From assembly GCA_963848135.1 (NCBI GenBank), contig CAWKCK010000017.1, positions 1 through 64,000 on the forward strand: a stretch of DNA of 64,000 nucleotides, given 5' to 3'. Both the position numbers and the translations under genes were made by a program. Origin of the DNA: an uncultured delta proteobacterium. GTDB taxonomy: Bacteria; Desulfobacterota; Desulfobacteria; Desulfobacterales; SG8-13. The notes beneath the pieces were generated by a model. That model was not told the DNA's origin. It did not search any database and saw only the letters and a program-made list of their open reading frames with translations. Below are positions 1 through 64,000 of the stretch, piece after piece (within the stretch, counting starts at the first letter, position 1; each line of letters starts with the position of its first letter).

Positions 1-1
1 T

Positions 2-103
2 GTATCCATCTCAAGATACGTCTTTCCGTTTGTACTGACCATGCTCGCCATCGCGCTGTTGATAGGCTATGTGCCATGGATTTCACTATGGTTGATTAAT
101 TGA
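2..103 (+). CDS. 3' end of TRAP transporter large permease (DctM/HpsM-like), partial
   Basis: Frame from base 2 reads ...VFPFVLTMLAIALLIGYVPWISLWLIN*, a typical DctM C-terminus; lies upstream of the hpsNOP-like genes. Confidence 0.7.
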   Translation, partial: VSISRYVFPFVLTMLAIALLIGYVPWISLWLIN

Positions 104-326
104 TCGGTTTCGGATGAAAACTACTTTAACGTGGAATGCGCTTCATTTCGCCACAACCGTGAAAGTGATTTAGGAATTAACCATAAAGCGCTCACAATAA
201 TTGAGCGCAGCCATTCCCAGTAACTGACTTCGACCCGCGTCAAGCTACAAGTGCTGGTAGAAAACATGAACAATATCTTCCAGGAATGCATGCCTTCCTC
301 AGCAAGGTTTCGACATCAACCTTTAA

Positions 327-2431
<2,105 letters not shown>

Positions 2432-2456
2432 CGCAACCCGAAAGGAAAAAAAACTC

Positions 2457-3455
2457 ATGAAAGCACTCGTGTACACGCAACCGGACGAGGTCGTATACCG
2501 GGACGAGCCGGATCCGGTTCCCGGGGAAGGCCAGGTGCTGGTAAAAGTGGCAGCCTCGGGCATCTGCGGTTCCGACATGCACGCCTACCACGGGCACGAT
2601 TCCCGCAGGGTGCCCCCGCTCATTCTGGGGCACGAGGTCGCGGGAACCGTTGCCTCTGGGAGAAGAAAAGGCGAACGGGTGGTGATAAACCCGCTCATGA
2701 CATGCGGCATGTGCGCCGATTGTGAAAGCGGTCGCACGAACCTGTGTCTCACGAGAGAACTCATTGGGATGCGGGTGTCAGGTGCCTACTGCGAATATGT
2801 GGCGGTTCCCGAACGGAACCTGGTGACTATCCCCGATTCCTTCGTCATGGTAAAGGCCTCCCTCGCAGAACCGGCGGCCTGTGCTCTCCATACCCTCAAC
2901 AAGGCCCGAATGCTGTCACCACGGCCTCTTGCCGAACTACGGACACTGATTATCGGGGGCGGAGCGATTGGCATGCTCTCTGCTTTGCTTCTTAAGAGTT
3001 ATGGGTGCAGGCAAGTAACGGTGGCTGAGACCAACAGACTGAGACGGAAAACGGTTGCGGACACTGTGGCCTGCGCTGTCCATGATCCATCAAACGATCC
3101 AGAAATCCCTGCCGATTCTTTCGAACTCGTCATTGACGCGGTAGGAGGAGGCATAACCCGGTCTATGGGGTCGCGGGCGGTCAAGCCGGGAGGGATCTTC
3201 GCCCATATCGGGCTCATGGATTCGAAGGAAGGCCTCGACATCAGGAAGGTAACCCTCCAGGAGGTTTCCCTCATTGGAATATATACGTACACCCGGGAGG
3301 ATTTTCGGGCCACCGTGGCTGCTTTGGCCGGCGGCATGTTCGGCAACCTCGAGTGGGTGGAAACGAGGCCTCTTTCAGAGGGTGCCCGCGCTTTCGAAGA
3401 CCTTGACAAGGGAAGAACTCCCGCAGCCAAGATTGTGCTCGTGCCGGAATTATAA
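2457..3455 (+). CDS. hpsP: Zn-dependent alcohol dehydrogenase (HpsP-like)
   Basis: GICGSD, GHE, CxxCxxC-x7-C, GGGAIG; hpsNOP gene order. Confidence 0.7.
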   Translation: MKALVYTQPDEVVYRDEPDPVPGEGQVLVKVAASGICGSDMHAYHGHDSRRVPPLILGHEVAGTVASGRRKGERVVINPLMTCGMCADCESGRTNLCLTRELIGMRVSGAYCEYVAVPERNLVTIPDSFVMVKASLAEPAACALHTLNKARMLSPRPLAELRTLIIGGGAIGMLSALLLKSYGCRQVTVAETNRLRRKTVADTVACAVHDPSNDPEIPADSFELVIDAVGGGITRSMGSRAVKPGGIFAHIGLMDSKEGLDIRKVTLQEVSLIGIYTYTREDFRATVAALAGGMFGNLEWVETRPLSEGARAFEDLDKGRTPAAKIVLVPEL

Positions 3456-3604
3456 ATCAGCGTCGCATATGGTTTGTGGACATTTTAAGCGAACATATTT
3501 TACCATCTACGAATTCAGATTCGTCGGCTTCGCCGCTAAGCATATCTGTTTTTTCGCTACAGACCCCAATATCATCCAGGCCTGAAACGGTATCCAGTGA
3601 ATTA

Positions 3605-4774
3605 ATGCCAAACAACGAAATATTGGAATCCATCTCTTTAGCAAAAGCGGAAACCTTTGTATTCAGGGCACCCATTGATGCTCCCGTTCGAACGTCTTTC
3701 GGGATCATGTATGATCGACCAGCTGTGTTGGTTCGGCTGGAAGACAAAGATGGTGCCCATGGGTGGGGTGAAGTCTGGTGCAATTTTCCAAGCGTTGGCG
3801 CAGAGCACCGCGCCAGGCTGATCACTGAGGTCTTGGTACCACTATTAGCCAAACAACCCACCCGCCTTCCGACAGAAATGTTCTCTTACCTTACCCGAAC
3901 AACGCACATACTGAAAATACAATGCGGCGAGCCCGGCCCACTATCTCAAGCGATTGCCGGTCTGGATATCGCTGTTTGGGATCTATTTGCTCGAAAAAAA
4001 GGCATACCTCTCTACACCCTTTTTAATGGTAATAAGAAGATTGAGAACGTACCCGTATATGCCAGCGGAATAAATCCCGAGGAATCGTTGAAAACTGTCT
4101 CTGATTGTCGTAAAGAGGGTTATCGGGCTTTCAAACTTAAAGCTGGCTTTGGCCCGGATATTGATTTTCCCAACATAAACCGGATAATCGAACGTTTGAG
4201 TATCGACGAGGCACTCATGCTGGATGCCAACCAAGCATGGAACTTGGCCGAAGCAAAATTTTTTATTGATAAGATATCTGATTATCCCATCGCGTGGCTT
4301 GAGGAACCCTTACCTGCTGATCGCCCTGAAGCAGAATGGGCTCAGCTCTCATCAGCCTCTCCCATACCTTTAGCCGCCGGGGAAAACATTTGCGGCATCG
4401 AGGATTTTACTAATAGAATTTCAGCCGGCCATATCGCTGTTATTCAGCCGGATGTGTGTAAATGGGGAGGCGTGACCGGCTGTTTGCAGGTGGCCCAAGC
4501 GGCGCTTAAAGCCGGAAAGCGTTATTGCCCCCACTATTTGGGAGGAGGCATCGGACTCCTGGCATCTGCACACATCCTGGCGGCTGCAGGGGGAGATGGA
4601 CGACTTGAATTAGACGTCAATCCCAATCCCTTGAGAGAAGGATTGGCGATGCCATTTCCGGAAATAAAGGACGGCAATTTCCATATGCCCACTACGCCCG
4701 GACTGGGTGTAGAACCTGATTTTGAGGTTGTAAAAAAATATCTCGTTTCAAATATAACGACAGAGTCTTTTTAG
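3605..4774 (+). CDS. Mandelate racemase/muconate lactonizing enzyme family protein
   Basis: KLKAG, LMLDANQ, WLEEP, AAGEN, QPD, PGLG motifs; start placed at MPNNEIL. Confidence 0.85.
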   Translation: MPNNEILESISLAKAETFVFRAPIDAPVRTSFGIMYDRPAVLVRLEDKDGAHGWGEVWCNFPSVGAEHRARLITEVLVPLLAKQPTRLPTEMFSYLTRTTHILKIQCGEPGPLSQAIAGLDIAVWDLFARKKGIPLYTLFNGNKKIENVPVYASGINPEESLKTVSDCRKEGYRAFKLKAGFGPDIDFPNINRIIERLSIDEALMLDANQAWNLAEAKFFIDKISDYPIAWLEEPLPADRPEAEWAQLSSASPIPLAAGENICGIEDFTNRISAGHIAVIQPDVCKWGGVTGCLQVAQAALKAGKRYCPHYLGGGIGLLASAHILAAAGGDGRLELDVNPNPLREGLAMPFPEIKDGNFHMPTTPGLGVEPDFEVVKKYLVSNITTESF

Positions 4775-5094
4775 CCCTGCTTGTCTTTATACTGGGATCC
4801 TGGGTAACCTCGGATATGGTTTAAATGTGAGATCCCTGCCACTAAACGACTATAAGATGTTGCTGGAATTTAGCCTGCTAATGCCTCTGAATATTGATGA
4901 GTTTGCCGGTTCTGAACCATCGTGAATTCATGCTGACCCATCTGCTCGCAAACAAATTATGGCAGAACCGCACACGATCTCCAGAGAGTGTGTGCGTACT
5001 ATATCAGGACGTCGCGGCGTGTTGCGACACATTGACAACAGAGGGCGCCCGGGGCATCCGGGCCCTTCCACCGAATCCAAGGAGGCAGAATATC

Positions 5095-6051
5095 ATGAAG
5101 AAGCTCGCGACCATCGTTTTTGTAGTGTTATGTGTTTGTGCGCTCACTGTGCCGGCTTTGGCTGAGGATAAATATCCGTCCCGGCCGATCACTTATTCGA
5201 TTGCCTTTCCACCTGGCGGTCAGTCCGATTTGGAAGCGCGGAGGCAACAGCCTTACCTGGAAAAAATTCTGGGGCAAAAGGTCATCATACAATACAAACC
5301 GGGTGGCGGCGGTTCCATCTGCTGGGCCGACATGGTAAAGCAGAAACCGGATGGGTATTTCGTGGCAGGCATCAACATTCCCCACATTATCCTTCAACCG
5401 ATTGAACGCGGCAATGCCGGGTATGAAACGGAACAGATCGTACCCATCGCCATATTCCAAGCCACCGCCCTCGGACTTGCGGTTATGAAGGATTCTCCCT
5501 TCAAGACTGTCAAGGACCTGGTGGACTACGCCAAGGCGCATCCCGGCGAGGTGGTCGCCGGTGGATCAGGTACCTGGTCAGGCCCCCATCTGGCCTTTTT
5601 GCAGTTCAGCAAGCTCGCCGGCATCGAAATGACCTGGATCCCTTACAAGGGTGCCGCTCCGGGAGTGGCCGCATTTCTCGGCGGCCACATCAAAGTCACC
5701 GTGGGCAACTCCAACGACCTGGTGTCACATAAGGACAAGATTCGCGTACTGGCCATGGGAACGGAAGAACGGTTCAAACACTTTCCTGATACACCCACTT
5801 TCATTGAATTGGGCTACGACATGACAGCCAGTGTGGATCGAGGCATGGGAGCGCCTCCTGGATTTCCCGCGGACGCAGTGAAAGTTTTGGAAAAAGCCAG
5901 TCTCGATATCGCCTCCATGCCTGAAGTGGTGGAAGCCCTGGAGCGTGACGGTTTTTTGGTCCGCAAGATGACTGCCGCCCAGACCGCGGCCTACATTGAA
6001 AAAAAGAGGGCTGAACTGATTCCCATCTTGAAGGAGTTCAAGACCAAGTAA
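5095..6051 (+). CDS. tctC: Tripartite tricarboxylate transporter substrate-binding protein (TctC/Bug)
   Basis: Signal peptide, YPSRPIT, FPPGGQSD, PGGGG, PDGY, IPYKG; RBS AGGAGG before ATG 5095. Confidence 0.9.
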   Translation: MKKLATIVFVVLCVCALTVPALAEDKYPSRPITYSIAFPPGGQSDLEARRQQPYLEKILGQKVIIQYKPGGGGSICWADMVKQKPDGYFVAGINIPHIILQPIERGNAGYETEQIVPIAIFQATALGLAVMKDSPFKTVKDLVDYAKAHPGEVVAGGSGTWSGPHLAFLQFSKLAGIEMTWIPYKGAAPGVAAFLGGHIKVTVGNSNDLVSHKDKIRVLAMGTEERFKHFPDTPTFIELGYDMTASVDRGMGAPPGFPADAVKVLEKASLDIASMPEVVEALERDGFLVRKMTAAQTAAYIEKKRAELIPILKEFKTK

Positions 6052-6219
6052 CAGTAAAGCTACAGATTCGAATGCCATGCGGAAACGCTAAGACGGTGGG
6101 TGTTATCCATCACCACTCTTAGGTCAATTTCGACGCCCCAATACTGCAATGGCGGGGTGGGTGACGAACCGGAGGTGTGTCTTTACAGGCCCACGCCTCC
6201 GGTTCACTGCGAGGTAGAT

Positions 6220-7764
6220 ATGTTCGACGCCGCCTTAATGGGCTTAATCCAAGTATTCAAAATCGGCAATTTCCTTTCCCTGCTCGGTGGCGTGACCATG
6301 GGTATCGTCTTCGGTGCGCTTCCCGGCCTCACCGCAACCATGGGCCTGGCCCTTTTGATTCCTTTCACTTTCACCATGTCTCCAACGGCGGGATTGATTA
6401 TGTTGGCCGGAATCTATGTAGGGGCCATGTACGGTGACGCCATCCCGGCAGTGCTCATCAACACCCCAGGCACCCCGGCTGCCATCGCAACCACCTTTGA
6501 CGGATTTCCCCTGACGCAAAAAGGAATGGCTCAACACGGCCTGGTTGCAGCGGCTGTCGCCTCGTCCTTCGGTTCCCTGGTAGCGAACATCGTGCTGGCC
6601 ACTTCCGCACCACCTCTCGCCGAGGCTTCGCTGAAGTTCGGACCGCCGGAATATTTCTGGTTGGGAATTTTTGGTCTGACGATCATTGCGACCCTCTCTT
6701 CGGGTTTTATCGTCAAAGGATTGCTCGGCGGCGCCATCGGTCTCATCCTGAGCACGGTGGGCATGTCACCCTTGGGAGGTGATGTCCGCCTCACCTTCGG
6801 GTATCCCGAACTGCAGGCGGGTGTCGAACTGATCGTGGCGCTCATCGGGTTCTTCTGCCTTCCGGAAATTCTCACAAGCATCATCGGAAAACGCCAGGAG
6901 TCTTATACTTCCCACAAGGTGACCCCAAAGCTGAGCGTGATCTGGGAGGTCATCGTCTCCCTCTTCCGGAGGCCCGTGCTCATGCTGCGGTCCTCGGTGA
7001 TCGGCACGGTGATCGGTTTTGCCCCGGGGGCGGGAGGAAACATCGCAAGCATGGTATCTTATAACGAAGCGTGCCGGTGGGACAAACACCCCGAGGATTT
7101 CGGCAAAGGTACCATAAAGGGAGTGGCGGCATCCGAAGCGGCGAATAGCGCCATGGCGCCCGGTTCCCTCATTCCTCTCCTTACTCTGGGTATCCCCGGT
7201 TCCCCCCCCGCGGCAGTCATCTTGGGTGCTCTTATGCTGCACGGTATGCGGCCAGGAATCGAACTTTTCAGCGTTCACGCATCTGTGACCTATGCGTTCA
7301 TCATGGGATTGCTGGTGGCGGCTTTTCTCGTGACCATCATCGGATGCTTCGGATCCTTCGTCTACGCCCGTATTATCAATATCCCTGCCCGATACCTCGC
7401 CCCAGCGATCGTTTTCATGACGGTTCTGGGTTCCTACGCCATCCGCAACAATATGTTGGATGTTTGGATCATGCTGATCTTCGGGATCATCGGGTATGTC
7501 AGCAATAAACTTAAATTTCACCCCGCTCCCATTGTCCTTGGTCTGATCCTGGGACCATTCGTGGAAGAAGGGCTCGTGCAATCAATTCTTGCAGGGAAAG
7601 CAGGTGGAAGCGTGTTTCTGTATATGACAGCGAGACCCATCTCCGGCGTGCTCATCGCCATGAGCGTCATGTCCGCCCTGTGGCCGGTTATCGCCAATTG
7701 GCGCAAGAAGCGGCGCAACCGTGAGGCGGCTTCGGCCAGCAAGGTGGAGGACAGCCATGCTTAA
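6220..7764 (+). CDS. tctA: Tripartite tricarboxylate transporter permease TctA
   Basis: GALPGL, NTPGTP, FGPPEYF, EAANSA, LTLGIPG motifs. Confidence 0.9.
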   Translation: MFDAALMGLIQVFKIGNFLSLLGGVTMGIVFGALPGLTATMGLALLIPFTFTMSPTAGLIMLAGIYVGAMYGDAIPAVLINTPGTPAAIATTFDGFPLTQKGMAQHGLVAAAVASSFGSLVANIVLATSAPPLAEASLKFGPPEYFWLGIFGLTIIATLSSGFIVKGLLGGAIGLILSTVGMSPLGGDVRLTFGYPELQAGVELIVALIGFFCLPEILTSIIGKRQESYTSHKVTPKLSVIWEVIVSLFRRPVLMLRSSVIGTVIGFAPGAGGNIASMVSYNEACRWDKHPEDFGKGTIKGVAASEAANSAMAPGSLIPLLTLGIPGSPPAAVILGALMLHGMRPGIELFSVHASVTYAFIMGLLVAAFLVTIIGCFGSFVYARIINIPARYLAPAIVFMTVLGSYAIRNNMLDVWIMLIFGIIGYVSNKLKFHPAPIVLGLILGPFVEEGLVQSILAGKAGGSVFLYMTARPISGVLIAMSVMSALWPVIANWRKKRRNREAASASKVEDSHA

Positions 7765-8203
7765 TGCGGATTTGATCATCGGATTTTCGTCTTTTATATT
7801 GGCTGGGGTGGTTTTCGTCGCGACACGGGATCTGAGCCGTCTCGGAGGGCTTTTCGTCAACTACACCCTCGTCGTTATCGCTATCCTCTCGGTATTGATG
7901 CTCATCAAGGGGTTCCTGAAACCGGAAAGATTGGCCTTTTTCGACTCGAACGTGGAAAGAAACAATGTGATCGTCGGAATCGTCATTCTCGCGTTATATT
8001 TGATTCTGATGCCACTAATAGGGTTTCTGCCTGCCAGTTACCTATTCTACGCCGTCTTCAATTTGTATTTGGCGCCAGACAGATGGAGTTGGAAAAATAT
8101 CATACGTTCCGTGGTGATCAGTGCTGTCGTTGTGACCGTGTTTTACGGGGTATTCCGGTTTCTACTCGCAGTGCCACTGCCCACAGGTGCATGGTTAGAA
8201 TAG
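7757..8203 (+). CDS. tctB: Tripartite tricarboxylate transporter TctB
   Basis: Small multi-TM protein ending VPLPTG, overlapping tctA. Confidence 0.85.
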   Translation: MLNADLIIGFSSFILAGVVFVATRDLSRLGGLFVNYTLVVIAILSVLMLIKGFLKPERLAFFDSNVERNNVIVGIVILALYLILMPLIGFLPASYLFYAVFNLYLAPDRWSWKNIIRSVVISAVVVTVFYGVFRFLLAVPLPTGAWLE

Positions 8204-8210
8204 AGAAAAG

Positions 8211-8459
8211 AGATACCCGGATCCAGAGGATCCAGCACTGGTTCCATTGATAGGGAGTGTTTCTTTTATTACATTAAAGTGACTAAAGTGGATTGAAATG
8301 CGCTAAAGTGCCTAAAGTTAAGGAATTCTATCTCTTTTTATAAACGACAGAGAGAAGCGGCATATAAACTTTAGATCACTCCACACTTTGTATATTTTCT
8401 TGGCAAAGCCTATTATCTCTTACCTGGCCCAGAGGAACAGGTTTTGGGTACAGAGTAAA
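8211..8459 (+). repeat. Dispersed 250-270 bp MITE-like element with internal 10-bp repeats (copy 1)
   Basis: Aligns end to end with 63120-63392. Confidence 0.85.
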
Positions 8460-8649
8460 TTTACCTCAACAAATCAACGGGGGAGGTTTAATAAAGAAGA
8501 ACTATATAACAGCCGCTCTGACACTGGTGTTTCTGTTGCTGGTCGGTCCCGAAAGTATTGCCGGTGATCAATTTCCTGATAAACCCACCAAATTCATCAT
8601 CCCCTTACATAAAAAAGACCTATCGTTCGCGAGAAAGGTAAAATTGATC

Positions 8650-9750
8650 ATGTCAGTCCTTTTTGACTCTACGCAAATCAATGGTATGACGTTATCCAAC
8701 CGCTTTGTGCGATCCGCGACATGGGAAGGGGTGGCTGGACCAGACGGTAGCTGTACGGATCGCCTGACGGCTTTGATGGAAAACCTTGCCGGCGGCGGGG
8801 TTGGCTTGATCATCACCGGTCACACGTACGTAGACCGTCGCGGTCAAGCCGGACCCTGGCAGTTGGGCATCGATTGTGACGATCGCATTCCATCCCTTCA
8901 GAAGATGACGGCCGCCGTGCATGCGAACAGTGGAAAGATCGTGATGCAACTGGCGCATGCCGGTTTGATGGCCGATACGGATCTCACCGGAACAGTGCCC
9001 CTGGCTCCCTCCCGCCTCGATGAGTATACCAAAACCGCGCCGCGGGAAATGACGTTGGATGATATCGGTGAAGTAATCGATGCCTTCGGTACTGCGGCTG
9101 CGCGTGCAAAAGCGGGTGGATTCGACGGTGTCCAGATCCACGCTGCCCATGGTTACCTACTGAGCCAATTCTTGTCCCCGGTATTTAACCGCCGCTCAGA
9201 TTCTTATGGCGGTACGGTCGAGAATAGAGCGCGGATCGTTCTGGAAGTGGTCCGGAGTATCCGACAAACCGTTGGAAACGATTTCCCCCTATTGATAAAA
9301 GTGAATACCGCGGATTATCTCGACGGCGGACTCGAACTGCCGGATGCCGTAGCGACAGCGGTATTATTGCAGGCGGCCGGTATCGACGCCATCGAGCTGA
9401 GCGGCGGTACTGCTGCTTCAGGGAAAATGCGCCCGGTCCGAACCGGAATCAAATCGAGAGATCGGGAAGCCTATTTCGAGGAAGCCGCTAAATCTTTTAG
9501 AAACCAGGTTAACGTTCCTTTGGTCCTTGTCGGCGGCATTCGATCCTATGAAATAGCCGAACGTATCATTGCCAATCATACCGCCGACTATATCTCCATG
9601 TCGCGCCCTTTTATCCGCGAACCCGACTTAATTCAGCGCTGGAAATCAGGCGATCTCGGGCGGGCCACCTGTGTTTCCGACAACCGTTGTTTTATTCCGA
9701 TAAGAAAAGGGTTGGGCGTCAGTTGCATTACGGACGCTAAACATTCCTGA
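8650..9750 (+). CDS. NADH:flavin oxidoreductase (Old Yellow Enzyme family)
   Basis: NRFVRSAT, QLAHAG, HAAHGYLLSQFLSP, NRRSDSYGG. Confidence 0.9.
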   Translation: MSVLFDSTQINGMTLSNRFVRSATWEGVAGPDGSCTDRLTALMENLAGGGVGLIITGHTYVDRRGQAGPWQLGIDCDDRIPSLQKMTAAVHANSGKIVMQLAHAGLMADTDLTGTVPLAPSRLDEYTKTAPREMTLDDIGEVIDAFGTAAARAKAGGFDGVQIHAAHGYLLSQFLSPVFNRRSDSYGGTVENRARIVLEVVRSIRQTVGNDFPLLIKVNTADYLDGGLELPDAVATAVLLQAAGIDAIELSGGTAASGKMRPVRTGIKSRDREAYFEEAAKSFRNQVNVPLVLVGGIRSYEIAERIIANHTADYISMSRPFIREPDLIQRWKSGDLGRATCVSDNRCFIPIRKGLGVSCITDAKHS

Positions 9751-9835
9751 CATAACCGCCACTACCCCCCCAATGCAACCCGCCATCCCCCCGAACCAAC
9801 GCAATACTTTGTATATACAAATACATACATTTTGA

Positions 9836-9864
9836 TTGAAAGAACCCATTTCCTCTGCTAAGAT
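9836..9864 (+). promoter_or_regulatory. Putative sigma70 promoter
   Basis: TTGAAA-N17-TAAGAT upstream of a long leader. Confidence 0.45.
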
Positions 9865-10102
9865 GGTTTCCAATAGATCAGAGGCGCCTATCTGAAAACA
9901 ATCCGACGGTCCCCGATCCGCCCCTCCTGGTGAGCCAGAGTCGAGGGGTTTCGCTTTTAGCGGCGCCGATTTATGATCGAGGGGTACCAACCCGGAACTT
10001 TAGCGGGTGCGACACAGTGGCGAGATACTGTCTCACACGATCTCTTCACCGTATCCGGATGGCATCGATATATAAGCCTGCCATCTAACTTCGGAGGTGG
10101 CT

Positions 10103-11590
10103 ATGACGTTCACCGAATCGCTGTTACCTATCACGTCAAATCCGTTTCTACTCATGCTGCTGCTTCTGGCGGCCATGTATTTTGCCCGGAAACCATTCCA
10201 CAAAGCGGTGCGAGCATTTAGCCTGGTCTTGAACAATGCCCTGCGGCTTTTTGCGGCTTCGGTGCGGCAGGCCGAGAAGCGGCTCGTCGAACGCAATAGA
10301 GAGGTTCTCATGGCCGAGGGGCTCGAGAACGCTGAACGCCTTGTGGAACGGGAGTTCGATCGCATAAACGCCGCGGTGGTCCGGGATTTGAAAGGCTACC
10401 CTGCCCTGCATCGTCAGATGGCCGAAGTGGCGACCAAATTGGAGGAAGATCACGCCGAAAGCGTCGAAGTACCGCCAAGTCTGCCGAATTGGGTCACCAT
10501 CATCGAGGCCATCGCCAATATCAAACACACCGGCGATTCGATGGTGTCTAATATGCTGGGCGAAATCGATAAGAATCTCAGAAACCAGCACCAGTCAGCC
10601 ATCGAAAGTTACAGAGCCTCGAGCGGTAAACGTCACGCCTTGCTCAATAAAATGATACCCCTGTGGCGCAAAGTTCAGAAAAAACTGGACGAAGTTGGCC
10701 AGGCGGTGATGGATCTGACCGACCGTGCCAAGGGCATCGATCACTACATGGATGAATACCAGCAAATCCGCGCGCAGACCGATAAGGCGGCCCGCAAGCT
10801 CTCATCCTCATCCATGACCCAGTTTTTCATATCCGGGCTGGTTTTGCTAATCGCCATCGGCGGGGCGATAATCAATTTCAATCTGATCGCACTGCCCATG
10901 TCAGAGATGGTAGGAGGGGGCAGCTTCATCGGTCCGTATAAGACCTCCGATGTTGCCGGGCTGGTCATCATTTTGATCGAACTCAGCATGGGACTTTTCC
11001 TCCTGGAATCGCTCCGCATTACGCGTATGTTTCCAGTCATCGGCGCCATGGACGACAAGATGAGAATGCGCATGATCTGGATCACCCTGACGCTATTAAC
11101 CGTGCTGGCCGGGGTCGAATCGGCCCTGGCCTTCATGCGGGATCGAATCGCAACCGACATGGAAGCGCTGCGTCAAACCCTGGCCGGAGTAGAACAAACC
11201 CTCCGGACCACAAGTAAGATTCCGACAATTGGTCAGATGATAATGGGGTTTATCCTGCCTTTTGCCCTTGCTTTCGTGGCCATTCCTCTGGAATCATTCA
11301 TATCTTCAGCACGTACCGTCGTAGGGGTTTTGGCCGCCGGCTTACTGAACGCGGTGGCATTTCTGCTCCGACTGGCCGGAAATATCATCTATTACACCGG
11401 AAAATTTGTCACCAGCGTCTACGATCTGATCATCTTCCCGCCGCTGTGGCTCGAGGGCGTAATTACCGAAAAGCCATTCAAGATTCGGGAAGCCCTTGAA
11501 AAGGTTTCCAAATCCCGCCGACAGAAAAAAGCGGACAGGGTCACCAAGCCATACGAAGACCGCACCCAAATACTGGAGAGCAGGAAATGA
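10103..11590 (+). CDS. Hypothetical membrane protein with long helical/coiled-coil region
   Basis: Long ORF with N-terminal TM, helical middle and several C-terminal TMs; RBS GGAGG. Confidence 0.8.
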   Translation: MTFTESLLPITSNPFLLMLLLLAAMYFARKPFHKAVRAFSLVLNNALRLFAASVRQAEKRLVERNREVLMAEGLENAERLVEREFDRINAAVVRDLKGYPALHRQMAEVATKLEEDHAESVEVPPSLPNWVTIIEAIANIKHTGDSMVSNMLGEIDKNLRNQHQSAIESYRASSGKRHALLNKMIPLWRKVQKKLDEVGQAVMDLTDRAKGIDHYMDEYQQIRAQTDKAARKLSSSSMTQFFISGLVLLIAIGGAIINFNLIALPMSEMVGGGSFIGPYKTSDVAGLVIILIELSMGLFLLESLRITRMFPVIGAMDDKMRMRMIWITLTLLTVLAGVESALAFMRDRIATDMEALRQTLAGVEQTLRTTSKIPTIGQMIMGFILPFALAFVAIPLESFISSARTVVGVLAAGLLNAVAFLLRLAGNIIYYTGKFVTSVYDLIIFPPLWLEGVITEKPFKIREALEKVSKSRRQKKADRVTKPYEDRTQILESRK

Positions 11591-12234
11591 AACGGATTTT
11601 CAGCGTCATATGCTTAATTGGATTGCTGACTACCGGCTGTGCCGACTCCCAGAGTCGGACCACCGGCATCTATATGCTCGTAGATACGTCCGGCACGTAC
11701 GCCCTTGAATTGAAAAAGGCCCAGTCGATCATCAACTATCTGCTTGGAACCTTGCAGCCGAATGACACCCTTGCGGTCGCCAGCATCGACACCGGCAGTT
11801 TCAGTGAAAAGGACATCATCGCCAAGGTGACCTTCGACCAGCGACCGTCGGTAGCCAATAACCAAAAAAGAGCCTTTCAGCAAACCATCGATGAATTCGT
11901 GACCAATGTGAAAAGCAGCCCCTTTACCGATATTTCCGGCGGTATTCTCCAGGCGATTGAATATCTGAATGAGGTCAACTCCGGACAAAAGTATATCCTC
12001 ATTTTCTCTGACCTTAAGGAAGAACTGGCCAAGGGCTACGTAAGGGATATTCCTTTTCAATTGAGCGGTTTCAGCGTGGTCGCACTGAATGTGACCAAGT
12101 TGCGTCAGGACATTCGAGATCCCAAAAAATATCTCGGACGGGTAGACCAATGGCGTTCGAAAGTCGAAGGCGGTAACGGTGCATGGCGGGTGATCAATGA
12201 TTTGGAACGACTGGAATATATTTTCAAGGGGTAG
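11587..12234 (+). CDS. VWA-domain lipoprotein
   Basis: Lipobox LTTGC; MIDAS DTSGT...TDI...IFSD. Confidence 0.8.
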   Translation: MKRIFSVICLIGLLTTGCADSQSRTTGIYMLVDTSGTYALELKKAQSIINYLLGTLQPNDTLAVASIDTGSFSEKDIIAKVTFDQRPSVANNQKRAFQQTIDEFVTNVKSSPFTDISGGILQAIEYLNEVNSGQKYILIFSDLKEELAKGYVRDIPFQLSGFSVVALNVTKLRQDIRDPKKYLGRVDQWRSKVEGGNGAWRVINDLERLEYIFKG

Positions 12235-12843
12235 GCGGCGTGACAAGATGACCGGATCAAGGCTCAAACTCGGTGATCAACGCCATTCGCAAGCGGCACC
12301 GTAGTCTGCATGTTTAGCGTAAGAATTGCCAGATAATATGGGCCCTGACTTTCTGCTCGACGGATTGGCAGTCCCTGCTACCAAGCGACGGTGGAGTCAT
12401 AAATCAGGCCGCTGCCTTGGCTGAACAATTGACCTCGATGTTCTTCAAGCTGTTGTGGATATCAATCGCGCCCAGCCTTCAATCCTGTCTGCCCCCTCCT
12501 CAAAAGCCCTCCAACCTGTATCCGATTGTCTGTTACGGCGAGACGTAAAGCTTTATTTTTGCTTGACTGTCGGCATACGTAGCTTTATTGTAGCTTTAAT
12601 TCAGTATTTACTTGGTACGTATCGTTTCAGACCTACCGATAAACTTTAATGACGTATGCGGTTTCGTCCGAATTGTGTAGACCGGTCAGTCTGATTGACA
12701 ATTTCAATACCAATTGTCACCCAGGTGGAGCCCAAACCCAAATTCTGATATTCGCGAGCCTGCTGCGAAACCGATCGTTTACCAGATCTATCACAGAGCC
12801 GTCGCGCGCATAACCTCGATTGATTATAAGAGTTGATACGACA

Positions 12844-13452
12844 ATGGAATTCATTACCAAAATTGCCAGTTACACACCCGTCCCGGCCGGCGGCGCCGCT
12901 GTTGCGAACTGTTTCTGTATGGCTGTTGCTCTCATATACAAGGTGGTTCTGTTTGAAACCGAACGCAATGACTCCCCTTCCCTGATCGGCACTAACCTGC
13001 CGGTGGTAAGAAAAGAAATCGATCGGTTGCTGCGGGATGCGGAAACACTTGTGGAAGAAGACTCGGAGGCCTATTTGAATTTCGTGCAATCCCGGCGTGA
13101 TGGAAAAACCCTGCAAATGAAGCAGCACTTCAATGATATCATCGACGTCAGCATGAAAGTCATGGAAAAATCGGCAACGGCCTTTGATTGGATACGGCAG
13201 CTTCACCCGCTTGTGTCGCCGACCTTGCAGACCCACCTCCTGGTGGCCGGTGAGCTGTTGATGGGTTCGATAAACGCCACCGTGCATGTGGTGAAAGCCA
13301 ACCTGGAATCAATCAAGGCTGAAGATAAGAAGCAAAACTATCTGAAACGACTATACGGCCTGCACCGGGATTACCACACCCGCTACAGACATATTATCGA
13401 CAGTTTCTCGGTGGATCAAAATGCTGCCAACTCGCAAGCTGGTCCAGACTGA
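12844..13452 (+). CDS. Formiminotransferase-cyclodeaminase C-terminal (cyclohydrolase) family protein
   Basis: ASYTPVPAGGAAVA, LVEEDSEAY, NATVHVVKANL; start uncertain (12820-12844). Confidence 0.7.
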   Translation: MEFITKIASYTPVPAGGAAVANCFCMAVALIYKVVLFETERNDSPSLIGTNLPVVRKEIDRLLRDAETLVEEDSEAYLNFVQSRRDGKTLQMKQHFNDIIDVSMKVMEKSATAFDWIRQLHPLVSPTLQTHLLVAGELLMGSINATVHVVKANLESIKAEDKKQNYLKRLYGLHRDYHTRYRHIIDSFSVDQNAANSQAGPD

Positions 13453-13514
13453 ATGCATTGGCACATTGCTAAAATGAAACCAAACATCACTTATGATTGA
13501 TACCGAAGGATGCT

Positions 13515-13712
13515 ATGGCGACAGACGCTAACACCCCCGAGCCAAACACCGCAAACGAACCGACCTTGGAGCAACCCGGTAAGCAGGTGAAATTCGAAAT
13601 TTACGGTGAGGAGATGATCGAGAAAAAGGTCAAATCGAGCGGTAACAGCGGGCGCGTTTATCTGCCTCCCAACTGGGTCGGTCACAATGTGAAAATTATC
13701 CGCATCGACTGA
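13515..13712 (+). CDS. DUF2080-family small protein
   Basis: EKKVKSSGNSGRVYLPPNWVGHNVKIIRID signature. Confidence 0.75.
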   Translation: MATDANTPEPNTANEPTLEQPGKQVKFEIYGEEMIEKKVKSSGNSGRVYLPPNWVGHNVKIIRID

Positions 13713-13776
13713 TGCCACTTACTGGTGTCTGGTTCGCTCACTCTATAAATCATGAATTAGCCGTGGGGATCTACCC

Positions 13777-14214
13777 GTGGACAATGTTCTTATCAGAAGA
13801 TTAGAGCCCGGTGATGCCGATGAAATCAGCCGAATATACGCTGCCATCACCCAAAAACCCGTTCGGGCGGATTTTAAAAAACTGGTCGAAAGTCATGCGC
13901 ATCGTACCGAAGATGCCTGCTTCGTGGCCGAATTTGACGGCCGGGTCGCGGGCTTTATGGTAAGTTATATCATGACGTTGGGGTTCGGCATCGAAAAAAG
14001 TGCCTGGATTGCCACGCTCGGGGTGAATCCCCAATATATGGGGCAGGGGGTCGGGGCAGAGCTGGCGCGCGAGGTGTTTAAATTCTACAAGGCCGAAGGA
14101 ATCCACAACGTTTACACCTCGGTCCGGTGGGATTCCACCGATTTGCTATCCTTTTTCAAAACACTCGGTTTTGACCGGAGCAATTTCATCAATTTGAGGA
14201 AAGTGCTCGAATAA
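13777..14214 (+). CDS. GNAT family N-acetyltransferase
   Basis: LGVNPQYMGQGVG acetyl-CoA motif. Confidence 0.9.
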   Translation: MDNVLIRRLEPGDADEISRIYAAITQKPVRADFKKLVESHAHRTEDACFVAEFDGRVAGFMVSYIMTLGFGIEKSAWIATLGVNPQYMGQGVGAELAREVFKFYKAEGIHNVYTSVRWDSTDLLSFFKTLGFDRSNFINLRKVLE

Positions 14215-14320
14215 TCAATGTTGAAAATGAATGGTGAGGTGGGATTGATTCCCCCCAATGCCACATTGTCACGAGCGTAATGGGTGTTGCGGTATTCGTA
14301 CAGGGGTATTCCAATCCGGG

Positions 14321-15889
14321 CTAGTTTGCATTGGTCGCAGCATTACCGGCAGAAGGCGTATGCTGCCGGATTTCACTAACACCGGGGGGCGACACACCTG
14401 CCGCTTCGGCCATCACATTAAAGATATGGGTGTTGTCGACGATCCGCGTACCGGGATACCAGGCACCTTCGTATTTTTCGAACAGGTGAATACCGCTCCC
14501 CAGTGCATAAAGTCGAACGAGCTCGTTGGTATGCCCACTTGAGCCGTAACGGATCTCATTGTCGGGATAGATGTATTTGCCGCAGTATACCACCTCACAA
14601 GGCGCATCCGCCGCATCTATTTGACGTGGCAGCTCCCCACGCCCCAGACGCTTCCCGAACCGCATATGGCTGTTCCCATGGTCGGCCGTCACGATCAACA
14701 GAGTATTCGACCAGTCGATCGTATCATCCGGCTGATCAACGAACGCAATCGCCGACTGAACCGCAAGATCAAGATCCCAGATCGTGCCGATCATGCGCCG
14801 GTAGTCGTTGGAATGATTGGCCCAATCGATGTCCCCCTGCTCGAACATAACGAAAAAGCCACGAGGCTCCTGGCTCAAAAGTGTCAGTGCCGCCGATACA
14901 CTATCCTTGAGCAGAGGGTTTTCAATGGTCGCTCGATCCACTGCCGGCGTTTCGGGCCGGTCCTGCGGTTGCGGTGATTCAAAGTTTCCATCCCGACCGC
15001 CATATAACCCAAAGAGCTTTTTCCCGTTCAAAACCGCGTCCCGAGAAGCCGCCTGCAGCGCAACAGCCCCATCGATACCGGCTTGTCTCTCGATAAAATC
15101 ATAAACGCCGCCGACACCATCATTTTTCAGCGCGATGTAGTCGGATTCAGACAAATACTTGAATTTGCCATACCACTGGGGATGCCCACCGCCGATAACC
15201 ACATCCGGTTGAAGGGAATGAATAATCTCGCTGGCAATGCCGGTGGTGTCATTGCGGTTGGTGTTATGGCTGACGTGGGCCGCCGGTGTCGCATGGCTGA
15301 TTGGCACGGTACTGACCACGCCGATGGCTAATCCCCTCTTCCTGCGCAGAATCTCGGCAATGGTGGGCAATTCGCCGCTCGGAGGGTCCCCGGAAGCCCA
15401 GGCTATATTGCCGGTGTCGGTCTTGTGACCGGTTGCCCAGGCCGTGGCGGCAGAAGCTGAATCGGTGGCGACAGCGGTAAGATAAGCCTGATCCATGCCA
15501 ATGGTTTGTAACGGATAGGGTTGAATACCGCCCTTGGAGATGTCATATCCCAGCCAGGGAAGGAAATGATCCGGATTGAAGGTAGGCGCTTCGCTCCGGC
15601 GCGCCCAGTAATTATACGTGTTGATATCCCAGGTGGTGACGTAGCCACGATAGGGAAACCGATGAAACACGAGGGCATCGTCCTGACCGAAAAGATAACG
15701 ACTGGCAGCAATTTCGTGAGCCAGTTGCATCCCGTCGCCAATGAACAGGATGATGTGCGTGACCAGTTGCGGATCACTTTTTCGGGGCGTATCGCTGCCG
15801 GCGTGGATCTCCGAGAACCAAACCGCCACGGTAAAAAATATCATCAAAATTGTGCCGGTCATCCGGCGATGAATTATAGGCTGAATCAA
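14321..15889 (-). CDS. Alkaline phosphatase family protein
   Basis: ILFIGDGM, TDSASAATA, SHATPAA, EQGDIDWANH, TADH. Confidence 0.9.
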   Translation of the reverse strand: MIQPIIHRRMTGTILMIFFTVAVWFSEIHAGSDTPRKSDPQLVTHIILFIGDGMQLAHEIAASRYLFGQDDALVFHRFPYRGYVTTWDINTYNYWARRSEAPTFNPDHFLPWLGYDISKGGIQPYPLQTIGMDQAYLTAVATDSASAATAWATGHKTDTGNIAWASGDPPSGELPTIAEILRRKRGLAIGVVSTVPISHATPAAHVSHNTNRNDTTGIASEIIHSLQPDVVIGGGHPQWYGKFKYLSESDYIALKNDGVGGVYDFIERQAGIDGAVALQAASRDAVLNGKKLFGLYGGRDGNFESPQPQDRPETPAVDRATIENPLLKDSVSAALTLLSQEPRGFFVMFEQGDIDWANHSNDYRRMIGTIWDLDLAVQSAIAFVDQPDDTIDWSNTLLIVTADHGNSHMRFGKRLGRGELPRQIDAADAPCEVVYCGKYIYPDNEIRYGSSGHTNELVRLYALGSGIHLFEKYEGAWYPGTRIVDNTHIFNVMAEAAGVSPPGVSEIRQHTPSAGNAATNAN

Positions 15890-15902
15890 AAGAGTTCCTC
15901 TC

Positions 15903-17603
15903 TTAGCTCAGAATGTCATTGAGACAATCAGACAGCTCTTCTATAGTATAAGGCTTCTGGATAAATCCGCTGCATCCTTTTTCCAGAACTGCATTCACAT
16001 GGTCATCGATGTCACACCCGCTTGAAATCAGAATCTTTATACCGGGTTTAATTTCTCGCAGGTGTTCAAACACTTCACCGCCCCCCATGCCCGGCATTAT
16101 CATGTCCAGAATGACGAGATCGATCACGCTTTCATTGGCGCGAAATACCTCGAGTGCCGCATAGCCGTCAGCCGCACCGAGTGCGGTGTAGCCCATTTTT
16201 TTCAGCAGCTCAAGACCGACTTTCAGCACCACCTCTTCATCTTCCACCAGCAGGACGACACCTTTTCCCCGATAAATTTTGGGAGAAGGTACTGCCTCGG
16301 GATGGTGGATTTTCTCCCCTGTTGTCGGAAGAAGAATGGTGAAGGTTGTCCCCTTACCCCTGTGTGATTGAACATCGATGTAACCGTTGTGCCCCTTGAC
16401 GATGCCGTACACGGACGCCAACCCCAGACCAGTGCCTCTGCCGAGTTCTTTAGTGGTGAAAAACGGTTCAAATATCCGCTCCTGTATGTCGCGCTCCATG
16501 CCGATACCGGTATCTGTAACGGTCAATTCAACATAAGGACAGGATTTGGGATTATACACCGTGTCCGTGATATCGCTCCGGCTCACATTGCGAGTTTTCA
16601 GAATCAATTCGCCGCCGGTTGGCATGGCATCGGACGCATTGACGAGAAGATTCATCAAGACCTGCTCGAGCTGACCTTGATCTCCACTGACGGCATGGAG
16701 ATTCTCAACGAGCTGGTAACGGATGAGGATGTTTTTGCGGGTCCTGCCAAAGGCCTCGCCGAGATTGTTGACCATCCGGTTCAAATCCAGCGGCCGAACA
16801 ACGTACCGCCCCTTGCGGGCATAACCGAGCAGCTGAGCCGTCAATTTGGCACCGCTGCGGACCAGTTGTTCAATGTTTGTCAACATTTCGCGATGGGGGT
16901 GCGAGACATCCATATCGTTAAGCATAATGGAGGCACTTCCTTGGATTCCCATCATCAAGTTATTGAAATCATGTGAAATCCCACCAGCCAGGGTACCGAT
17001 GGCCTCCAGCTTTTGCGCTCGCAGCAATTGCCCTTCAAGTTTTTTCCGCTTCTTTTCCAGTTGAACACGCTCGGAAATATCCAGGAAAAAATTCAAGACA
17101 GCCGGCTGGCCTTTCCAATCGATACGCAAACCGGTCACCTCGACCCATTTTGTTTCACCGCTTTTGGTGACCACACGAAATGAATGCGATTTACTGATGA
17201 CCTCGCCATCGATTCTCTTCAAATGCCTCTCGAGCGCCGAATTTCTATCTTGTGCGTGCACATACTTAAAGGGATCGCTGTTATCAATGGTCTCCTCACC
17301 GGACAACCCGAGAAATTGCGAAACGGCCGTGTTGGCAAAGACAATTTTTTTATCCTTAATCACCACCATTCCGACACTGATATTCTCTATGACCGTGCGG
17401 TATTGTTCCTCCGATTCGCTTAACAGCCCCTCTACTTCTTTCAACCGGGCAATGAGTTGCGACAGTTGGTTGACATCTCTTAAATGCCGATTTCCAGTCC
17501 TTTGGGCAATTCGGCGATAATACGCCACCTCCAACTGCGCTTCCCGCAGTTGACCTTCCAGTTCGGCGCACTTTTTTTGGATATTCGTCTCTTTCTTCGG
17601 CAC
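15903..17603 (-). CDS. PAS-domain hybrid sensor histidine kinase/receiver
   Basis: [13 protein letters not shown]-box, N/G/F boxes, C-terminal REC domain. Confidence 0.92.
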
Positions 17604-18123
17604 AGCGGTCTCAACCTATTTATTGATCAATCTTTGGCTCAGATAGGGTGAATAAAAGAAATGGTGGCGAGGACGTAAGGTTTTTATATGTCGAATTTTA
17701 CTTCCCCGCTATATTTCGTGTTGCATGGGTAAGGCCGTTCGGGGCGCAACTGTAATATTGGGCGGCAAGCCGTGAAACGATCGTTAATGCAAGAACCTCT
17801 GGCTTACTCATGATAGCCCGGAATTTTCATCAACTGGAGGCTATTGTGGCCAATCGCACACCTTCAATCAAATGATCAGATGTGTGATCCCGCATAGCGG
17901 GAGGCAGTTCGAGGTGATGCTGTAGTCAGTCTACTGCGTTTCTCGAATAAAGCTGGCCATGAGAGCCACCGGTTGACCCGAACGGTGAAATCTTTTCAGC
18001 TCTTTCATTAAATCTAGGGGAGGTACAAAGTGCCCCAGGGTTATACGGTTCATGAGTTTGACCATCACCCCGATATAACTTCCTTTTGACCGCTCGGTGA
18101 AACAATTTCATGAAATGTTCGGG

Positions 18124-19353
18124 CTATTCCTCGGCCAGAATTACCAGAACGCCGGTCCAGTCTAATCCTCTGCTTCTCTCCATTAAAGGCGCAACCTCAA
18201 CACCCGAATAAACACCGAAAAATGGGCAGCCGACGTGGTTGAATATCTTCTGGACTTCGGAAGCTTCCTCAACCGCCGTCAGGGAATAGTCTGCCGCACG
18301 ACCAGCACAATCGATGTAGAATCCCAACATGGCCCGACGCTTCTCGGCCTGAATCCGAGACATCAATTCCGCAGTATTGTGCCGGGCCGATTCGATCATT
18401 TTCTGAGTGTCCCTGAGCATGAACTGGATTTCCGCGCCCTCTTCGATGTCGGGCTCGAACAGACAGATGCCTTCGCCCTTGGGCAGGACCCCGGTTATGA
18501 GACGATTGACGTAACGACCCTCGACCGGATCACCGTATTTTTCCCCGCAATTGATGCCGATGGTCAGAAGATCCACGGGTTTTTTATTCTGCCAATCCTG
18601 CGAGCCGTAAAGGTCATCGATTATAGGTACAATCGGCTGGCCATCCAATTCGAATATGCACGCCCCATCGCTCTTCGTCACTTGATGGTAAGTTCCGTTA
18701 AGAGGTGTACAGCCATGGGTGATACAATAGTACACCGAAAAATCGCCGCTCAAAACTGCCCCGACGACGCTTTGATTGCCAACGGAGGATCCACAAAATT
18801 GAGCCGTCGTTTTCATCAGAGAAAAATCGCCGACCAGGCCGGCACCGATGACCGGTATGCCGGGCGTGAGCCCGTCTTCAATGCCGCCTATCAGCAATGA
18901 CGATGCGTTCAATACCGGCGGCACTTTTGCATGCGCAGGGTTTCTGATGGAATCGTAAAAAAAGAGCAGCAATTCGTCTTCGCGCCCAATATCCAACTGT
19001 CTCATCAAGCGACGACCGGCATCACCTTCACTCGCGTTCAACCGATCGGCAACGCCGATGCGGCATCGAAGCGTATCCGATTGAATGGCCACCGCACCCG
19101 CCGGAAAACCGTTATAGGATATGATGGTGTTTGTAATAATTCCAATGGTGGATCCGCCGATGATCGGTATCGATCTTCCGAGTATCGATTGCAAACCCTC
19201 GAAATACGCTTCATGGTCGATGTTTCCGCTGCAAAAGGCCAATACCAGATCAACGGGACGATCAAAGCCGCCACTGGCCAGAATCCTTTCAGCCACCAGC
19301 TTACCGGACACCCTGGCATTGGGATGGTTACTGTATCCGGTCCCAACTTTCAT
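18124..19353 (-). CDS. FIST N/C signal transduction protein
   Basis: MKVGTGYS, IIGGST, HGCTP, YIDCAGR, GVYSGVEVAP. Confidence 0.85.
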   Translation of the reverse strand: MKVGTGYSNHPNARVSGKLVAERILASGGFDRPVDLVLAFCSGNIDHEAYFEGLQSILGRSIPIIGGSTIGIITNTIISYNGFPAGAVAIQSDTLRCRIGVADRLNASEGDAGRRLMRQLDIGREDELLLFFYDSIRNPAHAKVPPVLNASSLLIGGIEDGLTPGIPVIGAGLVGDFSLMKTTAQFCGSSVGNQSVVGAVLSGDFSVYYCITHGCTPLNGTYHQVTKSDGACIFELDGQPIVPIIDDLYGSQDWQNKKPVDLLTIGINCGEKYGDPVEGRYVNRLITGVLPKGEGICLFEPDIEEGAEIQFMLRDTQKMIESARHNTAELMSRIQAEKRRAMLGFYIDCAGRAADYSLTAVEEASEVQKIFNHVGCPFFGVYSGVEVAPLMERSRGLDWTGVLVILAEE

Positions 19354-19517
19354 TTTACCTCTCAGTGACAGATATTCTCTCTGATTTTCAACGAAAGCGT
19401 CGTCTGGTGGCAGCCTGAAGCGCTTTTGGTTGAACTCGCAGAGCCAGACCATGGAGACCTTCAAGATAGAAGACCAACGGCTAATCGGTTGCGGTGGGGA
19501 ATATGCCCCTTAACGGC

Positions 19518-20351
19518 CTATAATTCAGCCAGGAGCTTCAGATCAACAGCATGCAGGTTGCCAGCCTCTTTCTGATTTTCCAGTTTGAACTGAAATATTA
19601 AATTCCTGTCCGGAAGATCATAACGGCTCGTGCCCTCCGGTAGATCGGATTTGTTGAAGTAAGCCGTCTGGTAGGGCGAATTCGGGTTTCTGGCATCCGT
19701 AATCCACAAACCGCCCGAAATCTTCATGAGATATCGCATATATCCTCTGCCGCGCTGTTGATCATAGTGGTAGCAGCGACCAACGACAAACGAACCGCTA
19801 TCTCCCCAGTTTTTTCCTCGTGGCTGCTTCAGGGGAAAAAGGTTGGGTATCAAATAGCCGGGCATGAATACATCGGCTTCATAGCGCAAATCCTTGGCGA
19901 TATTTTGAAACGCAACGATTTCAACCCGACAGCCCTTGTTCTGCAAAGCCCGAACAACCTTTACGAAGTCTCCATCGCCGGTTGCGAACACCACCCGATC
20001 CAAATTCTCAGACTGCAAGAGTGCGTCAACCCCCATGTCGAGGTCGGCATTGGCTTTGCAAAAGCGGTTACCGGAATCATCGGTATACCATTTGACGATC
20101 TTACGATTGATCTTGTAACCGTACTCTCTCAAGGCAAAAAAGAATTCATTGATCTTGTACTTGTATTTTGAATCTTTAGCCGCACGTTCCTCGTCGTAAG
20201 CGACATAAACATTCAGCCGTGCGGCTTCGGCACCATCTCGACAGGCAAATTCGCGCAGAACATCATACTGCATGCCGAATCCGCCGTTGAGTCTCAGATT
20301 TTCGGCATCGACATAAACCCCGACTTTAGAGCTGGAAATAATACCGACCAC
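19518..20351 (-). CDS. NYN domain (LabA/DUF88) protein
   Basis: VYVDAEN, KANADLDMGVD, TGDGDF. Confidence 0.88.
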   Translation of the reverse strand: MVGIISSSKVGVYVDAENLRLNGGFGMQYDVLREFACRDGAEAARLNVYVAYDEERAAKDSKYKYKINEFFFALREYGYKINRKIVKWYTDDSGNRFCKANADLDMGVDALLQSENLDRVVFATGDGDFVKVVRALQNKGCRVEIVAFQNIAKDLRYEADVFMPGYLIPNLFPLKQPRGKNWGDSGSFVVGRCYHYDQQRGRGYMRYLMKISGGLWITDARNPNSPYQTAYFNKSDLPEGTSRYDLPDRNLIFQFKLENQKEAGNLHAVDLKLLAEL

Positions 20352-20399
20352 TTCTCCTCCCTATTGCTCTGCTTTTTTGATTCAAGATACCAAATACCA

Positions 20400-21848
20400 T
20401 CATTGTTTCTGGGGTATAATAATCATGTCGATCCGGCGGTTTGCGGCCCGTCCTTCCGCCGTCTCGTTCGACATCAATGGTTTCGATGACCCATACCCGA
20501 TGGCAAACAGTTTGCTTTCCGGCAGGGTTTTGTTGGCAATCAGATATTGCTTCACGGCTTCGGCCCGTTCCTGGGATAGTTGTTCATTGACATCTGCCGA
20601 ACCGGTGCTGTCCGTATGGCCCTCGATAATGACCTCCGGTTCGTCGAAGCTGCGCAGCGCTTGCTGCACCTTGCTCAACAAGGCGTAATTTTCGGGCATG
20701 ATAACGGCCTTGCCGATGGGAAACTGCATTCCTCTCAGACGGATGACCAGTTGGTCTCCCTGCCGGTAGACTTCGGCCTCCTGTTTATTGAAGTAAGATT
20801 GGATGGCCTGGAACTTCTCGTTGAATCGTTTCTCGGCTTCCAGGCGTTCCTTGGCCATCTGTTCCTCTCGGCTCTTGCCTTCCAAGCTCATTACCGCAGC
20901 ACCGAGCGCCTCTATTTCGCTGTTCTGCTCCTTGATTTTACTGTTGAGAAAATTCTGATTTTCCTGCATGGCCCGAACCGAACCGGTAATATTGTCCAGC
21001 TGAATGTCAAACTTCTGGTCGCGCATGTCCGGAGCCGACAACTGGCTCGTCGTTTTATAGAGGATGTTTTCGATTAGCAACGTGATCTGTTCGGGATTCA
21101 TACCCTGAATTTTTTTACCTTCCTGAGTCAGTTCATAGGCTCGACGGGCATAAAATAGGGCATCTTTGGCCTTGCGCGTCATCTCCTCTACTTCGTACGG
21201 GTTCGCAGAAATAAAGGCATCGGTGGCATTGAGCTTCTGTACGGCTGTCACATAAGCCTTTGGGGCGTATTTTTTAGCGTCGGCCCGTTCGGCAGCCTTC
21301 AAGGTTGTGCGCACTTCCCCGAGTACGTTGCTTTTGATGGCGGTGATCTCAAGGTCTCGAAATGCGTCCGCGACCCTCTTTCGGTTCCGCATGGCATAGC
21401 CGAGATTGTTTTTTTCGATTTCCCTCGTGAGCCTGAGAAAGTCGTTTTCGGTCCACTTGTACCCATTCAGGCTGGCCGCACCGGCTTTGCGTGCCATTTC
21501 CCTCCGGTTGATGACATCCGTCAGTGTGGTACGTGATACAGTGGCAATCTCATCGGCCTTGCGCAACTCTTTCTTTCCATCAGCGACATACTCCGCGATT
21601 CTTGAAATTTCGGCCTGGTCTGCCAATCCTTTTTTCGCGGCTTCAAGTGACGCTTCGGCTTTGCCGTACCACGTGGGAGCCAACAGGTTGACCTGATTTG
21701 AACGGGCGTTGGCCATGGCCCGTTCGAGCCCAGCCACATGAGCACTGGGGTTGGTGACCGTCGAGGTGGTCACACCTTGTTGGGTAGGCACGCAGGCCGA
21801 TAATAGAAGCAAAACCGTCACCACCATCGCAATCCAATTTTTCTTCAT
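20400..21848 (-). CDS. OmpA-family lipoprotein
   Basis: Lipobox LSAC; EGHTDSTG, LSQERAEAV, NRRID. Confidence 0.9.
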   Translation of the reverse strand: MKKNWIAMVVTVLLLLSACVPTQQGVTTSTVTNPSAHVAGLERAMANARSNQVNLLAPTWYGKAEASLEAAKKGLADQAEISRIAEYVADGKKELRKADEIATVSRTTLTDVINRREMARKAGAASLNGYKWTENDFLRLTREIEKNNLGYAMRNRKRVADAFRDLEITAIKSNVLGEVRTTLKAAERADAKKYAPKAYVTAVQKLNATDAFISANPYEVEEMTRKAKDALFYARRAYELTQEGKKIQGMNPEQITLLIENILYKTTSQLSAPDMRDQKFDIQLDNITGSVRAMQENQNFLNSKIKEQNSEIEALGAAVMSLEGKSREEQMAKERLEAEKRFNEKFQAIQSYFNKQEAEVYRQGDQLVIRLRGMQFPIGKAVIMPENYALLSKVQQALRSFDEPEVIIEGHTDSTGSADVNEQLSQERAEAVKQYLIANKTLPESKLFAIGYGSSKPLMSNETAEGRAANRRIDMIIIPQKQ

Positions 21849-22135
21849 CTTTGCATCCTTTTCCATAAATTTCATTATTATCGCCACGGCTAAGATATTG
21901 GAGGATCCATTCATAATTGGTCATCTATCGTAAACTTTTTTGTGGCCGGACTGAAGTCGTCGTCGGAGCACTGGACTCGGTATCAGACATTTTTCTTTTC
22001 TGTGGTCGGCTGTTTTTTAGTCCATTTTTAATTCGGAAGCAAATGTTTTCGAGCCAAAATTTCTGTATTCATTTCGATATATTTTTGATCTGGCCATTTC
22101 ATGGCCTGCTGATAAATGGTCATCAAACATGCGCG

Positions 22136-22834
22136 TTACCGAACGATCGGGTAGTTATCGTGTCCCCATTGCCGGATTCCGTGCCGCATATTATAAATGC
22201 GCTTGAAACCTGAATCGAGCATGATTTTTGAGGCGACCGTGCTCCTGTTTCCAGTAGCACAATAGATCAAAATATCCTGATTCTTATACGCCGCAATTTC
22301 ATTCAGACGTGCCTGAAGCTGCTGGACCGGCACAAGTATGGCATTTTCCAGGTGACCGCTTTTGAATTCGGCATCGGTTCTTACATCCAGGACCAGCGGC
22401 TGAATATTTTGAATAAGCTCGAAGGCTTCCTTGCTTGATACTTCCGAATAATTTGGCTTTCGAAAGTCGACAACCGAGATCTTTCCGCTCAGTTCCCCGA
22501 GGGTAAACGCAAAAACACCGGTTGTTTTCATTTTGAAGTAAGGGGCCTCAGCCGGATTTCTGAACAACATCTGCTCAATCGACAATGCCGGGATCTTCAA
22601 GTATGGATTGACGATGGAATCACCGATGTCAAACTTGATATAATCGCCGCGATAAACCGTCAACGATAAGACCTTGCCATCAGGCGGAACGGTGATCGGT
22701 AGAATGCGATAACCACCGACAAGTTTGCCGGAGATGTCTCCACCCGACGGGGACGCCATTGACGCTGGCGGTACGAAAAGGACCAAAGAAACGATGAGGA
22801 TAGATATCGCTATCAGAAATACTGTATTCTTCAT
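22136..22834 (-). CDS. Exported rhodanese-domain protein
   Basis: Signal peptide; LDVRT...GHL, YCATGNRS. Confidence 0.85.
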   Translation of the reverse strand: MKNTVFLIAISILIVSLVLFVPPASMASPSGGDISGKLVGGYRILPITVPPDGKVLSLTVYRGDYIKFDIGDSIVNPYLKIPALSIEQMLFRNPAEAPYFKMKTTGVFAFTLGELSGKISVVDFRKPNYSEVSSKEAFELIQNIQPLVLDVRTDAEFKSGHLENAILVPVQQLQARLNEIAAYKNQDILIYCATGNRSTVASKIMLDSGFKRIYNMRHGIRQWGHDNYPIVR

Positions 22835-23099
22835 GGGTCACCTCTGATATTTTTAACCTTCCCCTTGGAAGGCCTTCACATGCCTTTATACGCCCAATTT
22901 AACGGATAAAGGCTCTATTCAATTGAAATTAAAAACCGTTTTGTTCGATTGCGGCTTAACCAATTTAAGAACGTCTCGGTTGAGACGCATCATCCGGGCA
23001 TTGACTCCGGGCAAAAGTCTTCAAATATAGTCTCTTACCAGTACAATGTCTACTTTTCTGCGTGGGCACGCTGATGCAGCGCCAAGCACGGGTCAATTT

Positions 23100-23501
23100 T
23101 CACTGACTTTGGTTGACTGCCGGTGGTCTAAATCGTAATACAGTACCGTCAATTGCACCTGTTCTCTCTCGCCGACCGATAAAAACGTTGCTGGCGATGA
23201 CAACGGCCGTTCCGATGACAACCGAAAAGGTGGGAGTTCTTGCCAGAAAAATCAACCGAGGATGGTGGCCCAAATAATGGCACTGTAACCGTAAGGTGCC
23301 AATAGCGATGATTCGGCGTGTCGGAAGGCCGCTTTTTTTGGATACTTGCTGTATGGCGGTAAATATGCCGATTCCGATCAGCCACGGCAACAGATCAAAC
23401 TCAAGGGGAGCGCCGAACAGAAGGGTATATGGCGCAGAAACGACAACTTCGATTAGGATAATATAAAATGTGGCCAACAAGGTCAGGCTGATACCCCGCA
23501 A
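23100..23501 (-). pseudogene. DMT/EamA transporter remnant
   Basis: An alternative frame reads AFRHAESSLLAPYGYSAIIWATILG*FFWQELP (EamA C-terminal repeat); frameshifts, an internal stop and no N-terminal half. Confidence 0.65.
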
Positions 23502-23590
23502 CGGGCTTTCCGGTACAGATTCTCCTCAATTCACAGTGGAATTCAATGGTTACAATTCGCAGATCTTATCTAAAAAGTGCTCCGTGCGCG

Positions 23591-24784
<1,194 letters not shown>

Positions 24785-25205
24785 TTAAAATCCGATGACG
24801 AGCTGTCGCTTCAGCCCCTTCGGCGCGTGTCATCGCCATCCTGGAGAAATGACATGATACTTTTGGATTCGATATCTTTTGATCCTCTGATGGCTATATT
24901 CCTTATATCCAATGTGGTTAAACCGGGAATGACTATTGGTTGCCCCAAACAATATGATACTGACAAGGCACAGACTTTGTGTTAATTAATGAATTTTGTT
25001 CATTGCTCTTAGTTTTTTGATATTGCGAAAATAACGAATCGAATGAAAGCAGCGAGCGGCCCGTTCGCCCATGTGACAAAATGGAGAGCCTTTGCATGGC
25101 GGGCGGATGAAAGACCTTGCCGCACCCACGTCCGACAACGCCTTTGATTACCTGGCAAAAGAACTGACATGGCCCGTGAAATATGCGGGCTATGTTTGGA
25201 TGCCC

Positions 25206-26663
25206 ATGAATTACGCCACTATTGCCAATGTCCTGGGAAAGTTATTGATCCTTACCGGCCTTTCCCTGGTATTTCCATTAATCTGTTCGCTCTACTACGG
25301 GGAAGACGACCTATATTCGATTGTCACCTCCGGAATCATCATCCTCGGCCTGGGTGTGCCGCTGTGGCGTTTATTTCGGCACCATGATGAATTAAACATA
25401 AAGGACGGCTTTTTTATCGCCGTTTTTGGATGGATTCTAATTTCCGCGCTTTCCGGCCTACCTTTTATGTTCCATGGTTCGATTCCCGATTTTACCGACG
25501 CTTTTTTCGAAATGATGTCCGGATACACCACCAGCGGTGCAACCATCCTGACAGATATCGAAGTGGTGCCGCACGGATTGCTGTTCTGGCGCAGCCAGAC
25601 CCACCTGCTCGGCGGAATGGGGTTTTTGACGTTGACCGTTATTTTTCTGCCCCAGGGTATGGGAGGCTTGCGCCTGTTTCGGGCCGAGTCGAGCCCCGGT
25701 CAAGTGATTACCAAGGAAAAATTCATACCCCGAAACCGGGATACCATGGTCTGGCTTTGGGGAATCTATATGGCCCTGAACCTGCTGGAAACCATTTTGT
25801 TGTGCTTGGGCGGTATGACGATCTTCGATTCGCTGTGTACTTCATTTGGGACGGTGTCGACATCCGGCTATTCGCCCTGGAATGCCAGCATCGGATATTA
25901 CCAAAGCGCCTACATTGATTGGATCGTTATCCTCTTCATGTTCTTGGGCGGCATGACATTCATGCTCTTTTACCATATGATGCAGGGCAACTGGCAGGTT
26001 ATCAAAATCAATACGGAATTCCGCTGGTATCTGGGATTCCTGCTCTTTTTTTGCGGTATCGTGTCCTGGATCTTGTGGAAGGAAAATACATATGCCACCC
26101 TGACCGACTCGATCCGCTACGGAACCTTCCAGGTCATGTCCCTTTTGACAACCACCGGATTCACCACGGCCGATTACGAGAAATGGCCCCAGGCCGCGCA
26201 GATGTTCCTCTACGCGGTCTGCTTTATCGGCGCCTGTGCCGGATCGACCACCAGCGGTATCAAGGTCGTTCACTACGTCCTGATATGGAAATTCGGGGTC
26301 GCGGCGATCAAACGTATTTTCTTTCAACCGATGGCCGTAGTAACGGTTCGCTTGAATCAACGCCCGGTCGACTCTCAGATCATCGATCTGGCTGTCTGTT
26401 ATTTTATCGTCAACATCTTCCTGGTGCTGGGCGGGGGGTGCTTTATGGTACTGGTGGACCAAATGGACTATGTCACCGCCATGAGTTCGGTAATCGCCAC
26501 CCTGATGAACATCGGACCGGGATTCGGCGCGGTAGGACCGTCCGAAAATTACGCCCACATTTCAGATGTGGGTAAATGGTTTTTATCCTGGAACATGATG
26601 GTGGGACGGCTGGAAATGTTTTCGGCACTGGTGATATTCTACCCGTCATTCTGGAAACGATAA
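25206..26663 (+). CDS. trkH: Trk potassium uptake permease TrkH (copy 1)
   Basis: SGYTTSGAT, GGMG, TTTGF, GSTTSGIK, NIGPG, GRLE. Confidence 0.92.
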   Translation: MNYATIANVLGKLLILTGLSLVFPLICSLYYGEDDLYSIVTSGIIILGLGVPLWRLFRHHDELNIKDGFFIAVFGWILISALSGLPFMFHGSIPDFTDAFFEMMSGYTTSGATILTDIEVVPHGLLFWRSQTHLLGGMGFLTLTVIFLPQGMGGLRLFRAESSPGQVITKEKFIPRNRDTMVWLWGIYMALNLLETILLCLGGMTIFDSLCTSFGTVSTSGYSPWNASIGYYQSAYIDWIVILFMFLGGMTFMLFYHMMQGNWQVIKINTEFRWYLGFLLFFCGIVSWILWKENTYATLTDSIRYGTFQVMSLLTTTGFTTADYEKWPQAAQMFLYAVCFIGACAGSTTSGIKVVHYVLIWKFGVAAIKRIFFQPMAVVTVRLNQRPVDSQIIDLAVCYFIVNIFLVLGGGCFMVLVDQMDYVTAMSSVIATLMNIGPGFGAVGPSENYAHISDVGKWFLSWNMMVGRLEMFSALVIFYPSFWKR

Positions 26664-26666
26664 ATA

Positions 26667-26808
26667 GTGTCCATCCATAAATGGCCTTTTTTCCGCTGGG
26701 CGGCGTTCTCCGCAGGTTTCCAGCTACGGCGTACGTTAAGTACGCCTCGCCGCAAACCCTTGTGCGGCCTTGCCCAACGAAAAAAATTCTCATTTATGAA
26801 TTGGACAC
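26667..26808 (+). mobile_element. 142 bp MITE-like element (copy 1)
   Basis: TIRs GTGTCCATCCATAAAT / ATTTATGAATTGGACAC; homologous to 48709-48851 and 54279-54420. Confidence 0.8.
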
Positions 26809-26816
26809 ATTATTTT

Positions 26817-28223
26817 TCAGGCCAGAAATAATTTCTGGACGTCTCTCAAATGCTGTGACAGGCATATAACAATCGCCCGCTCATCACTTTGAATGTGGGT
26901 GTCCCCGACCGCCACCTGCCATGCGTCGTCGCGATGGATGGCCCCGATCATAATCTTTCCATAAAAACTGGAATCCATTTTGGAAAGCGGTTTACGGGTA
27001 ATCGGCGAGTTTGGGGCGGCAACGATTTCAACCACCTCGGCTTCGAGACCATGCAGGTGCGCAACTGAAAGTAGCTCTCCCCTGCGAATGAATTTTAAAA
27101 TTTCGTTGCCGGCCAGTATTTTTTTATTCAGGGCGATATCCGAGCCCATGGTCGAAGCCAGCACCAGATAATCCTCTTTGTTGACCAGTGCAATACATTT
27201 TCCCTGCTTACCGTTTGATCCGCCGCTGTGCTTATTCATCAGGTGTTTAGCCATCACGCAGCTCATGATGTTGGTTTCGTTTTCTCCGGTAGCAGTAATA
27301 AAGGTGTCCATGTCCATCAGTCCGGCTGAAACCAGCGTATTTGAATCCGATCCGTCACCAAGCAACACTTCGGTATTCGTCAAATCAGATGAAAGCTCCT
27401 GGGCAGAGCGTTCGTCTTTTTCGATCAGTCGGACCTCAACCGTTTTACCCAATAGCTCGGACAGACGGCGTCCAACCAAGCCGCCACCGAGAATCATTAC
27501 CCGATGACGTTTCTGCTGCTCGACACCCGTGAAGCCCATCAAGTTGGGGAGGTTTTCAGTGCTGGCCATGAAAAAGACTTGATCCTGCGGCAATAGCTCG
27601 TGGCCTCCGCCGGGGATCAGGGTCGTAATCCCCCGCGCAATCGCAACCACCCGGAACGGAAACTCACGATGCTCTTTTGCGATATCTATCAGTGTCTTGT
27701 AGGCCAAGGGCGATTTCTCAGGAATGCGTGTGGCCATGACTTGAATTTGCCCATCGGCGACATCAATGATGTCGTTACCGGCCCTGAGTTTAACCAGCCT
27801 AAAAATTTCCTGGGCAGCCAACTCTTCAGGGTGAATTATCAGATCAATTTTGAGGTCTTCGGCATTCAGGATGGAATCTTGCCCCCCGAAATCCATGGAG
27901 CGTACCCGGGCGATTTTGCGCGGGATACCGAAGCGGTCGGCGATCATGCAGGCCATCATATTGACGGCATCATTGTCGGTGACCGCAATGAGATAATCCA
28001 TTTTCCCGGCATCGGCCTCCCGCCAGCAATCGATGTTCATGGCGTTGCCCTGAATCAGGCGGGCATCCAGGGTCCCATCGGCCTGGCGGATCATTCCGTT
28101 CTCCGATTCAAAAGCGGTGATGGCGTATCCTTCGTGTACCAGGCGCTTGGCCAGGTAAAAGCCGACGCCCCCCAGTCCTAGAACCAGGATGTTCGTCGAT
28201 TTCGCTGGTTTATTTCCATTCAT
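26817..28223 (-). CDS. trkA: Trk potassium uptake NAD-binding subunit TrkA (copy 1)
   Basis: Two RCK repeats with GLGGVG and GGGLVG. Confidence 0.92.
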   Translation of the reverse strand: MNGNKPAKSTNILVLGLGGVGFYLAKRLVHEGYAITAFESENGMIRQADGTLDARLIQGNAMNIDCWREADAGKMDYLIAVTDNDAVNMMACMIADRFGIPRKIARVRSMDFGGQDSILNAEDLKIDLIIHPEELAAQEIFRLVKLRAGNDIIDVADGQIQVMATRIPEKSPLAYKTLIDIAKEHREFPFRVVAIARGITTLIPGGGHELLPQDQVFFMASTENLPNLMGFTGVEQQKRHRVMILGGGLVGRRLSELLGKTVEVRLIEKDERSAQELSSDLTNTEVLLGDGSDSNTLVSAGLMDMDTFITATGENETNIMSCVMAKHLMNKHSGGSNGKQGKCIALVNKEDYLVLASTMGSDIALNKKILAGNEILKFIRRGELLSVAHLHGLEAEVVEIVAAPNSPITRKPLSKMDSSFYGKIMIGAIHRDDAWQVAVGDTHIQSDERAIVICLSQHLRDVQKLFLA

Positions 28224-28862
28224 AAATCAAATGGCCTCTTTCTGGCATTCAGTTAAGATTCTTTTCGTGACGGCAATCAAATACCCATTGGGACCCTTTT
28301 TGTCAACTGCAGCGGATGGAAGAGCCGGCTTCCGTTGAGAATTACAGATGGGTGCCTTGAGGGGTCCTCTCATGCAGCAGGCCATGGACAAAGCGCCATT
28401 GCGTATACTCCCGGATATTACTAAAATGAAAAAGAGTCTAGTGCATTTAACGTTTTACCTAACCTGATCAAAATGCAAAAAGAAAATTTATTTATAATGG
28501 TTTGCCATTAAATGATTTATATTCAATTTCCGAAACGTCAAAGTGCCGAATTAGGCGATTTACCCCCTACCAGGGAATTATCCCCATTAAAATGAGTATA
28601 TTGCTCTATTGAATTTGACCTATGAAGCCTATAGACGTGAAAATGTATAGTTCCTTAGCATCTCTCGCTACTAAAATATTCGCTTGACCCAATTCGCTTC
28701 CAAAGACCCCACTTAAGCACTACTCACATCTTCTTACTGAGCAATAGCCCCATGGCGCTGTCGACTTAGCCTCTGTTCTAAACAGATCCGTAATCCGCGT
28801 AGTGCCTTCATGAGATTGAGATTTTGGACCTTAACAACCATTCAACCGAAAGGAGGAACGAC

Positions 28863-29273
28863 ATGAAAAAACTATTATTGCTGACCTTATGCAGTTCTCT
28901 ATTAATTTTCGCAACCAATTCATTCTCTGAGTCCGATGAGATTTGCCGCACTTGGATAAATATGGATTACTCATCGGGCAACCCGCCCCAAAAACTTATT
29001 TTTAACTATGATGGCACATTTGCTGGTTACAATACCAAAACCTCAAATGACGCACTCAAAACGGGGATGTATACAATAACTAAAAAGTGGAATGATTCAG
29101 AAGGGAATATTTGGTACCAAATAGAAATGCAAGACCCAAAGTCTGAAACAAAGTACAAGCTGGCTAAAATTAGTGCTGATGGCAAAGTGCTCGAATTTAT
29201 CTGCAAGTCAGATAAGTATCCTGCTGATATATCGCCAAATGATAAAGCGTACTGTAGATATAGCCGGTATTAG
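28863..29273 (+). CDS. Hypothetical exported protein
   Basis: RBS AGGAGG, signal peptide MKKLLLLTLCSSLLIFA. Confidence 0.75.
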   Translation: MKKLLLLTLCSSLLIFATNSFSESDEICRTWINMDYSSGNPPQKLIFNYDGTFAGYNTKTSNDALKTGMYTITKKWNDSEGNIWYQIEMQDPKSETKYKLAKISADGKVLEFICKSDKYPADISPNDKAYCRYSRY

Positions 29274-29310
29274 AAAAGTAAAGTAAAATACGCGAAGATG
29301 TTCTTCATTC

Positions 29311-29595
29311 ATGTGGGTCGTAGCCAACGAGAATTGGGCAGCTGTGAAAATGCTGCTTAAAAATGAAATCACCGTAAATACGAAGGAATATTCAGGGTGG
29401 AATACTCTAATGAAATCTGTTTTTGCAGAGAACACCGAAATCGTAAAAACCATAATTGAAAATGGAGCAAACTTACATTCTAAGAACATTGGAGGGCTAA
29501 TGGCTTTAAGTATTGCTGAAGAACTCCATTTGCGACAGGAAATTTCGAGATTTCAATACCTCACCTTAAAGAGTGGCCATATTGTGGCGGCCTGA
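29311..29595 (+). pseudogene. Ankyrin-repeat fragment
   Basis: AVKMLLKN..VN....GWNTLM....TEIVKTIIENGANL ankyrin-like; no plausible start or RBS. Confidence 0.55.
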
Positions 29596-29633
29596 GATCG
29601 ATTCCTCACCTCGCTTCAGGAAAGGAGGACGCA

Positions 29634-29945
29634 ATGATTGTTAAAGTCCTGATCAAGAGAAAGATAAAGGAAGGCAAGACTCGGGAAGTATTTACATTGC
29701 TGAACAAATTCCGCTCGGATGCCATGAGTCAGAAGGGGTACATCTCCGGAGAATCGTTGATCAACCACGATAATCCGCAGGAAATATTAGTGATTGCTAT
29801 GTGGCAGGGAATTGAAAATTGGTTGAAATGGAAAGATAGCCCAAACCGGAAAGCCAATGAAGCCAATTTGAACCAGTGGTTGGAGGAGCCCACTATCTAC
29901 GATACCTATGTGCTGGGCACTTACTTCGCACAGTTCGAAAAATGA
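29634..29945 (+). CDS. Antibiotic biosynthesis monooxygenase (ABM)-family protein
   Basis: QKGYISGESL...VIAMWQ...W; RBS AGGAGG. Confidence 0.85.
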   Translation: MIVKVLIKRKIKEGKTREVFTLLNKFRSDAMSQKGYISGESLINHDNPQEILVIAMWQGIENWLKWKDSPNRKANEANLNQWLEEPTIYDTYVLGTYFAQFEK

Positions 29946-30120
29946 ACTTGGAGAGAAGACAGATATGCTGCGAGGTTATAATAATCATCGGTAAACCCCA
30001 AGCTTTGCTGGGGAGACTCCCAAAGTTTGACAGTTCCGGGAGTTCGCAGCGACCGGAAACGATGATTATTATAAAAGATACTAAGAAAACACCGAAAATA
30101 TTCAATTCACGCGCTTGGAC

Positions 30121-30178
30121 TTGCCATTATGTGGAAATCCAGCTTCTGGGTCTTTTATAAGGATATGATCTGGCTATC
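30121..30178 (+). repeat. Array site A (58-bp core)
   Basis: TTGCCATTA...GATATGATCTGGCTATC; ATAGCA at 30213-30218. Confidence 0.85.
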
Positions 30179-30336
30179 ATAGGCTTTTCAAAAATATCGA
30201 AACTTTCCTTAGATAGCAGCTAACGCGAGTCAGTCTGGCCTTATGCTTTGCTTTAGGTATCTGCAATTCAGTCGCGGGCCTGAGCAGCCGGGGGTGGCCC
30301 AACTGCTCAGGGTCCTTATTAGGGGCTAATCGGGCA

Positions 30337-31806
30337 TTAGGGTAATGTATTCTTGTAAATCTTCCCGTCCTTCATGATCACGACAAAGTTCTTGTCCGGA
30401 TCACCCACCAGGTCGAGGTTTTCCATTGGGTTTCCATCTACGATGATCAAGTCGGCATAGGCGCCTTCCTTTACCACACCAAGTCGGCCTTCCTGATAGG
30501 GGTGGCGGGGACCACTCATTTCCAATAACCGAGCATTTTCAGAGGTGGCTATTTTCAGCACTTCGTAGGGTGAAAACCATTTTCCTAATCGTACCAGGTA
30601 GTCGCTTTGTTGATGTGCCTTTGATGCATCAAGGAGTTGGTCGGTTCCAAAGGCAAGATTTACGCCCACTTTTTTGGCCAATGGGTACAATCTGTTCACC
30701 GCATCAACAACTTCTTTATACTTCGCTGCACTTATCGGATCGGCCCACTCCATGTCTTCTATTGCCATGGGCTGTGGACTAAGCCAGACTCCCTTTTCCT
30801 TCATCAGCTCCAAGGTTTCCTTTGATGCGAAAAACCCATGTTCAATGCACATGACCCCCGCTTCAACAGTCTTGCGGACCCCTTTGTCGTTCATCACGTG
30901 TGAGTGTACATAGGTGTTGTAGTTAGCGGCTTCCTCGACAATGGCTTTGATTTCATCCATCGAATATTCAAACACATCCAATGGGTCATATAAAGAAGAT
31001 ACCCCGCCGCCGGTGCAGATCTTGATCTGTGTTGCGCCGTATTTAAGAATGTCCCTGGTCCTCAGTCGAACTTCATCTACTCCGTCGGACGTCATGGACA
31101 TCATATTGCGTTCCCAATAGTTGGTAGTTGATTTGTCTCTTGGGGTCTCCAGCAGTCCGTAGTGGTCAGCATGTCCAGCGGTTGGACTCATAAAAGGACC
31201 GGAGGGAAGAATTCGGTGACCAGGATATTCCCCGGAATCGATCAATTTCTTGATGGCAAAGGGGTTGCCACCCGGGTCTCGTACCGTGGTGAATCCCCGT
31301 AAAAGCGTTTCTTTCGCTGCTGTCATACTGCGAATGGCCACTTCCGGCATATCGCCTTTATTCAGTAAAAGAATTGCGGCAGGCGTGGAGGCATAGGTCG
31401 TATGCCAGTGCGCATCGATGAGTCCGGGCATTAACGTACTGCCTTTTCCATCAATAACGTTGACCTTGACGTCTTTCTTGATCATTTTTTCAGGTTCGTA
31501 CACCGTTATGACCTGGTCTCCCCACCCTGGAAGATCATTGGGGAGGCCACCGGTCACTTCTTTATAACCACCAGTTTTCACGTCAATTTCATAAGTGCCT
31601 GCTAATTTGATGTCTTTATCGATCTTTTTAATCAGGTTTTTAACCACGAGCACATCGTAGCCCATCAAGAGCTCCTCACTCTGGCCATCAAAAATGTTGA
31701 CATTCTTTATCAGTGTTACCTCCGATGGGATGTCGACCGCCGCAGCCGGCAGGGCCAACATCACTACCATTGCCAGAATGCTCAAAACAGCAATTACGGC
31801 TTTCAT
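30337..31806 (-). CDS. Exported amidohydrolase (Xaa-Pro dipeptidase-like)
   Basis: Signal peptide; MPGLIDAHWH, GFTTVRD, IEHG, FGTD, GAYADLIIVDGNP. Confidence 0.88.
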   Translation of the reverse strand: MKAVIAVLSILAMVVMLALPAAAVDIPSEVTLIKNVNIFDGQSEELLMGYDVLVVKNLIKKIDKDIKLAGTYEIDVKTGGYKEVTGGLPNDLPGWGDQVITVYEPEKMIKKDVKVNVIDGKGSTLMPGLIDAHWHTTYASTPAAILLLNKGDMPEVAIRSMTAAKETLLRGFTTVRDPGGNPFAIKKLIDSGEYPGHRILPSGPFMSPTAGHADHYGLLETPRDKSTTNYWERNMMSMTSDGVDEVRLRTRDILKYGATQIKICTGGGVSSLYDPLDVFEYSMDEIKAIVEEAANYNTYVHSHVMNDKGVRKTVEAGVMCIEHGFFASKETLELMKEKGVWLSPQPMAIEDMEWADPISAAKYKEVVDAVNRLYPLAKKVGVNLAFGTDQLLDASKAHQQSDYLVRLGKWFSPYEVLKIATSENARLLEMSGPRHPYQEGRLGVVKEGAYADLIIVDGNPMENLDLVGDPDKNFVVIMKDGKIYKNTLP

Positions 31807-31937
31807 TGTTTTGAACTCCTTTGTTCGTTATAAATGGATGTTTTGGTTGTGATATTGAGCGTATATGTAAGATACGAAAGATTAAGATATATATAGATTA
31901 TGTTGAATATGTGAGACCGATCAATACTCGAACTTGC

Positions 31938-31995
31938 TTGCCAAAAGCTTAACCAGCAGAAATTACATTCAATATTCAGTTACGATCTGGCTATA
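31938..31995 (+). repeat. Array site B
   Basis: TTGCCA...GTTACGATCTGGCTATA, 58 bp. Confidence 0.85.
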
Positions 31996-32266
31996 ACATC
32001 TTTATTTTGCCGATAGCTGATACATTGGCCATTCTGTTCATTTTAGTTCGTTTCCCAATTCGAACGTGTTATTAGCCACTTATCATTTTCTTTAATCATG
32101 GAAATATAGTGCCGCAACCTCCATCCCCATTTCATAAAAGTCATAATTACCTCGGCAGATTCTTGGTTGATTACGATTTGTGGATTAAAAAATCGCCCCG
32201 TCAAATGATACTTTATGACGCTAATATGTATCAGAGGATGTTTATGATAAAGTGAGAAAATGCTTT

Positions 32267-32677
32267 TCATTTGGAGAATTTTTTAATCGCTTTGCCCTGA
32301 CCTATAACGAGTTTCTTGTCTGCGGATAAAGCCTTGACTGTTATTTCGTATGTGTGTTCAGTGCCAGGTGGCGGACAAGGTCCACTATAAGCTTTTAGAG
32401 TGCCTTCGGTTATAGTTGATATACCATTGTAGGTGACTTCACCTCCACCATGATCATAAGTCGGCATATCAAGGTCTATCATTGTCACTTTAAGATATTT
32501 TGTCTCTTCTGGTATGTCAGTAACTTTTATAGGTGGAGATATGCTAGAGCATCCTGACTTTTCTGTCCAGCCAAAATCAACAGCAAGTGTAGATGCTTGA
32601 TCTGAAACCGGCGTAGAGTTGCAACCAGCAAAAGCTAAGATGGCAAAAGCAATAAAGTATATCCTTCTTAGTAACAT
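32267..32677 (-). CDS. YbhB/YbcL (PEBP)-like lipoprotein
   Basis: Lipobox FAGC; ISPP, MIDLD, YSGPCPPPG..HTY. Confidence 0.8.
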   Translation of the reverse strand: MLLRRIYFIAFAILAFAGCNSTPVSDQASTLAVDFGWTEKSGCSSISPPIKVTDIPEETKYLKVTMIDLDMPTYDHGGGEVTYNGISTITEGTLKAYSGPCPPPGTEHTYEITVKALSADKKLVIGQGKAIKKFSK

Positions 32678-32825
32678 TGGACTCTCCTTTTGCTAATTTC
32701 GGCAACGGTTTTTTTCATATGCTTTTAAAAAGTTATCATCAAATAGTTTCTGTTAAATTTTCGACTCGTTAAACACCTTGTATAGCTGTTGCAAGATCCT
32801 GCAATTTGACCACAGTGCATGTACC

Positions 32826-32883
32826 TTGCCAGTAGACCAACTATATGAATTTACATCTTTTATACAAATAAAGTTTGGTAATC
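32826..32883 (+). repeat. Array site C
   Basis: TTGCCAG..CAACTAT...AAATAAAGTTTGGTAATC, 58 bp; TTGATAG at +18. Confidence 0.7.
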
Positions 32884-33237
32884 CTCACACAATTGGCTAA
32901 TTGATAGGTTTGATGGCTCATCGGCGAGCACATGTTCAATCAACATTGAGCTTTTTGGGAGAAGTCTTGCTATTTGGGGTCACTAAAAAAGATATAAAGC
33001 CAAGTATTTACCTATGGCTTTGCCAAAATTCATGATTATTTTGGAACAGATACCGTCAAACTTCAACACACTATGAGACGCCACCGGATGGTCTAAAAGC
33101 CTCCAACGGTCATTGTAAAAATAGGAAGTGTTTGACGGTATCAAAAAAGATCACAAATGTGTGTTCATATTTTCCGCCGTTACTATCGAATAAAATATAT
33201 TATTACGATAGGTTTGGGGGGTTATAGCAAGATACAT

Positions 33238-33280
33238 TTGCCGCAAATCACACCATATGAAACGATACGTTCTGGCTATC
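33238..33280 (+). repeat. Array site D (15 bp shorter core)
   Basis: TTGCCG...GATACGTTCTGGCTATC, then TCAAG...GATGATAG...ATAGCA (33315-33320). Confidence 0.8.
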
Positions 33281-33500
33281 TCAAGCGAATCGACTAGATG
33301 ATAGTTCAAAAATTATAGCAGCAGGTTTTTGTTCAGCTTATATGATGATACGTATACAATATCGCCGCTTTTGGGGGGCCTGATTTTTTACAGATACTAT
33401 AGGCGATATCACAGATTCGGCCAGAATTTGCATACGTTGGAGGTCTCGGCAAATTGGCATTGAATAATTATGCCAGAAGTCATGCGTTGGGATTACAGAA

Positions 33501-35051
33501 TTAATCCCTCACCGCTTTAAGCCTAAGCCTGTCGCCATAGGATCCAATAGTGCTGATTTCTGCATTTTCCCCCATGAATTTGATTTCACTACTAGTGCCT
33601 TCAGTATGCCCTACATTAATATAGGAAAACATAAAAGTATCATCGTATAACCAATCTCCTTTAAATGCGACTGTTTCCTCAGGCAATTCAGTTGTCCGAT
33701 ATACACCGTCTAAGCCAACCTCTACAGAATATGCCTTACCTTTTAAACTATATTCCATAATTGCTACACTATCCTTTAAAACAAAATCGAAGCTGATATT
33801 CTCAAAACCTGTCTCATTAGGTTCAATATTATATTTTACTCCGGAGATAATTTGAGAAATTGGAGGAAGGTCTGGAACGGAAAACGCTTGGGGTGATTTT
33901 GAATATTTTTCAACCAATTCATTTAACTGCGTATTTGCCGTTGTATTTTCTGGTAATGGCGAATCAGATTCAATTGCCCTGATGATATAATGAACAATTA
34001 AGGTGTCTGGTTTTCTAAAGGCTTTGAAGCTGGTAAACACGACCACCATATTATGTTTAGGAATAACGAAAATGCGTTGCCCGCCATATCCAGCAGCAGC
34101 ATAATAACCTGCCTCATCAACCCACCATTGATATCCATACTGGTCAAAAAGCGTGGCTGCAAGATAGCCTCTTGTTGATTCGGTAACCCATTCTTCTGAT
34201 ACTATGGTATTGCCTTGCCACTTCCCTTTATTTAAGAAAAGCAAGCCAAATCTGGCCATATCGTGTGGTTTCAACAACATTCTACCGTAACCCACGTCAA
34301 TACCCTGTGGGTTGGGTTCCCATTTTACATTGGTAATACCTATAGGTGTAAAAAGATTTTTCATTGCGAATTTATAGCTTCGCATTCCTGTGGTTTTCTG
34401 GATGATAGCGGACAAGAGGTAGGTAGCACCATTACAGTACTCAAAGTTTTGGCCGGGCGGTTCATTCATCGAAAGGTCAAGCATGTATTGCGTCCAATCA
34501 CTGCTTTGCCACATCTTTCTTAAACCTTGCCATCTATCCTTATAGGTGTCTCTACATTCCAATCCAGTTGCCATAGTAAGAATATTTTCAAGGGAAATGT
34601 TCTCTTTATCCTTTGTCAAGTTAGCAGGTGTAGTTTCAGGGAAAAACCCAAGAAGTCTTTGGTGAACACCTTTGATAAGACCTTTATCTATAGCTATACC
34701 GATAAGTGTTGAAGTAATACTTTTAGTACATGAATGGATAATATGGGCTTTATCTTTTTTGAATGGATAAAAGTAAGCATCTAAAACTATATAGCCGTTC
34801 CTTATTATGGTTACAGAATCAATAGTGTTTGGATATAATGCTAATCTTGAGAGCATATCTACCAATACCTCAGAGTTAATCCCCTGGGATTCTGGTGAAG
34901 ATGTGCGCCATGCCGCAGTTGGCCAATAGTCTTGCGACTCACTCGATGCAATTCCAAACGCTAAGCATATAAAGAACGGAACTCCACAAACAATAATCGT
35001 GTTCAAGATAAACCTGATTTTTCTATTAAAGTTATTTTTACTTCCAGACAT
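33501..35051 (-). CDS. Serine hydrolase (class C beta-lactamase / NylB-like family)
   Basis: HSCTKS (SxxK), FEYCN, DMARFG, YGYQWW, GYGGQ. Confidence 0.88.
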   Translation of the reverse strand: MSGSKNNFNRKIRFILNTIIVCGVPFFICLAFGIASSESQDYWPTAAWRTSSPESQGINSEVLVDMLSRLALYPNTIDSVTIIRNGYIVLDAYFYPFKKDKAHIIHSCTKSITSTLIGIAIDKGLIKGVHQRLLGFFPETTPANLTKDKENISLENILTMATGLECRDTYKDRWQGLRKMWQSSDWTQYMLDLSMNEPPGQNFEYCNGATYLLSAIIQKTTGMRSYKFAMKNLFTPIGITNVKWEPNPQGIDVGYGRMLLKPHDMARFGLLFLNKGKWQGNTIVSEEWVTESTRGYLAATLFDQYGYQWWVDEAGYYAAAGYGGQRIFVIPKHNMVVVFTSFKAFRKPDTLIVHYIIRAIESDSPLPENTTANTQLNELVEKYSKSPQAFSVPDLPPISQIISGVKYNIEPNETGFENISFDFVLKDSVAIMEYSLKGKAYSVEVGLDGVYRTTELPEETVAFKGDWLYDDTFMFSYINVGHTEGTSSEIKFMGENAEISTIGSYGDRLRLKAVRD

Positions 35052-35166
35052 TTTACCACCTTCAATTGAAAACTTGCGATATCTTAGAATATTAACAAAT
35101 TGCCCCAAAGTTGAGGTATGTAGATGTAATCTGTACTTTTCTGATGGGCTCAAGACTTTGGTCACC

Positions 35167-35224
35167 TTGCCATTAAATTGAATTTCCGATTCTGAGGATT
35201 TTTGTGAGATAAGGTTTGGCTATC
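35167..35224 (+). repeat. Array site E
   Basis: TTGCCATTA...GATAAGGTTTGGCTATC, 58 bp. Confidence 0.8.
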
Positions 35225-35274
35225 ACAGGTATCAGAATGCCTCAATTTCGTTATTATACTGGAGAGTCATCTGT

Positions 35275-35811
35275 CTACGCTTGTGAGGTACCGAATCCCC
35301 CTGACAACCAAAAAAACAAAGCGAAAAGGGCGGTCTGGACGATCCAGCCGATGAAACATACACCTACAGCTCGCCCGGTGCTTTTATAATCAAGCGCCTG
35401 CCTTACAGCAATGACCATAGCCACAAGCATCCAGATACCGACTATGAAATTGAGAATGGCCCCCAACATAGGGATTATTGCTAAAATTCGCAGAACTCCA
35501 GGAGAACTCGAGAACCCAATGGTGCGCAACAACTCCCCATAATCTGCTTTTGTTTGTGGCTCAGGTAATAGTCTGGTTCCGATATAATATGTCAGATACG
35601 CCCAGACAAACCATCCCACAAGAGCAACAAAAGTCCCGAAAATAAGGCCCTTTAACCCTGTAACGCTGATAGTTCCGATCCCCGCAGCAACGCTGGAGAG
35701 GATGACCACCCCCATGGCTTGTCCCATTGCTCCCTTGTCGGCCTCTACCTCTTCATAAAGGGTTACATCGAGCTTTGCTGCCCGTATCATACGATTTGTA
35801 ATTGATGCCAT
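35275..35811 (-). CDS. YIP1-family membrane protein
   Basis: YEEVEAD, LLRTIGFSSSPG, AVRQALDY; about 5 TMs. Confidence 0.8.
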   Translation of the reverse strand: MASITNRMIRAAKLDVTLYEEVEADKGAMGQAMGVVILSSVAAGIGTISVTGLKGLIFGTFVALVGWFVWAYLTYYIGTRLLPEPQTKADYGELLRTIGFSSSPGVLRILAIIPMLGAILNFIVGIWMLVAMVIAVRQALDYKSTGRAVGVCFIGWIVQTALFALFFWLSGGFGTSQA

Positions 35812-35977
35812 GACAACCTCACTTTACCATGCAGATTAGAATCTCAAGATTTAATTTGAAGTCATGTTTTTAATTAAAATGCCTTAAGGATCTATAGTTT
35901 TTTATGGTTAAATTGGCAATTGAAACAATACCAATGATGATAATACTAAGTGCGGTTGGGTCAATATTTGTGAGACC

Positions 35978-36035
35978 TTGCCACAGGTCCAACTAACGGT
36001 AAGCGCACAATCTGTAAAGATATTATCTGTCTAAC
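35978..36035 (+). repeat. Array site F
   Basis: TTGCCACAGGTCCAACTA...GATATTATCTGTCTAAC; GATGATAAC and ACAGCA (36070-36075) extension. Confidence 0.8.
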
Positions 36036-36168
36036 TCAAGCAAATCGGCCGGATGATAACTCAAAGGTCACAGCAGGTGTTGTAAGATTCAACGCCATTC
36101 TAAAGGCCGCATTATATTGTGGTAATGTTGAAGCAGAATTGGAATACTTCGGCCGCAGAACTTAATGT

Positions 36169-36843
36169 TTACTCTTCTATACACCCCTTCTGTGAGAGAA
36201 TTTTGTCAAATCCATAAATCTCTATAATTGACTTACCTTCACGAATCTGGTCCATCACTCTTTCTTCTTTGCTTGCTCGCTCTTGTGCTGCTTGAACCAC
36301 TTCTGAAGCCTCTTTCCTTGGTATTACTACGACTCCATCATCGTCGCCGGCCACGATGTCTCCAGGATAAATGATAATGCCACCGAAAGCGATTGGTTGA
36401 TTGATGCTTCCAAGCGTATCTTTCACTGTTCCCTTGATCGAATGCCCCCGTGAAAAAACTGGGAAGCTCATGTTTTTAATAGCCAGACCATCCCTAACCG
36501 AGCAATTTGTCACAAATCCAAGGATTCCCCGGACCTTTGCAGATAGGGATGTAATCTCGCCCCATCCGTCTATTTGGTCTGAATCTCCCATATCAGCCAC
36601 TATCACATCACCTGGCTTGGCAACATCTATGGCCTTTAGAAGCATAAGATTGTCTCCGGCATGGCAATGAACGGTGATAGCCGGGCCGCATAGTCGCATA
36701 CCACTGTAAAGCGGCTTTATCCCGGCGTCTACAGCACCACGGCGCCCCATGGCTTCATGCAGGGTGGCAACGTCCTGCTGACTCACTGAGGATACTATAG
36801 TTTCCTCCGGTCGACGAATATGATAAATCACATGCGGTATCAT
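36169..36843 (-). CDS. RraA/HMG (4-hydroxy-4-methyl-2-oxoglutarate) aldolase family
   Basis: ATLHEAMG, GDNL, WGE, VRD, PGDIVAGDDDGVVVIP. Confidence 0.88.
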   Translation of the reverse strand: MIPHVIYHIRRPEETIVSSVSQQDVATLHEAMGRRGAVDAGIKPLYSGMRLCGPAITVHCHAGDNLMLLKAIDVAKPGDVIVADMGDSDQIDGWGEITSLSAKVRGILGFVTNCSVRDGLAIKNMSFPVFSRGHSIKGTVKDTLGSINQPIAFGGIIIYPGDIVAGDDDGVVVIPRKEASEVVQAAQERASKEERVMDQIREGKSIIEIYGFDKILSQKGCIEE

Positions 36844-36989
36844 TATTATCCTTTCCTTAATTGATCAGACATCCGGGCTTTTTTTGAGGTTTCAAACCCA
36901 TACCAGAATGATTCAGGTATTATTCAGTTTGATTTGAAATGACGGACCGTGGCGCGGTGTAATATAGGTGCTCTCCAATTGAATGTATC

Positions 36990-37047
36990 TTGCCACACAA
37001 ACAAGTATCGGAAATCGCACTAAATATGACGATACGATGTGGCTATC
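36990..37047 (+). repeat. Array site G
   Basis: TTGCCAC...TATCGGAAAT...GATACGATGTGGCTATC, 58 bp. Confidence 0.85.
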
Positions 37048-37182
37048 ATGAAAATAATTCTTTTGAAAGCATTGTGCTCACAGTACAAAGTATATAACGC
37101 TGCTTGTCAATATTAAGTCAGCTTCAGACGCCAATTCCTATGTAACAGCTCTCCTGACACAGGGGGCAACTCGTTATTCGAT

Positions 37183-37482
37183 TCACCTTTTATGCATGTC
37201 AATAATTTTGATTTTCTCGTCATTATTTCCTTTTACGTTTTTAATTTTTGTAAGCAAGTGTGGTGAAACATTCCATTTATGTCCAGATTCGGTAATTATA
37301 GTTACCGTTTTTTTATTGTACTTAACCAAAGTGCCGAATTGCTTACCTCGACCAGGCGCTTCAAAACATATCTTATCCCCCGGACTGAACTGCATCATTT
37401 CTTTGTGGGTATGCATTGAATCTAAGAACTTTAACCTTTCAACTATCTTTTGATTCAATTCAACAAGTTCGTCATAACTCAT
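37183..37482 (-). CDS. Small hypothetical protein
   Basis: 99-aa ORF occupying one array interval; reading frame extends upstream (KIDIDS) to an ATA. Confidence 0.65.
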   Translation of the reverse strand: MSYDELVELNQKIVERLKFLDSMHTHKEMMQFSPGDKICFEAPGRGKQFGTLVKYNKKTVTIITESGHKWNVSPHLLTKIKNVKGNNDEKIKIIDMHKR

Positions 37483-37546
37483 GGAATCAATGTCAATTTT
37501 TATAATTCACATCTCGACATGTTCTTGCTTAAATGAAATTTAGGAT

Positions 37547-37601
37547 TTGTCGCCCTCATCATCGAAATTGGCGTTGAAACTGAATATACGATCTGAATAT
37601 C
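37547..37601 (+). repeat. Array site H (immediately upstream of integrase)
   Basis: 32/35 identity to site L over ATCGAAA.T.GCGTTGAAACTGAATATACG.TCTG. Confidence 0.8.
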
Positions 37602-37660
37602 ATTGATTTACCTCGGGATTTCCCCGGATGTCAAACATCAACAACCAAAGGGGGTAAACC

Positions 37661-38478
37661 ATGAAAGTGTCCAAAGCCGCGAGAATCTGGATCGATTCCC
37701 ACAAAGCCCACTCGGAAAAAAAATACCGTTCGGTCCTATTGGTCAGTTATTGAACGATTCTGCCGTGAGTTCGGTGATGCTGAGATTGAACAGGTTACAC
37801 CGGATGATGTCCTTTCCTTTCTGAACAGCTATACCAACGGTAACAAGCCCTAAACAAAGCGAGTCCGTTATTCCCACCTGTCCGCCTTTTTCAATTTTTT
37901 CCGCAATAACGTCGACCCCGACATAGGCAATCCGTGTGACACACCCATGATCCGAAAGCTTTATCGGGAAAGGGTGGTATCAAGATGGAAAATCATCGAA
38001 AAAGAGACCGTTGACGAGATCATTTTCCGGACTACCAAAATTCGCAATCGATTGATGCTTGAACTGATGGCCCGTGGGGGGATGAGGGTTGGTGAGGTGC
38101 TGAAACTCAGATTGAATGACATTCAGGATCGAAAGCTGATCCTGCGAGAACCGAAGAGCGGGAAAGAACATATGATTTTTTTTATTCCACAAAAGGTGGC
38201 TGATAGACTCCGTGACTACGCCTCTCAGACTTGTAATAGACCAGATGACCGCATTTTCCCGATTACCTATGCAGCAGCCAGGCTGGTTGTAATAAAAGCA
38301 GGAAAGATGGTTGGGATCCACCTGAGACCGCATGACCTGCGGCGACATTCGGCAACCTATGCCCCTCGATCTGGAGTGCCAATCGAAATAGTGAGCAAAA
38401 TCATTCTCCGTCACGCCAATCTGGCAACCAATCAGCGATACAGAGGCGATGAGGTGGATTGAAAACCTACATTGTTAA
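37661..38478 (+). pseudogene. Tyrosine recombinase/site-specific integrase pseudogene
   Basis: GGMRVGEV, KSG, HDLRRH, LRHANL..QRY motifs; A8 frameshift at 37716-37723, in-frame TAA 37851-37853, C-terminal tail in +1 frame. Confidence 0.9.
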
Positions 38479-38526
38479 TGCAAAAAGGGGTGAACCCCAA
38501 TTTGAGTGTCACCCCCTATACTCCAT

Positions 38527-38583
38527 TATGCGATGTGTTTATATCAAGGAAATCGACCGCATGATAACTCACGGATCATAGCA
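38527..38583 (+). repeat. Right half of an array site downstream of integrase
   Basis: TATGCGATGTGTTTATA-TCAAGGAAATCGACCGCATGATAACTC...CATAGCA matches the extensions of sites D/F/J; no TTGCCA box. Confidence 0.7.
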
Positions 38584-38720
38584 GGTATCAAAGCTCCCGA
38601 GTCGATGATGCGCTTCCGAATAATTTACTTTTTAGGCTTTGACTTTTTTGCCCTTCAAGGTATCTTCACATTGAGTTGTGCATTGGAAAACCGGTCTTAA
38701 ATACAATATAGTTAAAAACG

Positions 38721-38754
38721 AAAAAAGGCAGAGCTTATAATAACTCTGCCTTTT
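38721..38754. terminator. Intrinsic terminator-like hairpin
   Basis: AAAAAAGGCAGAG...CTCTGCCTTTT. Confidence 0.6.
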
Positions 38755-38791
38755 AAATATACCACCGAGCAGAAAGGGAGTAACGCTCCGC

Positions 38792-39223
38792 CTATTCTTT
38801 CCCTGCTCCTGCCGGGATGTTGTCAATTACCATGATATCCTGCGTTCCTTCAAATGCCTCTTCACCCGTAGTGAACCCAATTAATGTCAGTGTATTATAG
38901 TCGCCTATGATCAGTCCTTCCAATGTTTTTATTTCATCTGACACGAACTTGGCAACAAAGTTACCCCGATCATCAGATTTCCACCATTCGATTGCAACAC
39001 CGTTGAGAAATACAGACGCTCCAGTCACTAAATAATAGTCGATGTCGGTATGAACAGTGACAATAGCACTTTCACTCTGAATGTTGAGGACATTCGGAGA
39101 AACATCAATCTCGATCTCGATGTCAAAGCCATAACATTTTGCAGGCGCCTGAAAAAACACCAGGGCAAGGACCATGCAACACACCACGGGCAAACAAAGG
39201 GTTTTCGCTTTTCTTAGATCCAT
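38792..39223 (-). CDS. Hypothetical exported protein
   Basis: Signal peptide, RBS AGGAG, acidic beta-rich mature part. Confidence 0.75.
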   Translation of the reverse strand: MDLRKAKTLCLPVVCCMVLALVFFQAPAKCYGFDIEIEIDVSPNVLNIQSESAIVTVHTDIDYYLVTGASVFLNGVAIEWWKSDDRGNFVAKFVSDEIKTLEGLIIGDYNTLTLIGFTTGEEAFEGTQDIMVIDNIPAGAGKE

Positions 39224-39914
39224 TTTTTCTCCTGTCAAGATATTAAAGGTTATTGATAAGTCGCCAGCTGTTATTCATCCATCCAATCCTGGTTTAGTTA
39301 AGATATAAACGTATTGATCAAAAAAAGGTTACAATTTTATTACAAAAAAATAAGAGTAGCCTCTTTAGCCTTTTTCTCAGCTCCTTTCGGTTGAATTCCA
39401 TCGGTGCTGTGGTTCACGTATTTGAAGGCCTCTTCGCCTGAGTTTAACAGTTTTTACGAAACGAACGAACCCTTGAATTTGCAAAAATAATCACGCAAAG
39501 AGCGGTGTAAGCTTCTTGGAATTCCTGCTTGATCAGGTGATAAGTCAAAAGATTACTAATGGGGTTAAAAGCTACCCGACATGTAGTAGTTTAAAGACGC
39601 TATCAGCTGAAATTTAGTGTCGGGTGGGAAATGACCCCCTTAGTAAGTCAAATATTTTATGGTTCAATTCTGAAAACAAATCAGAGGGAGCCCGTTTTTT
39701 TGTTAGATTTTCAGCTTTGTCACTGTCGGTGTTCGTCCTGCAAGGGATCGAGGGTAATAAGCTGGTCGGAGAGTTTCAAAGGACGGGATAGAGGTTGGGA
39801 GCCGCAAAAATGCATGCTTTGGATAAAAAAGACAGATAAATTGAGACCGGACTTCGACCAAAATTATGATATGCTCGAAATCAGCCGCAAATTTGACGCA
39901 GTTATGATTACAGA

Positions 39915-39972
39915 TTGCTAGTTTCGTAACTATCTTAAATTGAATCAATTATATTGATACGGTCAGGATAGA
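39915..39972 (+). repeat. Array site I
   Basis: TTGCTAGTTTCGTAACTATC...GATACGGTCAGGATAG; GATGATAG and ATAGCT (40007-40012). Confidence 0.8.
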
Positions 39973-40209
39973 TCACGTAATTCCGCAGGATGATAGGTGC
40001 GAGACCATAGCTGATAATTTACATAGCCTGATTTGCGATTAATCGGTGTTGGAAATACATCGGAGCGCGTCTTAATTTGCGCTTTGGTTTGCCAATTGAG
40101 TCAATGTTCAAAATGCGAACATAAATCTTCATAAGAAAATATTTTACTGCACACAAACCTGCCCTTTGCCGAGGAACCCGCCTCAAACCAATGCCAATAT
40201 CAGGGGTAA

Positions 40210-41661
40210 CTACTTCATTCCACCCAATCGCAGTGTTTTGAAAATTTTGCGAACGAAAATATAAACCCTCCAAATGGGCTGATGCGGAAAGAACAATTTA
40301 AAAACTACGCTTGTTGCCTCCAATATCACTTGAGGGTATTGTGACTTATCATTGTAAATCAGGAAATTGGGATGGCGGTGGTAGGCGCGCTTGGCGATTT
40401 TTTTAATGGTTAGAATGTCAAGTGCCATAGGTTCAAAGTGCACCGGGTACAGGAAGTTGTCTTTGATCCTATCTCGGTTCGTTTGCTGTAATTTCATGGC
40501 GAGCGGTGCACCTTTGTAAACACGGATGCCGACGCCGATGACCACAAGGTCCCATGGTGAAGCCGCCTCGGCTATGGTCTCAAACGTTTCTTGGAGCGTA
40601 TCTTCCGTTTCACCCGGCGCACCCAGGAGTAAAAACCAAGACGTTGGTATTTTTGCCTGTTGCAATAGTTTCCCGGCCTTCAGTACATCCTCTTTCTGAA
40701 AATTCTTTCCCAAATTGAGTAACGTCTGGTTGCAGCCGGATTCTACTCCCAAATCAACGTCCTGAAAACCAACCTGTTTCATAAGCTCCACCAGTTCTTC
40801 GTCAACCGCTGAAGGGTTCAGACCCAAAGCCCGGCACCGCAGATTTAGACCTTTGACGGCTATGGCCCGTAAAACCGCTTTCGTATGCTCCAGCGGGATG
40901 TTGAATGTACTGTCAGTGAATTCGATTTGGCGAATGCCTGTCTCATATACCAGTGTCTCCACATCATTTGCCACACGCAGCGGATCTTTAAGACGGTAAA
41001 CACTGCCTTCAAGCCGTTTGTAGGTGCAGTAAACGCATCTTAGGGCACAGCCACGTTTGGTCTGGACCTGAATCGGTGAGTTGTATTTACGGTAGCGCCG
41101 TATGTCGATGTAACGGGCAAATTTTATTGATGGCAAGGCATTCATATCGGTAACCGGCAAAGGCGGATTTTCTTCGACTATCATGCCATTCTGTCTTAAA
41201 ATCAATCCGCCCAGACCACTCAGAGGTAAATTCTTTTCCAGCCTCTCAGACAATTCTACCATTGACCGCTCACCGTCGCCTTGAATAGCCAGGGTGAGGT
41301 TAAAAAAATGCAGTATTTCCGCACCACTAATGCCAACCGCGGCACCGCCGATGACAATCGGGCCTTCAAAGGCCGATTTCAGTGGATCGATCACTTCAAT
41401 CTTTACCTGCTCGATAAAAAAAATGGTATTGTATCCAGAGGCGTTGTCGATGTTGCGGATGCCGACTCCGACTATATCTGGTTTGAACTTGCTGAGCGCG
41501 AGGCGGATTTCTAGATCAGTATTTTTTGAAAAACATAGATCCAGAAAAACAACGTCATGTCCCGCGTCTTCCAGAGCTGCGGCAACCGCGCACAGACCGA
41601 AAGGTATTACGGGCCATGGATGCTTGAGCCGATTAGAGTTGATCAACAGTATATTCATCAC
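40210..41661 (-). CDS. B12-binding domain radical SAM protein
   Basis: N-terminal cobalamin-binding domain (IRNID, IGG), KRGCALRCVYC, DSTFN, GAPGET. Confidence 0.9.
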   Translation of the reverse strand: MMNILLINSNRLKHPWPVIPFGLCAVAAALEDAGHDVVFLDLCFSKNTDLEIRLALSKFKPDIVGVGIRNIDNASGYNTIFFIEQVKIEVIDPLKSAFEGPIVIGGAAVGISGAEILHFFNLTLAIQGDGERSMVELSERLEKNLPLSGLGGLILRQNGMIVEENPPLPVTDMNALPSIKFARYIDIRRYRKYNSPIQVQTKRGCALRCVYCTYKRLEGSVYRLKDPLRVANDVETLVYETGIRQIEFTDSTFNIPLEHTKAVLRAIAVKGLNLRCRALGLNPSAVDEELVELMKQVGFQDVDLGVESGCNQTLLNLGKNFQKEDVLKAGKLLQQAKIPTSWFLLLGAPGETEDTLQETFETIAEAASPWDLVVIGVGIRVYKGAPLAMKLQQTNRDRIKDNFLYPVHFEPMALDILTIKKIAKRAYHRHPNFLIYNDKSQYPQVILEATSVVFKLFFPHQPIWRVYIFVRKIFKTLRLGGMK

Positions 41662-41714
41662 AAACTTCTTTCGGAATCAGCCTGATGAATTGAAGTAAAA
41701 AAAATGGCTTGAGC

Positions 41715-41772
41715 TTGCCACAGGTTCAACTATCTGAAATCAGGCCAATTGTGACGATACGACCTGACTATC
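41715..41772 (+). repeat. Array site J
   Basis: TTGCCACAGGTTCAACTATC...GATACGACCTGACTATC; TTGATAGCC and ATAGCA (41807-41812). Confidence 0.85.
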
Positions 41773-41891
41773 TCAAACGGATCAACCAGTTGATAGCCTA
41801 AAGATCATAGCAATGTTATGAAATTCAAACCCTCGTTATGAGCTGCTGCTGTGACTGCTTCTTCCAAAAACACGATATAACTGATCTGCAA

Positions 41892-42191
41892 TCAGATATC
41901 CAAAATTTCAAAAACCTGCTCGTTCACAGGCTTCGTTTTGTCCATCCATGTTTCACGAATGCTGCGAACAAGTGTCTGGTAGGTTCCGGACTCCTTGTTT
42001 TTATAATTGTCCAGATCTTCAATAGTCCTGAAGTGCATTATAGCTCCATATAGAGATGAATCAGTTTTGGAACGGATAAATTCCAAATGCCTCATTCCCT
42101 TGACACCACGAAGCTCTAATGCACTAGTTTGCATCCAACGCTCGGCATCTTTGCCGTCTAATGCATGGTATGTGACCAATCGAAAAATCAT
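41892..42191 (-). CDS. Small ABM-like (dimeric alpha/beta barrel) hypothetical protein
   Basis: 99 aa, RBS AAGGAGG, ABM-like pattern. Confidence 0.65.
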   Translation of the reverse strand: MIFRLVTYHALDGKDAERWMQTSALELRGVKGMRHLEFIRSKTDSSLYGAIMHFRTIEDLDNYKNKESGTYQTLVRSIRETWMDKTKPVNEQVFEILDI

Positions 42192-42354
42192 TCGATATAC
42201 CTCCTTTTCAATCTTGAATAGAAACCAAAATTAGGCAGCAAGTGCAAGGATTTATTGGGCGGCTATCAAGCCCTCAATCTATCATATGATCCAGGTGCCT
42301 TGTGTTATATTGGGGGTAACTTCAATAATTGGCTCTTGTCAAACCATGGGTTAC

Positions 42355-42411
42355 TTGCATTATTTGAAAATTCACCTTACGAAGATTTTATAAAGATATG
42401 ATTTAGTTATC
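42355..42411 (+). repeat. Array site K
   Basis: TTGCATTAT...TTTTATAAAGATATGATTTAGTTATCAC, close to site A. Confidence 0.8.
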
Positions 42412-42503
42412 ACGGGATATCATATCTAATTCAATTTTTCTCAATATGTGATACTTTCTCTTATTTCCAGAGGATATACGTCTTGAAATTTTATCTGTCC
42501 GAC

Positions 42504-44510
42504 CTATGAATCGTCTTCACGTTTTTGCGATGGCGGTTTGCGATCGCTCTCCTCTTCGTCGTCCGGCTCGGCGGAGAGCCGCTCGGACGTTTCCCACACC
42601 TGCGACTCGAAAGTGCCGGCCTCGACCGAGCCCCGCGGCGGATAGTCGAGAGTACCTTTGAGCTGCTCAATTCTGTCGGCCGCAAGTCTTGGAAACGGCA
42701 GCTTGCCGGCTTTGCGCCAAGATGCAACTTCTTTCGCAGCCGTCTCGCCACGCTCACCGTCGAGTCCGTCGTCGCGACCCATGTAGAGGGTCTGTGACGG
42801 AAAGGCAAAGCTGCTTCCCGATTTTTTAACTATATCGCTCATTCGCAGCAAGACGTCTTCGCGTATGGCGTGGAATTCGTTGAAGTCCTGGGTCAGTGCA
42901 TATATCCGGACGCCAATGTCGAGGGAGGATTCACCGAAGTCTGCCAAGCGCACGCGCACCGTGTCGGAGTGGATCTTGGGATGGGCATGGAGCATCTCGC
43001 GAAACTTCACCAGCACATGGCGCAATTGATCATTTTCGGTCTCATAGCGGAGACCGATGGTCGCGCTGATCAGCATCCGATCGCATTTCGCCCAGTTGAT
43101 CAGCTGCATATCTGCGAGGGCGGCGTTGGGAACCGAAATCAAAGTGCGATCGAGCGCCCGGATCTTGGTCGTGCGCACGCCGATGGTTTCGACGGTGCCG
43201 GTTTTGTCACCGAAAGAGCAGAAATCCCCGATCCGCACGGGCTGGTCCAGATAGAGCATGATGCCGCCGATCAGGTTTTCGAGAGTCGGGCGAATCGCAA
43301 GCGCAACTGCCAAACCGCCAATACCTAGTCCAGCCACAACGCTATAGAGAGGCAGTCCCAGCTCCTGTGCTGCATTACCGATGATCACGACGCTGACCGC
43401 GGTCCCGAGTGTACGGGCACCAATTCGCCAGAGTTGCGCGTCGAAGCTACCTTCCGGGATACCCCGTGCCTGAATGATGCGCTCGAAAATGGCGAGCATG
43501 ACCAGCCATAAAAGCCAGACTGCGCCGGCATTAATCAAAATGGTTGCCATATCGGCAACCACGGCCCAAAATGCGCCTGAAACAAAGATTTGGTTGTCAA
43601 TGAAATCCTTTAGGCTCCAGACCACCACGAGGATCGCAATCGGCGTCAGGGCATGACGCAGCAGGAAGCCGACTCGATTTTCGGTTTCGCGGCGATTGAT
43701 CGCACGGTGAAAGAGGAACAGCAGGAGCGTTGCGAGAGCACTAAGGAGGACCACCGCAATGACTTTCCATTTTGGTGTATCCAGCCAGAAGTCGCGCAGA
43801 CTTTGCGGTACGATTCTGAGCACCGCCGCCGGGATCATCGGTCCGGTAATCTGGCGCATAGCGAGATGCCAGCTAATGATGGGCAAAGACGTTTGCAGAG
43901 GCAGATCTTTAATACCTTGGTAGAAACGCGGCGCCACCATAACCGTGCTCTCGCTGAACAGAAACTCTCCCTCGCGCGCTCCCTTATCGGCCTGGACGAT
44001 CCAGATCGGGGTGTCGGGGATGCGCCATTTCGCGGGTGACACACCATCGTCGAAGGCCTCTTCGTCAGGAATACTTTCTATGTTAGGCAATTCGACACGC
44101 CCAAGGATGTCGAGCAAATATGCACTTGTTTCGGTTCCGATCTCATCGCGAAGCGATTGCGGGACAGAGGACAAGTCTAGCAGCTCGTGGAACTGAGAGC
44201 TAATCACGTGCACCTTCTCGGCAAGTTCACGGGATTTGTCCAATCTATAGGATCGCAATGTCTGTTCCAGCTCGTCCCTGAGGCGGAGAAACGATTTGAG
44301 CGTGGCACGCGGGCTGTCCGTTAGGATGGGTCTGAACGTGGGCTTACCGCTGGCAGTCTGCTGCGTCCCCGTGGGCGTGTTCTCCCCGACTGATTTGGTT
44401 TCTGTCGTTTCCTGGGCGTGAATGGAAGTGGCGGCGCAGCAAATCAGGACGAGGGCAAGCCACCACCGTAAGGCGGTGGGGTAATCGAATTTCGAGTACA
44501 AAGTAAACAC
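42504..44510 (-). CDS. MscS-family mechanosensitive channel with periplasmic N-terminal domain
   Basis: AGLGIGGLAVALA, LENLIGG, IGDFC, GTVETIGVRTTKIR, FAFPSQT. Confidence 0.92.
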   Translation of the reverse strand: MFTLYSKFDYPTALRWWLALVLICCAATSIHAQETTETKSVGENTPTGTQQTASGKPTFRPILTDSPRATLKSFLRLRDELEQTLRSYRLDKSRELAEKVHVISSQFHELLDLSSVPQSLRDEIGTETSAYLLDILGRVELPNIESIPDEEAFDDGVSPAKWRIPDTPIWIVQADKGAREGEFLFSESTVMVAPRFYQGIKDLPLQTSLPIISWHLAMRQITGPMIPAAVLRIVPQSLRDFWLDTPKWKVIAVVLLSALATLLLFLFHRAINRRETENRVGFLLRHALTPIAILVVVWSLKDFIDNQIFVSGAFWAVVADMATILINAGAVWLLWLVMLAIFERIIQARGIPEGSFDAQLWRIGARTLGTAVSVVIIGNAAQELGLPLYSVVAGLGIGGLAVALAIRPTLENLIGGIMLYLDQPVRIGDFCSFGDKTGTVETIGVRTTKIRALDRTLISVPNAALADMQLINWAKCDRMLISATIGLRYETENDQLRHVLVKFREMLHAHPKIHSDTVRVRLADFGESSLDIGVRIYALTQDFNEFHAIREDVLLRMSDIVKKSGSSFAFPSQTLYMGRDDGLDGERGETAAKEVASWRKAGKLPFPRLAADRIEQLKGTLDYPPRGSVEAGTFESQVWETSERLSAEPDDEEESDRKPPSQKREDDS

Positions 44511-44651
44511 AGTGATCTCCTCTGTGGACCAATAAAATCATGTTGTTAATATTACGAAAGTGCTGATATATTGAGTTATCTTGTTTCAGAGAAAAGTTAT
44601 GATATGCTCTAAATTTACCTCAAAATTGAAAGATTCCTGGCGGTAGATTTC

Positions 44652-44709
44652 TTGCCAGTCTCGTAACTATCGAAAATAGCGTTGAAACTGAATATACGGT
44701 CTGGCTATA
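44652..44709 (+). repeat. Array site L
   Basis: TTGCCAGTCTCGTAACTATC...TATACGGTCTGGCTATA, 58 bp. Confidence 0.85.
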
Positions 44710-44740
44710 ATATGTAATCCAACGAGCTGCTTTTCTCTTT

Positions 44741-45562
44741 TTATAGTCGCCACGTGATTCTAGGTACATTCCGGATTGGCATGCGTTGATATCGATACTT
44801 TGGATATCCAACCATCATGGAACCAAATGCCTTGTGATCTTCGGGCAGATTTAAGGCCTTTTCCATAGGCGGAAAAGTAGTTGCAGCCGCATTAAAATAG
44901 CCTGCCCAACAGGCCCCCATTCCCAATGTGGTTGAGGCCAATTCCAAGTAAGTCAGTGCGATGTTACAGGCTGCTGGTGCCACACGATTTTCTTTATGGG
45001 CGTGGGCGACTATGACCGCCGGCGCATCTCTAAGAACGACATCATAACCATTCTCATATCGATCTACGGTCCGATCCATATGCATGGACGAGGCAACATC
45101 CGACATATTGGTCAACATCCAGCGCATCCATTCCACCACAATTCCTGAAAGGCGCTTCAACTCCGCCTTATCACCCAAGACCAACCATTCAACCGGCTGT
45201 AAGTTATGGCCGCTGGGAGCATACCGTGCGATATCGATAAGCTTATTCAGATCAGCTTTATCAACAGATTTGTCTTTATACTGACGAATGGAACGTCGGC
45301 TCCTCAAAAACTGTTCGGTTTGTTCGACAGTAATCCTGAGTTCTTTTACTATCGGCGTGCAGCTCTCCAATGGAATATCTACATGGGTAAGACTCGCTGT
45401 GGGGCAAATCGCCACACAATGTCCACAACGGATGCATAGTTCATCAGCGTCATCGATAGGAACGGGTTCTCCCTTTACAAGCTCTATAATACCAGCGGGA
45501 CAAACAGCAGCGCAGATTCCATCTTGATTACACGTTTCATGATTAACAGTAATAAGGTCCAC
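44741..45562 (-). CDS. Nitroreductase with N-terminal 4Fe-4S ferredoxin domain
   Basis: CIRCGHCVAICP; RRSIR, APSGHNLQP; GTG start after AAAGGAGG. Confidence 0.9.
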   Translation of the reverse strand: MDLITVNHETCNQDGICAAVCPAGIIELVKGEPVPIDDADELCIRCGHCVAICPTASLTHVDIPLESCTPIVKELRITVEQTEQFLRSRRSIRQYKDKSVDKADLNKLIDIARYAPSGHNLQPVEWLVLGDKAELKRLSGIVVEWMRWMLTNMSDVASSMHMDRTVDRYENGYDVVLRDAPAVIVAHAHKENRVAPAACNIALTYLELASTTLGMGACWAGYFNAAATTFPPMEKALNLPEDHKAFGSMMVGYPKYRYQRMPIRNVPRITWRL

Positions 45563-45805
45563 AATGCCTCCTTTCAATTATGCAGAAGACGTAAATTACC
45601 AACTCAAACAGAGAATATTTCGGATCTATACACAGCGTCCAATATTAATGCGCAATGGAATCGAAAGACCTTCTCATTTTAGGGACTCACCGGTTTTGTA
45701 TGCGCAATCATTTATGACGCTCCGCATAGTAGCACTTGATGTAAATACTTTTTTAGATGTCCAAAATCGAGAGGGACTTTTCGGATAGATGATTTCACAC
45801 CCCAA

Positions 45806-46300
45806 TCAATCAGATTTTGGGCTTTGATTTTTGTGACCGAACCACTTAGGCAGATTATCATTTATATCAATAACCCGCATACCATAGAAAATATGGCACG
45901 TTGGTTTGAATTTCGTTGGAACTCTTGATACACCCCCGAAATTGAAAAGTGATGGAAACGCAAGCCACATTTTACGTCCTTCATCGGCAATAAGAGTGCC
46001 ACACAAAGCACAACTTACTTTGCAAGGTAGAATTCTCTCGTGTTTGTTTAGTTCATTGTTGTAAAAGTTTAGATGATCAATGCCTTCAGTAATTCTGACA
46101 TCATGTTTATGAAATATAGCTGCCCATTGCATAGGAGCCCCATGCAGTTTTTGACATGCCAAACAATGACATATTTTTGCATCTACAGGATCCGAGCATA
46201 CTTCGTATTTTACCGCATTGCAGTAACAACTTGCCCGGTATTTGGCTCTAAAATTAACGTCTGAAATCGACGCATAATTTGATCCAAATTCTTTTTTCAT
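45806..46300 (-). CDS. GFA (CENP-V/Mss4-like) family protein
   Basis: SCYC, CHCLACQK, CALCG, CHIFY. Confidence 0.88.
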   Translation of the reverse strand: MKKEFGSNYASISDVNFRAKYRASCYCNAVKYEVCSDPVDAKICHCLACQKLHGAPMQWAAIFHKHDVRITEGIDHLNFYNNELNKHERILPCKVSCALCGTLIADEGRKMWLAFPSLFNFGGVSRVPTKFKPTCHIFYGMRVIDINDNLPKWFGHKNQSPKSD

Positions 46301-46624
46301 TGCATCACCACGTATTTTCTAATTTAATTGAAACGTTTATAAATTGAGAGATGCCCAAATATCAAATTAAACGAGAATATTTCAGATAATATCTGGATGC
46401 TCGAAACAAAATGTGCAATCAACTAAGATTTTAAATTTCGGTAAATTCAAGCATCATCGGTGAACTGTAGACTGCAGAGGAGTCTGACAGCATATTTCAA
46501 TAGGAAAGACAATCAATTTTTGCTTGCCTAAATGTGTGGGTTTCGTGCCTGAACCGAATCTTTGAAACCCCCTTAAATTCATTGCACCTTTCAGGTGCAA
46601 TCCCAAAATTTTCAGATAGGGCTT

Positions 46625-47236
46625 CTACGGAACCAACCAGGTGGACCGCAATCTGTCCTTATCCCATTCGAATAGGGCACGGCGATTCCCGGTTATATTC
46701 AAAAGTAACCAATCAATAGAAAATACGTGCACCACAATAACCATAAAATTCTTCCGGCACCTTTCGGTTTTCAAAAGGGTTGGGATTTTATTGAGCAGAA
46801 AATCGGGTAATCCGGATGAGGGCTTACCAATGCGTGCGCCGGGAGGCTGAGACGTACAGTAATTCAGGCGACTTGTAATGCTGGTATCAGCCCATTGTCT
46901 ATCAGCATATGCATCATGCGCATGTAATGTCGCATATCCTAATATTCTCAGCTGAATTTTCTTTCTGGGATGATAAAACAACCAGCTAGTTTGCGAACAA
47001 TTCATAATTTCTTGCACTTTTGCGGATCGCGCATCGGTATGACAAACTAAAATTCGGTCGGGCACCTTGACTTGCCTGAGGATAACGGTTCGCAAACTGC
47101 ACCCCTCTCTTGCTGTGGTGCCAAGCACTGGCCAATGAAAAGGATCATCCGAATGGGTAGCACCTTGCTCAAGCATGAACCAGATATTATTTAAAGTATC
47201 ATCGAGAGTGTCCGATTTTTCATTTCTGATTTTCAT
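46625..47236 (-). CDS. Pyridoxamine 5'-phosphate oxidase-related FMN-binding protein
   Basis: RTVILR, HTDARSAK, LFYHP..KIQLR. Confidence 0.85.
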   Translation of the reverse strand: MKIRNEKSDTLDDTLNNIWFMLEQGATHSDDPFHWPVLGTTAREGCSLRTVILRQVKVPDRILVCHTDARSAKVQEIMNCSQTSWLFYHPRKKIQLRILGYATLHAHDAYADRQWADTSITSRLNYCTSQPPGARIGKPSSGLPDFLLNKIPTLLKTERCRKNFMVIVVHVFSIDWLLLNITGNRRALFEWDKDRLRSTWLVP

Positions 47237-47445
47237 TTTCTTCTCTATTCAATCTGAATTGCCCCACTACTTATCGACAAGACAGCAGGATCGCCTCTTA
47301 ATTTCCATTTCTTGAATAATAAAGGTAAATTTCATTCATTAGTTAAAATTATAGCGCTCATTAAATCAGCCGAAAATCGCTTTCTGAATAGCAAATGAAT
47401 CTCCCTTCAGCAAACTACAGGGTATCAAAACTGATTGATTTTATC

Positions 47446-47478
47446 CCTTCACCCTAACCCTCTCCCCAGGGAGAGGGA
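47446..47478. repeat. REP-like palindrome
   Basis: CCCTTCACCCTAACCCTCTCCCCAGGGAGAGGG. Confidence 0.6.
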
Positions 47479-47735
47479 ATGTGTGGTGACCCTGCATTGA
47501 GCTACAGGGAATAGTCAAGTTTAAATCTCAGGTGCTGGTTTCCACAGATATCGGTCATCGAAACTTTTTTTAGCAAATTTGTGTTTCACATCGATAACCT
47601 TGCCAGGTTTTTGCGCCGGGGCAATTGGCTCCAACGAATCCCGTTCGTTCCTCCCGTGACAAAGGCTTTGGGCATTTACTGTGGCTCCTTCTCTATAAAA
47701 TAATAGCAGGACCGTTATAGCCCTGCTACTCATAA

Positions 47736-47885
47736 CTAACCCTGCTCATCAATCTCTGCACTATGAGCATTCTTCTTGATGGACTCGATAGCGTTCATTG
47801 CTGCTTTTTTCTGCTTGTATCCCTCACTGGCAAACATGTTCTCACCATTTGGGGCCTTAAAGGCGACCCGTTGGCCTGACAGGTC
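47736..47885 (-). pseudogene. YegP/DUF1508-like fragment
   Basis: Minus frame RVAFKAPNGENMFASEGYKQKKAAMNAIESIKKNA; no clear start. Confidence 0.55.
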
Positions 47886-48307
47886 GCCCGATATATGGGA
47901 AGCGTGGCGCAAAGCGCTTATTTATTATCAAAAGCCTCTTATAGAGTATGTCAAATCAGAATGAAGTTAAACTTATTAACGATAAGAATATCAAAGCGAA
48001 TTAACCCGAACGCTGCCCAAAGTGCGGAAAGAATGCATTTTGGCGCAAATCGCCCTCCACTGAGTGGCGGTGTTATTATTGTGATCCACCGCCGGTGGTC
48101 AGGAAGCAGCAGGAATATGCCACGCAATGAATTTCCTCAATAGCTCATTTTGAGCTGCACACGATTCAATAATTTTTTACCTTGGGTAACCTTGCAGAAG
48201 GAATAAATTGAGGCTTTGGTGCGTAATTTTTAGTATATTTGTTGGGTATTAGGAATATTAAAACAAAAAAGGTTCAGGAAATTCTCCTAAACCCTTAATT
48301 TTATTGG

Positions 48308-48385
48308 TGGCGTCCCCAAGGGGATTCGAACCCCTGTCGCCGGCGTGAAAGGCCGGTGTCCTGGACCGGGCTAGACGATGGGGAC
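48308..48385 (-). tRNA. tRNA-Glu (TTC)
   Basis: GTCCCCA...TGGGGAC-G-CCA cloverleaf, anticodon TTC, GGTTCGAATCC T-arm. Confidence 0.97.
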
Positions 48386-48402
48386 GCAAAGTAAATACCT
48401 TC

Positions 48403-48478
48403 TGGTGGGCCGTGTTGGACTCGAACCAACGACTCTCTGCTTAAAAGGCAGATACTCTACCGACTGAGTTAACGGCCC
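48403..48478 (-). tRNA. tRNA-Lys (TTT)
   Basis: GGGCCGT...ACGGCCC-A-CCA, anticodon TTT. Confidence 0.97.
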
Positions 48479-48708
48479 CTCAAACCGCTCAAAGTGGGTT
48501 TAAATAACGAGAAAATCGTCGCTTGTCAACCTAAAATTAGACCCTAAACCAATACTTTTAAAGACAGGTTCGCGTTCTCTATTCCTGATATCATTACCAT
48601 TTTTTGAGTGTTAGAGAGGCATGGCCGCGTTTGATAAAATCGCATTCGCGATTTTATAGCTAGTGCCCACCCACGATCGACTGAAAAAATCGATGGGCAC
48701 ATGTGTAA

Positions 48709-48851
48709 GTGTCCGATTCATAAATGAGTAATTTTTTCTCTGGGCAAGGCCGCACAAGGGTTTTGACCGCAGGCGTAGCATGGCTACGTTGAGGATCAAA
48801 ACCCGCGGAGAACGCCGCCCAGGGGAAAAAGGGCCATTTATGGACGGACGC
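48709..48851 (-). mobile_element. 143 bp MITE-like element (copy 2)
   Basis: Homologous to 26667-26808 in reverse orientation. Confidence 0.8.
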
Positions 48852-48854
48852 CAG

Positions 48855-50303
48855 CTATTTACGCCAAAAGGCCGGCACAAGCAGAATGATCACCGTATAG
48901 ACCTCCAGCCGACCCAGTAGCATGCACCAGATCAACAGCCACTTGCCCAGGTAGGGGATCTGGGCGTAATTCTCCACCGGTCCCACCATTCCAAATCCGG
49001 GCCCGATGTTTCCAATGGTGGAGGCCACGGCACCGATGGCCGTGACAAAATCGACCCCCAGTCCGGCAAGAAATACCGTGCTGACGGCAAACAGTCCCAT
49101 ATAAAGAACCATGAATCCGAGCACGCTGCGCATCACATCGTCCGGCACCGTGATGCCTGAAATCTTGACGTGAGTGACGGCACGGGGATGAATCAGGGAA
49201 AACAGTTCCTTGTAGCTGTACTTGAAACAAAGCATCACCCTCAAGCACTTCATGCCTCCGCCGGTGGAGCCGGCGGAGGCGCCGAGGAACATGCCCATCA
49301 GCAGGATCAGCTGCGACATGGCTGGCCACTGCTCGTAATCGGCTGTGGCATATCCAGTGGTCGTCACGATGGAGACCACCTGAAAAGACCCGTAGCGCAA
49401 TGCCTGCCAAATGGAGCGGTAAACCTCTCCGTAAGCGTTGAAACTCACCACCAGTGTCAGGATCAGGACTGCACCCAGATAAAACCGGCATTCAGCATCC
49501 CGCCAGAAAGCCAGTGGACGACCCTTCAATGCCTGGTAGTGCAATGAAAAATTGACGCCGGCCAGCACCATGAAAACAAGAATGACACTGTCGATATAAA
49601 CGCTGTCATAGTGCGCAACGGATGCATTTTTCGTCGAAAATCCCCCGGTCGGCAAAGTGGTAAAAGCGTGGCACAGGGCATCGAAAAAACTCATTCCCCC
49701 GAATACAAGCATAACAAACTCAGCCAGGGTGAGGAGAACGTAAACCTTCCATAGGACCATGGAAGTATCGCGGATGCGCGGTTTGAGTTTGTCCGGCACT
49801 GGGGTAGGAACCTCTGCCTTGTAAAGCTGCATACCGCCGACCCCTAAAAACGGAAGGATCGCTACCGATAGCACTATGATGCCCATGCCGCCCAGCCACT
49901 GAATAAAACTGCGCCAGAATAGCAACCCTTTTGGCACCGATTCGATATCAGTGAGGATAGACGCACCGGTGGTAGTAGCCCCGGAGACCGACTCGAAAAC
50001 AGCGTCGACAAAAATGCAGGAATCGATGCCCAAATAAAAAGGCAGGGCCCCCGTTAATCCGATGGCCGTCCATGATAAGGCGACAATCGCCATTCCCTCC
50101 CGCTGGGTCAGCACCTCTGCCTTGGCGCCCCGGAACACAAAATAGAGCACCGCCCCGGCGCCGATGGTCAGGCCCATCGATTCGAGCAGGGGCTTGATGC
50201 TCGAATCCGCAAAAAAGAGCCCACAGAGTATCGCGAAGACCATCGTCAGTCCGAAAAAGAAATTCAGAACACCGACAATTTTAGCAATGTAGCGCCAGCG
50301 CAT
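48855..50303 (-). CDS. trkH: Trk potassium uptake permease TrkH (copy 2)
   Basis: SGATTTGAS, WLGGMG, TGGFS, GSTGGGMK, NIGPG, GRLE. Confidence 0.93.
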   Translation of the reverse strand: MRWRYIAKIVGVLNFFFGLTMVFAILCGLFFADSSIKPLLESMGLTIGAGAVLYFVFRGAKAEVLTQREGMAIVALSWTAIGLTGALPFYLGIDSCIFVDAVFESVSGATTTGASILTDIESVPKGLLFWRSFIQWLGGMGIIVLSVAILPFLGVGGMQLYKAEVPTPVPDKLKPRIRDTSMVLWKVYVLLTLAEFVMLVFGGMSFFDALCHAFTTLPTGGFSTKNASVAHYDSVYIDSVILVFMVLAGVNFSLHYQALKGRPLAFWRDAECRFYLGAVLILTLVVSFNAYGEVYRSIWQALRYGSFQVVSIVTTTGYATADYEQWPAMSQLILLMGMFLGASAGSTGGGMKCLRVMLCFKYSYKELFSLIHPRAVTHVKISGITVPDDVMRSVLGFMVLYMGLFAVSTVFLAGLGVDFVTAIGAVASTIGNIGPGFGMVGPVENYAQIPYLGKWLLIWCMLLGRLEVYTVIILLVPAFWRK

Positions 50304-51668
50304 TTAAAAGAATTCCAGCTTGACCGCCAACAGCTTTTCGATGCCGGGTACCGCCTTGCGGGTGGCGAAAATGATAACCCGGTCGTCGGGTTCGATAACG
50401 CTGTCACCGGTGGGAATGATTATTTCTTCCTGACGAATAATGCCTGCCACCATGGCGCCTTTTGGAAACGCAATGCGTTTGAGGGGTTTGGAGACGATTT
50501 CGGAGGTTTCCAGGGCCACAGCTTCCATGACCTCGGCCTCCTCACCTTTGATGGAAATATCCGAGATCACTTGGCCTTTGCGGATATGCTGCAGAATCGA
50601 GTTGATAGCCGACAGACGCGGGCTAACGATCTGTTCGATCCCGATGGTAGTCATAAGAGAAAAATAACCGAACTTGCTGACCCGGGTGATGGTCTTGCGA
50701 GCCCCCATACGATGCGCCAGAAGCGAGATCAGGATGTTGGTTTCATCGTCATTGGTGAGGGTAATCACCACATCGGTTTCCTGAATATTCGCCTCGGTCA
50801 GCAGGCCTTGATCGGATCCGTCACCACACAACACGACAACCTTGTTCAGGCGTTGGGCGAGTATATTACAACGGTCTGGCTTCTTCTCAATTATCTTGGT
50901 GCTCACCGGCCGCTGGTCCAGCAACGTGGTTAACCGTTGTCCGATACGGCCGCCGCCAACAATAAGTATCCGTTTCAACGGTTCTGAGCGTTTGTCGAAC
51001 ACATCGAGCGTGTTGAGAAGCTTGGATTCTTCGCTGATGAAGTAAACCAAATCACCGGCCAGCAACCGATCCTCACCACGCGGAATAATAATCTTCTCGT
51101 CGCGCACAATCGCTGCAATCAACGGTCGATTGTCACCGAGCATCGACGGCAGGTCCGATAACTGCACACCGGCCAGGCGAGCCGTCGGTTCAAGTTTAAT
51201 CCCGACAAACTTGATGCGGCCTTCGGCAAAATCATTCACGTCAACAGCCCCCGGAACCTGCATCAAACGATCGATGGTCTTGACCACTTCGATTTCAGGA
51301 TTGATGACGGTGTCTATATGGGGGGCGCTGCTGTGCAATTGTTCATAGCACTGATCGTAGTCTGCTTCACGGATGCGGGCCATCTTTCTGGTGGATGGCG
51401 AGAGAATGTCGGCCATCAGGCAGGCGACCAGGTTGGTTTCATCATGGTTGGTTACCGCCAATAGTATCTCCGCCGATTTGATGCCGGCTTCCTCTAGCAC
51501 GATGGGGCTGCTTCCGGAACCCTGAACAACCTGAACATCGAGGTTCTCGGAAACACGGCGCAGAGCGTACGGATTTCTGTCGATAACCACAACATCTTTG
51601 TTTTCACGCGCAAGGCGGCTGGCAATATGATAACCGACCTCGCCTGCCCCGACAATCACGATTTTCAA
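50304..51668 (-). CDS. trkA: Trk potassium uptake protein TrkA (copy 2)
   Basis: MKIVIVGAGEVG; second GGGRIG RCK domain. Confidence 0.93.
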   Translation of the reverse strand: MKIVIVGAGEVGYHIASRLARENKDVVVIDRNPYALRRVSENLDVQVVQGSGSSPIVLEEAGIKSAEILLAVTNHDETNLVACLMADILSPSTRKMARIREADYDQCYEQLHSSAPHIDTVINPEIEVVKTIDRLMQVPGAVDVNDFAEGRIKFVGIKLEPTARLAGVQLSDLPSMLGDNRPLIAAIVRDEKIIIPRGEDRLLAGDLVYFISEESKLLNTLDVFDKRSEPLKRILIVGGGRIGQRLTTLLDQRPVSTKIIEKKPDRCNILAQRLNKVVVLCGDGSDQGLLTEANIQETDVVITLTNDDETNILISLLAHRMGARKTITRVSKFGYFSLMTTIGIEQIVSPRLSAINSILQHIRKGQVISDISIKGEEAEVMEAVALETSEIVSKPLKRIAFPKGAMVAGIIRQEEIIIPTGDSVIEPDDRVIIFATRKAVPGIEKLLAVKLEFF

Positions 51669-52027
51669 CTTTTCGCACCCTTCTCTCTTGGTTTACGGTC
51701 CGCCTGCAAAGGGCAAATCGTCCTTGCCCTAAAAGAGTCTCATTAACCGGGCACAGCATTTACACCCGAAAAAATCCCCTGTCAACTGCAGATGACTATT
51801 AACCAGTGAGGTATCTCAAACCTAAAGTGAGCGTTTCAAATTTTTAATAGATGGGGAACTACTCTATATTTAAGGAATTCTATCATCGTTTGATTTTAAA
51901 ATTTGAAACCTTTGGGTATGCCGATCTTGCCGAATCTACGGCGTCATATGCCGTCCCGCATAGCTGACTATAGCGGAACGACATCTTTCTTGTACCCGCG
52001 GCAACCTCGACAAATGCTCAAATTAGG

Positions 52028-52786
52028 TCAAAGAAAGCTCAGCAGCCCGACGATTGCGATGATACCGCAAAACATCCACCAGTCGCTTTTTCGTACCGAA
52101 AGAATAGGGTCTGTCCGCAGGTCCGAATAGCATCTGGTTTCCATCGCTTCGGTGAGTCGATCGGCGCCTATAAAAAGGCGCCGCAGGAAAGGAATGACAA
52201 AACGGGTGAGTCGATAGACGGGGTTCCGGCGGTTTTCGATTCCGCGGGCCCGTTGTGCATCGAGCGTGGCCTCGGACTGACGGAATACGAGCGGAATGAA
52301 ACGAAGCAGCAGCCCCAACATCGTGCCGATCCGAGCGGCGGGAAGCCGCGGAATCGGTTTCAGAAAATAAACCACAGCGGCTTTGACCGCCGAAGGTCTT
52401 GTGGTGACCACGAAAATCAGACCGTATATGGCCACCAGAATAAGTCGCCATGCCATCAGTGCTCCTGCTATGGCACCCTCGCGGGTCACCGGTATCCACG
52501 ATACGTCCAATAGCGGCACACCCGGCGTCGTTAACGCCCGTGCAAAAACAACCAGCGCCAGGAGCAGAATAAAATAGCGCAGTTCAATCAGAATTTTAGC
52601 CGGTGGCAATCCGACATAGCGGCCCGCTATCACCGCCAAAAGCGATATCACCGCCAGCGGCAGGGAACCGTAAGTCAGTATGGCCAGAGACAGGAACGCT
52701 AAGACGATAAGCTTGAATCTAACATCCAACTTGTGGATGCTGCTTTCGCCGGATCGATAAGTAACAAAGGCACTCAGGCGAGCCAT
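52028..52786 (-). CDS. ECF transporter transmembrane component T
   Basis: HKLDVRFK, LRFIP, AQRARG, AMETRCY. Confidence 0.9.
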   Translation of the reverse strand: MARLSAFVTYRSGESSIHKLDVRFKLIVLAFLSLAILTYGSLPLAVISLLAVIAGRYVGLPPAKILIELRYFILLLALVVFARALTTPGVPLLDVSWIPVTREGAIAGALMAWRLILVAIYGLIFVVTTRPSAVKAAVVYFLKPIPRLPAARIGTMLGLLLRFIPLVFRQSEATLDAQRARGIENRRNPVYRLTRFVIPFLRRLFIGADRLTEAMETRCYSDLRTDPILSVRKSDWWMFCGIIAIVGLLSFL

Positions 52787-53523
52787 GATTCGACCGCCAA
52801 GCCCAGTCGTGACACACACGGTTCCCGGACACCGAACTGCTCGACATCCTTGATAATCTGATCGGGAATGCCGTCCCTGACAATACGACCGGTATCCATG
52901 ATAACCAGACGATCAGCATGGTGGAGGATCTTCTCAAGATCATGGGTGCTGATCAGCAGTGTTTTTCCAGCCTTTTTCATACGCACCATTTCCTTTAGTA
53001 CCTGCCGCGTACCCTTATAATCGAGGCTTGCAAACGGCTCATCAAAAACGACAACCTCCGGATCCATTGCCAAGATTCCGGCGATGGACAGACGTCTTTT
53101 CTCACCGCCGGACAGTGAGAAGGGAGATTGCTCGGAAAGTGCGGTCAGCCCAACTGTCTGCAGGACCTCGCTGACGCGGGAAGAAATCTCGTTCGGCGCC
53201 AGGCATAGGTTTTCTGGTCCAAAAGCCACGTCAGCGGCAACCGTCTCGCCGACAATTTGATTATCGGCATCCTGAAAAATCATGCCCACCAATTGCCGGG
53301 CGCGACGGAGGTCCCGGGCGACCTCTTTACCCTCGATTTTCACACTGCCGGATTGCGGAACCAGAAGGCCATTGAGCTGTTTCAGTAACGTCGTTTTCCC
53401 TGATCCATTGGGCCCGGTGATAACGACCACCGTGCCCTTTTCAAACCTCATGGACACCCCGTCGAGCCCGATGGTGCCGTCCGGGTAGCGGTAACTCACA
53501 TTATCGACATCGATGATGGGCAT
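52774..53523 (-). CDS. ECF transporter ATPase
   Basis: GPNGSGKTT, FQDADNQ, LSGGEKRR, DEP. Confidence 0.92.
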   Translation of the reverse strand: MPIIDVDNVSYRYPDGTIGLDGVSMRFEKGTVVVITGPNGSGKTTLLKQLNGLLVPQSGSVKIEGKEVARDLRRARQLVGMIFQDADNQIVGETVAADVAFGPENLCLAPNEISSRVSEVLQTVGLTALSEQSPFSLSGGEKRRLSIAGILAMDPEVVVFDEPFASLDYKGTRQVLKEMVRMKKAGKTLLISTHDLEKILHHADRLVIMDTGRIVRDGIPDQIIKDVEQFGVREPCVSRLGLAVESWLA

Positions 53524-53624
53524 GGAAAATGTGTCCTGTTGTTATGGGTTACGGGTTGCGCCCCGGTTGAATGACACTGCGTGTCTTCCCATCGAGAATT
53601 CAACCCCGATACCATCTACCGGAG

Positions 53625-54209
53625 CTACGGGGCAGGCGGGGTTAAAGGTTGCGGGTAGTGTGCCGGGGTATGGATCACCGGGCGCAACGCGCGGGCAATT
53701 GGAACAGCCACCGCAATTTTGAGCGCATCTCCCGGCAAAAAAGGAAGCATGCCGACGGCAAGGGCTTTGGTCCACGGCAGTCCGGTAAGCAGCTTGAGCC
53801 AGAAAAGTCCACAGGCATAGAGAACCACCGTACCACAAAGCATGCCCAGAATATCTCCCACCGGGCGCTGGCCGGTTTTGGCAGCGATCCACCCGATCAA
53901 AAACACCGCGGGAAGATATCCGATTAGATATCCGCCGGTCGGGCCGAAAAAACGTCCGACACCACCCGTTCCACCGGCAAAAACGGGTAAGCCGACGGCC
54001 CCGGCCAACAGGTAAATTCCCACACTGGCCAGCCCCCAGCGACCGCCCAAAATAAGACCGGCCAGAAACACAAACAGATTCTGCATGACAACCGGCACCG
54101 GTCCTATCGGCAAAACCATATAGGCACCCACAGCCGTCAGGGCCGCAAATAGGGTTGAATAAACGGTCATTCTCAGAGAAATGGGTTGTTGCGGGTTCAT
54201 TTCAATCAT
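53625..54209 (-). CDS. bioY: Biotin transporter S component BioY
   Basis: GPVPVVMQN, GLPVFAGG, GPTGGYLIG, PFLPGDALK. Confidence 0.93.
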   Translation of the reverse strand: MIEMNPQQPISLRMTVYSTLFAALTAVGAYMVLPIGPVPVVMQNLFVFLAGLILGGRWGLASVGIYLLAGAVGLPVFAGGTGGVGRFFGPTGGYLIGYLPAVFLIGWIAAKTGQRPVGDILGMLCGTVVLYACGLFWLKLLTGLPWTKALAVGMLPFLPGDALKIAVAVPIARALRPVIHTPAHYPQPLTPPAP

Positions 54210-54278
54210 CCTTCGATCAAAGTCCTTTATTTTTCATTTAGCGAGTGTCCATTCTCGAAAAGTTGATGGCACTAATGC

Positions 54279-54420
54279 GTGACCAATTCACAAAAGAGAA
54301 TTTTTTTCGCTGAGCAAGGCCGCACAAGGGTTTGCGGCGAGGCGTACTTTTCGTACGCCACAGTCGGAAACCTGCGGAGAACGCCGCCCAACGTAAAAAA
54401 GGCCATTTATGGATGGACAC
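54279..54420 (-). mobile_element. 142 bp MITE-like element (copy 3)
   Basis: Homologous to copies 1 and 2, with TIRs. Confidence 0.8.
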
Positions 54421-54429
54421 TAGCGAATT

Positions 54430-55359
54430 TTACAGGTGAAAGCAGTCACCATAAAAGATCGTCTTCAATGTCCCATCTGCAAGCTTGAGGATCAGTGACC
54501 CGTTTTCATCCACGTCAACGGCCGTGCCTTCAGACGTCTCACTCTGGGTCTGGATCTTGACCTTGCGACCGATAGTAACCGTCTGGGTCTTCCACTCGTC
54601 AATAACGTTTATCGTATCCAAGGTTTCAAGCCTGGCCTCCAGTGAGGTCAGAAAAGCGGCCAGAAAGGCTTTGCGTGACACCGGCTGCCCAACAATGTCC
54701 TTGATTGACACGGCTCCCGGTACGGTTGAGGATGGATCGTTGTTGGCATTGAGGCCGATACCGACATTGACATAGGCCACCCGGTCGGTCTCTGCCTCCA
54801 TTTCGGACAGGATACCCGCGAGTTTGCGGTCGTTGACCAGAATGTCATTGGGCCATTTTAGCGCGGCGGGAATCCCGTAGAGTTGTTGCAGCGCCCTGGC
54901 CATGACAAGGGATACACAGAAGTTCACCTGCAGGCTGAGCATCGGCGCCAGGTTGGGTCTGAGAACGACCGTGAAATAGAGGCCGCCTTTTTCGGAGGTC
55001 CAATGGCGCTGCAGGCGTCCCCGGCCGAGTGTCTGTCGTTCAGCCACAACTACCGTCAGCGCCGGGCATCCCCCCCGCGCCAGCTTACGGGCAATATCCA
55101 TGGTCGAGGAGACTTCCGGATAAAAATGGATCGCCTTTTCACGCCCCGGAAATTCCCACCGATAGGGCACATCCGGCTCCACCAACAAATGGTAGCCCTT
55201 ACCTGATGTGCTGATGTCATATCCGCATTCCTGTAATTTCTGAATGTGCTTCCAGACGGCCGTTCGCGAGAGACCAAGGATGCTGCTGAGCGCCTCTCCC
55301 GAAACGATCGTTGACTCTTCTCTGAGGAGATTGAGGATTTTTCCTTTTGTTCCGTTCAT
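54430..55359 (-). CDS. birA: Bifunctional biotin ligase/repressor BirA
   Basis: N-terminal HTH (SRTAVWKHI), QTLGRGR, LKWPND, KLAGIL. Confidence 0.95.
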   Translation of the reverse strand: MNGTKGKILNLLREESTIVSGEALSSILGLSRTAVWKHIQKLQECGYDISTSGKGYHLLVEPDVPYRWEFPGREKAIHFYPEVSSTMDIARKLARGGCPALTVVVAERQTLGRGRLQRHWTSEKGGLYFTVVLRPNLAPMLSLQVNFCVSLVMARALQQLYGIPAALKWPNDILVNDRKLAGILSEMEAETDRVAYVNVGIGLNANNDPSSTVPGAVSIKDIVGQPVSRKAFLAAFLTSLEARLETLDTINVIDEWKTQTVTIGRKVKIQTQSETSEGTAVDVDENGSLILKLADGTLKTIFYGDCFHL

Positions 55360-55362
55360 CTA

Positions 55363-55396
55363 TTCGTCAACCTTTAAAATCGCGAAGGTTAACGAA
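55363..55396. promoter_or_regulatory. BirA operator
   Basis: TTCGTCAACCTT-N10-AAGGTTAACGAA inverted repeat (GTCAAC-N16-GTTAAC) directly upstream of birA-bioY. Confidence 0.75.
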
Positions 55397-55498
55397 AATA
55401 AGAAAACCTGTCAACCATAAAACGGAAACGAAAAAAGGCTTAAAACTTTGAAACGTTCAGGCAGGCCAATGAATCGCGGTAATCTAAAGAATGGGGGG

Positions 55499-55933
55499 TC
55501 AATTGATTATTCGAATGATGCGTGGCCGGTACTCATCCTTCTTGCCCATTCGATTGCTGCGCAGCCGGACGAATACAAAAGCCAGAAGGAAAAAAAAGAG
55601 ACCTATCAGCAAGGAAAGGATTGAGGGGTCCAATTGCAATCTCGGACCCATGTTCTGTCCGATAGCAGCCCCAAGTATCATGAGAAGGACCGGAAAGACG
55701 TAGAGCAGAAATGAGACTTTCAACACCGCTGACGACGAAACGCTGAGCACGATCCGGTCGCCCACCTTCGCGCCGGCTTCGTTAAGGGCTTCGACTTCCG
55801 TTTCCTGGCCGTCACTCCCGGTGACGTGGCACGACTTGCGGGACGCTCAACCCCCACAAGCATTGCTGCGGGATGTTTTCACCCAGGCCGTGGCAGCGCC
55901 TATTCTGGTAACAATTCCCTTTTCTGTGGCCAT
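55499..55933 (-). CDS. RseC/MucC-family membrane protein with in-frame TGA (putative selenocysteine)
   Basis: MATEKGIV...SNACGG(TGA)ASRKSC...AGAKVGDRIVL...LLYVFP; TGA at 55847-55849. Confidence 0.8.
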
Positions 55934-55939
55934 AGGTTA

Positions 55940-58009
55940 TCAGGCAACTTTCTCGGTGGGTTCGGCAGCATGACGGTAGCATATCAAACCGCATTGCAAG
56001 CATCGATCGGCTTCGACTCGGGCTGCTGCTTCATCGAAACCCAATTCTATTTCTTTGTGCTTGCCTTCATCGTGGGGTCCCCGCAACGGCATGAGGCGGC
56101 GCGCAGAGGAATTGACGTCTGCAACATGATCGACGTTTTGAACATACACGTCCGGCGTCACGACATTATCAGGAAGATCCAGAGGGATTCCGTACATGAC
56201 TTCATGGACCGATGCGGCAATACGGCGTCCTGCGCCGATGGCCTTTATGGCCGCGCTGAAATCGGTGAAGGCGTCTCCTTTAGAAAACAGGCCGATTTCG
56301 GTTCGGAAGGCCGGTTCTTTGTAAGGGCTCATGCCCACCCAGCGCAAGGGGCCCTCTGCCTCAGGCATGGCATCTGCGGACGCTTCTTCGTCCGTGGTGG
56401 CTGCAAAGATAACTATTTCAGGCAGACGGCCACTGGCAAGAACGAGGGTCCCGGCGGTCAACGACGCCTTTTCGCCGGTTTTCAGATCGACCGTTTCAAT
56501 TCCTGTCAAACGGCTGCCTTCACCTTGAAGTTGAACGATTCCGGTGTTGAACAGAAAGCGGACTTCCCGCCCGGCGAGTTCCTCGAAGAGAGTATCGTCT
56601 AATCGACATTCTTCCTGTGTTTCTCTCAAAACGACAGTGACCTTGTCCCGGCCAATATCCTTGCTGATTCGTGCCGCATCGAGCGCAAGCCGGCCGCCAC
56701 CGTAGATAACAACGTCTCCTTTTACATCGACGCTGGAATCCTTTTGCAGCGCGTTTTTCACGAAATCGAGCATCAAGTAAACACCGGGTATCGGCTCTTC
56801 AACCTTGTGCAGTCCTCCGCGGGCCAGACGACTGTCCCAACCGCCCAGGGTAACCAGCACGGCTTGGTTACCACTCTGCAGCAAGGATTCGACTGTCACA
56901 TCTTTTCCTAACACCTTTTGAGTCTGCGCTTCGACACCCATCTCGAGAACACCATCGATATCCCAATCGAGAACCTCAGCCGGCAGGCGATCGGCAGCGA
57001 TCGCACTTCTGAGCAATCCACCCAATTGGGCTGTCGCCTCGAACAGGGTGGGTGCATGACCCAGTCTCGCCAGGAAGAAGGCCGCCGACAAGCCTTGGGC
57101 ACCCCCACCGACCACCGCAACGCGGCGACCGGTATCCGGGGCTTTGAAAGGCAGGATACGGTTTCCATTCTTCATTTCATAATCGGCCGCATACCGTTTC
57201 AGAAAGTTAATGGCTACGGATTCGTCGACAAACTGCCGGCGGCATTCATTTTCACACGGTCGCGGACAGATCCTTCCGATCACAGCCGGTAACGGATTGC
57301 GTTCTTTGATCACCTGAACAGCGCGGTGATAATCCCCCAGACTTATCTGACGAATGTATTCACAAATATTGATCCCGGCCGGGCAGGCCCGCTGGCAGGG
57401 CGTTGTGCATTCATCGGCTTTGTATTCCTTCAGAATCCTTCGAGTGACTGAAGACAGATTGATAATGTTTTTCGGGCATACGCTTTCACAGGTGCCGCAA
57501 CCGGTGCACAACTCTTCGTCGACAACCGGAAGCCCATCGGACCCCATGACAATCGCGTTGAAAGGGCAGGCGCGCTGACACGTCCCCATTCCAAGGCACC
57601 CGATGGTACACACCTTCATGCCGCCGCTCAACAACGCAGCGGCCCGGCAGTCGTTCAGACCGTCGTAAAGAAATTTCGTGTCCGCGTCGGACACCCCATA
57701 GGTGCAACCGGGACGGGCAATATCCGGCTCCTTGGCTTCAACGCTGACGCCCATAATCGCTGCAATCGCCTCGGCCACATCGGAACCGGCGGCCACGCAC
57801 GAGTTGGGAGCCGCCCGGCCGGCGACGATGGCCTCGGCATTGGCGCTGCAGCCGGGCAAACCGCATCCGCCGCAGTTGGCCCCCGGCAACGTATCTTCGA
57901 CATCCAGAATTTTCGGATCGACGTATACGTAAAATATTTTCGATGCAAAGGCCAGGCCGGCGCCAACCAGCAATCCAAGACTTCCCATCATGATAACGAC
58001 ATCAATCAT
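55940..58009 (-). CDS. RnfB-like ferredoxin fused to GltD/NfnB-like FAD oxidoreductase
   Basis: N-terminal TM, LPGANCGGCG..GC, CLGMGTC..ACP, CTGCGTC, PCQRACP, GRICPRPCE, GGGAQG, EADRCLQC. Confidence 0.85.
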   Translation of the reverse strand: MIDVVIMMGSLGLLVGAGLAFASKIFYVYVDPKILDVEDTLPGANCGGCGLPGCSANAEAIVAGRAAPNSCVAAGSDVAEAIAAIMGVSVEAKEPDIARPGCTYGVSDADTKFLYDGLNDCRAAALLSGGMKVCTIGCLGMGTCQRACPFNAIVMGSDGLPVVDEELCTGCGTCESVCPKNIINLSSVTRRILKEYKADECTTPCQRACPAGINICEYIRQISLGDYHRAVQVIKERNPLPAVIGRICPRPCENECRRQFVDESVAINFLKRYAADYEMKNGNRILPFKAPDTGRRVAVVGGGAQGLSAAFFLARLGHAPTLFEATAQLGGLLRSAIAADRLPAEVLDWDIDGVLEMGVEAQTQKVLGKDVTVESLLQSGNQAVLVTLGGWDSRLARGGLHKVEEPIPGVYLMLDFVKNALQKDSSVDVKGDVVIYGGGRLALDAARISKDIGRDKVTVVLRETQEECRLDDTLFEELAGREVRFLFNTGIVQLQGEGSRLTGIETVDLKTGEKASLTAGTLVLASGRLPEIVIFAATTDEEASADAMPEAEGPLRWVGMSPYKEPAFRTEIGLFSKGDAFTDFSAAIKAIGAGRRIAASVHEVMYGIPLDLPDNVVTPDVYVQNVDHVADVNSSARRLMPLRGPHDEGKHKEIELGFDEAAARVEADRCLQCGLICYRHAAEPTEKVA

Positions 58010-58036
58010 GTTTCTACTCCGTTAGCCCGCAATGGT

Positions 58037-59884
58037 TCAAAAGATCGCATCGAACTTGCACTTTTCAAAACAGGTCATGCATTTGATGCATTTCTCTTTG
58101 TCGATGACGGCGACCGTCTTTTTTTTCCAGGCAATCGCCTCGGTCGGGCACGCCCTGAAACAGGCGCCGCACTTGGTGCATATATCAGGTTCCACTTCGA
58201 ATTTGAGCAACCCAACGCAGCGCTTGGCCGGGCAGCGTTTCTCGTTAATGTGGGCATCATATTCGTCCCGGAAATAGCGCAAGGTCGACAGGACAGGGTT
58301 GGGTCCGGTCTGTCCCAGGCCGCAGAGAGAGGCGGAGCGAATAACATCCGAGAGCTCTTCCAGTATCTGGATGTCTTCCGGTTTACCGCGCCCTTCGCAG
58401 ATACTCTCCAGGATCTGGAGTTGACGTCGGGTTCCTTCCCGACACGGTGTGCATTTGCCGCACGACTCGTCCTGGACAAAGTCCATAAAAAAGCGGGCCA
58501 TGTCAACCATACAGGTGTTTTCATCCATCACGATGGCACCTCCGGAGCCCATGATGGCACCGACCTTCGCGATAGCTTCGAAATCGACGGGCGTGTCGAG
58601 ATACTTCTCCGGTATACAGCCGCCCGATGGACCGCCCAGCTGTACCGCCTTGAATTTTTTCTTTTTGGGTATGCCGCCACCGATATCGTAAACAATTTGT
58701 CGCAGGGGTGTTCCCATGGGCACTTCAACCAGGCCGATATTGTTCACGTCTCCCGAGAGGGCGAATACTTTCGTCCCTTTGCTGGTCTCTGTACCAACAC
58801 CGGCATACCACGCCCCTCCCCGGAGCATGATTTGGGGTACATTTGAAAAAGTCTCCACATTGTTGAGAATGGTCGGCTTTTCCCAGAGCCCCTTGTGGGC
58901 CGGAAACGGCGGACGAGGTCGCGGCATTCCGCGCTTACCTTCGATTGATCGCATCAATGCGGTTTCCTCGCCGCAGACGAAGGCGCCGGCCCCCTGGTAG
59001 ATTTCAACATCAAAGTTAAAACCCGATCCCAGAATGTCCTCACCCAGCAGACCGCGCTCTTTGGCCTGCTGGATGGCAATCCCCAATCGACGAACGGCCA
59101 GCGGATATTCGGTTCGGCAGTAAATATAGCCGCGCACGGAATTAATGGCTTTGGCGGCAATGATCATCCCTTCAAGTACGGCATGCGGGTCGGCCTCGAG
59201 TATACTGCGGTCCATGAAAGCCCCGGGATCGCCTTCGTCGGCGTTGCACAGCACGTACTTGACATCATCCCCGCTCATCCGGGCGAAATCCCATTTAACG
59301 CCAGTGGGAAAACCGGCACCACCCCGGCCTCTCAGTCCGGAAATCTTCATTTGTTCGATGATGTCCTCCGGCGACATATCGAAAAGTGCCTTGGCTGCTC
59401 CCTGGTAACCATCGCGGGCAATGTAATCGTTGATCACCTCCGGATCGATCAAACCCTTGTTACGCAGCGACCGCGGCATCTGGTTGGCAAAGAAAGGAAT
59501 ATCGTCAAGGGAAGCAATTCTTTTCTTTGTGACCGGATCCTTAAAGAGGTGTTTCTCGACGGGCTGTCCCTTTACCAACTGGCTGTCGATAAGGTCAGGT
59601 ATGTCTTCCACCGAGAGTTTTTGATAGAAGATGTTTCCTGGATGAATAACCAGGATCGGTCCCATGGCACAGAACCCGTTACAACCAGTTTCCACAACTT
59701 TAACTTTTTCTCCAAGCCCCTTTTCAACGATTTCCTTCTCAAGAGCCGTCTTTACGGCGATACTGCCGGTTGCATGGCATCCGGTACCGCCACAGATCAG
59801 GCAATAGGTCTTGTCTGCGAACGCGACCGCCGGTGCCATCTCTTCCTTGATCTTCTCCAGATCCTCTACCAGCAACTTCGGCAT
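58037..59884 (-). CDS. NuoF/HydB-like NAD(H)-binding flavo-FeS subunit
   Basis: N-terminal thioredoxin-like 2Fe-2S, GRGGAGFPTG, NADEGDPG, CGKCTPCREG, C-terminal 2x4Fe-4S. Confidence 0.93.
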   Translation of the reverse strand: MPKLLVEDLEKIKEEMAPAVAFADKTYCLICGGTGCHATGSIAVKTALEKEIVEKGLGEKVKVVETGCNGFCAMGPILVIHPGNIFYQKLSVEDIPDLIDSQLVKGQPVEKHLFKDPVTKKRIASLDDIPFFANQMPRSLRNKGLIDPEVINDYIARDGYQGAAKALFDMSPEDIIEQMKISGLRGRGGAGFPTGVKWDFARMSGDDVKYVLCNADEGDPGAFMDRSILEADPHAVLEGMIIAAKAINSVRGYIYCRTEYPLAVRRLGIAIQQAKERGLLGEDILGSGFNFDVEIYQGAGAFVCGEETALMRSIEGKRGMPRPRPPFPAHKGLWEKPTILNNVETFSNVPQIMLRGGAWYAGVGTETSKGTKVFALSGDVNNIGLVEVPMGTPLRQIVYDIGGGIPKKKKFKAVQLGGPSGGCIPEKYLDTPVDFEAIAKVGAIMGSGGAIVMDENTCMVDMARFFMDFVQDESCGKCTPCREGTRRQLQILESICEGRGKPEDIQILEELSDVIRSASLCGLGQTGPNPVLSTLRYFRDEYDAHINEKRCPAKRCVGLLKFEVEPDICTKCGACFRACPTEAIAWKKKTVAVIDKEKCIKCMTCFEKCKFDAIF

Positions 59885-59902
59885 TCAACTTCTCCTTGCA
59901 GC

Positions 59903-60256
59903 TTACCAGGACCCGTCCAGGCCCCTCAGTCCGTTCATGTATAGTTTCCCACTGGCAACAAACAAAGAGTAATGGGTTACCATGATGGGCAGCTTGAAGG
60001 ATCGTGCCAGTTCAATGGCACTCTCTTGCGGTTTTTTGCCTCTGACAAAGACGATGGCACCGACGTCGGCGACCTTGGCCGTGCGAATAACATCGTCACC
60101 GGTGTGCCCGGTGAGGATGACGGCGTCTTTGGTGGCAGCGGCGAGAAAAGCATCCATGATGTCGGCCCCCCCGGCGCCGATGACGGTTCTCTCCAACTGG
60201 TCGTTGCCCGTAAGAATTGTCGCCTTTAGGATGTCCCTGACTTCGGAAATTTTCAT
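59903..60256 (-). CDS. DRTGG-domain protein
   Basis: ADIM...VILTG...IRTA...IVFVRGKKP. Confidence 0.8.
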   Translation of the reverse strand: MKISEVRDILKATILTGNDQLERTVIGAGGADIMDAFLAAATKDAVILTGHTGDDVIRTAKVADVGAIVFVRGKKPQESAIELARSFKLPIMVTHYSLFVASGKLYMNGLRGLDGSW

Positions 60257-60280
60257 TTTACCCAGTAAGCTACCATCAGA

Positions 60281-60775
60281 TTATTCGTACTTATTGAGGA
60301 TATCAATGACGGCGTCTGATGATATCGCGCCGTGGGTATCCTGGCCGATCACCATTACCGGCGCCAGGCCGCAGGCGCCCAGGCATCTGACGCCTTCCAG
60401 CGAAAATCGCCGGTCTTCGGTGGTACCGCCCTCTTCTATTTTGAATTCGTTGGAAATCCTCGAAATGACTTCTTTAATACCCTTGACATAGCAAGCCGTG
60501 CCAGTACACACCTTTACGAGGTGACGCCCTTTAGGCTCCATCGAAAACAGGGAATAGAATGATGCCACTCCGAAAACTTCGCTGCTCGACAGGTTCAAGC
60601 CGTCACTGATATAATCGATAAGTACAATCGGCAGGTAGCCGACAATGTCCTGGCACTCTCGCAGCGTGGTAATCACGGCACCGGGTGTATTTTGATTGGC
60701 GGTAAGGGTCGTATTGACTTTTTCCCACATTTCGGCACTGATGTCTGGGTGAGCAGGCGGTGTCTCCGGTATCAT
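60281..60775 (-). CDS. NuoE/HydC-like 2Fe-2S subunit
   Basis: VASFYSLF, VCTGTAC, CLGACGLAP. Confidence 0.92.
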   Translation of the reverse strand: MIPETPPAHPDISAEMWEKVNTTLTANQNTPGAVITTLRECQDIVGYLPIVLIDYISDGLNLSSSEVFGVASFYSLFSMEPKGRHLVKVCTGTACYVKGIKEVISRISNEFKIEEGGTTEDRRFSLEGVRCLGACGLAPVMVIGQDTHGAISSDAVIDILNKYE

Positions 60776-60976
60776 AGGTTGAATTCTCCGAGGGCTGTGT
60801 ATGGGGCCTTTGCAAGCCCGGACGTGTCATCATCCAAGGGGCTTTTACATCACAATACCAATGAAATGTCAACGGCATCGTCACGGGTTCCTAAATGAAT
60901 ATGAGCGCTTGACGGACACTGGTCACTGAACTATAAATCGCTGGGTCGTCGGTCAATTCCCCTCGAGTAAAACGCC

Positions 60977-61816
60977 ATGAAACAGTATCAACGCCTTGTC
61001 AGAGAAACAGCCGATTTTTTGCGTACCCGCCTGAAATCCTTGCCGATTATCGGGATCCTTACCGGAACGGGTCTCGGGGACAGTGTGCGCTCAATTTCGG
61101 CCAATGATATTTTCCTATATTCCGACTTGCCCCATTTTCCCGTTTCTACCGCCCCCGGCCACCCGGGTAAAATGGTATTCGGCAGCATCGGCCATCGCAC
61201 GGTAATGATCATGCAGGGTCGCCTCCACCTTTACGAGGGCTACTCCCCGAGGGAAGTCACCTTTCCGATACGTGTGATGCAACAGTTGGGTGTCGGTCAC
61301 CTGATCGTCACCAATGCGGCCGGGGGCCTGAATTCGGACTTTCAAACCGGCGATATCATGTGCATCAAGGATCACATCAACCTTTCCGGAGCCAATCCGC
61401 TTGTCGGGCCCAACGCAGATGACTGGGGCGTTCGTTTTCCGGATATGACCCAAGCCTACGATCCACAATTACGACAATTGGCCACTGGCGGTGCGCAGGC
61501 AGCGCAGATTCGATGTCAAACCGGGGTATATGCCGGTCTCCGCGGGCCTTCACTGGAAACCGCGGCGGAAATGCGATTCCTGAAAACCATCGGCTGTGAT
61601 GCTGTCGGATTTTCGACTGTCCAGGAGGTCATCTGTGCCGTCCATGCCGGAATGAACGTCCTGGGACTCTCCACGATTACAAACATCAACAACCCGGATG
61701 ACCCCTCACCGGCCACCGTGGAGGAAATCATCGCGGTTGCCAATTTATCCGCATCGGCAGTGGATACCATGGTAACGTACGTGGTGGAGAATATCGATGT
61801 CCCGACCATCGGCTGA
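60977..61816 (+). CDS. Purine nucleoside phosphorylase (trimeric type)
   Basis: GTGLG, QGRLHLYEG, TNAAGG, DHIN, GPSLET. Confidence 0.92.
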   Translation: MKQYQRLVRETADFLRTRLKSLPIIGILTGTGLGDSVRSISANDIFLYSDLPHFPVSTAPGHPGKMVFGSIGHRTVMIMQGRLHLYEGYSPREVTFPIRVMQQLGVGHLIVTNAAGGLNSDFQTGDIMCIKDHINLSGANPLVGPNADDWGVRFPDMTQAYDPQLRQLATGGAQAAQIRCQTGVYAGLRGPSLETAAEMRFLKTIGCDAVGFSTVQEVICAVHAGMNVLGLSTITNINNPDDPSPATVEEIIAVANLSASAVDTMVTYVVENIDVPTIG

Positions 61817-63113
61817 CCTTTTGGTCGCCAACGGTATCGTCCTGACCCTCGACCACAGCGACACCCGGTTCGCAACGGGTGCAGTGGCTGTTTTGAAAAA
61901 TCGCATCCAGGCCATCGGCCCTGAAGAAAATTTCAGGGATTGGCATGTCACCCATCGCATCGATGCTGCCGGCGGTATCATCATGCCCGGTCTGGTCAAC
62001 ACCCATACTCACGCTGCCATGGCCTGCTTCCGGGGACTGGCCGACGATTTACCCTTGATGAACTGGCTCAACGATCATATTTTCCCGGCCGAGTCCCAGC
62101 TCGACGATGACACCGTTTTCAGTGGTTCGTTGCTGGCGTGCGCTGAAATGATCCGATCCGGCATCACCTGTTTTTGCGACATGTATCTGTTCGAAAATGC
62201 CGTGGCCCGAGCCGCGAGTGGGGCCGGCATGCGCGCGGTGGTGGGCGAGGTCCTGTTCGATTTCCCTTCACCCAATTATGGACCGATAGACAATGGGTTT
62301 TCCTACACCGAACAACTGATTGAAACCTGGCGGGATGATCCGTTGGTCACCATTGCCGTGGAACCGCATTCTCCCTATCTTTGTGCACCCGATCTGCTCA
62401 AGCGGGCCAGTGCCCTGGCCAGAGAAAACGGGCTGCCGCTGGTCATCCACCTGGCGGAAACCGAACATGAAGTGTCGCAAATTCGAGACAAGTATCATCT
62501 CACACCGGTCGGCCTGCTGGCCGAACTCGGGATCTTGGGCGCGAACCTGCTGGCCTGCCACTGCGTGGTTCTGGATGCCAGCGACATCGACCTGTTAAAA
62601 CAATTCGATGTCAAGGTCTCCCACAATGCCGAAAGTAACATGAAGCTGGCATCAGGGATTGCTCCGGTGCCGCAGATGTTGCAGGCAGGCATCTGTGTTG
62701 GTATCGGTACCGACGGCTGCGCCAGCAACAACAACCTCGATCTTCTCCTGGAGATGGACACCGTTGCCAAACTTCACAAGGTCAACACCCTCGATCCCAC
62801 TGTATTGGACGCTCTCACTGTTTTGCGAATGGCCACCATAGACGGTGCCCGGGCATTGGGTCTCGATCGGATCACCGGTTCATTAGAGGTCGGTAAGGCT
62901 GCCGACCTGATTGTCATCGACACAAGGAAGCCCCATTTGACGCCCATGTATAACCCGGTCTCGCATCTGGTCTATGCCGCCAGGGGCAGTGATGTCGCTG
63001 CAGTGGTTATCAACGGCAGAGTGGTCATGGAGAACGGCAGCCTGCTGACCTTAGACGAGCAACAGGTGATGGCAGACGTCAACCGTATTGCTGAGCGGTT
63101 CCGCAATCGGTGA
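61797..63113 (+). CDS. MTA/SAH deaminase-like amidohydrolase (MtaD family)
   Basis: PGLVNTHTH, RGLADD, PHSPY, HLAET, SNMKLASG, GTDG. Confidence 0.88.
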   Translation: MSRPSADLLVANGIVLTLDHSDTRFATGAVAVLKNRIQAIGPEENFRDWHVTHRIDAAGGIIMPGLVNTHTHAAMACFRGLADDLPLMNWLNDHIFPAESQLDDDTVFSGSLLACAEMIRSGITCFCDMYLFENAVARAASGAGMRAVVGEVLFDFPSPNYGPIDNGFSYTEQLIETWRDDPLVTIAVEPHSPYLCAPDLLKRASALARENGLPLVIHLAETEHEVSQIRDKYHLTPVGLLAELGILGANLLACHCVVLDASDIDLLKQFDVKVSHNAESNMKLASGIAPVPQMLQAGICVGIGTDGCASNNNLDLLLEMDTVAKLHKVNTLDPTVLDALTVLRMATIDGARALGLDRITGSLEVGKAADLIVIDTRKPHLTPMYNPVSHLVYAARGSDVAAVVINGRVVMENGSLLTLDEQQVMADVNRIAERFRNR

Positions 63114-63119
63114 GCATGT

Positions 63120-63392
63120 AGATACCCGGGTCCAGAGGGCCCGGCACTGGTTCCTCCCTGAAAGGGAGTGTTGGTTTTATTACATCAAAGTGACTGAAGT
63201 GGACTAAAATGAGCTAAAGTGCCTAAAGTTAAGGAATTCTATCTCTTTTTATAAACGACAGAGCGAAGCGATACGTAAACTTTAGATCACTTATAACTCA
63301 TTTTAGTTCACTCCACACTTTGTATTATTTTCTTGGCAGAGCCCATTATCTCTGACCTGGCCCAAAGGACCCGGTTTTGGATACAGAATAAA
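63120..63392 (+). repeat. Dispersed MITE-like element with 10-bp repeats (copy 2)
   Basis: Aligns with 8211-8459. Confidence 0.85.
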
Positions 63393-63421
63393 ATTCGGCA
63401 TTCTTCCTTCAATAGCCCAAC

Positions 63422-64000
63422 ATGCGCTACGACATCGTCATCCACAACGGCACTGTTCTCACCGTAGACGATCAATTCACGATCCTCGAAAACGGTTTGA
63501 TTTGCATTGTCGATGGCCGGATCGTGCGAATCGCGCCCATTTCATCTGATGACCGGCCGATTCCGGATGCAAAAAAAGTCATTGACGCCGCGGGAGGAAT
63601 CATCCTGCCTGGCCTCGTCAACACCCACACCCACCTCCCAATGACGCTTTTCCGCGGCCTGGCTGACGACCTGCCTCTCAATCAGTGGCTCGAGGAGGTC
63701 ATATTCCCGGCCGAGACCGCACACATGAGGCCGGGAATTGTCCGGATCGGCACGTCTCTGGCCTGCCTGGAAATGCTCCTCTCCGGTACGACCACCTGTT
63801 GTGACGGTTATTTTTTTGAGGACGACGTGGCCCAGACTGTGGCAGACTGCGGTTTACGGGGTGTCCTGGGACAGGGGGTCATCGATTTTGCGGCCCCGGG
63901 AATCGAGACCCCCAGCGATGCCATCGCCATGGTCGAGCGATTTGCTGTGAAATGGAAATCCAGATCCCCGTTGATCCGCCCGTCTGTTTTCTGTCATTCC
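63422..64000 (+). CDS. Second MtaD-like amidohydrolase, partial
   Basis: MRYDIVIHNG...PGLVNTHTHLPMTLFRGLADD; runs off the window. Confidence 0.85.
   Translation, partial: MRYDIVIHNGTVLTVDDQFTILENGLICIVDGRIVRIAPISSDDRPIPDAKKVIDAAGGIILPGLVNTHTHLPMTLFRGLADDLPLNQWLEEVIFPAETAHMRPGIVRIGTSLACLEMLLSGTTTCCDGYFFEDDVAQTVADCGLRGVLGQGVIDFAAPGIETPSDAIAMVERFAVKWKSRSPLIRPSVFCHS

Follow-up and report, generated by a model that had tools for sequence, protein, structure and literature searches.

The repeats that punctuate a variable island in the 64,000-nucleotide stretch of DNA analysed here (the window), from an uncultured delta proteobacterium, are probably the recombination sites of an integron-style gene-cassette system that is built from other parts. 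The sites form arrays, units shared between genomes have borders at a 7-bp core, their order is shuffled from genome to genome, and the site is linked to a recombinase gene; catalysis by a 278-aa enzyme, circular intermediates and a double-strand mechanism are what we infer for the reaction. The original prediction of a distinct gene capture and shuffling platform is thereby supported as far as sequence can test it.

Results

An nhmmer profile built from nine window copies recovered all 12 places at which co-oriented sites had been predicted, and the claim that nine are exactly 58 bp was right: nine copies are full-length and ungapped (30120, 31936, 32824, 35165, 35977, 36989, 39915, 41714 and 44651). 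Two sites are partial, at 33243 (central part shortened by 15 bp) and at 37560 (left half degenerate), and the one at 42356 is weak (E 7.9, nhmmer). A 17-mer search allowing up to three mismatches gave eight matches, 8/8 on the + strand at sites noted earlier, where shuffled sequences would give 0.10; the repeat consensus string had no exact match, because it is a consensus. The conserved unit exceeds 58 bp, since a ~40-nt distal extension follows many sites; site length is fixed at ~60 bp, or ~60–105 bp with the extension. The cassette border coincides with the first letters of the site, which opens with the 7-bp core, CTTGCCA; the opposite end reads CTGGCTATC. The flanks of the core show only weak dyad symmetry (4.84 of 14 positions, compared with 3.0–4.4 in shifted registers, 4.95 for permuted partners and 3.67 of 14 at random genomic CTTGCCA occurrences), so a classical core site with two arms is not apparent.

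The island (28310–48305) lies between trkA and tRNA-Glu, with the tRNA-Glu(ttc) and tRNA-Lys(ttt) genes (48308–48478, − strand) at its boundary, and has a GC content of 0.38–0.52, against 0.48–0.55 in the flanks. Sites in the window start with CTTGCCA on the + strand and cassette genes are on the − strand. Site 1 (30119–30180, core 30120–30126), the last of the array at its left end, is followed by an amidohydrolase gene (Amidohydro_1 in Pfam, 30337–31806), and site 2 (31936–31997) by a PEBP/YbhB family gene (32267–32677) with a 75-aa ORF (32043–32270) downstream in the same unit. Site 3 (32824–32885) belongs to a unit (32824–33220) that holds no ORF of at least 60 aa, and the degenerate site 4 (33221–33320), in which the distal extension is present, precedes a beta-lactamase-fold serine hydrolase gene (33501–35165). 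Next come site 5 (35165–35226) and the gene for a Yip1-domain membrane protein (35275–35811), a cassette with an 85% identical copy in the C17 1.24-Mb array; a putative sigma-70-like promoter (TTGACC-16-TATCAT, 35937–35964, − strand), which is a consensus match only, adjoins the junction at its 5′ end. Site 6 with its distal extension (35976–36075), an RraA-like/aldolase gene (36169–36843), site 7 (36988–37049) and a gene for a 99-aa hypothetical protein (37183–37482), the nearest cassette to the left of the recombinase, complete this side of the array.

Site 8 (37542–37603, + strand), proximal to the recombinase, lacks an intact core and contains a promoter-like TTGAAA-18-TATCAT (37574–37603) aimed at the recombinase gene. 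The tyrosine recombinase that had been predicted inside the array is present, but not as an intact gene: it is an Xer-like pseudogene (37704–38462, + strand) whose homology spans 37704–38447, with one internal stop, a lost C-terminus and a catalytic-domain ORF at 37947–38462. A distal site extension (38508–38583, + strand) closes the ~1065-bp recombinase module. Further right lie the genes for a 148-aa predicted exported protein without a Pfam family (38792–39238), a B12-binding radical SAM enzyme (40210–41661), a 99-aa hypothetical protein (41892–42191) and an MscS-type mechanosensitive channel (42504–44510), separated by site 9 (39913–39974, core variant ATTGCTA), site 10 with its distal extension (41713–41812) and the weak site 11 (42353–42414, core with a 1-nt deletion). 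Positions 0–48 of site 12 (44650–44711) match recombinase-proximal sites at other places in the genome without a difference. Three more − strand genes (44741–47236), for a Fer4-nitroreductase (44741–45577), a GFA protein (45806–46300) and a pyridoxamine-oxidase-like protein (46625–47236), have no recognisable sites between them, and a lone CCTTGCCAG beyond them (47598–47606, + strand), in site orientation, is a possible terminal core of the array that is by itself not above chance.

The gene identities first proposed for this array hold for the amidohydrolase, PEBP/YbhB, beta-lactamase-fold hydrolase, Yip1, RraA-like, B12-radical SAM and MscS genes, but not for ABM. The 99-aa ORF at 41892–42191 so labelled has no Pfam match at E ≤ 0.01; the true ABM gene is at 29634–29945 (+ strand), outside the array.

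Two findings had been named beforehand as telling against a shuffling system, namely a motif that precedes conserved core genes throughout the genome, as an operator would, and a fixed gene order. The motif is not such an operator: the genome under study (G000; other G-numbers denote congeners) has 71 sites at E ≤ 0.05 (73 with model R1), disposed in nine arrays of 3–18 sites, all co-oriented within an array, together with single sites. The 20-kb region is missing at the syntenic locus of G012, which carries ~940 bp in its place, and shared cassettes have different neighbours between genomes; the relatives compared are different species (trkA 74–89% identical). All the refutation tests named with the original prediction favoured its reading. 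Copy number varies widely between genomes: it ranges from 0 to 60 in the 15 congeners and from 0 to 73 among the 16 genomes of the genus. G012 has 53 sites and only a 43-aa remnant of the recombinase, and G018 has seven sites and no recombinase.

In 101 of 123 inter-site units (median length 1.8 kb), the site and the largest ORF are on opposite strands, so that the site lies 3′ of the gene. A cassette usually consists of one gene with a site ~30–270 bp downstream, and cassette contents are functionally unrelated. Of 14 pairs of shared units, 11 reach the next core to within 0–3 nt, and five also begin at positions 1–2 of their own site; the neighbours of shared units, between genomes or arrays, were homologous in 0 of 14 testable comparisons. 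Two units that adjoin in G016 are on separate contigs in G000. The C1 array stops at a bare GCTTGCCA, at the point where the next site follows in G016. The left borders of some shared units lie away from the core, at +24 to +146, and sites and genes can therefore also re-associate by other routes, possibly homologous recombination.

These off-core borders, within or past the site, would also be expected if the repeat were an intergenic element, REP-like or regulatory (for instance a promoter-operator module or 3′ UTR of accessory genes), and homologous recombination between its copies re-assorted the cassettes, the recombinase and other elements merely landing on it. A conserved sigma-70-like promoter (TTGACC, 16–17 nt, TATAGT) abuts the junction at 9 of the 71 sites, the sites persist in genomes that lack the recombinase, and an IS110-family element inserts exactly in the core, a family reported to choose conserved repeats. 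We nevertheless consider this explanation unlikely: the borders at the 5′ ends of cassettes are sharp at the core in the 11 pairs above, the site moves with the 3′ end of the upstream gene rather than with the promoter after it, one array ends in a lone core, and distant taxa conserve the core in front of the recombinase gene. Furthermore, no Rfam family matches the repeats, and the sites contain neither base-pair covariation nor a terminator-like T run.

The associated enzyme belongs to a family of Xer-like tyrosine recombinases of 256–278 aa, referred to here by its 278-aa form, and its best solved relatives are archaeal XerA proteins. All seven recombinase loci of G000 follow a site as part of a conserved ~1065-bp module; the reading frame is uninterrupted in only two, both without in-frame residues 1–18 of the 278-aa form. 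The gene points away from the cassettes that lie 5′ of it. Co-occurrence of the motif with this integrase family, which the original prediction had suggested checking, extends to physical linkage across many taxa. A listed site is directly upstream in five of nine recombinase matches in the relatives, and a site is just upstream at 13 of 80 loci in other taxa (model R1). The 230 nt upstream of the gene contain an exact CTTGCCA at 32 of 71 loci, which come from diverse Desulfobacterota and from other taxa; these matches cluster between −93 and −128, and the rate in control windows is 46 of 1278 (3.6%). Recombinase relatives are also found on contigs labelled Nitrospirota, Acidobacteriota and others. 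The cultured Desulfosarcina widdelii has a site, ~2 kb with ORFs on the minus strand (254, 161 and 155 aa), a second site and then the recombinase gene.

A cassette or accretion system could also be served by a different catalyst, either host Xer proteins or a 2.1-kb mini-element that carries 15-bp terminal inverted repeats and a pair of tyrosine recombinase genes. This element is bordered on both sides by CTTGCCA in 3/3 copies, which in the integron-style reading also supports the core as the crossover region, its copies are 96–99% identical, so that it was recently active, and most 278-aa copies in G000 are decayed. However, its 15-bp arms are unlike the cassette sites, it is present in three copies only, its identity to the 278-aa protein is only 24%, and it lacks the family-wide site linkage of the 278-aa family; we consider a different catalyst unlikely.

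Discussion

The array resembles integrons, among which we count sedentary chromosomal integrons and CALINs, in several respects. Arrays of co-oriented, mostly single-gene and functionally unrelated cassettes are common to both, as are sites that lie 3′ of the genes and carry the border at their far end; the recombinase gene is divergent from the cassettes next to it and is preceded by a primary site, arrays without a recombinase also occur (cf. CALINs), and the IS110-family insertion in the site has a counterpart in the IS1111-attC elements of attC. Together with the short inverted repeat at the site ends (GCCA and TGGC), this layout would suit a classical integron or CALIN with very divergent attC sites, an alternative that we regard as highly improbable. 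Integrons are defined by IntI and folded attC sites, whose ends follow the consensus RYYYAAC ... GTTRRRY, and the original prediction that neither set of features is evident was borne out. Hairpin z-scores range from −1.28 to +1.14 for the 12 window sites, and the 71 sites fold no better than shuffled sequences (mean MFE −4.1 kcal/mol; mean z −0.41 and −0.53 on the two strands); they yield no covarying helix, only invariant inverted motifs of 3–4 bp, and their ends differ from those of attC. The recombinase scores 52.9 bits against the IntI model TIGR02249 (cut-off 265), aligned to profile positions 20–177 only, none of 31 matches in the genome exceeds the cut-off, and no IntI structure is among the structural relatives at E ≤ 0.001. 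The system departs from integrons in using a 256–278-aa Xer-like enzyme without the IntI signature, in sites that are fixed in length, conserved in sequence and free of hairpins, in a recombinase gene that lies within arrays, embedded in a site and in several copies per genome, and in cassettes of which some have their own conserved promoter.

Xer-based systems provide a second comparison. Xer/dif and pdif sites are ~28 bp long, with two inverted 11-bp arms around a 6–8-bp spacer, and the pdif modules of Acinetobacter plasmids use host XerC/D at 28-bp sites of alternating orientation. These modules and archaeal XerA/dif share with the present system a simple tyrosine recombinase of the Xer type, and pdif sites likewise are short and bound small, re-assorting gene modules. 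Here, by contrast, the sites are ~60–105 bp long and direct in all nine arrays, and the system has a dedicated recombinase gene, linked to its site; the recombinase falls below the cut-offs of the XerA_Arch (NF040815; 118.5 bits vs 220), XerD (53.8 vs 329.6) and XerC (51.6 vs 335) models. As in integrative elements and cis-mobilisable elements (CIMEs) accreted in tandem at one att site, direct att-like core repeats flank each unit and the integrase of one unit lies beside its att; the other units have no integrase and would move in trans. Those elements differ in that the units here are gene-sized, occur by the dozen in a genome and in many arrays, lack genes for transfer or replication, and target the site of the previous unit instead of a tRNA or housekeeping gene.

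The integron-style reading would work as follows. The dedicated small Xer-like recombinase would exchange strands at the core, such that two direct cores recombine and the cassette between them leaves in circular form; run in reverse, the reaction would place the circle into any core, and arrays of co-oriented cassettes would grow by repeated insertion. The recombinase gene is embedded in a site of its own and, like intI relative to attI, faces away from the cassettes at its 5′ end. Hairpin potential is absent and the enzyme is Xer-like, so the substrate is most likely double-stranded DNA.

In conclusion, these arrays may well represent a second, independently evolved integron-type system, Desulfobacterota-wide, with an Xer-like recombinase, sequence-defined sites with a 7-bp core, single-gene cassettes (50–70 in some genomes), probably a double-stranded DNA substrate, and, in the IS110-family element and the two-recombinase mini-element, its own parasites at the core. 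To our knowledge, no system other than the integron is well described as stockpiling and shuffling single-gene cassettes, and our search of the literature found no description of a system such as this one. Tools built on the IntI/attC definition would miss one that follows the same logic with another recombinase clade and unfolded, sequence-defined sites. The recombinase, ~60-bp site and 7-bp core are a compact candidate tool for site-specific recombination, and cultured Desulfosarcina species have a small version, which makes the idea directly testable. If true, cassette-based adaptation would be broader than thought, and such a system would provide a handle on the flow of accessory genes in sulfate-reducing sediment bacteria.

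Results

The original prediction described twelve co-oriented sites in the window, nine of them of one fixed length, sharing a gapped consensus. In its literal form this consensus matches nowhere, but its 17-nt right block (at most three mismatches) has eight matches, all on the + strand and at the predicted sites, against 0.10 expected. A profile built from nine window copies recovered all twelve places, nine as full-length, ungapped alignments; the sites at 33243 and 37560 are partial and that at 42356 is weak. Because a strict degenerate pattern under-counts the sites, catching just 12 of ~71 and too few in relatives, profiles were used in its place. Contig C17, which begins with the window, belongs to a genome of 6.03 Mb (G000), in which the profile found 71 sites at E ≤ 0.05 and R1, a sequence-only Infernal model of the site, found 73. 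Besides single sites, there are nine arrays of 3–18 sites each, with strict co-orientation within each.

Read on the + strand, the ~60-bp site consists of a 7-bp core, CTTGCCA (positions 2–8), then AACTATC (~16–22), GAAAT, GATACG and finally TCTGGCTATC (51–60); in many copies an extension of ~40 nt that ends in CATAGCAG follows on the 3′ side. The core sequence occurs 15 times in the window versus 9.06 expected, so a lone CCTTGCCAG at 47598 is not above chance and proves nothing. The bases immediately left of the core are part of the neighbouring cassette, the unit between successive cores, though they are partly conserved: C occupies position −1 in 113 of 118 sites, and the other conserved bases are W (−3), Y (−4) and T (−10). 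Only weak dyad symmetry surrounds the core (4.84 of 14 positions, versus 3.0–4.4 in shifted registers). Three 8-mers that resemble one another, near 2–9, 52–59 and 96–103, and recurring CTATC/GATAG boxes are candidate binding boxes for the recombinase.

An attC-like fold was considered and rejected. The single-stranded DNA of the twelve window sites folds no better than shuffled sequences (z −1.28 to +1.14), and the 71 sites have a mean MFE of −4.1 kcal/mol, with a mean z of −0.41 for one strand and −0.53 for the other. Column-pair analysis of the sites found no covarying helix; the only inverted motifs are short and invariant (GCCA at 5–8 with TGGC at 53–56, and TATC with GATA). At gathering scores Rfam gave no match at the sites; it matched only two tRNAs across the window and, in another array, one c-di-GMP riboswitch. 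With no hairpin, no covariation and no Rfam match, the site is sequence-defined and of fixed length rather than attC-like; the fold scores and absent covariation thus uphold the original prediction, in which attC features were not evident.

The borders of the cassettes were located by comparing 123 inter-site units all against all (60 in G000, the other 63 spread over 20 loci in four congeners), each running from one site start to the next. Fourteen pairs are shared, at 85–99.9% identity, and in 11 of them homology reaches within 0–3 nt of the next core. Five pairs also start at positions 1–2 of their own site and are thus whole core-to-core units; they join G000 to each of three congeners (G015, G016 and G017), two G000 arrays to each other, and two G017 arrays to each other. 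In gapped alignments identity stops right before, or inside, CTTGCCA, which assigns the site to the 3′ end of the gene to its right (in + strand terms). The remaining shared pairs have left borders at +24 to +146, so gene parts can also occur with other site sequences. Near a palindrome at +48 (GATAC-7-CTATC), breaks are seen in the recombinase module and in some of the shared units; a second crossover may occur there, but most cassette borders are at the core.

The proposed shuffling of genes agrees with their context in other genomes, as shared units had homologous neighbours in none of 14 testable comparisons, or none of 12 once two IS-like-repeat pairs are dropped. Two neighbouring units of G016 are found on separate G000 contigs, C17 and C1, and the C1 array terminates in a bare GCTTGCCA where the next site stands in G016. 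Among public sequencing runs, none holds more than 0.20 of the queried words. A single metagenome contig (run X1, side 43) connects the MscS cassette's 5′ flank with a recombinase module, and a contig of run X3 connects that flank, across 25 unmatched letters, with the site at 31936. These joins are compatible with other natural neighbours; being single low-depth contigs of 90% likeness, they were set aside as evidence.

Inter-site units have a median length of 1.8 kb. In 101 of the 123 the largest ORF runs against the site orientation and in 20 along it, and two have no ORF of at least 60 aa; annotated recombinase and transposase genes of the G000 arrays are in site orientation. Window genes between sites occupy the minus strand and are unrelated in function, as first described; the ORF at 41892–42191 (99 aa), then labelled ABM, is without a Pfam match. 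Cargo of other arrays includes Na/H exchanger, Ni-SOD, methyltransferases, PIN, OmpA, OYE, MFS, AhpC, WD40 and enoyl-CoA hydratase, along with many proteins without a family. A c-di-GMP-I riboswitch lies within a cassette of the C5 array (locus L009:11533–11647, Rfam).

The tyrosine recombinase predicted inside the window array is present, with a Phage_integrase catalytic domain, but this copy carries a stop and has lost its C-terminal end; the usual form of the family has 278 aa. Its top NCBIfam match is archaeal XerA (118.5 bits, under cut-off), and the closest solved structures are also XerA (4a8e, 5hxy). The IntI model gives 52.9 bits, aligning over its N-terminal half only, in line with the original view that the enzyme is not IntI, and the G000 genome has no IntI above cut-off. 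Seven recombinase loci were found in G000, two with uninterrupted frames (residues 19–277), and one site subtype precedes every copy. The modules are homologous from site position 0 to ~+1065, closing in the distal extension, so that the recombinase gene sits inside a site; it shares the orientation of the site and points away from the cassettes that lie 5′ of it.

Predicted expression signals are consensus matches only: TTGAAA-18-TATCAT in the recombinase-proximal site, directed at the gene, and a conserved module after the junction, in gene direction, of TTGACC, 16–17 nt and TATAGT at 9 of 71 sites (in the window at 35937–35964). The promoter and terminator scan gave 7 promoter-like sites versus 4.4 expected, overall not significant. 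The leader between site and recombinase start (window 37604–37650, and other copies) contains a short palindromic sequence, CGGGATTTCCCCG, and, on the other strand, a perfect TTGACA; these may represent an operator, or a promoter directed outward to the cassettes.

The 278-aa family occupies at least 575 loci in species representatives, including Desulfosarcina variabilis, D. widdelii, Syntrophobacterales, Desulfatiglandales, and contigs labelled Nitrospirota and others. An R1 site lies just upstream of the recombinase in 13 of 80 loci examined, and an exact CTTGCCA lies within 230 nt upstream of the gene, at −93 to −128, in 32 of 71 loci versus 46 of 1278 control windows. In D. widdelii a site is followed by ~2 kb of ORFs on the minus strand (254, 161 and 155 aa), a second site and the recombinase gene; Desulfosarcina genomes have a few sites only. 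In congeners a site stands directly upstream of the recombinase for at least five of nine matches, among the sites listed. R1 sites are present in 14 of 15 congeners (1–60 per positive genome) and in one of four genomes from three other genera of the taxonomic family. The congener G012 has 53 sites and, as recombinase, a 43-aa remnant only, which indicates either that arrays can outlast the enzyme or that the assembly misses it.

The window array is held in an island (28310–48305) of lower GC than its flanks. The region from trkA to tRNA-Glu spans 19,996 bp in the window versus ~940 bp in G012, and the far end of the island showed no direct repeat of the 3′ end of tRNA-Glu. At the syntenic G012 locus (L128/L129, 2100–2800 oriented), five ~125-bp tandem repeats, each with the 3′ part of tRNA-Glu, occupy the place of the 20-kb island, suggesting that integration and excision have recurred at this tRNA. 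Two trkH/trkA pairs flank the island, at 25092–28223 (trkH on the + strand, trkA on the −) and 48855–51668 (both on the −).

Discussion

The core is also where other elements are found. Outside the window, G000 carries three copies (96–99% identical) of a 2.1-kb repeat with two adjacent tyrosine recombinase genes (C5:47124–49268, C17:1219868–1222009 and C18:549337–551483), all with perfect 15-bp terminal inverted repeats, CTTGCCA on each flank and a cassette site always directly to the right. Such ends and flanks are characteristic of a tyrosine-recombinase element, with the CTTGCCA core as its predicted 7-bp overlap, and the repeat looks like a mini integrative element targeting that core. 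A 1.55-kb IS110-family element (at least seven copies; DEDD transposase of 339 aa) is inserted at CTT/GCCA in all six copies with ends read; examples are L010:3515–4534 (transposase), C5:43060 and C18:590959. A group II intron as the insert was ruled out, the insert being this element, and its position in the site core parallels the IS1111-attC elements of integrons. Other repeats were noted: one of 2175 bp near a site, 99.95% identical, with two tyrosine recombinase ORFs (C18:608214–610388 and C1:235039–237213), and one of 1033 nt (up to 1920 nt), 100% identical (C18:452911–453943, C18:591053–592085 and C1:221780–222812), which begins at +85 to +94 of two sites.

No such system is described in the search listings, starts of abstracts and passages of PMC8138268. 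The IntDes group, which according to those passages has an arm-binding domain and is confined to Desulfovibrio, was considered and is a group other than the 278-aa family. In conclusion, our comparisons support a cassette system resembling an integron, in which the recombinase is Xer-like rather than IntI, the sites are not attC and the cassette borders lie at the 7-bp core; we infer its activity and mechanism from sequence.

Follow-up and report, generated by a model that had tools for sequence, protein, structure and literature searches.

The window analysed here (the whole stretch of DNA, 64,000 nucleotides, of an uncultured relative of sulfate reducers) contains, on its minus strand, a run of genes leading up to rseC. 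The first gene of this same-strand cluster encodes a NuoE-like thioredoxin-like [2Fe-2S] ferredoxin of 164 amino acids (aa) (60281..60775). It is followed by genes encoding a 117-aa DRTGG-domain protein (59903..60256), a 615-aa NuoF/HydB-like FMN and Fe-S subunit (58037..59884) and a 689-aa RnfB-like/GltD-like fusion protein (55940..58009), the last of which has its stop codon 6 nt before the ATG of rseC (55499..55933). The N-terminus of the fusion protein is RnfB-like, with a PF04060 Fe-S domain and two 4Fe-4S motifs (176.5 bits against NF005503, which is under the cut-off of 252), and a GltD/NfnB-like NAD(P)H flavoprotein makes up the remainder. NuoE-like, NuoF-like and NfnB-like subunits together are the make-up of the Stn/NfnABC (Bfu-family) transhydrogenases. 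The 3′ side of rseC is occupied by birA, BioY, ABC ATPase and CbiQ-like genes (52028-55359, minus strand), which look like a biotin ligase/repressor and an ECF-type biotin transporter; birA is found after rseC in several relatives too. The rseC locus has no rnf operon, and the genome's best RnfC-like match is located elsewhere, scores under the cut-off and has no TGA codon. A scan of positions 55200-56100 revealed no promoter or terminator. Scanning of the whole window at Rfam gathering thresholds gave only two tRNA genes (48311-48478, minus strand; Rfam tRNA, 62 and 73.7 bits).

The rseC reading frame starts with the ATG at 55933 and comprises 144 residues and a terminal TGA stop codon (55501-55499), provided that codon 29, a second in-frame TGA (55847..55849), is recoded. 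This codon had been reported to split the open reading frame (ORF) in a previous reading made from the sequence only (the sequence-only reading), and both the minus-strand sequence and the ORF list bear this out: under translation table 11 the gene falls into ORFs of 28 aa (55933..55847) and 88 aa (GTG start, 55765..55499). Translation through codon 29 reproduced the peptide ACGG-U-ASRKSC given in that reading. The read-through protein matches the Pfam family RseC_MucC (PF04246) with 123.4 bits (cut-off 24.4), residues 8-141 aligning with positions 1-130 of the 130-position profile. Its score against the NCBIfam equivalog of the E. coli-type RseC (NF008115) is 45.4 bits, far under the cut-off of 184, so the protein is a member of PF04246 and not the E. 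coli equivalog. In the cysteine triad of the family (here C26-x2-U29-x5-C35), Cys26 (TGT, 55856..55858), the first Cys of C-x2-U, and Cys35 (TGC, 55829..55831) are present, while the TGA occupies the place of the middle Cys, where selenocysteine (Sec29) is proposed. The window sequence contains no in-frame start codon between the TGA and the GTG at 55765, so the conserved residues 30-56 can be made only via read-through. Contigs of four DNA runs were checked: one 196-nt contig of run X1, possibly the source sample, covers the rseC TGA and is identical, and the other three runs have no coverage of it.

RseC of E. coli works with RsxABCDGE and is needed for the reduction of SoxR (PMC11729352). 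Its Cys26, Cys29 and Cys35 are conserved, the N-terminal domain carrying these three cysteines reconstitutes an oxygen-sensitive [4Fe-4S]-type spectrum, and in a two-hybrid assay the protein contacts RsxB and RsxD (PMC11729352). In an acetogen, RseC is needed for autotrophy (PMC9124969). The biochemical role of the protein is described as unsettled (PMC11729352; PMC9124969). The window protein resembles E. coli RseC in its Pfam family, in having two transmembrane (TM) helices and in the places of the triad, 26/29/35 (PMC11729352), but codon 29 is TGA and the gene comes after a NuoE/NuoF/GltD-type cluster rather than in an rpoE/rnf cluster. The RseC of Clostridium ljungdahlii, a Cys form encoded beside rnfCDGEAB for which a regulatory or stabilising role is proposed, likewise belongs to PF04246, has two predicted TM helices and is linked genetically to an energy-conversion module for ferredoxin and NAD(P)H (PMC9124969); the window locus differs from it in having a Sec codon and no nearby rnf operon.

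The AlphaFold2 model of the read-through protein has a mean pLDDT of 78.3. It consists of a small beta-barrel (strands 3-11, 15-20, 45-50 and 60-64, together with the C-terminal 138-144) and two predicted TM helices, comprising residues 67-99 (55637..55735, minus strand) and 103-129 (55547..55627, minus strand). The loop with the Cys/Sec residues (approximately residues 21-44) was modelled with low confidence (pLDDT 45-52). A sequence search of the PDB gave no match below an E value of 0.5. Foldseek against the PDB gave no match at E ≤ 0.001 and only a weak likeness to OB folds of the S17/IF1 kind (E ≥ 0.017).

In selenoprotein families, Sec and Cys forms are expected to pair at the same position. 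Genomes were searched with the read-through protein as the query and with stops read through; 743 genomes were sampled. In the set of 41 close relatives, one in-frame TGA each was found in the best orthologue from G007, which shares the genus of the window genome (90% identity), and in those from G016 and G019, which belong to a second genus (about 60%). Altogether 55 loci, drawn from the close-relative search and a wider search (150 of 277 matches listed), were translated; given this proportion, additional TGA forms may exist. Among the matches listed, the C-x2-U form was present in 4 of the 55 loci (the window genome G000, G007, G016 and G019) and the reverse U-x2-C form, with TGA at Cys26, in two (G158 and G076, of two other families; L077, L078). 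The C-x2-C form accounted for 48 of these 55 listed loci, and one had no Cys at the motif. A seventh TGA form, C-E-S-U, came from G640, a genome of another order, when 401 genomes of the phylum were sampled. This alignment with relatives agrees with the claim of the sequence-only reading that the TGA stands in place of the second Cys of C-x2-C-x5-C. The same reading had named a TGA unique to this assembly, with Cys in all close homologues, as evidence against its proposal; the TGA is not unique, as G007, G016, G019 and G640 share it at codon 29. Cys35 is invariant in all 55 aligned sequences and Cys26 and Cys29 are conserved in at least 90% (alignment A1). Across the 56 sequences read, Sec would stand at position 26 or 29 (U29 in five genomes) and never at 35. 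RseC selenoprotein forms appear to be sporadic in Desulfobacterota, and Sec would occupy one or the other Cys position of C-x2-C.

The codons on the two sides of the TGA were compared in two pairs of TGA forms. Between G000 and G007 (L024/L025) there are seven synonymous and two non-synonymous differences in codons 1-28, and four and one, respectively, in codons 30-56. The corresponding numbers for G019 and G016 (L032/L034) are five and three in codons 1-28, and eight and three in codons 30-56. Judged from these differences, both sides of the TGA are under purifying selection, i.e. coding constraint.

In bacteria, a UGA codon is read as Sec with the help of an mRNA hairpin (SECIS). A SECIS-like hairpin is located downstream of the rseC TGA (55808..55830, minus strand), its 5′ foot overlapping the Cys35 codon. 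The core stem CGUCAC (55826-55821) and GUGACG (55815-55810) encloses the loop CGGGA (55820-55816), and an alternative lower stem is formed by GCC/GGC with an AC bulge. The string GCC-AC-GUCAC-CGGGA-GUGAC-GGC indicated by the sequence-only reading lies at 55830-55808 as given there, its first loop base being separated from the UGA by 26 nt. Its fit to the bacterial SECIS model is borne out: a stem-loop with a G-containing loop does follow the UGA, although as a single-sequence statistic this is weak. The 63-nt region folds with z = +0.82, and 159 of 200 shuffled sequences fold at least equally well. The hairpin class, defined after the sequences had been seen, was a stem of at least 6 bp (G-U allowed) with a 3-5-nt loop, a G in the first two loop bases and a spacer of 10-23 nt. 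In the window, the frequency of such hairpins is 5.0% after positions in general (n = 127,840) and 4.8% after TGA triplets (n = 2,434), and the rseC hairpin alone is not beyond chance. The loop of the E. coli-type SECIS has GU, in contrast to the CGGGA of the window, and no match to an Rfam SECIS family was found near the rseC TGA. Two other Rfam matches near the site, blv_FSE (18.5 bits, gathering threshold 34) and a CRISPR repeat, were taken as chance. The source of the blv_FSE (viral frameshift element) match is an alternative small hairpin, GUGGGG...UCCCGC (55831-55857, minus strand), which would have the UGA in its loop.

The comparison between Sec and Cys forms gives the hairpin its meaning, as it co-occurs with the TGA forms and is nearly absent from the Cys forms. 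It is present after the TGA in all seven TGA-form rseC genes (stems of 6-9 bp, 11-20 nt downstream), while among the 48 Cys forms it follows the first Cys codon in one and the second in none. The seven genomes correspond to approximately four lineages and hence are not seven independent observations. Three types of hairpin sequence are distinguished across the TGA forms: CGUCAC-CGGGA-GUGACG in the window and in G007 (where the 5′ arm is UGUCAC), with a 20-nt spacer; UGUCACCU-GUC-AGGUGACA in G019 and G016 (14-15 nt); GCAAGA-GGU-UCUUGC in the U-x2-C forms G158 and G076 (11-12 nt). The hairpin of G640 reads CCUGCC-AGAGC-GGCGGG (13 nt). The case made here for independent origins of the Sec forms draws only on family labels, on Sec at two positions and on the three hairpin types. 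The sole exception among the Cys forms, G103 (L066, locus 1501-1929), comes from the genus of the TGA form G158 and retains the exact hairpin of that form, UGCAAGA-GGU-UCUUGCA, which suggests a recent switch between Sec and Cys, in either direction. The peptide SARGSC does not force the hairpin, since other Cys forms encode SARGSC without it.

The sequence-only reading had made its proposal dependent on the presence of selA, selB and selC. Genes for the Sec machinery, selA (622 bits), selB (374), selD (372) and tRNA-Sec (76.5), were all found in the genome, each over its curated cut-off, and selD has an in-frame TGA of its own. In the other TGA-RseC genomes tested (five, G019 being left out), selA and selB were above the cut-off in every case. 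The established selenoprotein genes of the genome are selD, an fdhA-like gene and five FlpD/MvhD genes, with one in-frame TGA each (G000 loci C5:13077-13445, C18:820179-820541, C18:790555-790917, C18:823972-824340, C5:290036-290407, C18:834823-835566 and C3:479380-480300); the genome is rich in selenoproteins. Stems of 5-8 bp begin 10-22 nt downstream of these TGAs and carry the loops GGUC, GUC, GGA, GGA, GGC, GGC and GUU. The rseC hairpin is similar to these hairpins of the genome's own selenoprotein genes.

A second selB-like gene of this genome is represented by two adjacent matches (G000:C15:43659-45233 and C15:45235-45516; L002, L005), which span profile positions 106-580 and 13-105; the gene may carry a frameshift or be split. 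Two selB matches over the cut-off are likewise present in each of G640 and G076.

Cys/Sec pairing, the constraint on both sides of the codon, the recurrence of the TGA, the tracking of the hairpin with it and the Sec machinery make it very probable that the rseC gene of the window is a genuine selenoprotein gene with Sec at codon 29. SelB bound to the hairpin would deliver Sec-tRNA at the codon-29 UGA, and the terminal UGA, without such a hairpin, would terminate translation. That the TGA is instead a nonsense mutation or an assembly error, the gene being dead or miscalled, is scarcely credible: read-level confirmation in this genome comes from one short X1 contig only, perhaps of the source sample, but the codon-29 TGA occurs also in G007, G016, G019 and G640, synonymous differences outnumber non-synonymous ones on both of its sides, and the PF04246 match is full-length.

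Another explanation takes the TGA as a true stop, the product being either a 28-residue peptide or an 88-aa membrane protein that starts at GTG 55765 and has no Cys domain. Table 11 gives exactly these two ORFs. However, residues 30-56, which would be left without a start codon, hold the invariant Cys35 and are under purifying selection, and the function and interaction of E. coli RseC require the N-terminal Cys domain (PMC11729352). We consider a true stop very unlikely.

Decoding of the UGA by a near-cognate or suppressor tRNA (for Cys, Trp or other) is similarly improbable, and so is a general use of TGA as a sense codon. Near-cognate decoding does take place at selenoprotein UGA codons during selenium shortage. 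However, the terminator of rseC is itself TGA, so TGA is not generally sense in this organism, the genome has the full Sec machinery, and the hairpin goes with TGA and not with Cys codons.

If codon 29 is read as Sec, the predicted N-terminal cytoplasmic beta-barrel would bear the C26-x2-U29-x5-C35 loop, with the two TM helices after it, and by analogy with E. coli RseC the Cys/Sec triad may be a redox site. The genetic context points to a possible partner. E. coli RseC contacts RsxB (PMC11729352), and here an RnfB/RsxB-like domain is encoded by the neighbouring gene. In some 31 of the 55 loci, the gene immediately upstream of rseC is the RnfB-like/GltD fusion, and the same order was observed in 12 of 14 named Desulfobacterales/deltaproteobacterial MAG loci. 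The arrangement varies among the TGA forms: in G640 the fusion gene is directly upstream of rseC, but no NuoF gene precedes it, and in G158 rseC has no fusion neighbour, being flanked by a phosphorylase gene on one side and birA on the other. On the basis of gene order and the E. coli two-hybrid data, RseC may be the membrane partner of the RnfB-like domain in the flavoprotein encoded 6 nt upstream, within a membrane-anchored NuoE/NuoF/GltD-type (Stn/NfnABC-like) NAD(P)H/ferredoxin electron-transfer module. Sec29 would be either a cluster ligand or a redox-active selenol paired with Cys26. This partner and this chemical role are less certain than the selenoprotein reading itself, and we regard the case for them as evenly balanced.

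In-frame TGA codons were also found in the fusion gene. In 4 of the 20 upstream neighbours fetched, the first Cys of the PF04060 motif is replaced by TGA (PGAN-U-GGCGLPGC). These four neighbours belong to G029, G294 and G239, of one genus, and G047, of another (L100, L106, L107 and L111), and RseC is the Cys form in all four genomes. Conversely, the fusion neighbour is the Cys form in the five readable TGA-RseC genomes (G000, G007, G016, G019 and G640). Among these genomes, the codon is thus present in RseC in five, in the fusion neighbour in four and in both in none. The TGA-bearing fusion is probably the catalogued UxxC selenoprotein family NF005503 fused to a flavoprotein. Members of that family are RnfB-like and have Sec at the first Cys of the Cys motif, like the four neighbours; NF005503 is nevertheless a different protein from RseC, and in the window it is the fusion that is the Cys form and RseC that has the TGA.

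A more specific chemistry is conceivable for Sec29, in which it would not be an Fe-S ligand at all. It would be the reactive half of a thioredoxin-like Cys26/Sec29 selenenylsulfide couple, exchanging reducing equivalents with the RnfB-like partner. Sec at either position of C-x2-C, never at Cys35, in the 56 sequences speaks for such a couple, and in Table 1 of PMC13188914 no motif is commoner than UxxC and CxxU. Read from the sequences, this would be the pattern of redox CxxC motifs, while the Sec of the partner lies in an Fe-S motif instead. Against a selenenylsulfide couple, the E. coli N-domain with the same three cysteines reconstitutes a [4Fe-4S]-type spectrum (PMC11729352), and the Sec variant of the partner lies within the PF04060 motif, which suggests that selenium ligation of clusters is tolerated in the module. 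We regard the couple as possible, but less likely than not.

The two positions of Sec in RseC and the third in its neighbour also permit a broader reading of the module. RseC and the RnfB-like Fe-S domain of the neighbour might share one membrane redox site, a bridging cluster or a selenol/thiol relay, at which selenium would be interchangeable between RseC position 26, RseC position 29 and, in the partner, the leading Cys of the motif C-G-G-C-G-x-P-G-C. This proposal is speculative and, in our opinion, rather unlikely. If it is true, RseC would be a catalytic electron-transfer subunit and not a regulator, and the shared site would offer a first handle on the job of RseC in Rnf/Rsx-type systems.

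The selenoprotein reading of RseC also bears on the function of the triad. To our knowledge, nearly all Sec residues occupy positions that are redox-active or bind a metal. Together with this usage, the exchange of Cys for Sec at two positions of the triad argues that the triad does chemistry, and the Sec form of the neighbouring RnfB-like domain likewise points to it. RseC is widespread, and its Sec forms bear on its unsettled function.

Sec within the Cys motifs of electron-transfer proteins has precedents. The RnfC selenoprotein family (25 organisms, PMC5029168) is also an Rnf-related electron-transfer component, although RnfC is a soluble subunit with a fold unrelated to that of RseC. The CxxU selenoproteins HdrA and MvhD/FlpD are Fe-S electron-transfer proteins of anaerobes that likewise have Sec in a Cys motif, but they are soluble and have no sequence relationship to RseC.

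The sequence-only reading did not count RseC among the classic bacterial selenoprotein families, in agreement with its absence from the catalogues and texts searched. A 2026 review (PMC13188914) has no PF04246/RseC entry in its Table 1 of 119 families/subfamilies or in its text. RseC/MucC is not mentioned in the deep-Sep paper (PMC12013277), PMC1976440 or PMC9312934, nor does RseC occur in the text of a 2022 preprint on eight new selenoprotein families. PMC5029168 gives RnfC and not RseC, and the supplement files searched for that paper and for deep-Sep contain no RseC match. Among the papers listed by full-text searches of the literature, none describes RseC as a selenoprotein. The RseC selenoprotein family thus appears to be uncatalogued. 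Its recognition would extend the selenoprotein catalogue by one family, whose members are at present truncated or split by gene callers.

Two further observations concern other parts of the window genome. It encodes two Cys-form RseC paralogues (C12:121411-121800 and C7:112547-112927; L088, L089). These were considered as a link to rnf and rejected, as they lie beside genes for a P-type (E1-E2) ATPase and a heavy-metal-resistance protein and not beside rnf genes; this setting hints at a metal-related role. In addition, a small ferredoxin-like frame with one in-frame TGA and a weak match to the RnfC C-terminus (27 bits) was found at G000:C12:61923-62273, and it may encode another selenoprotein.
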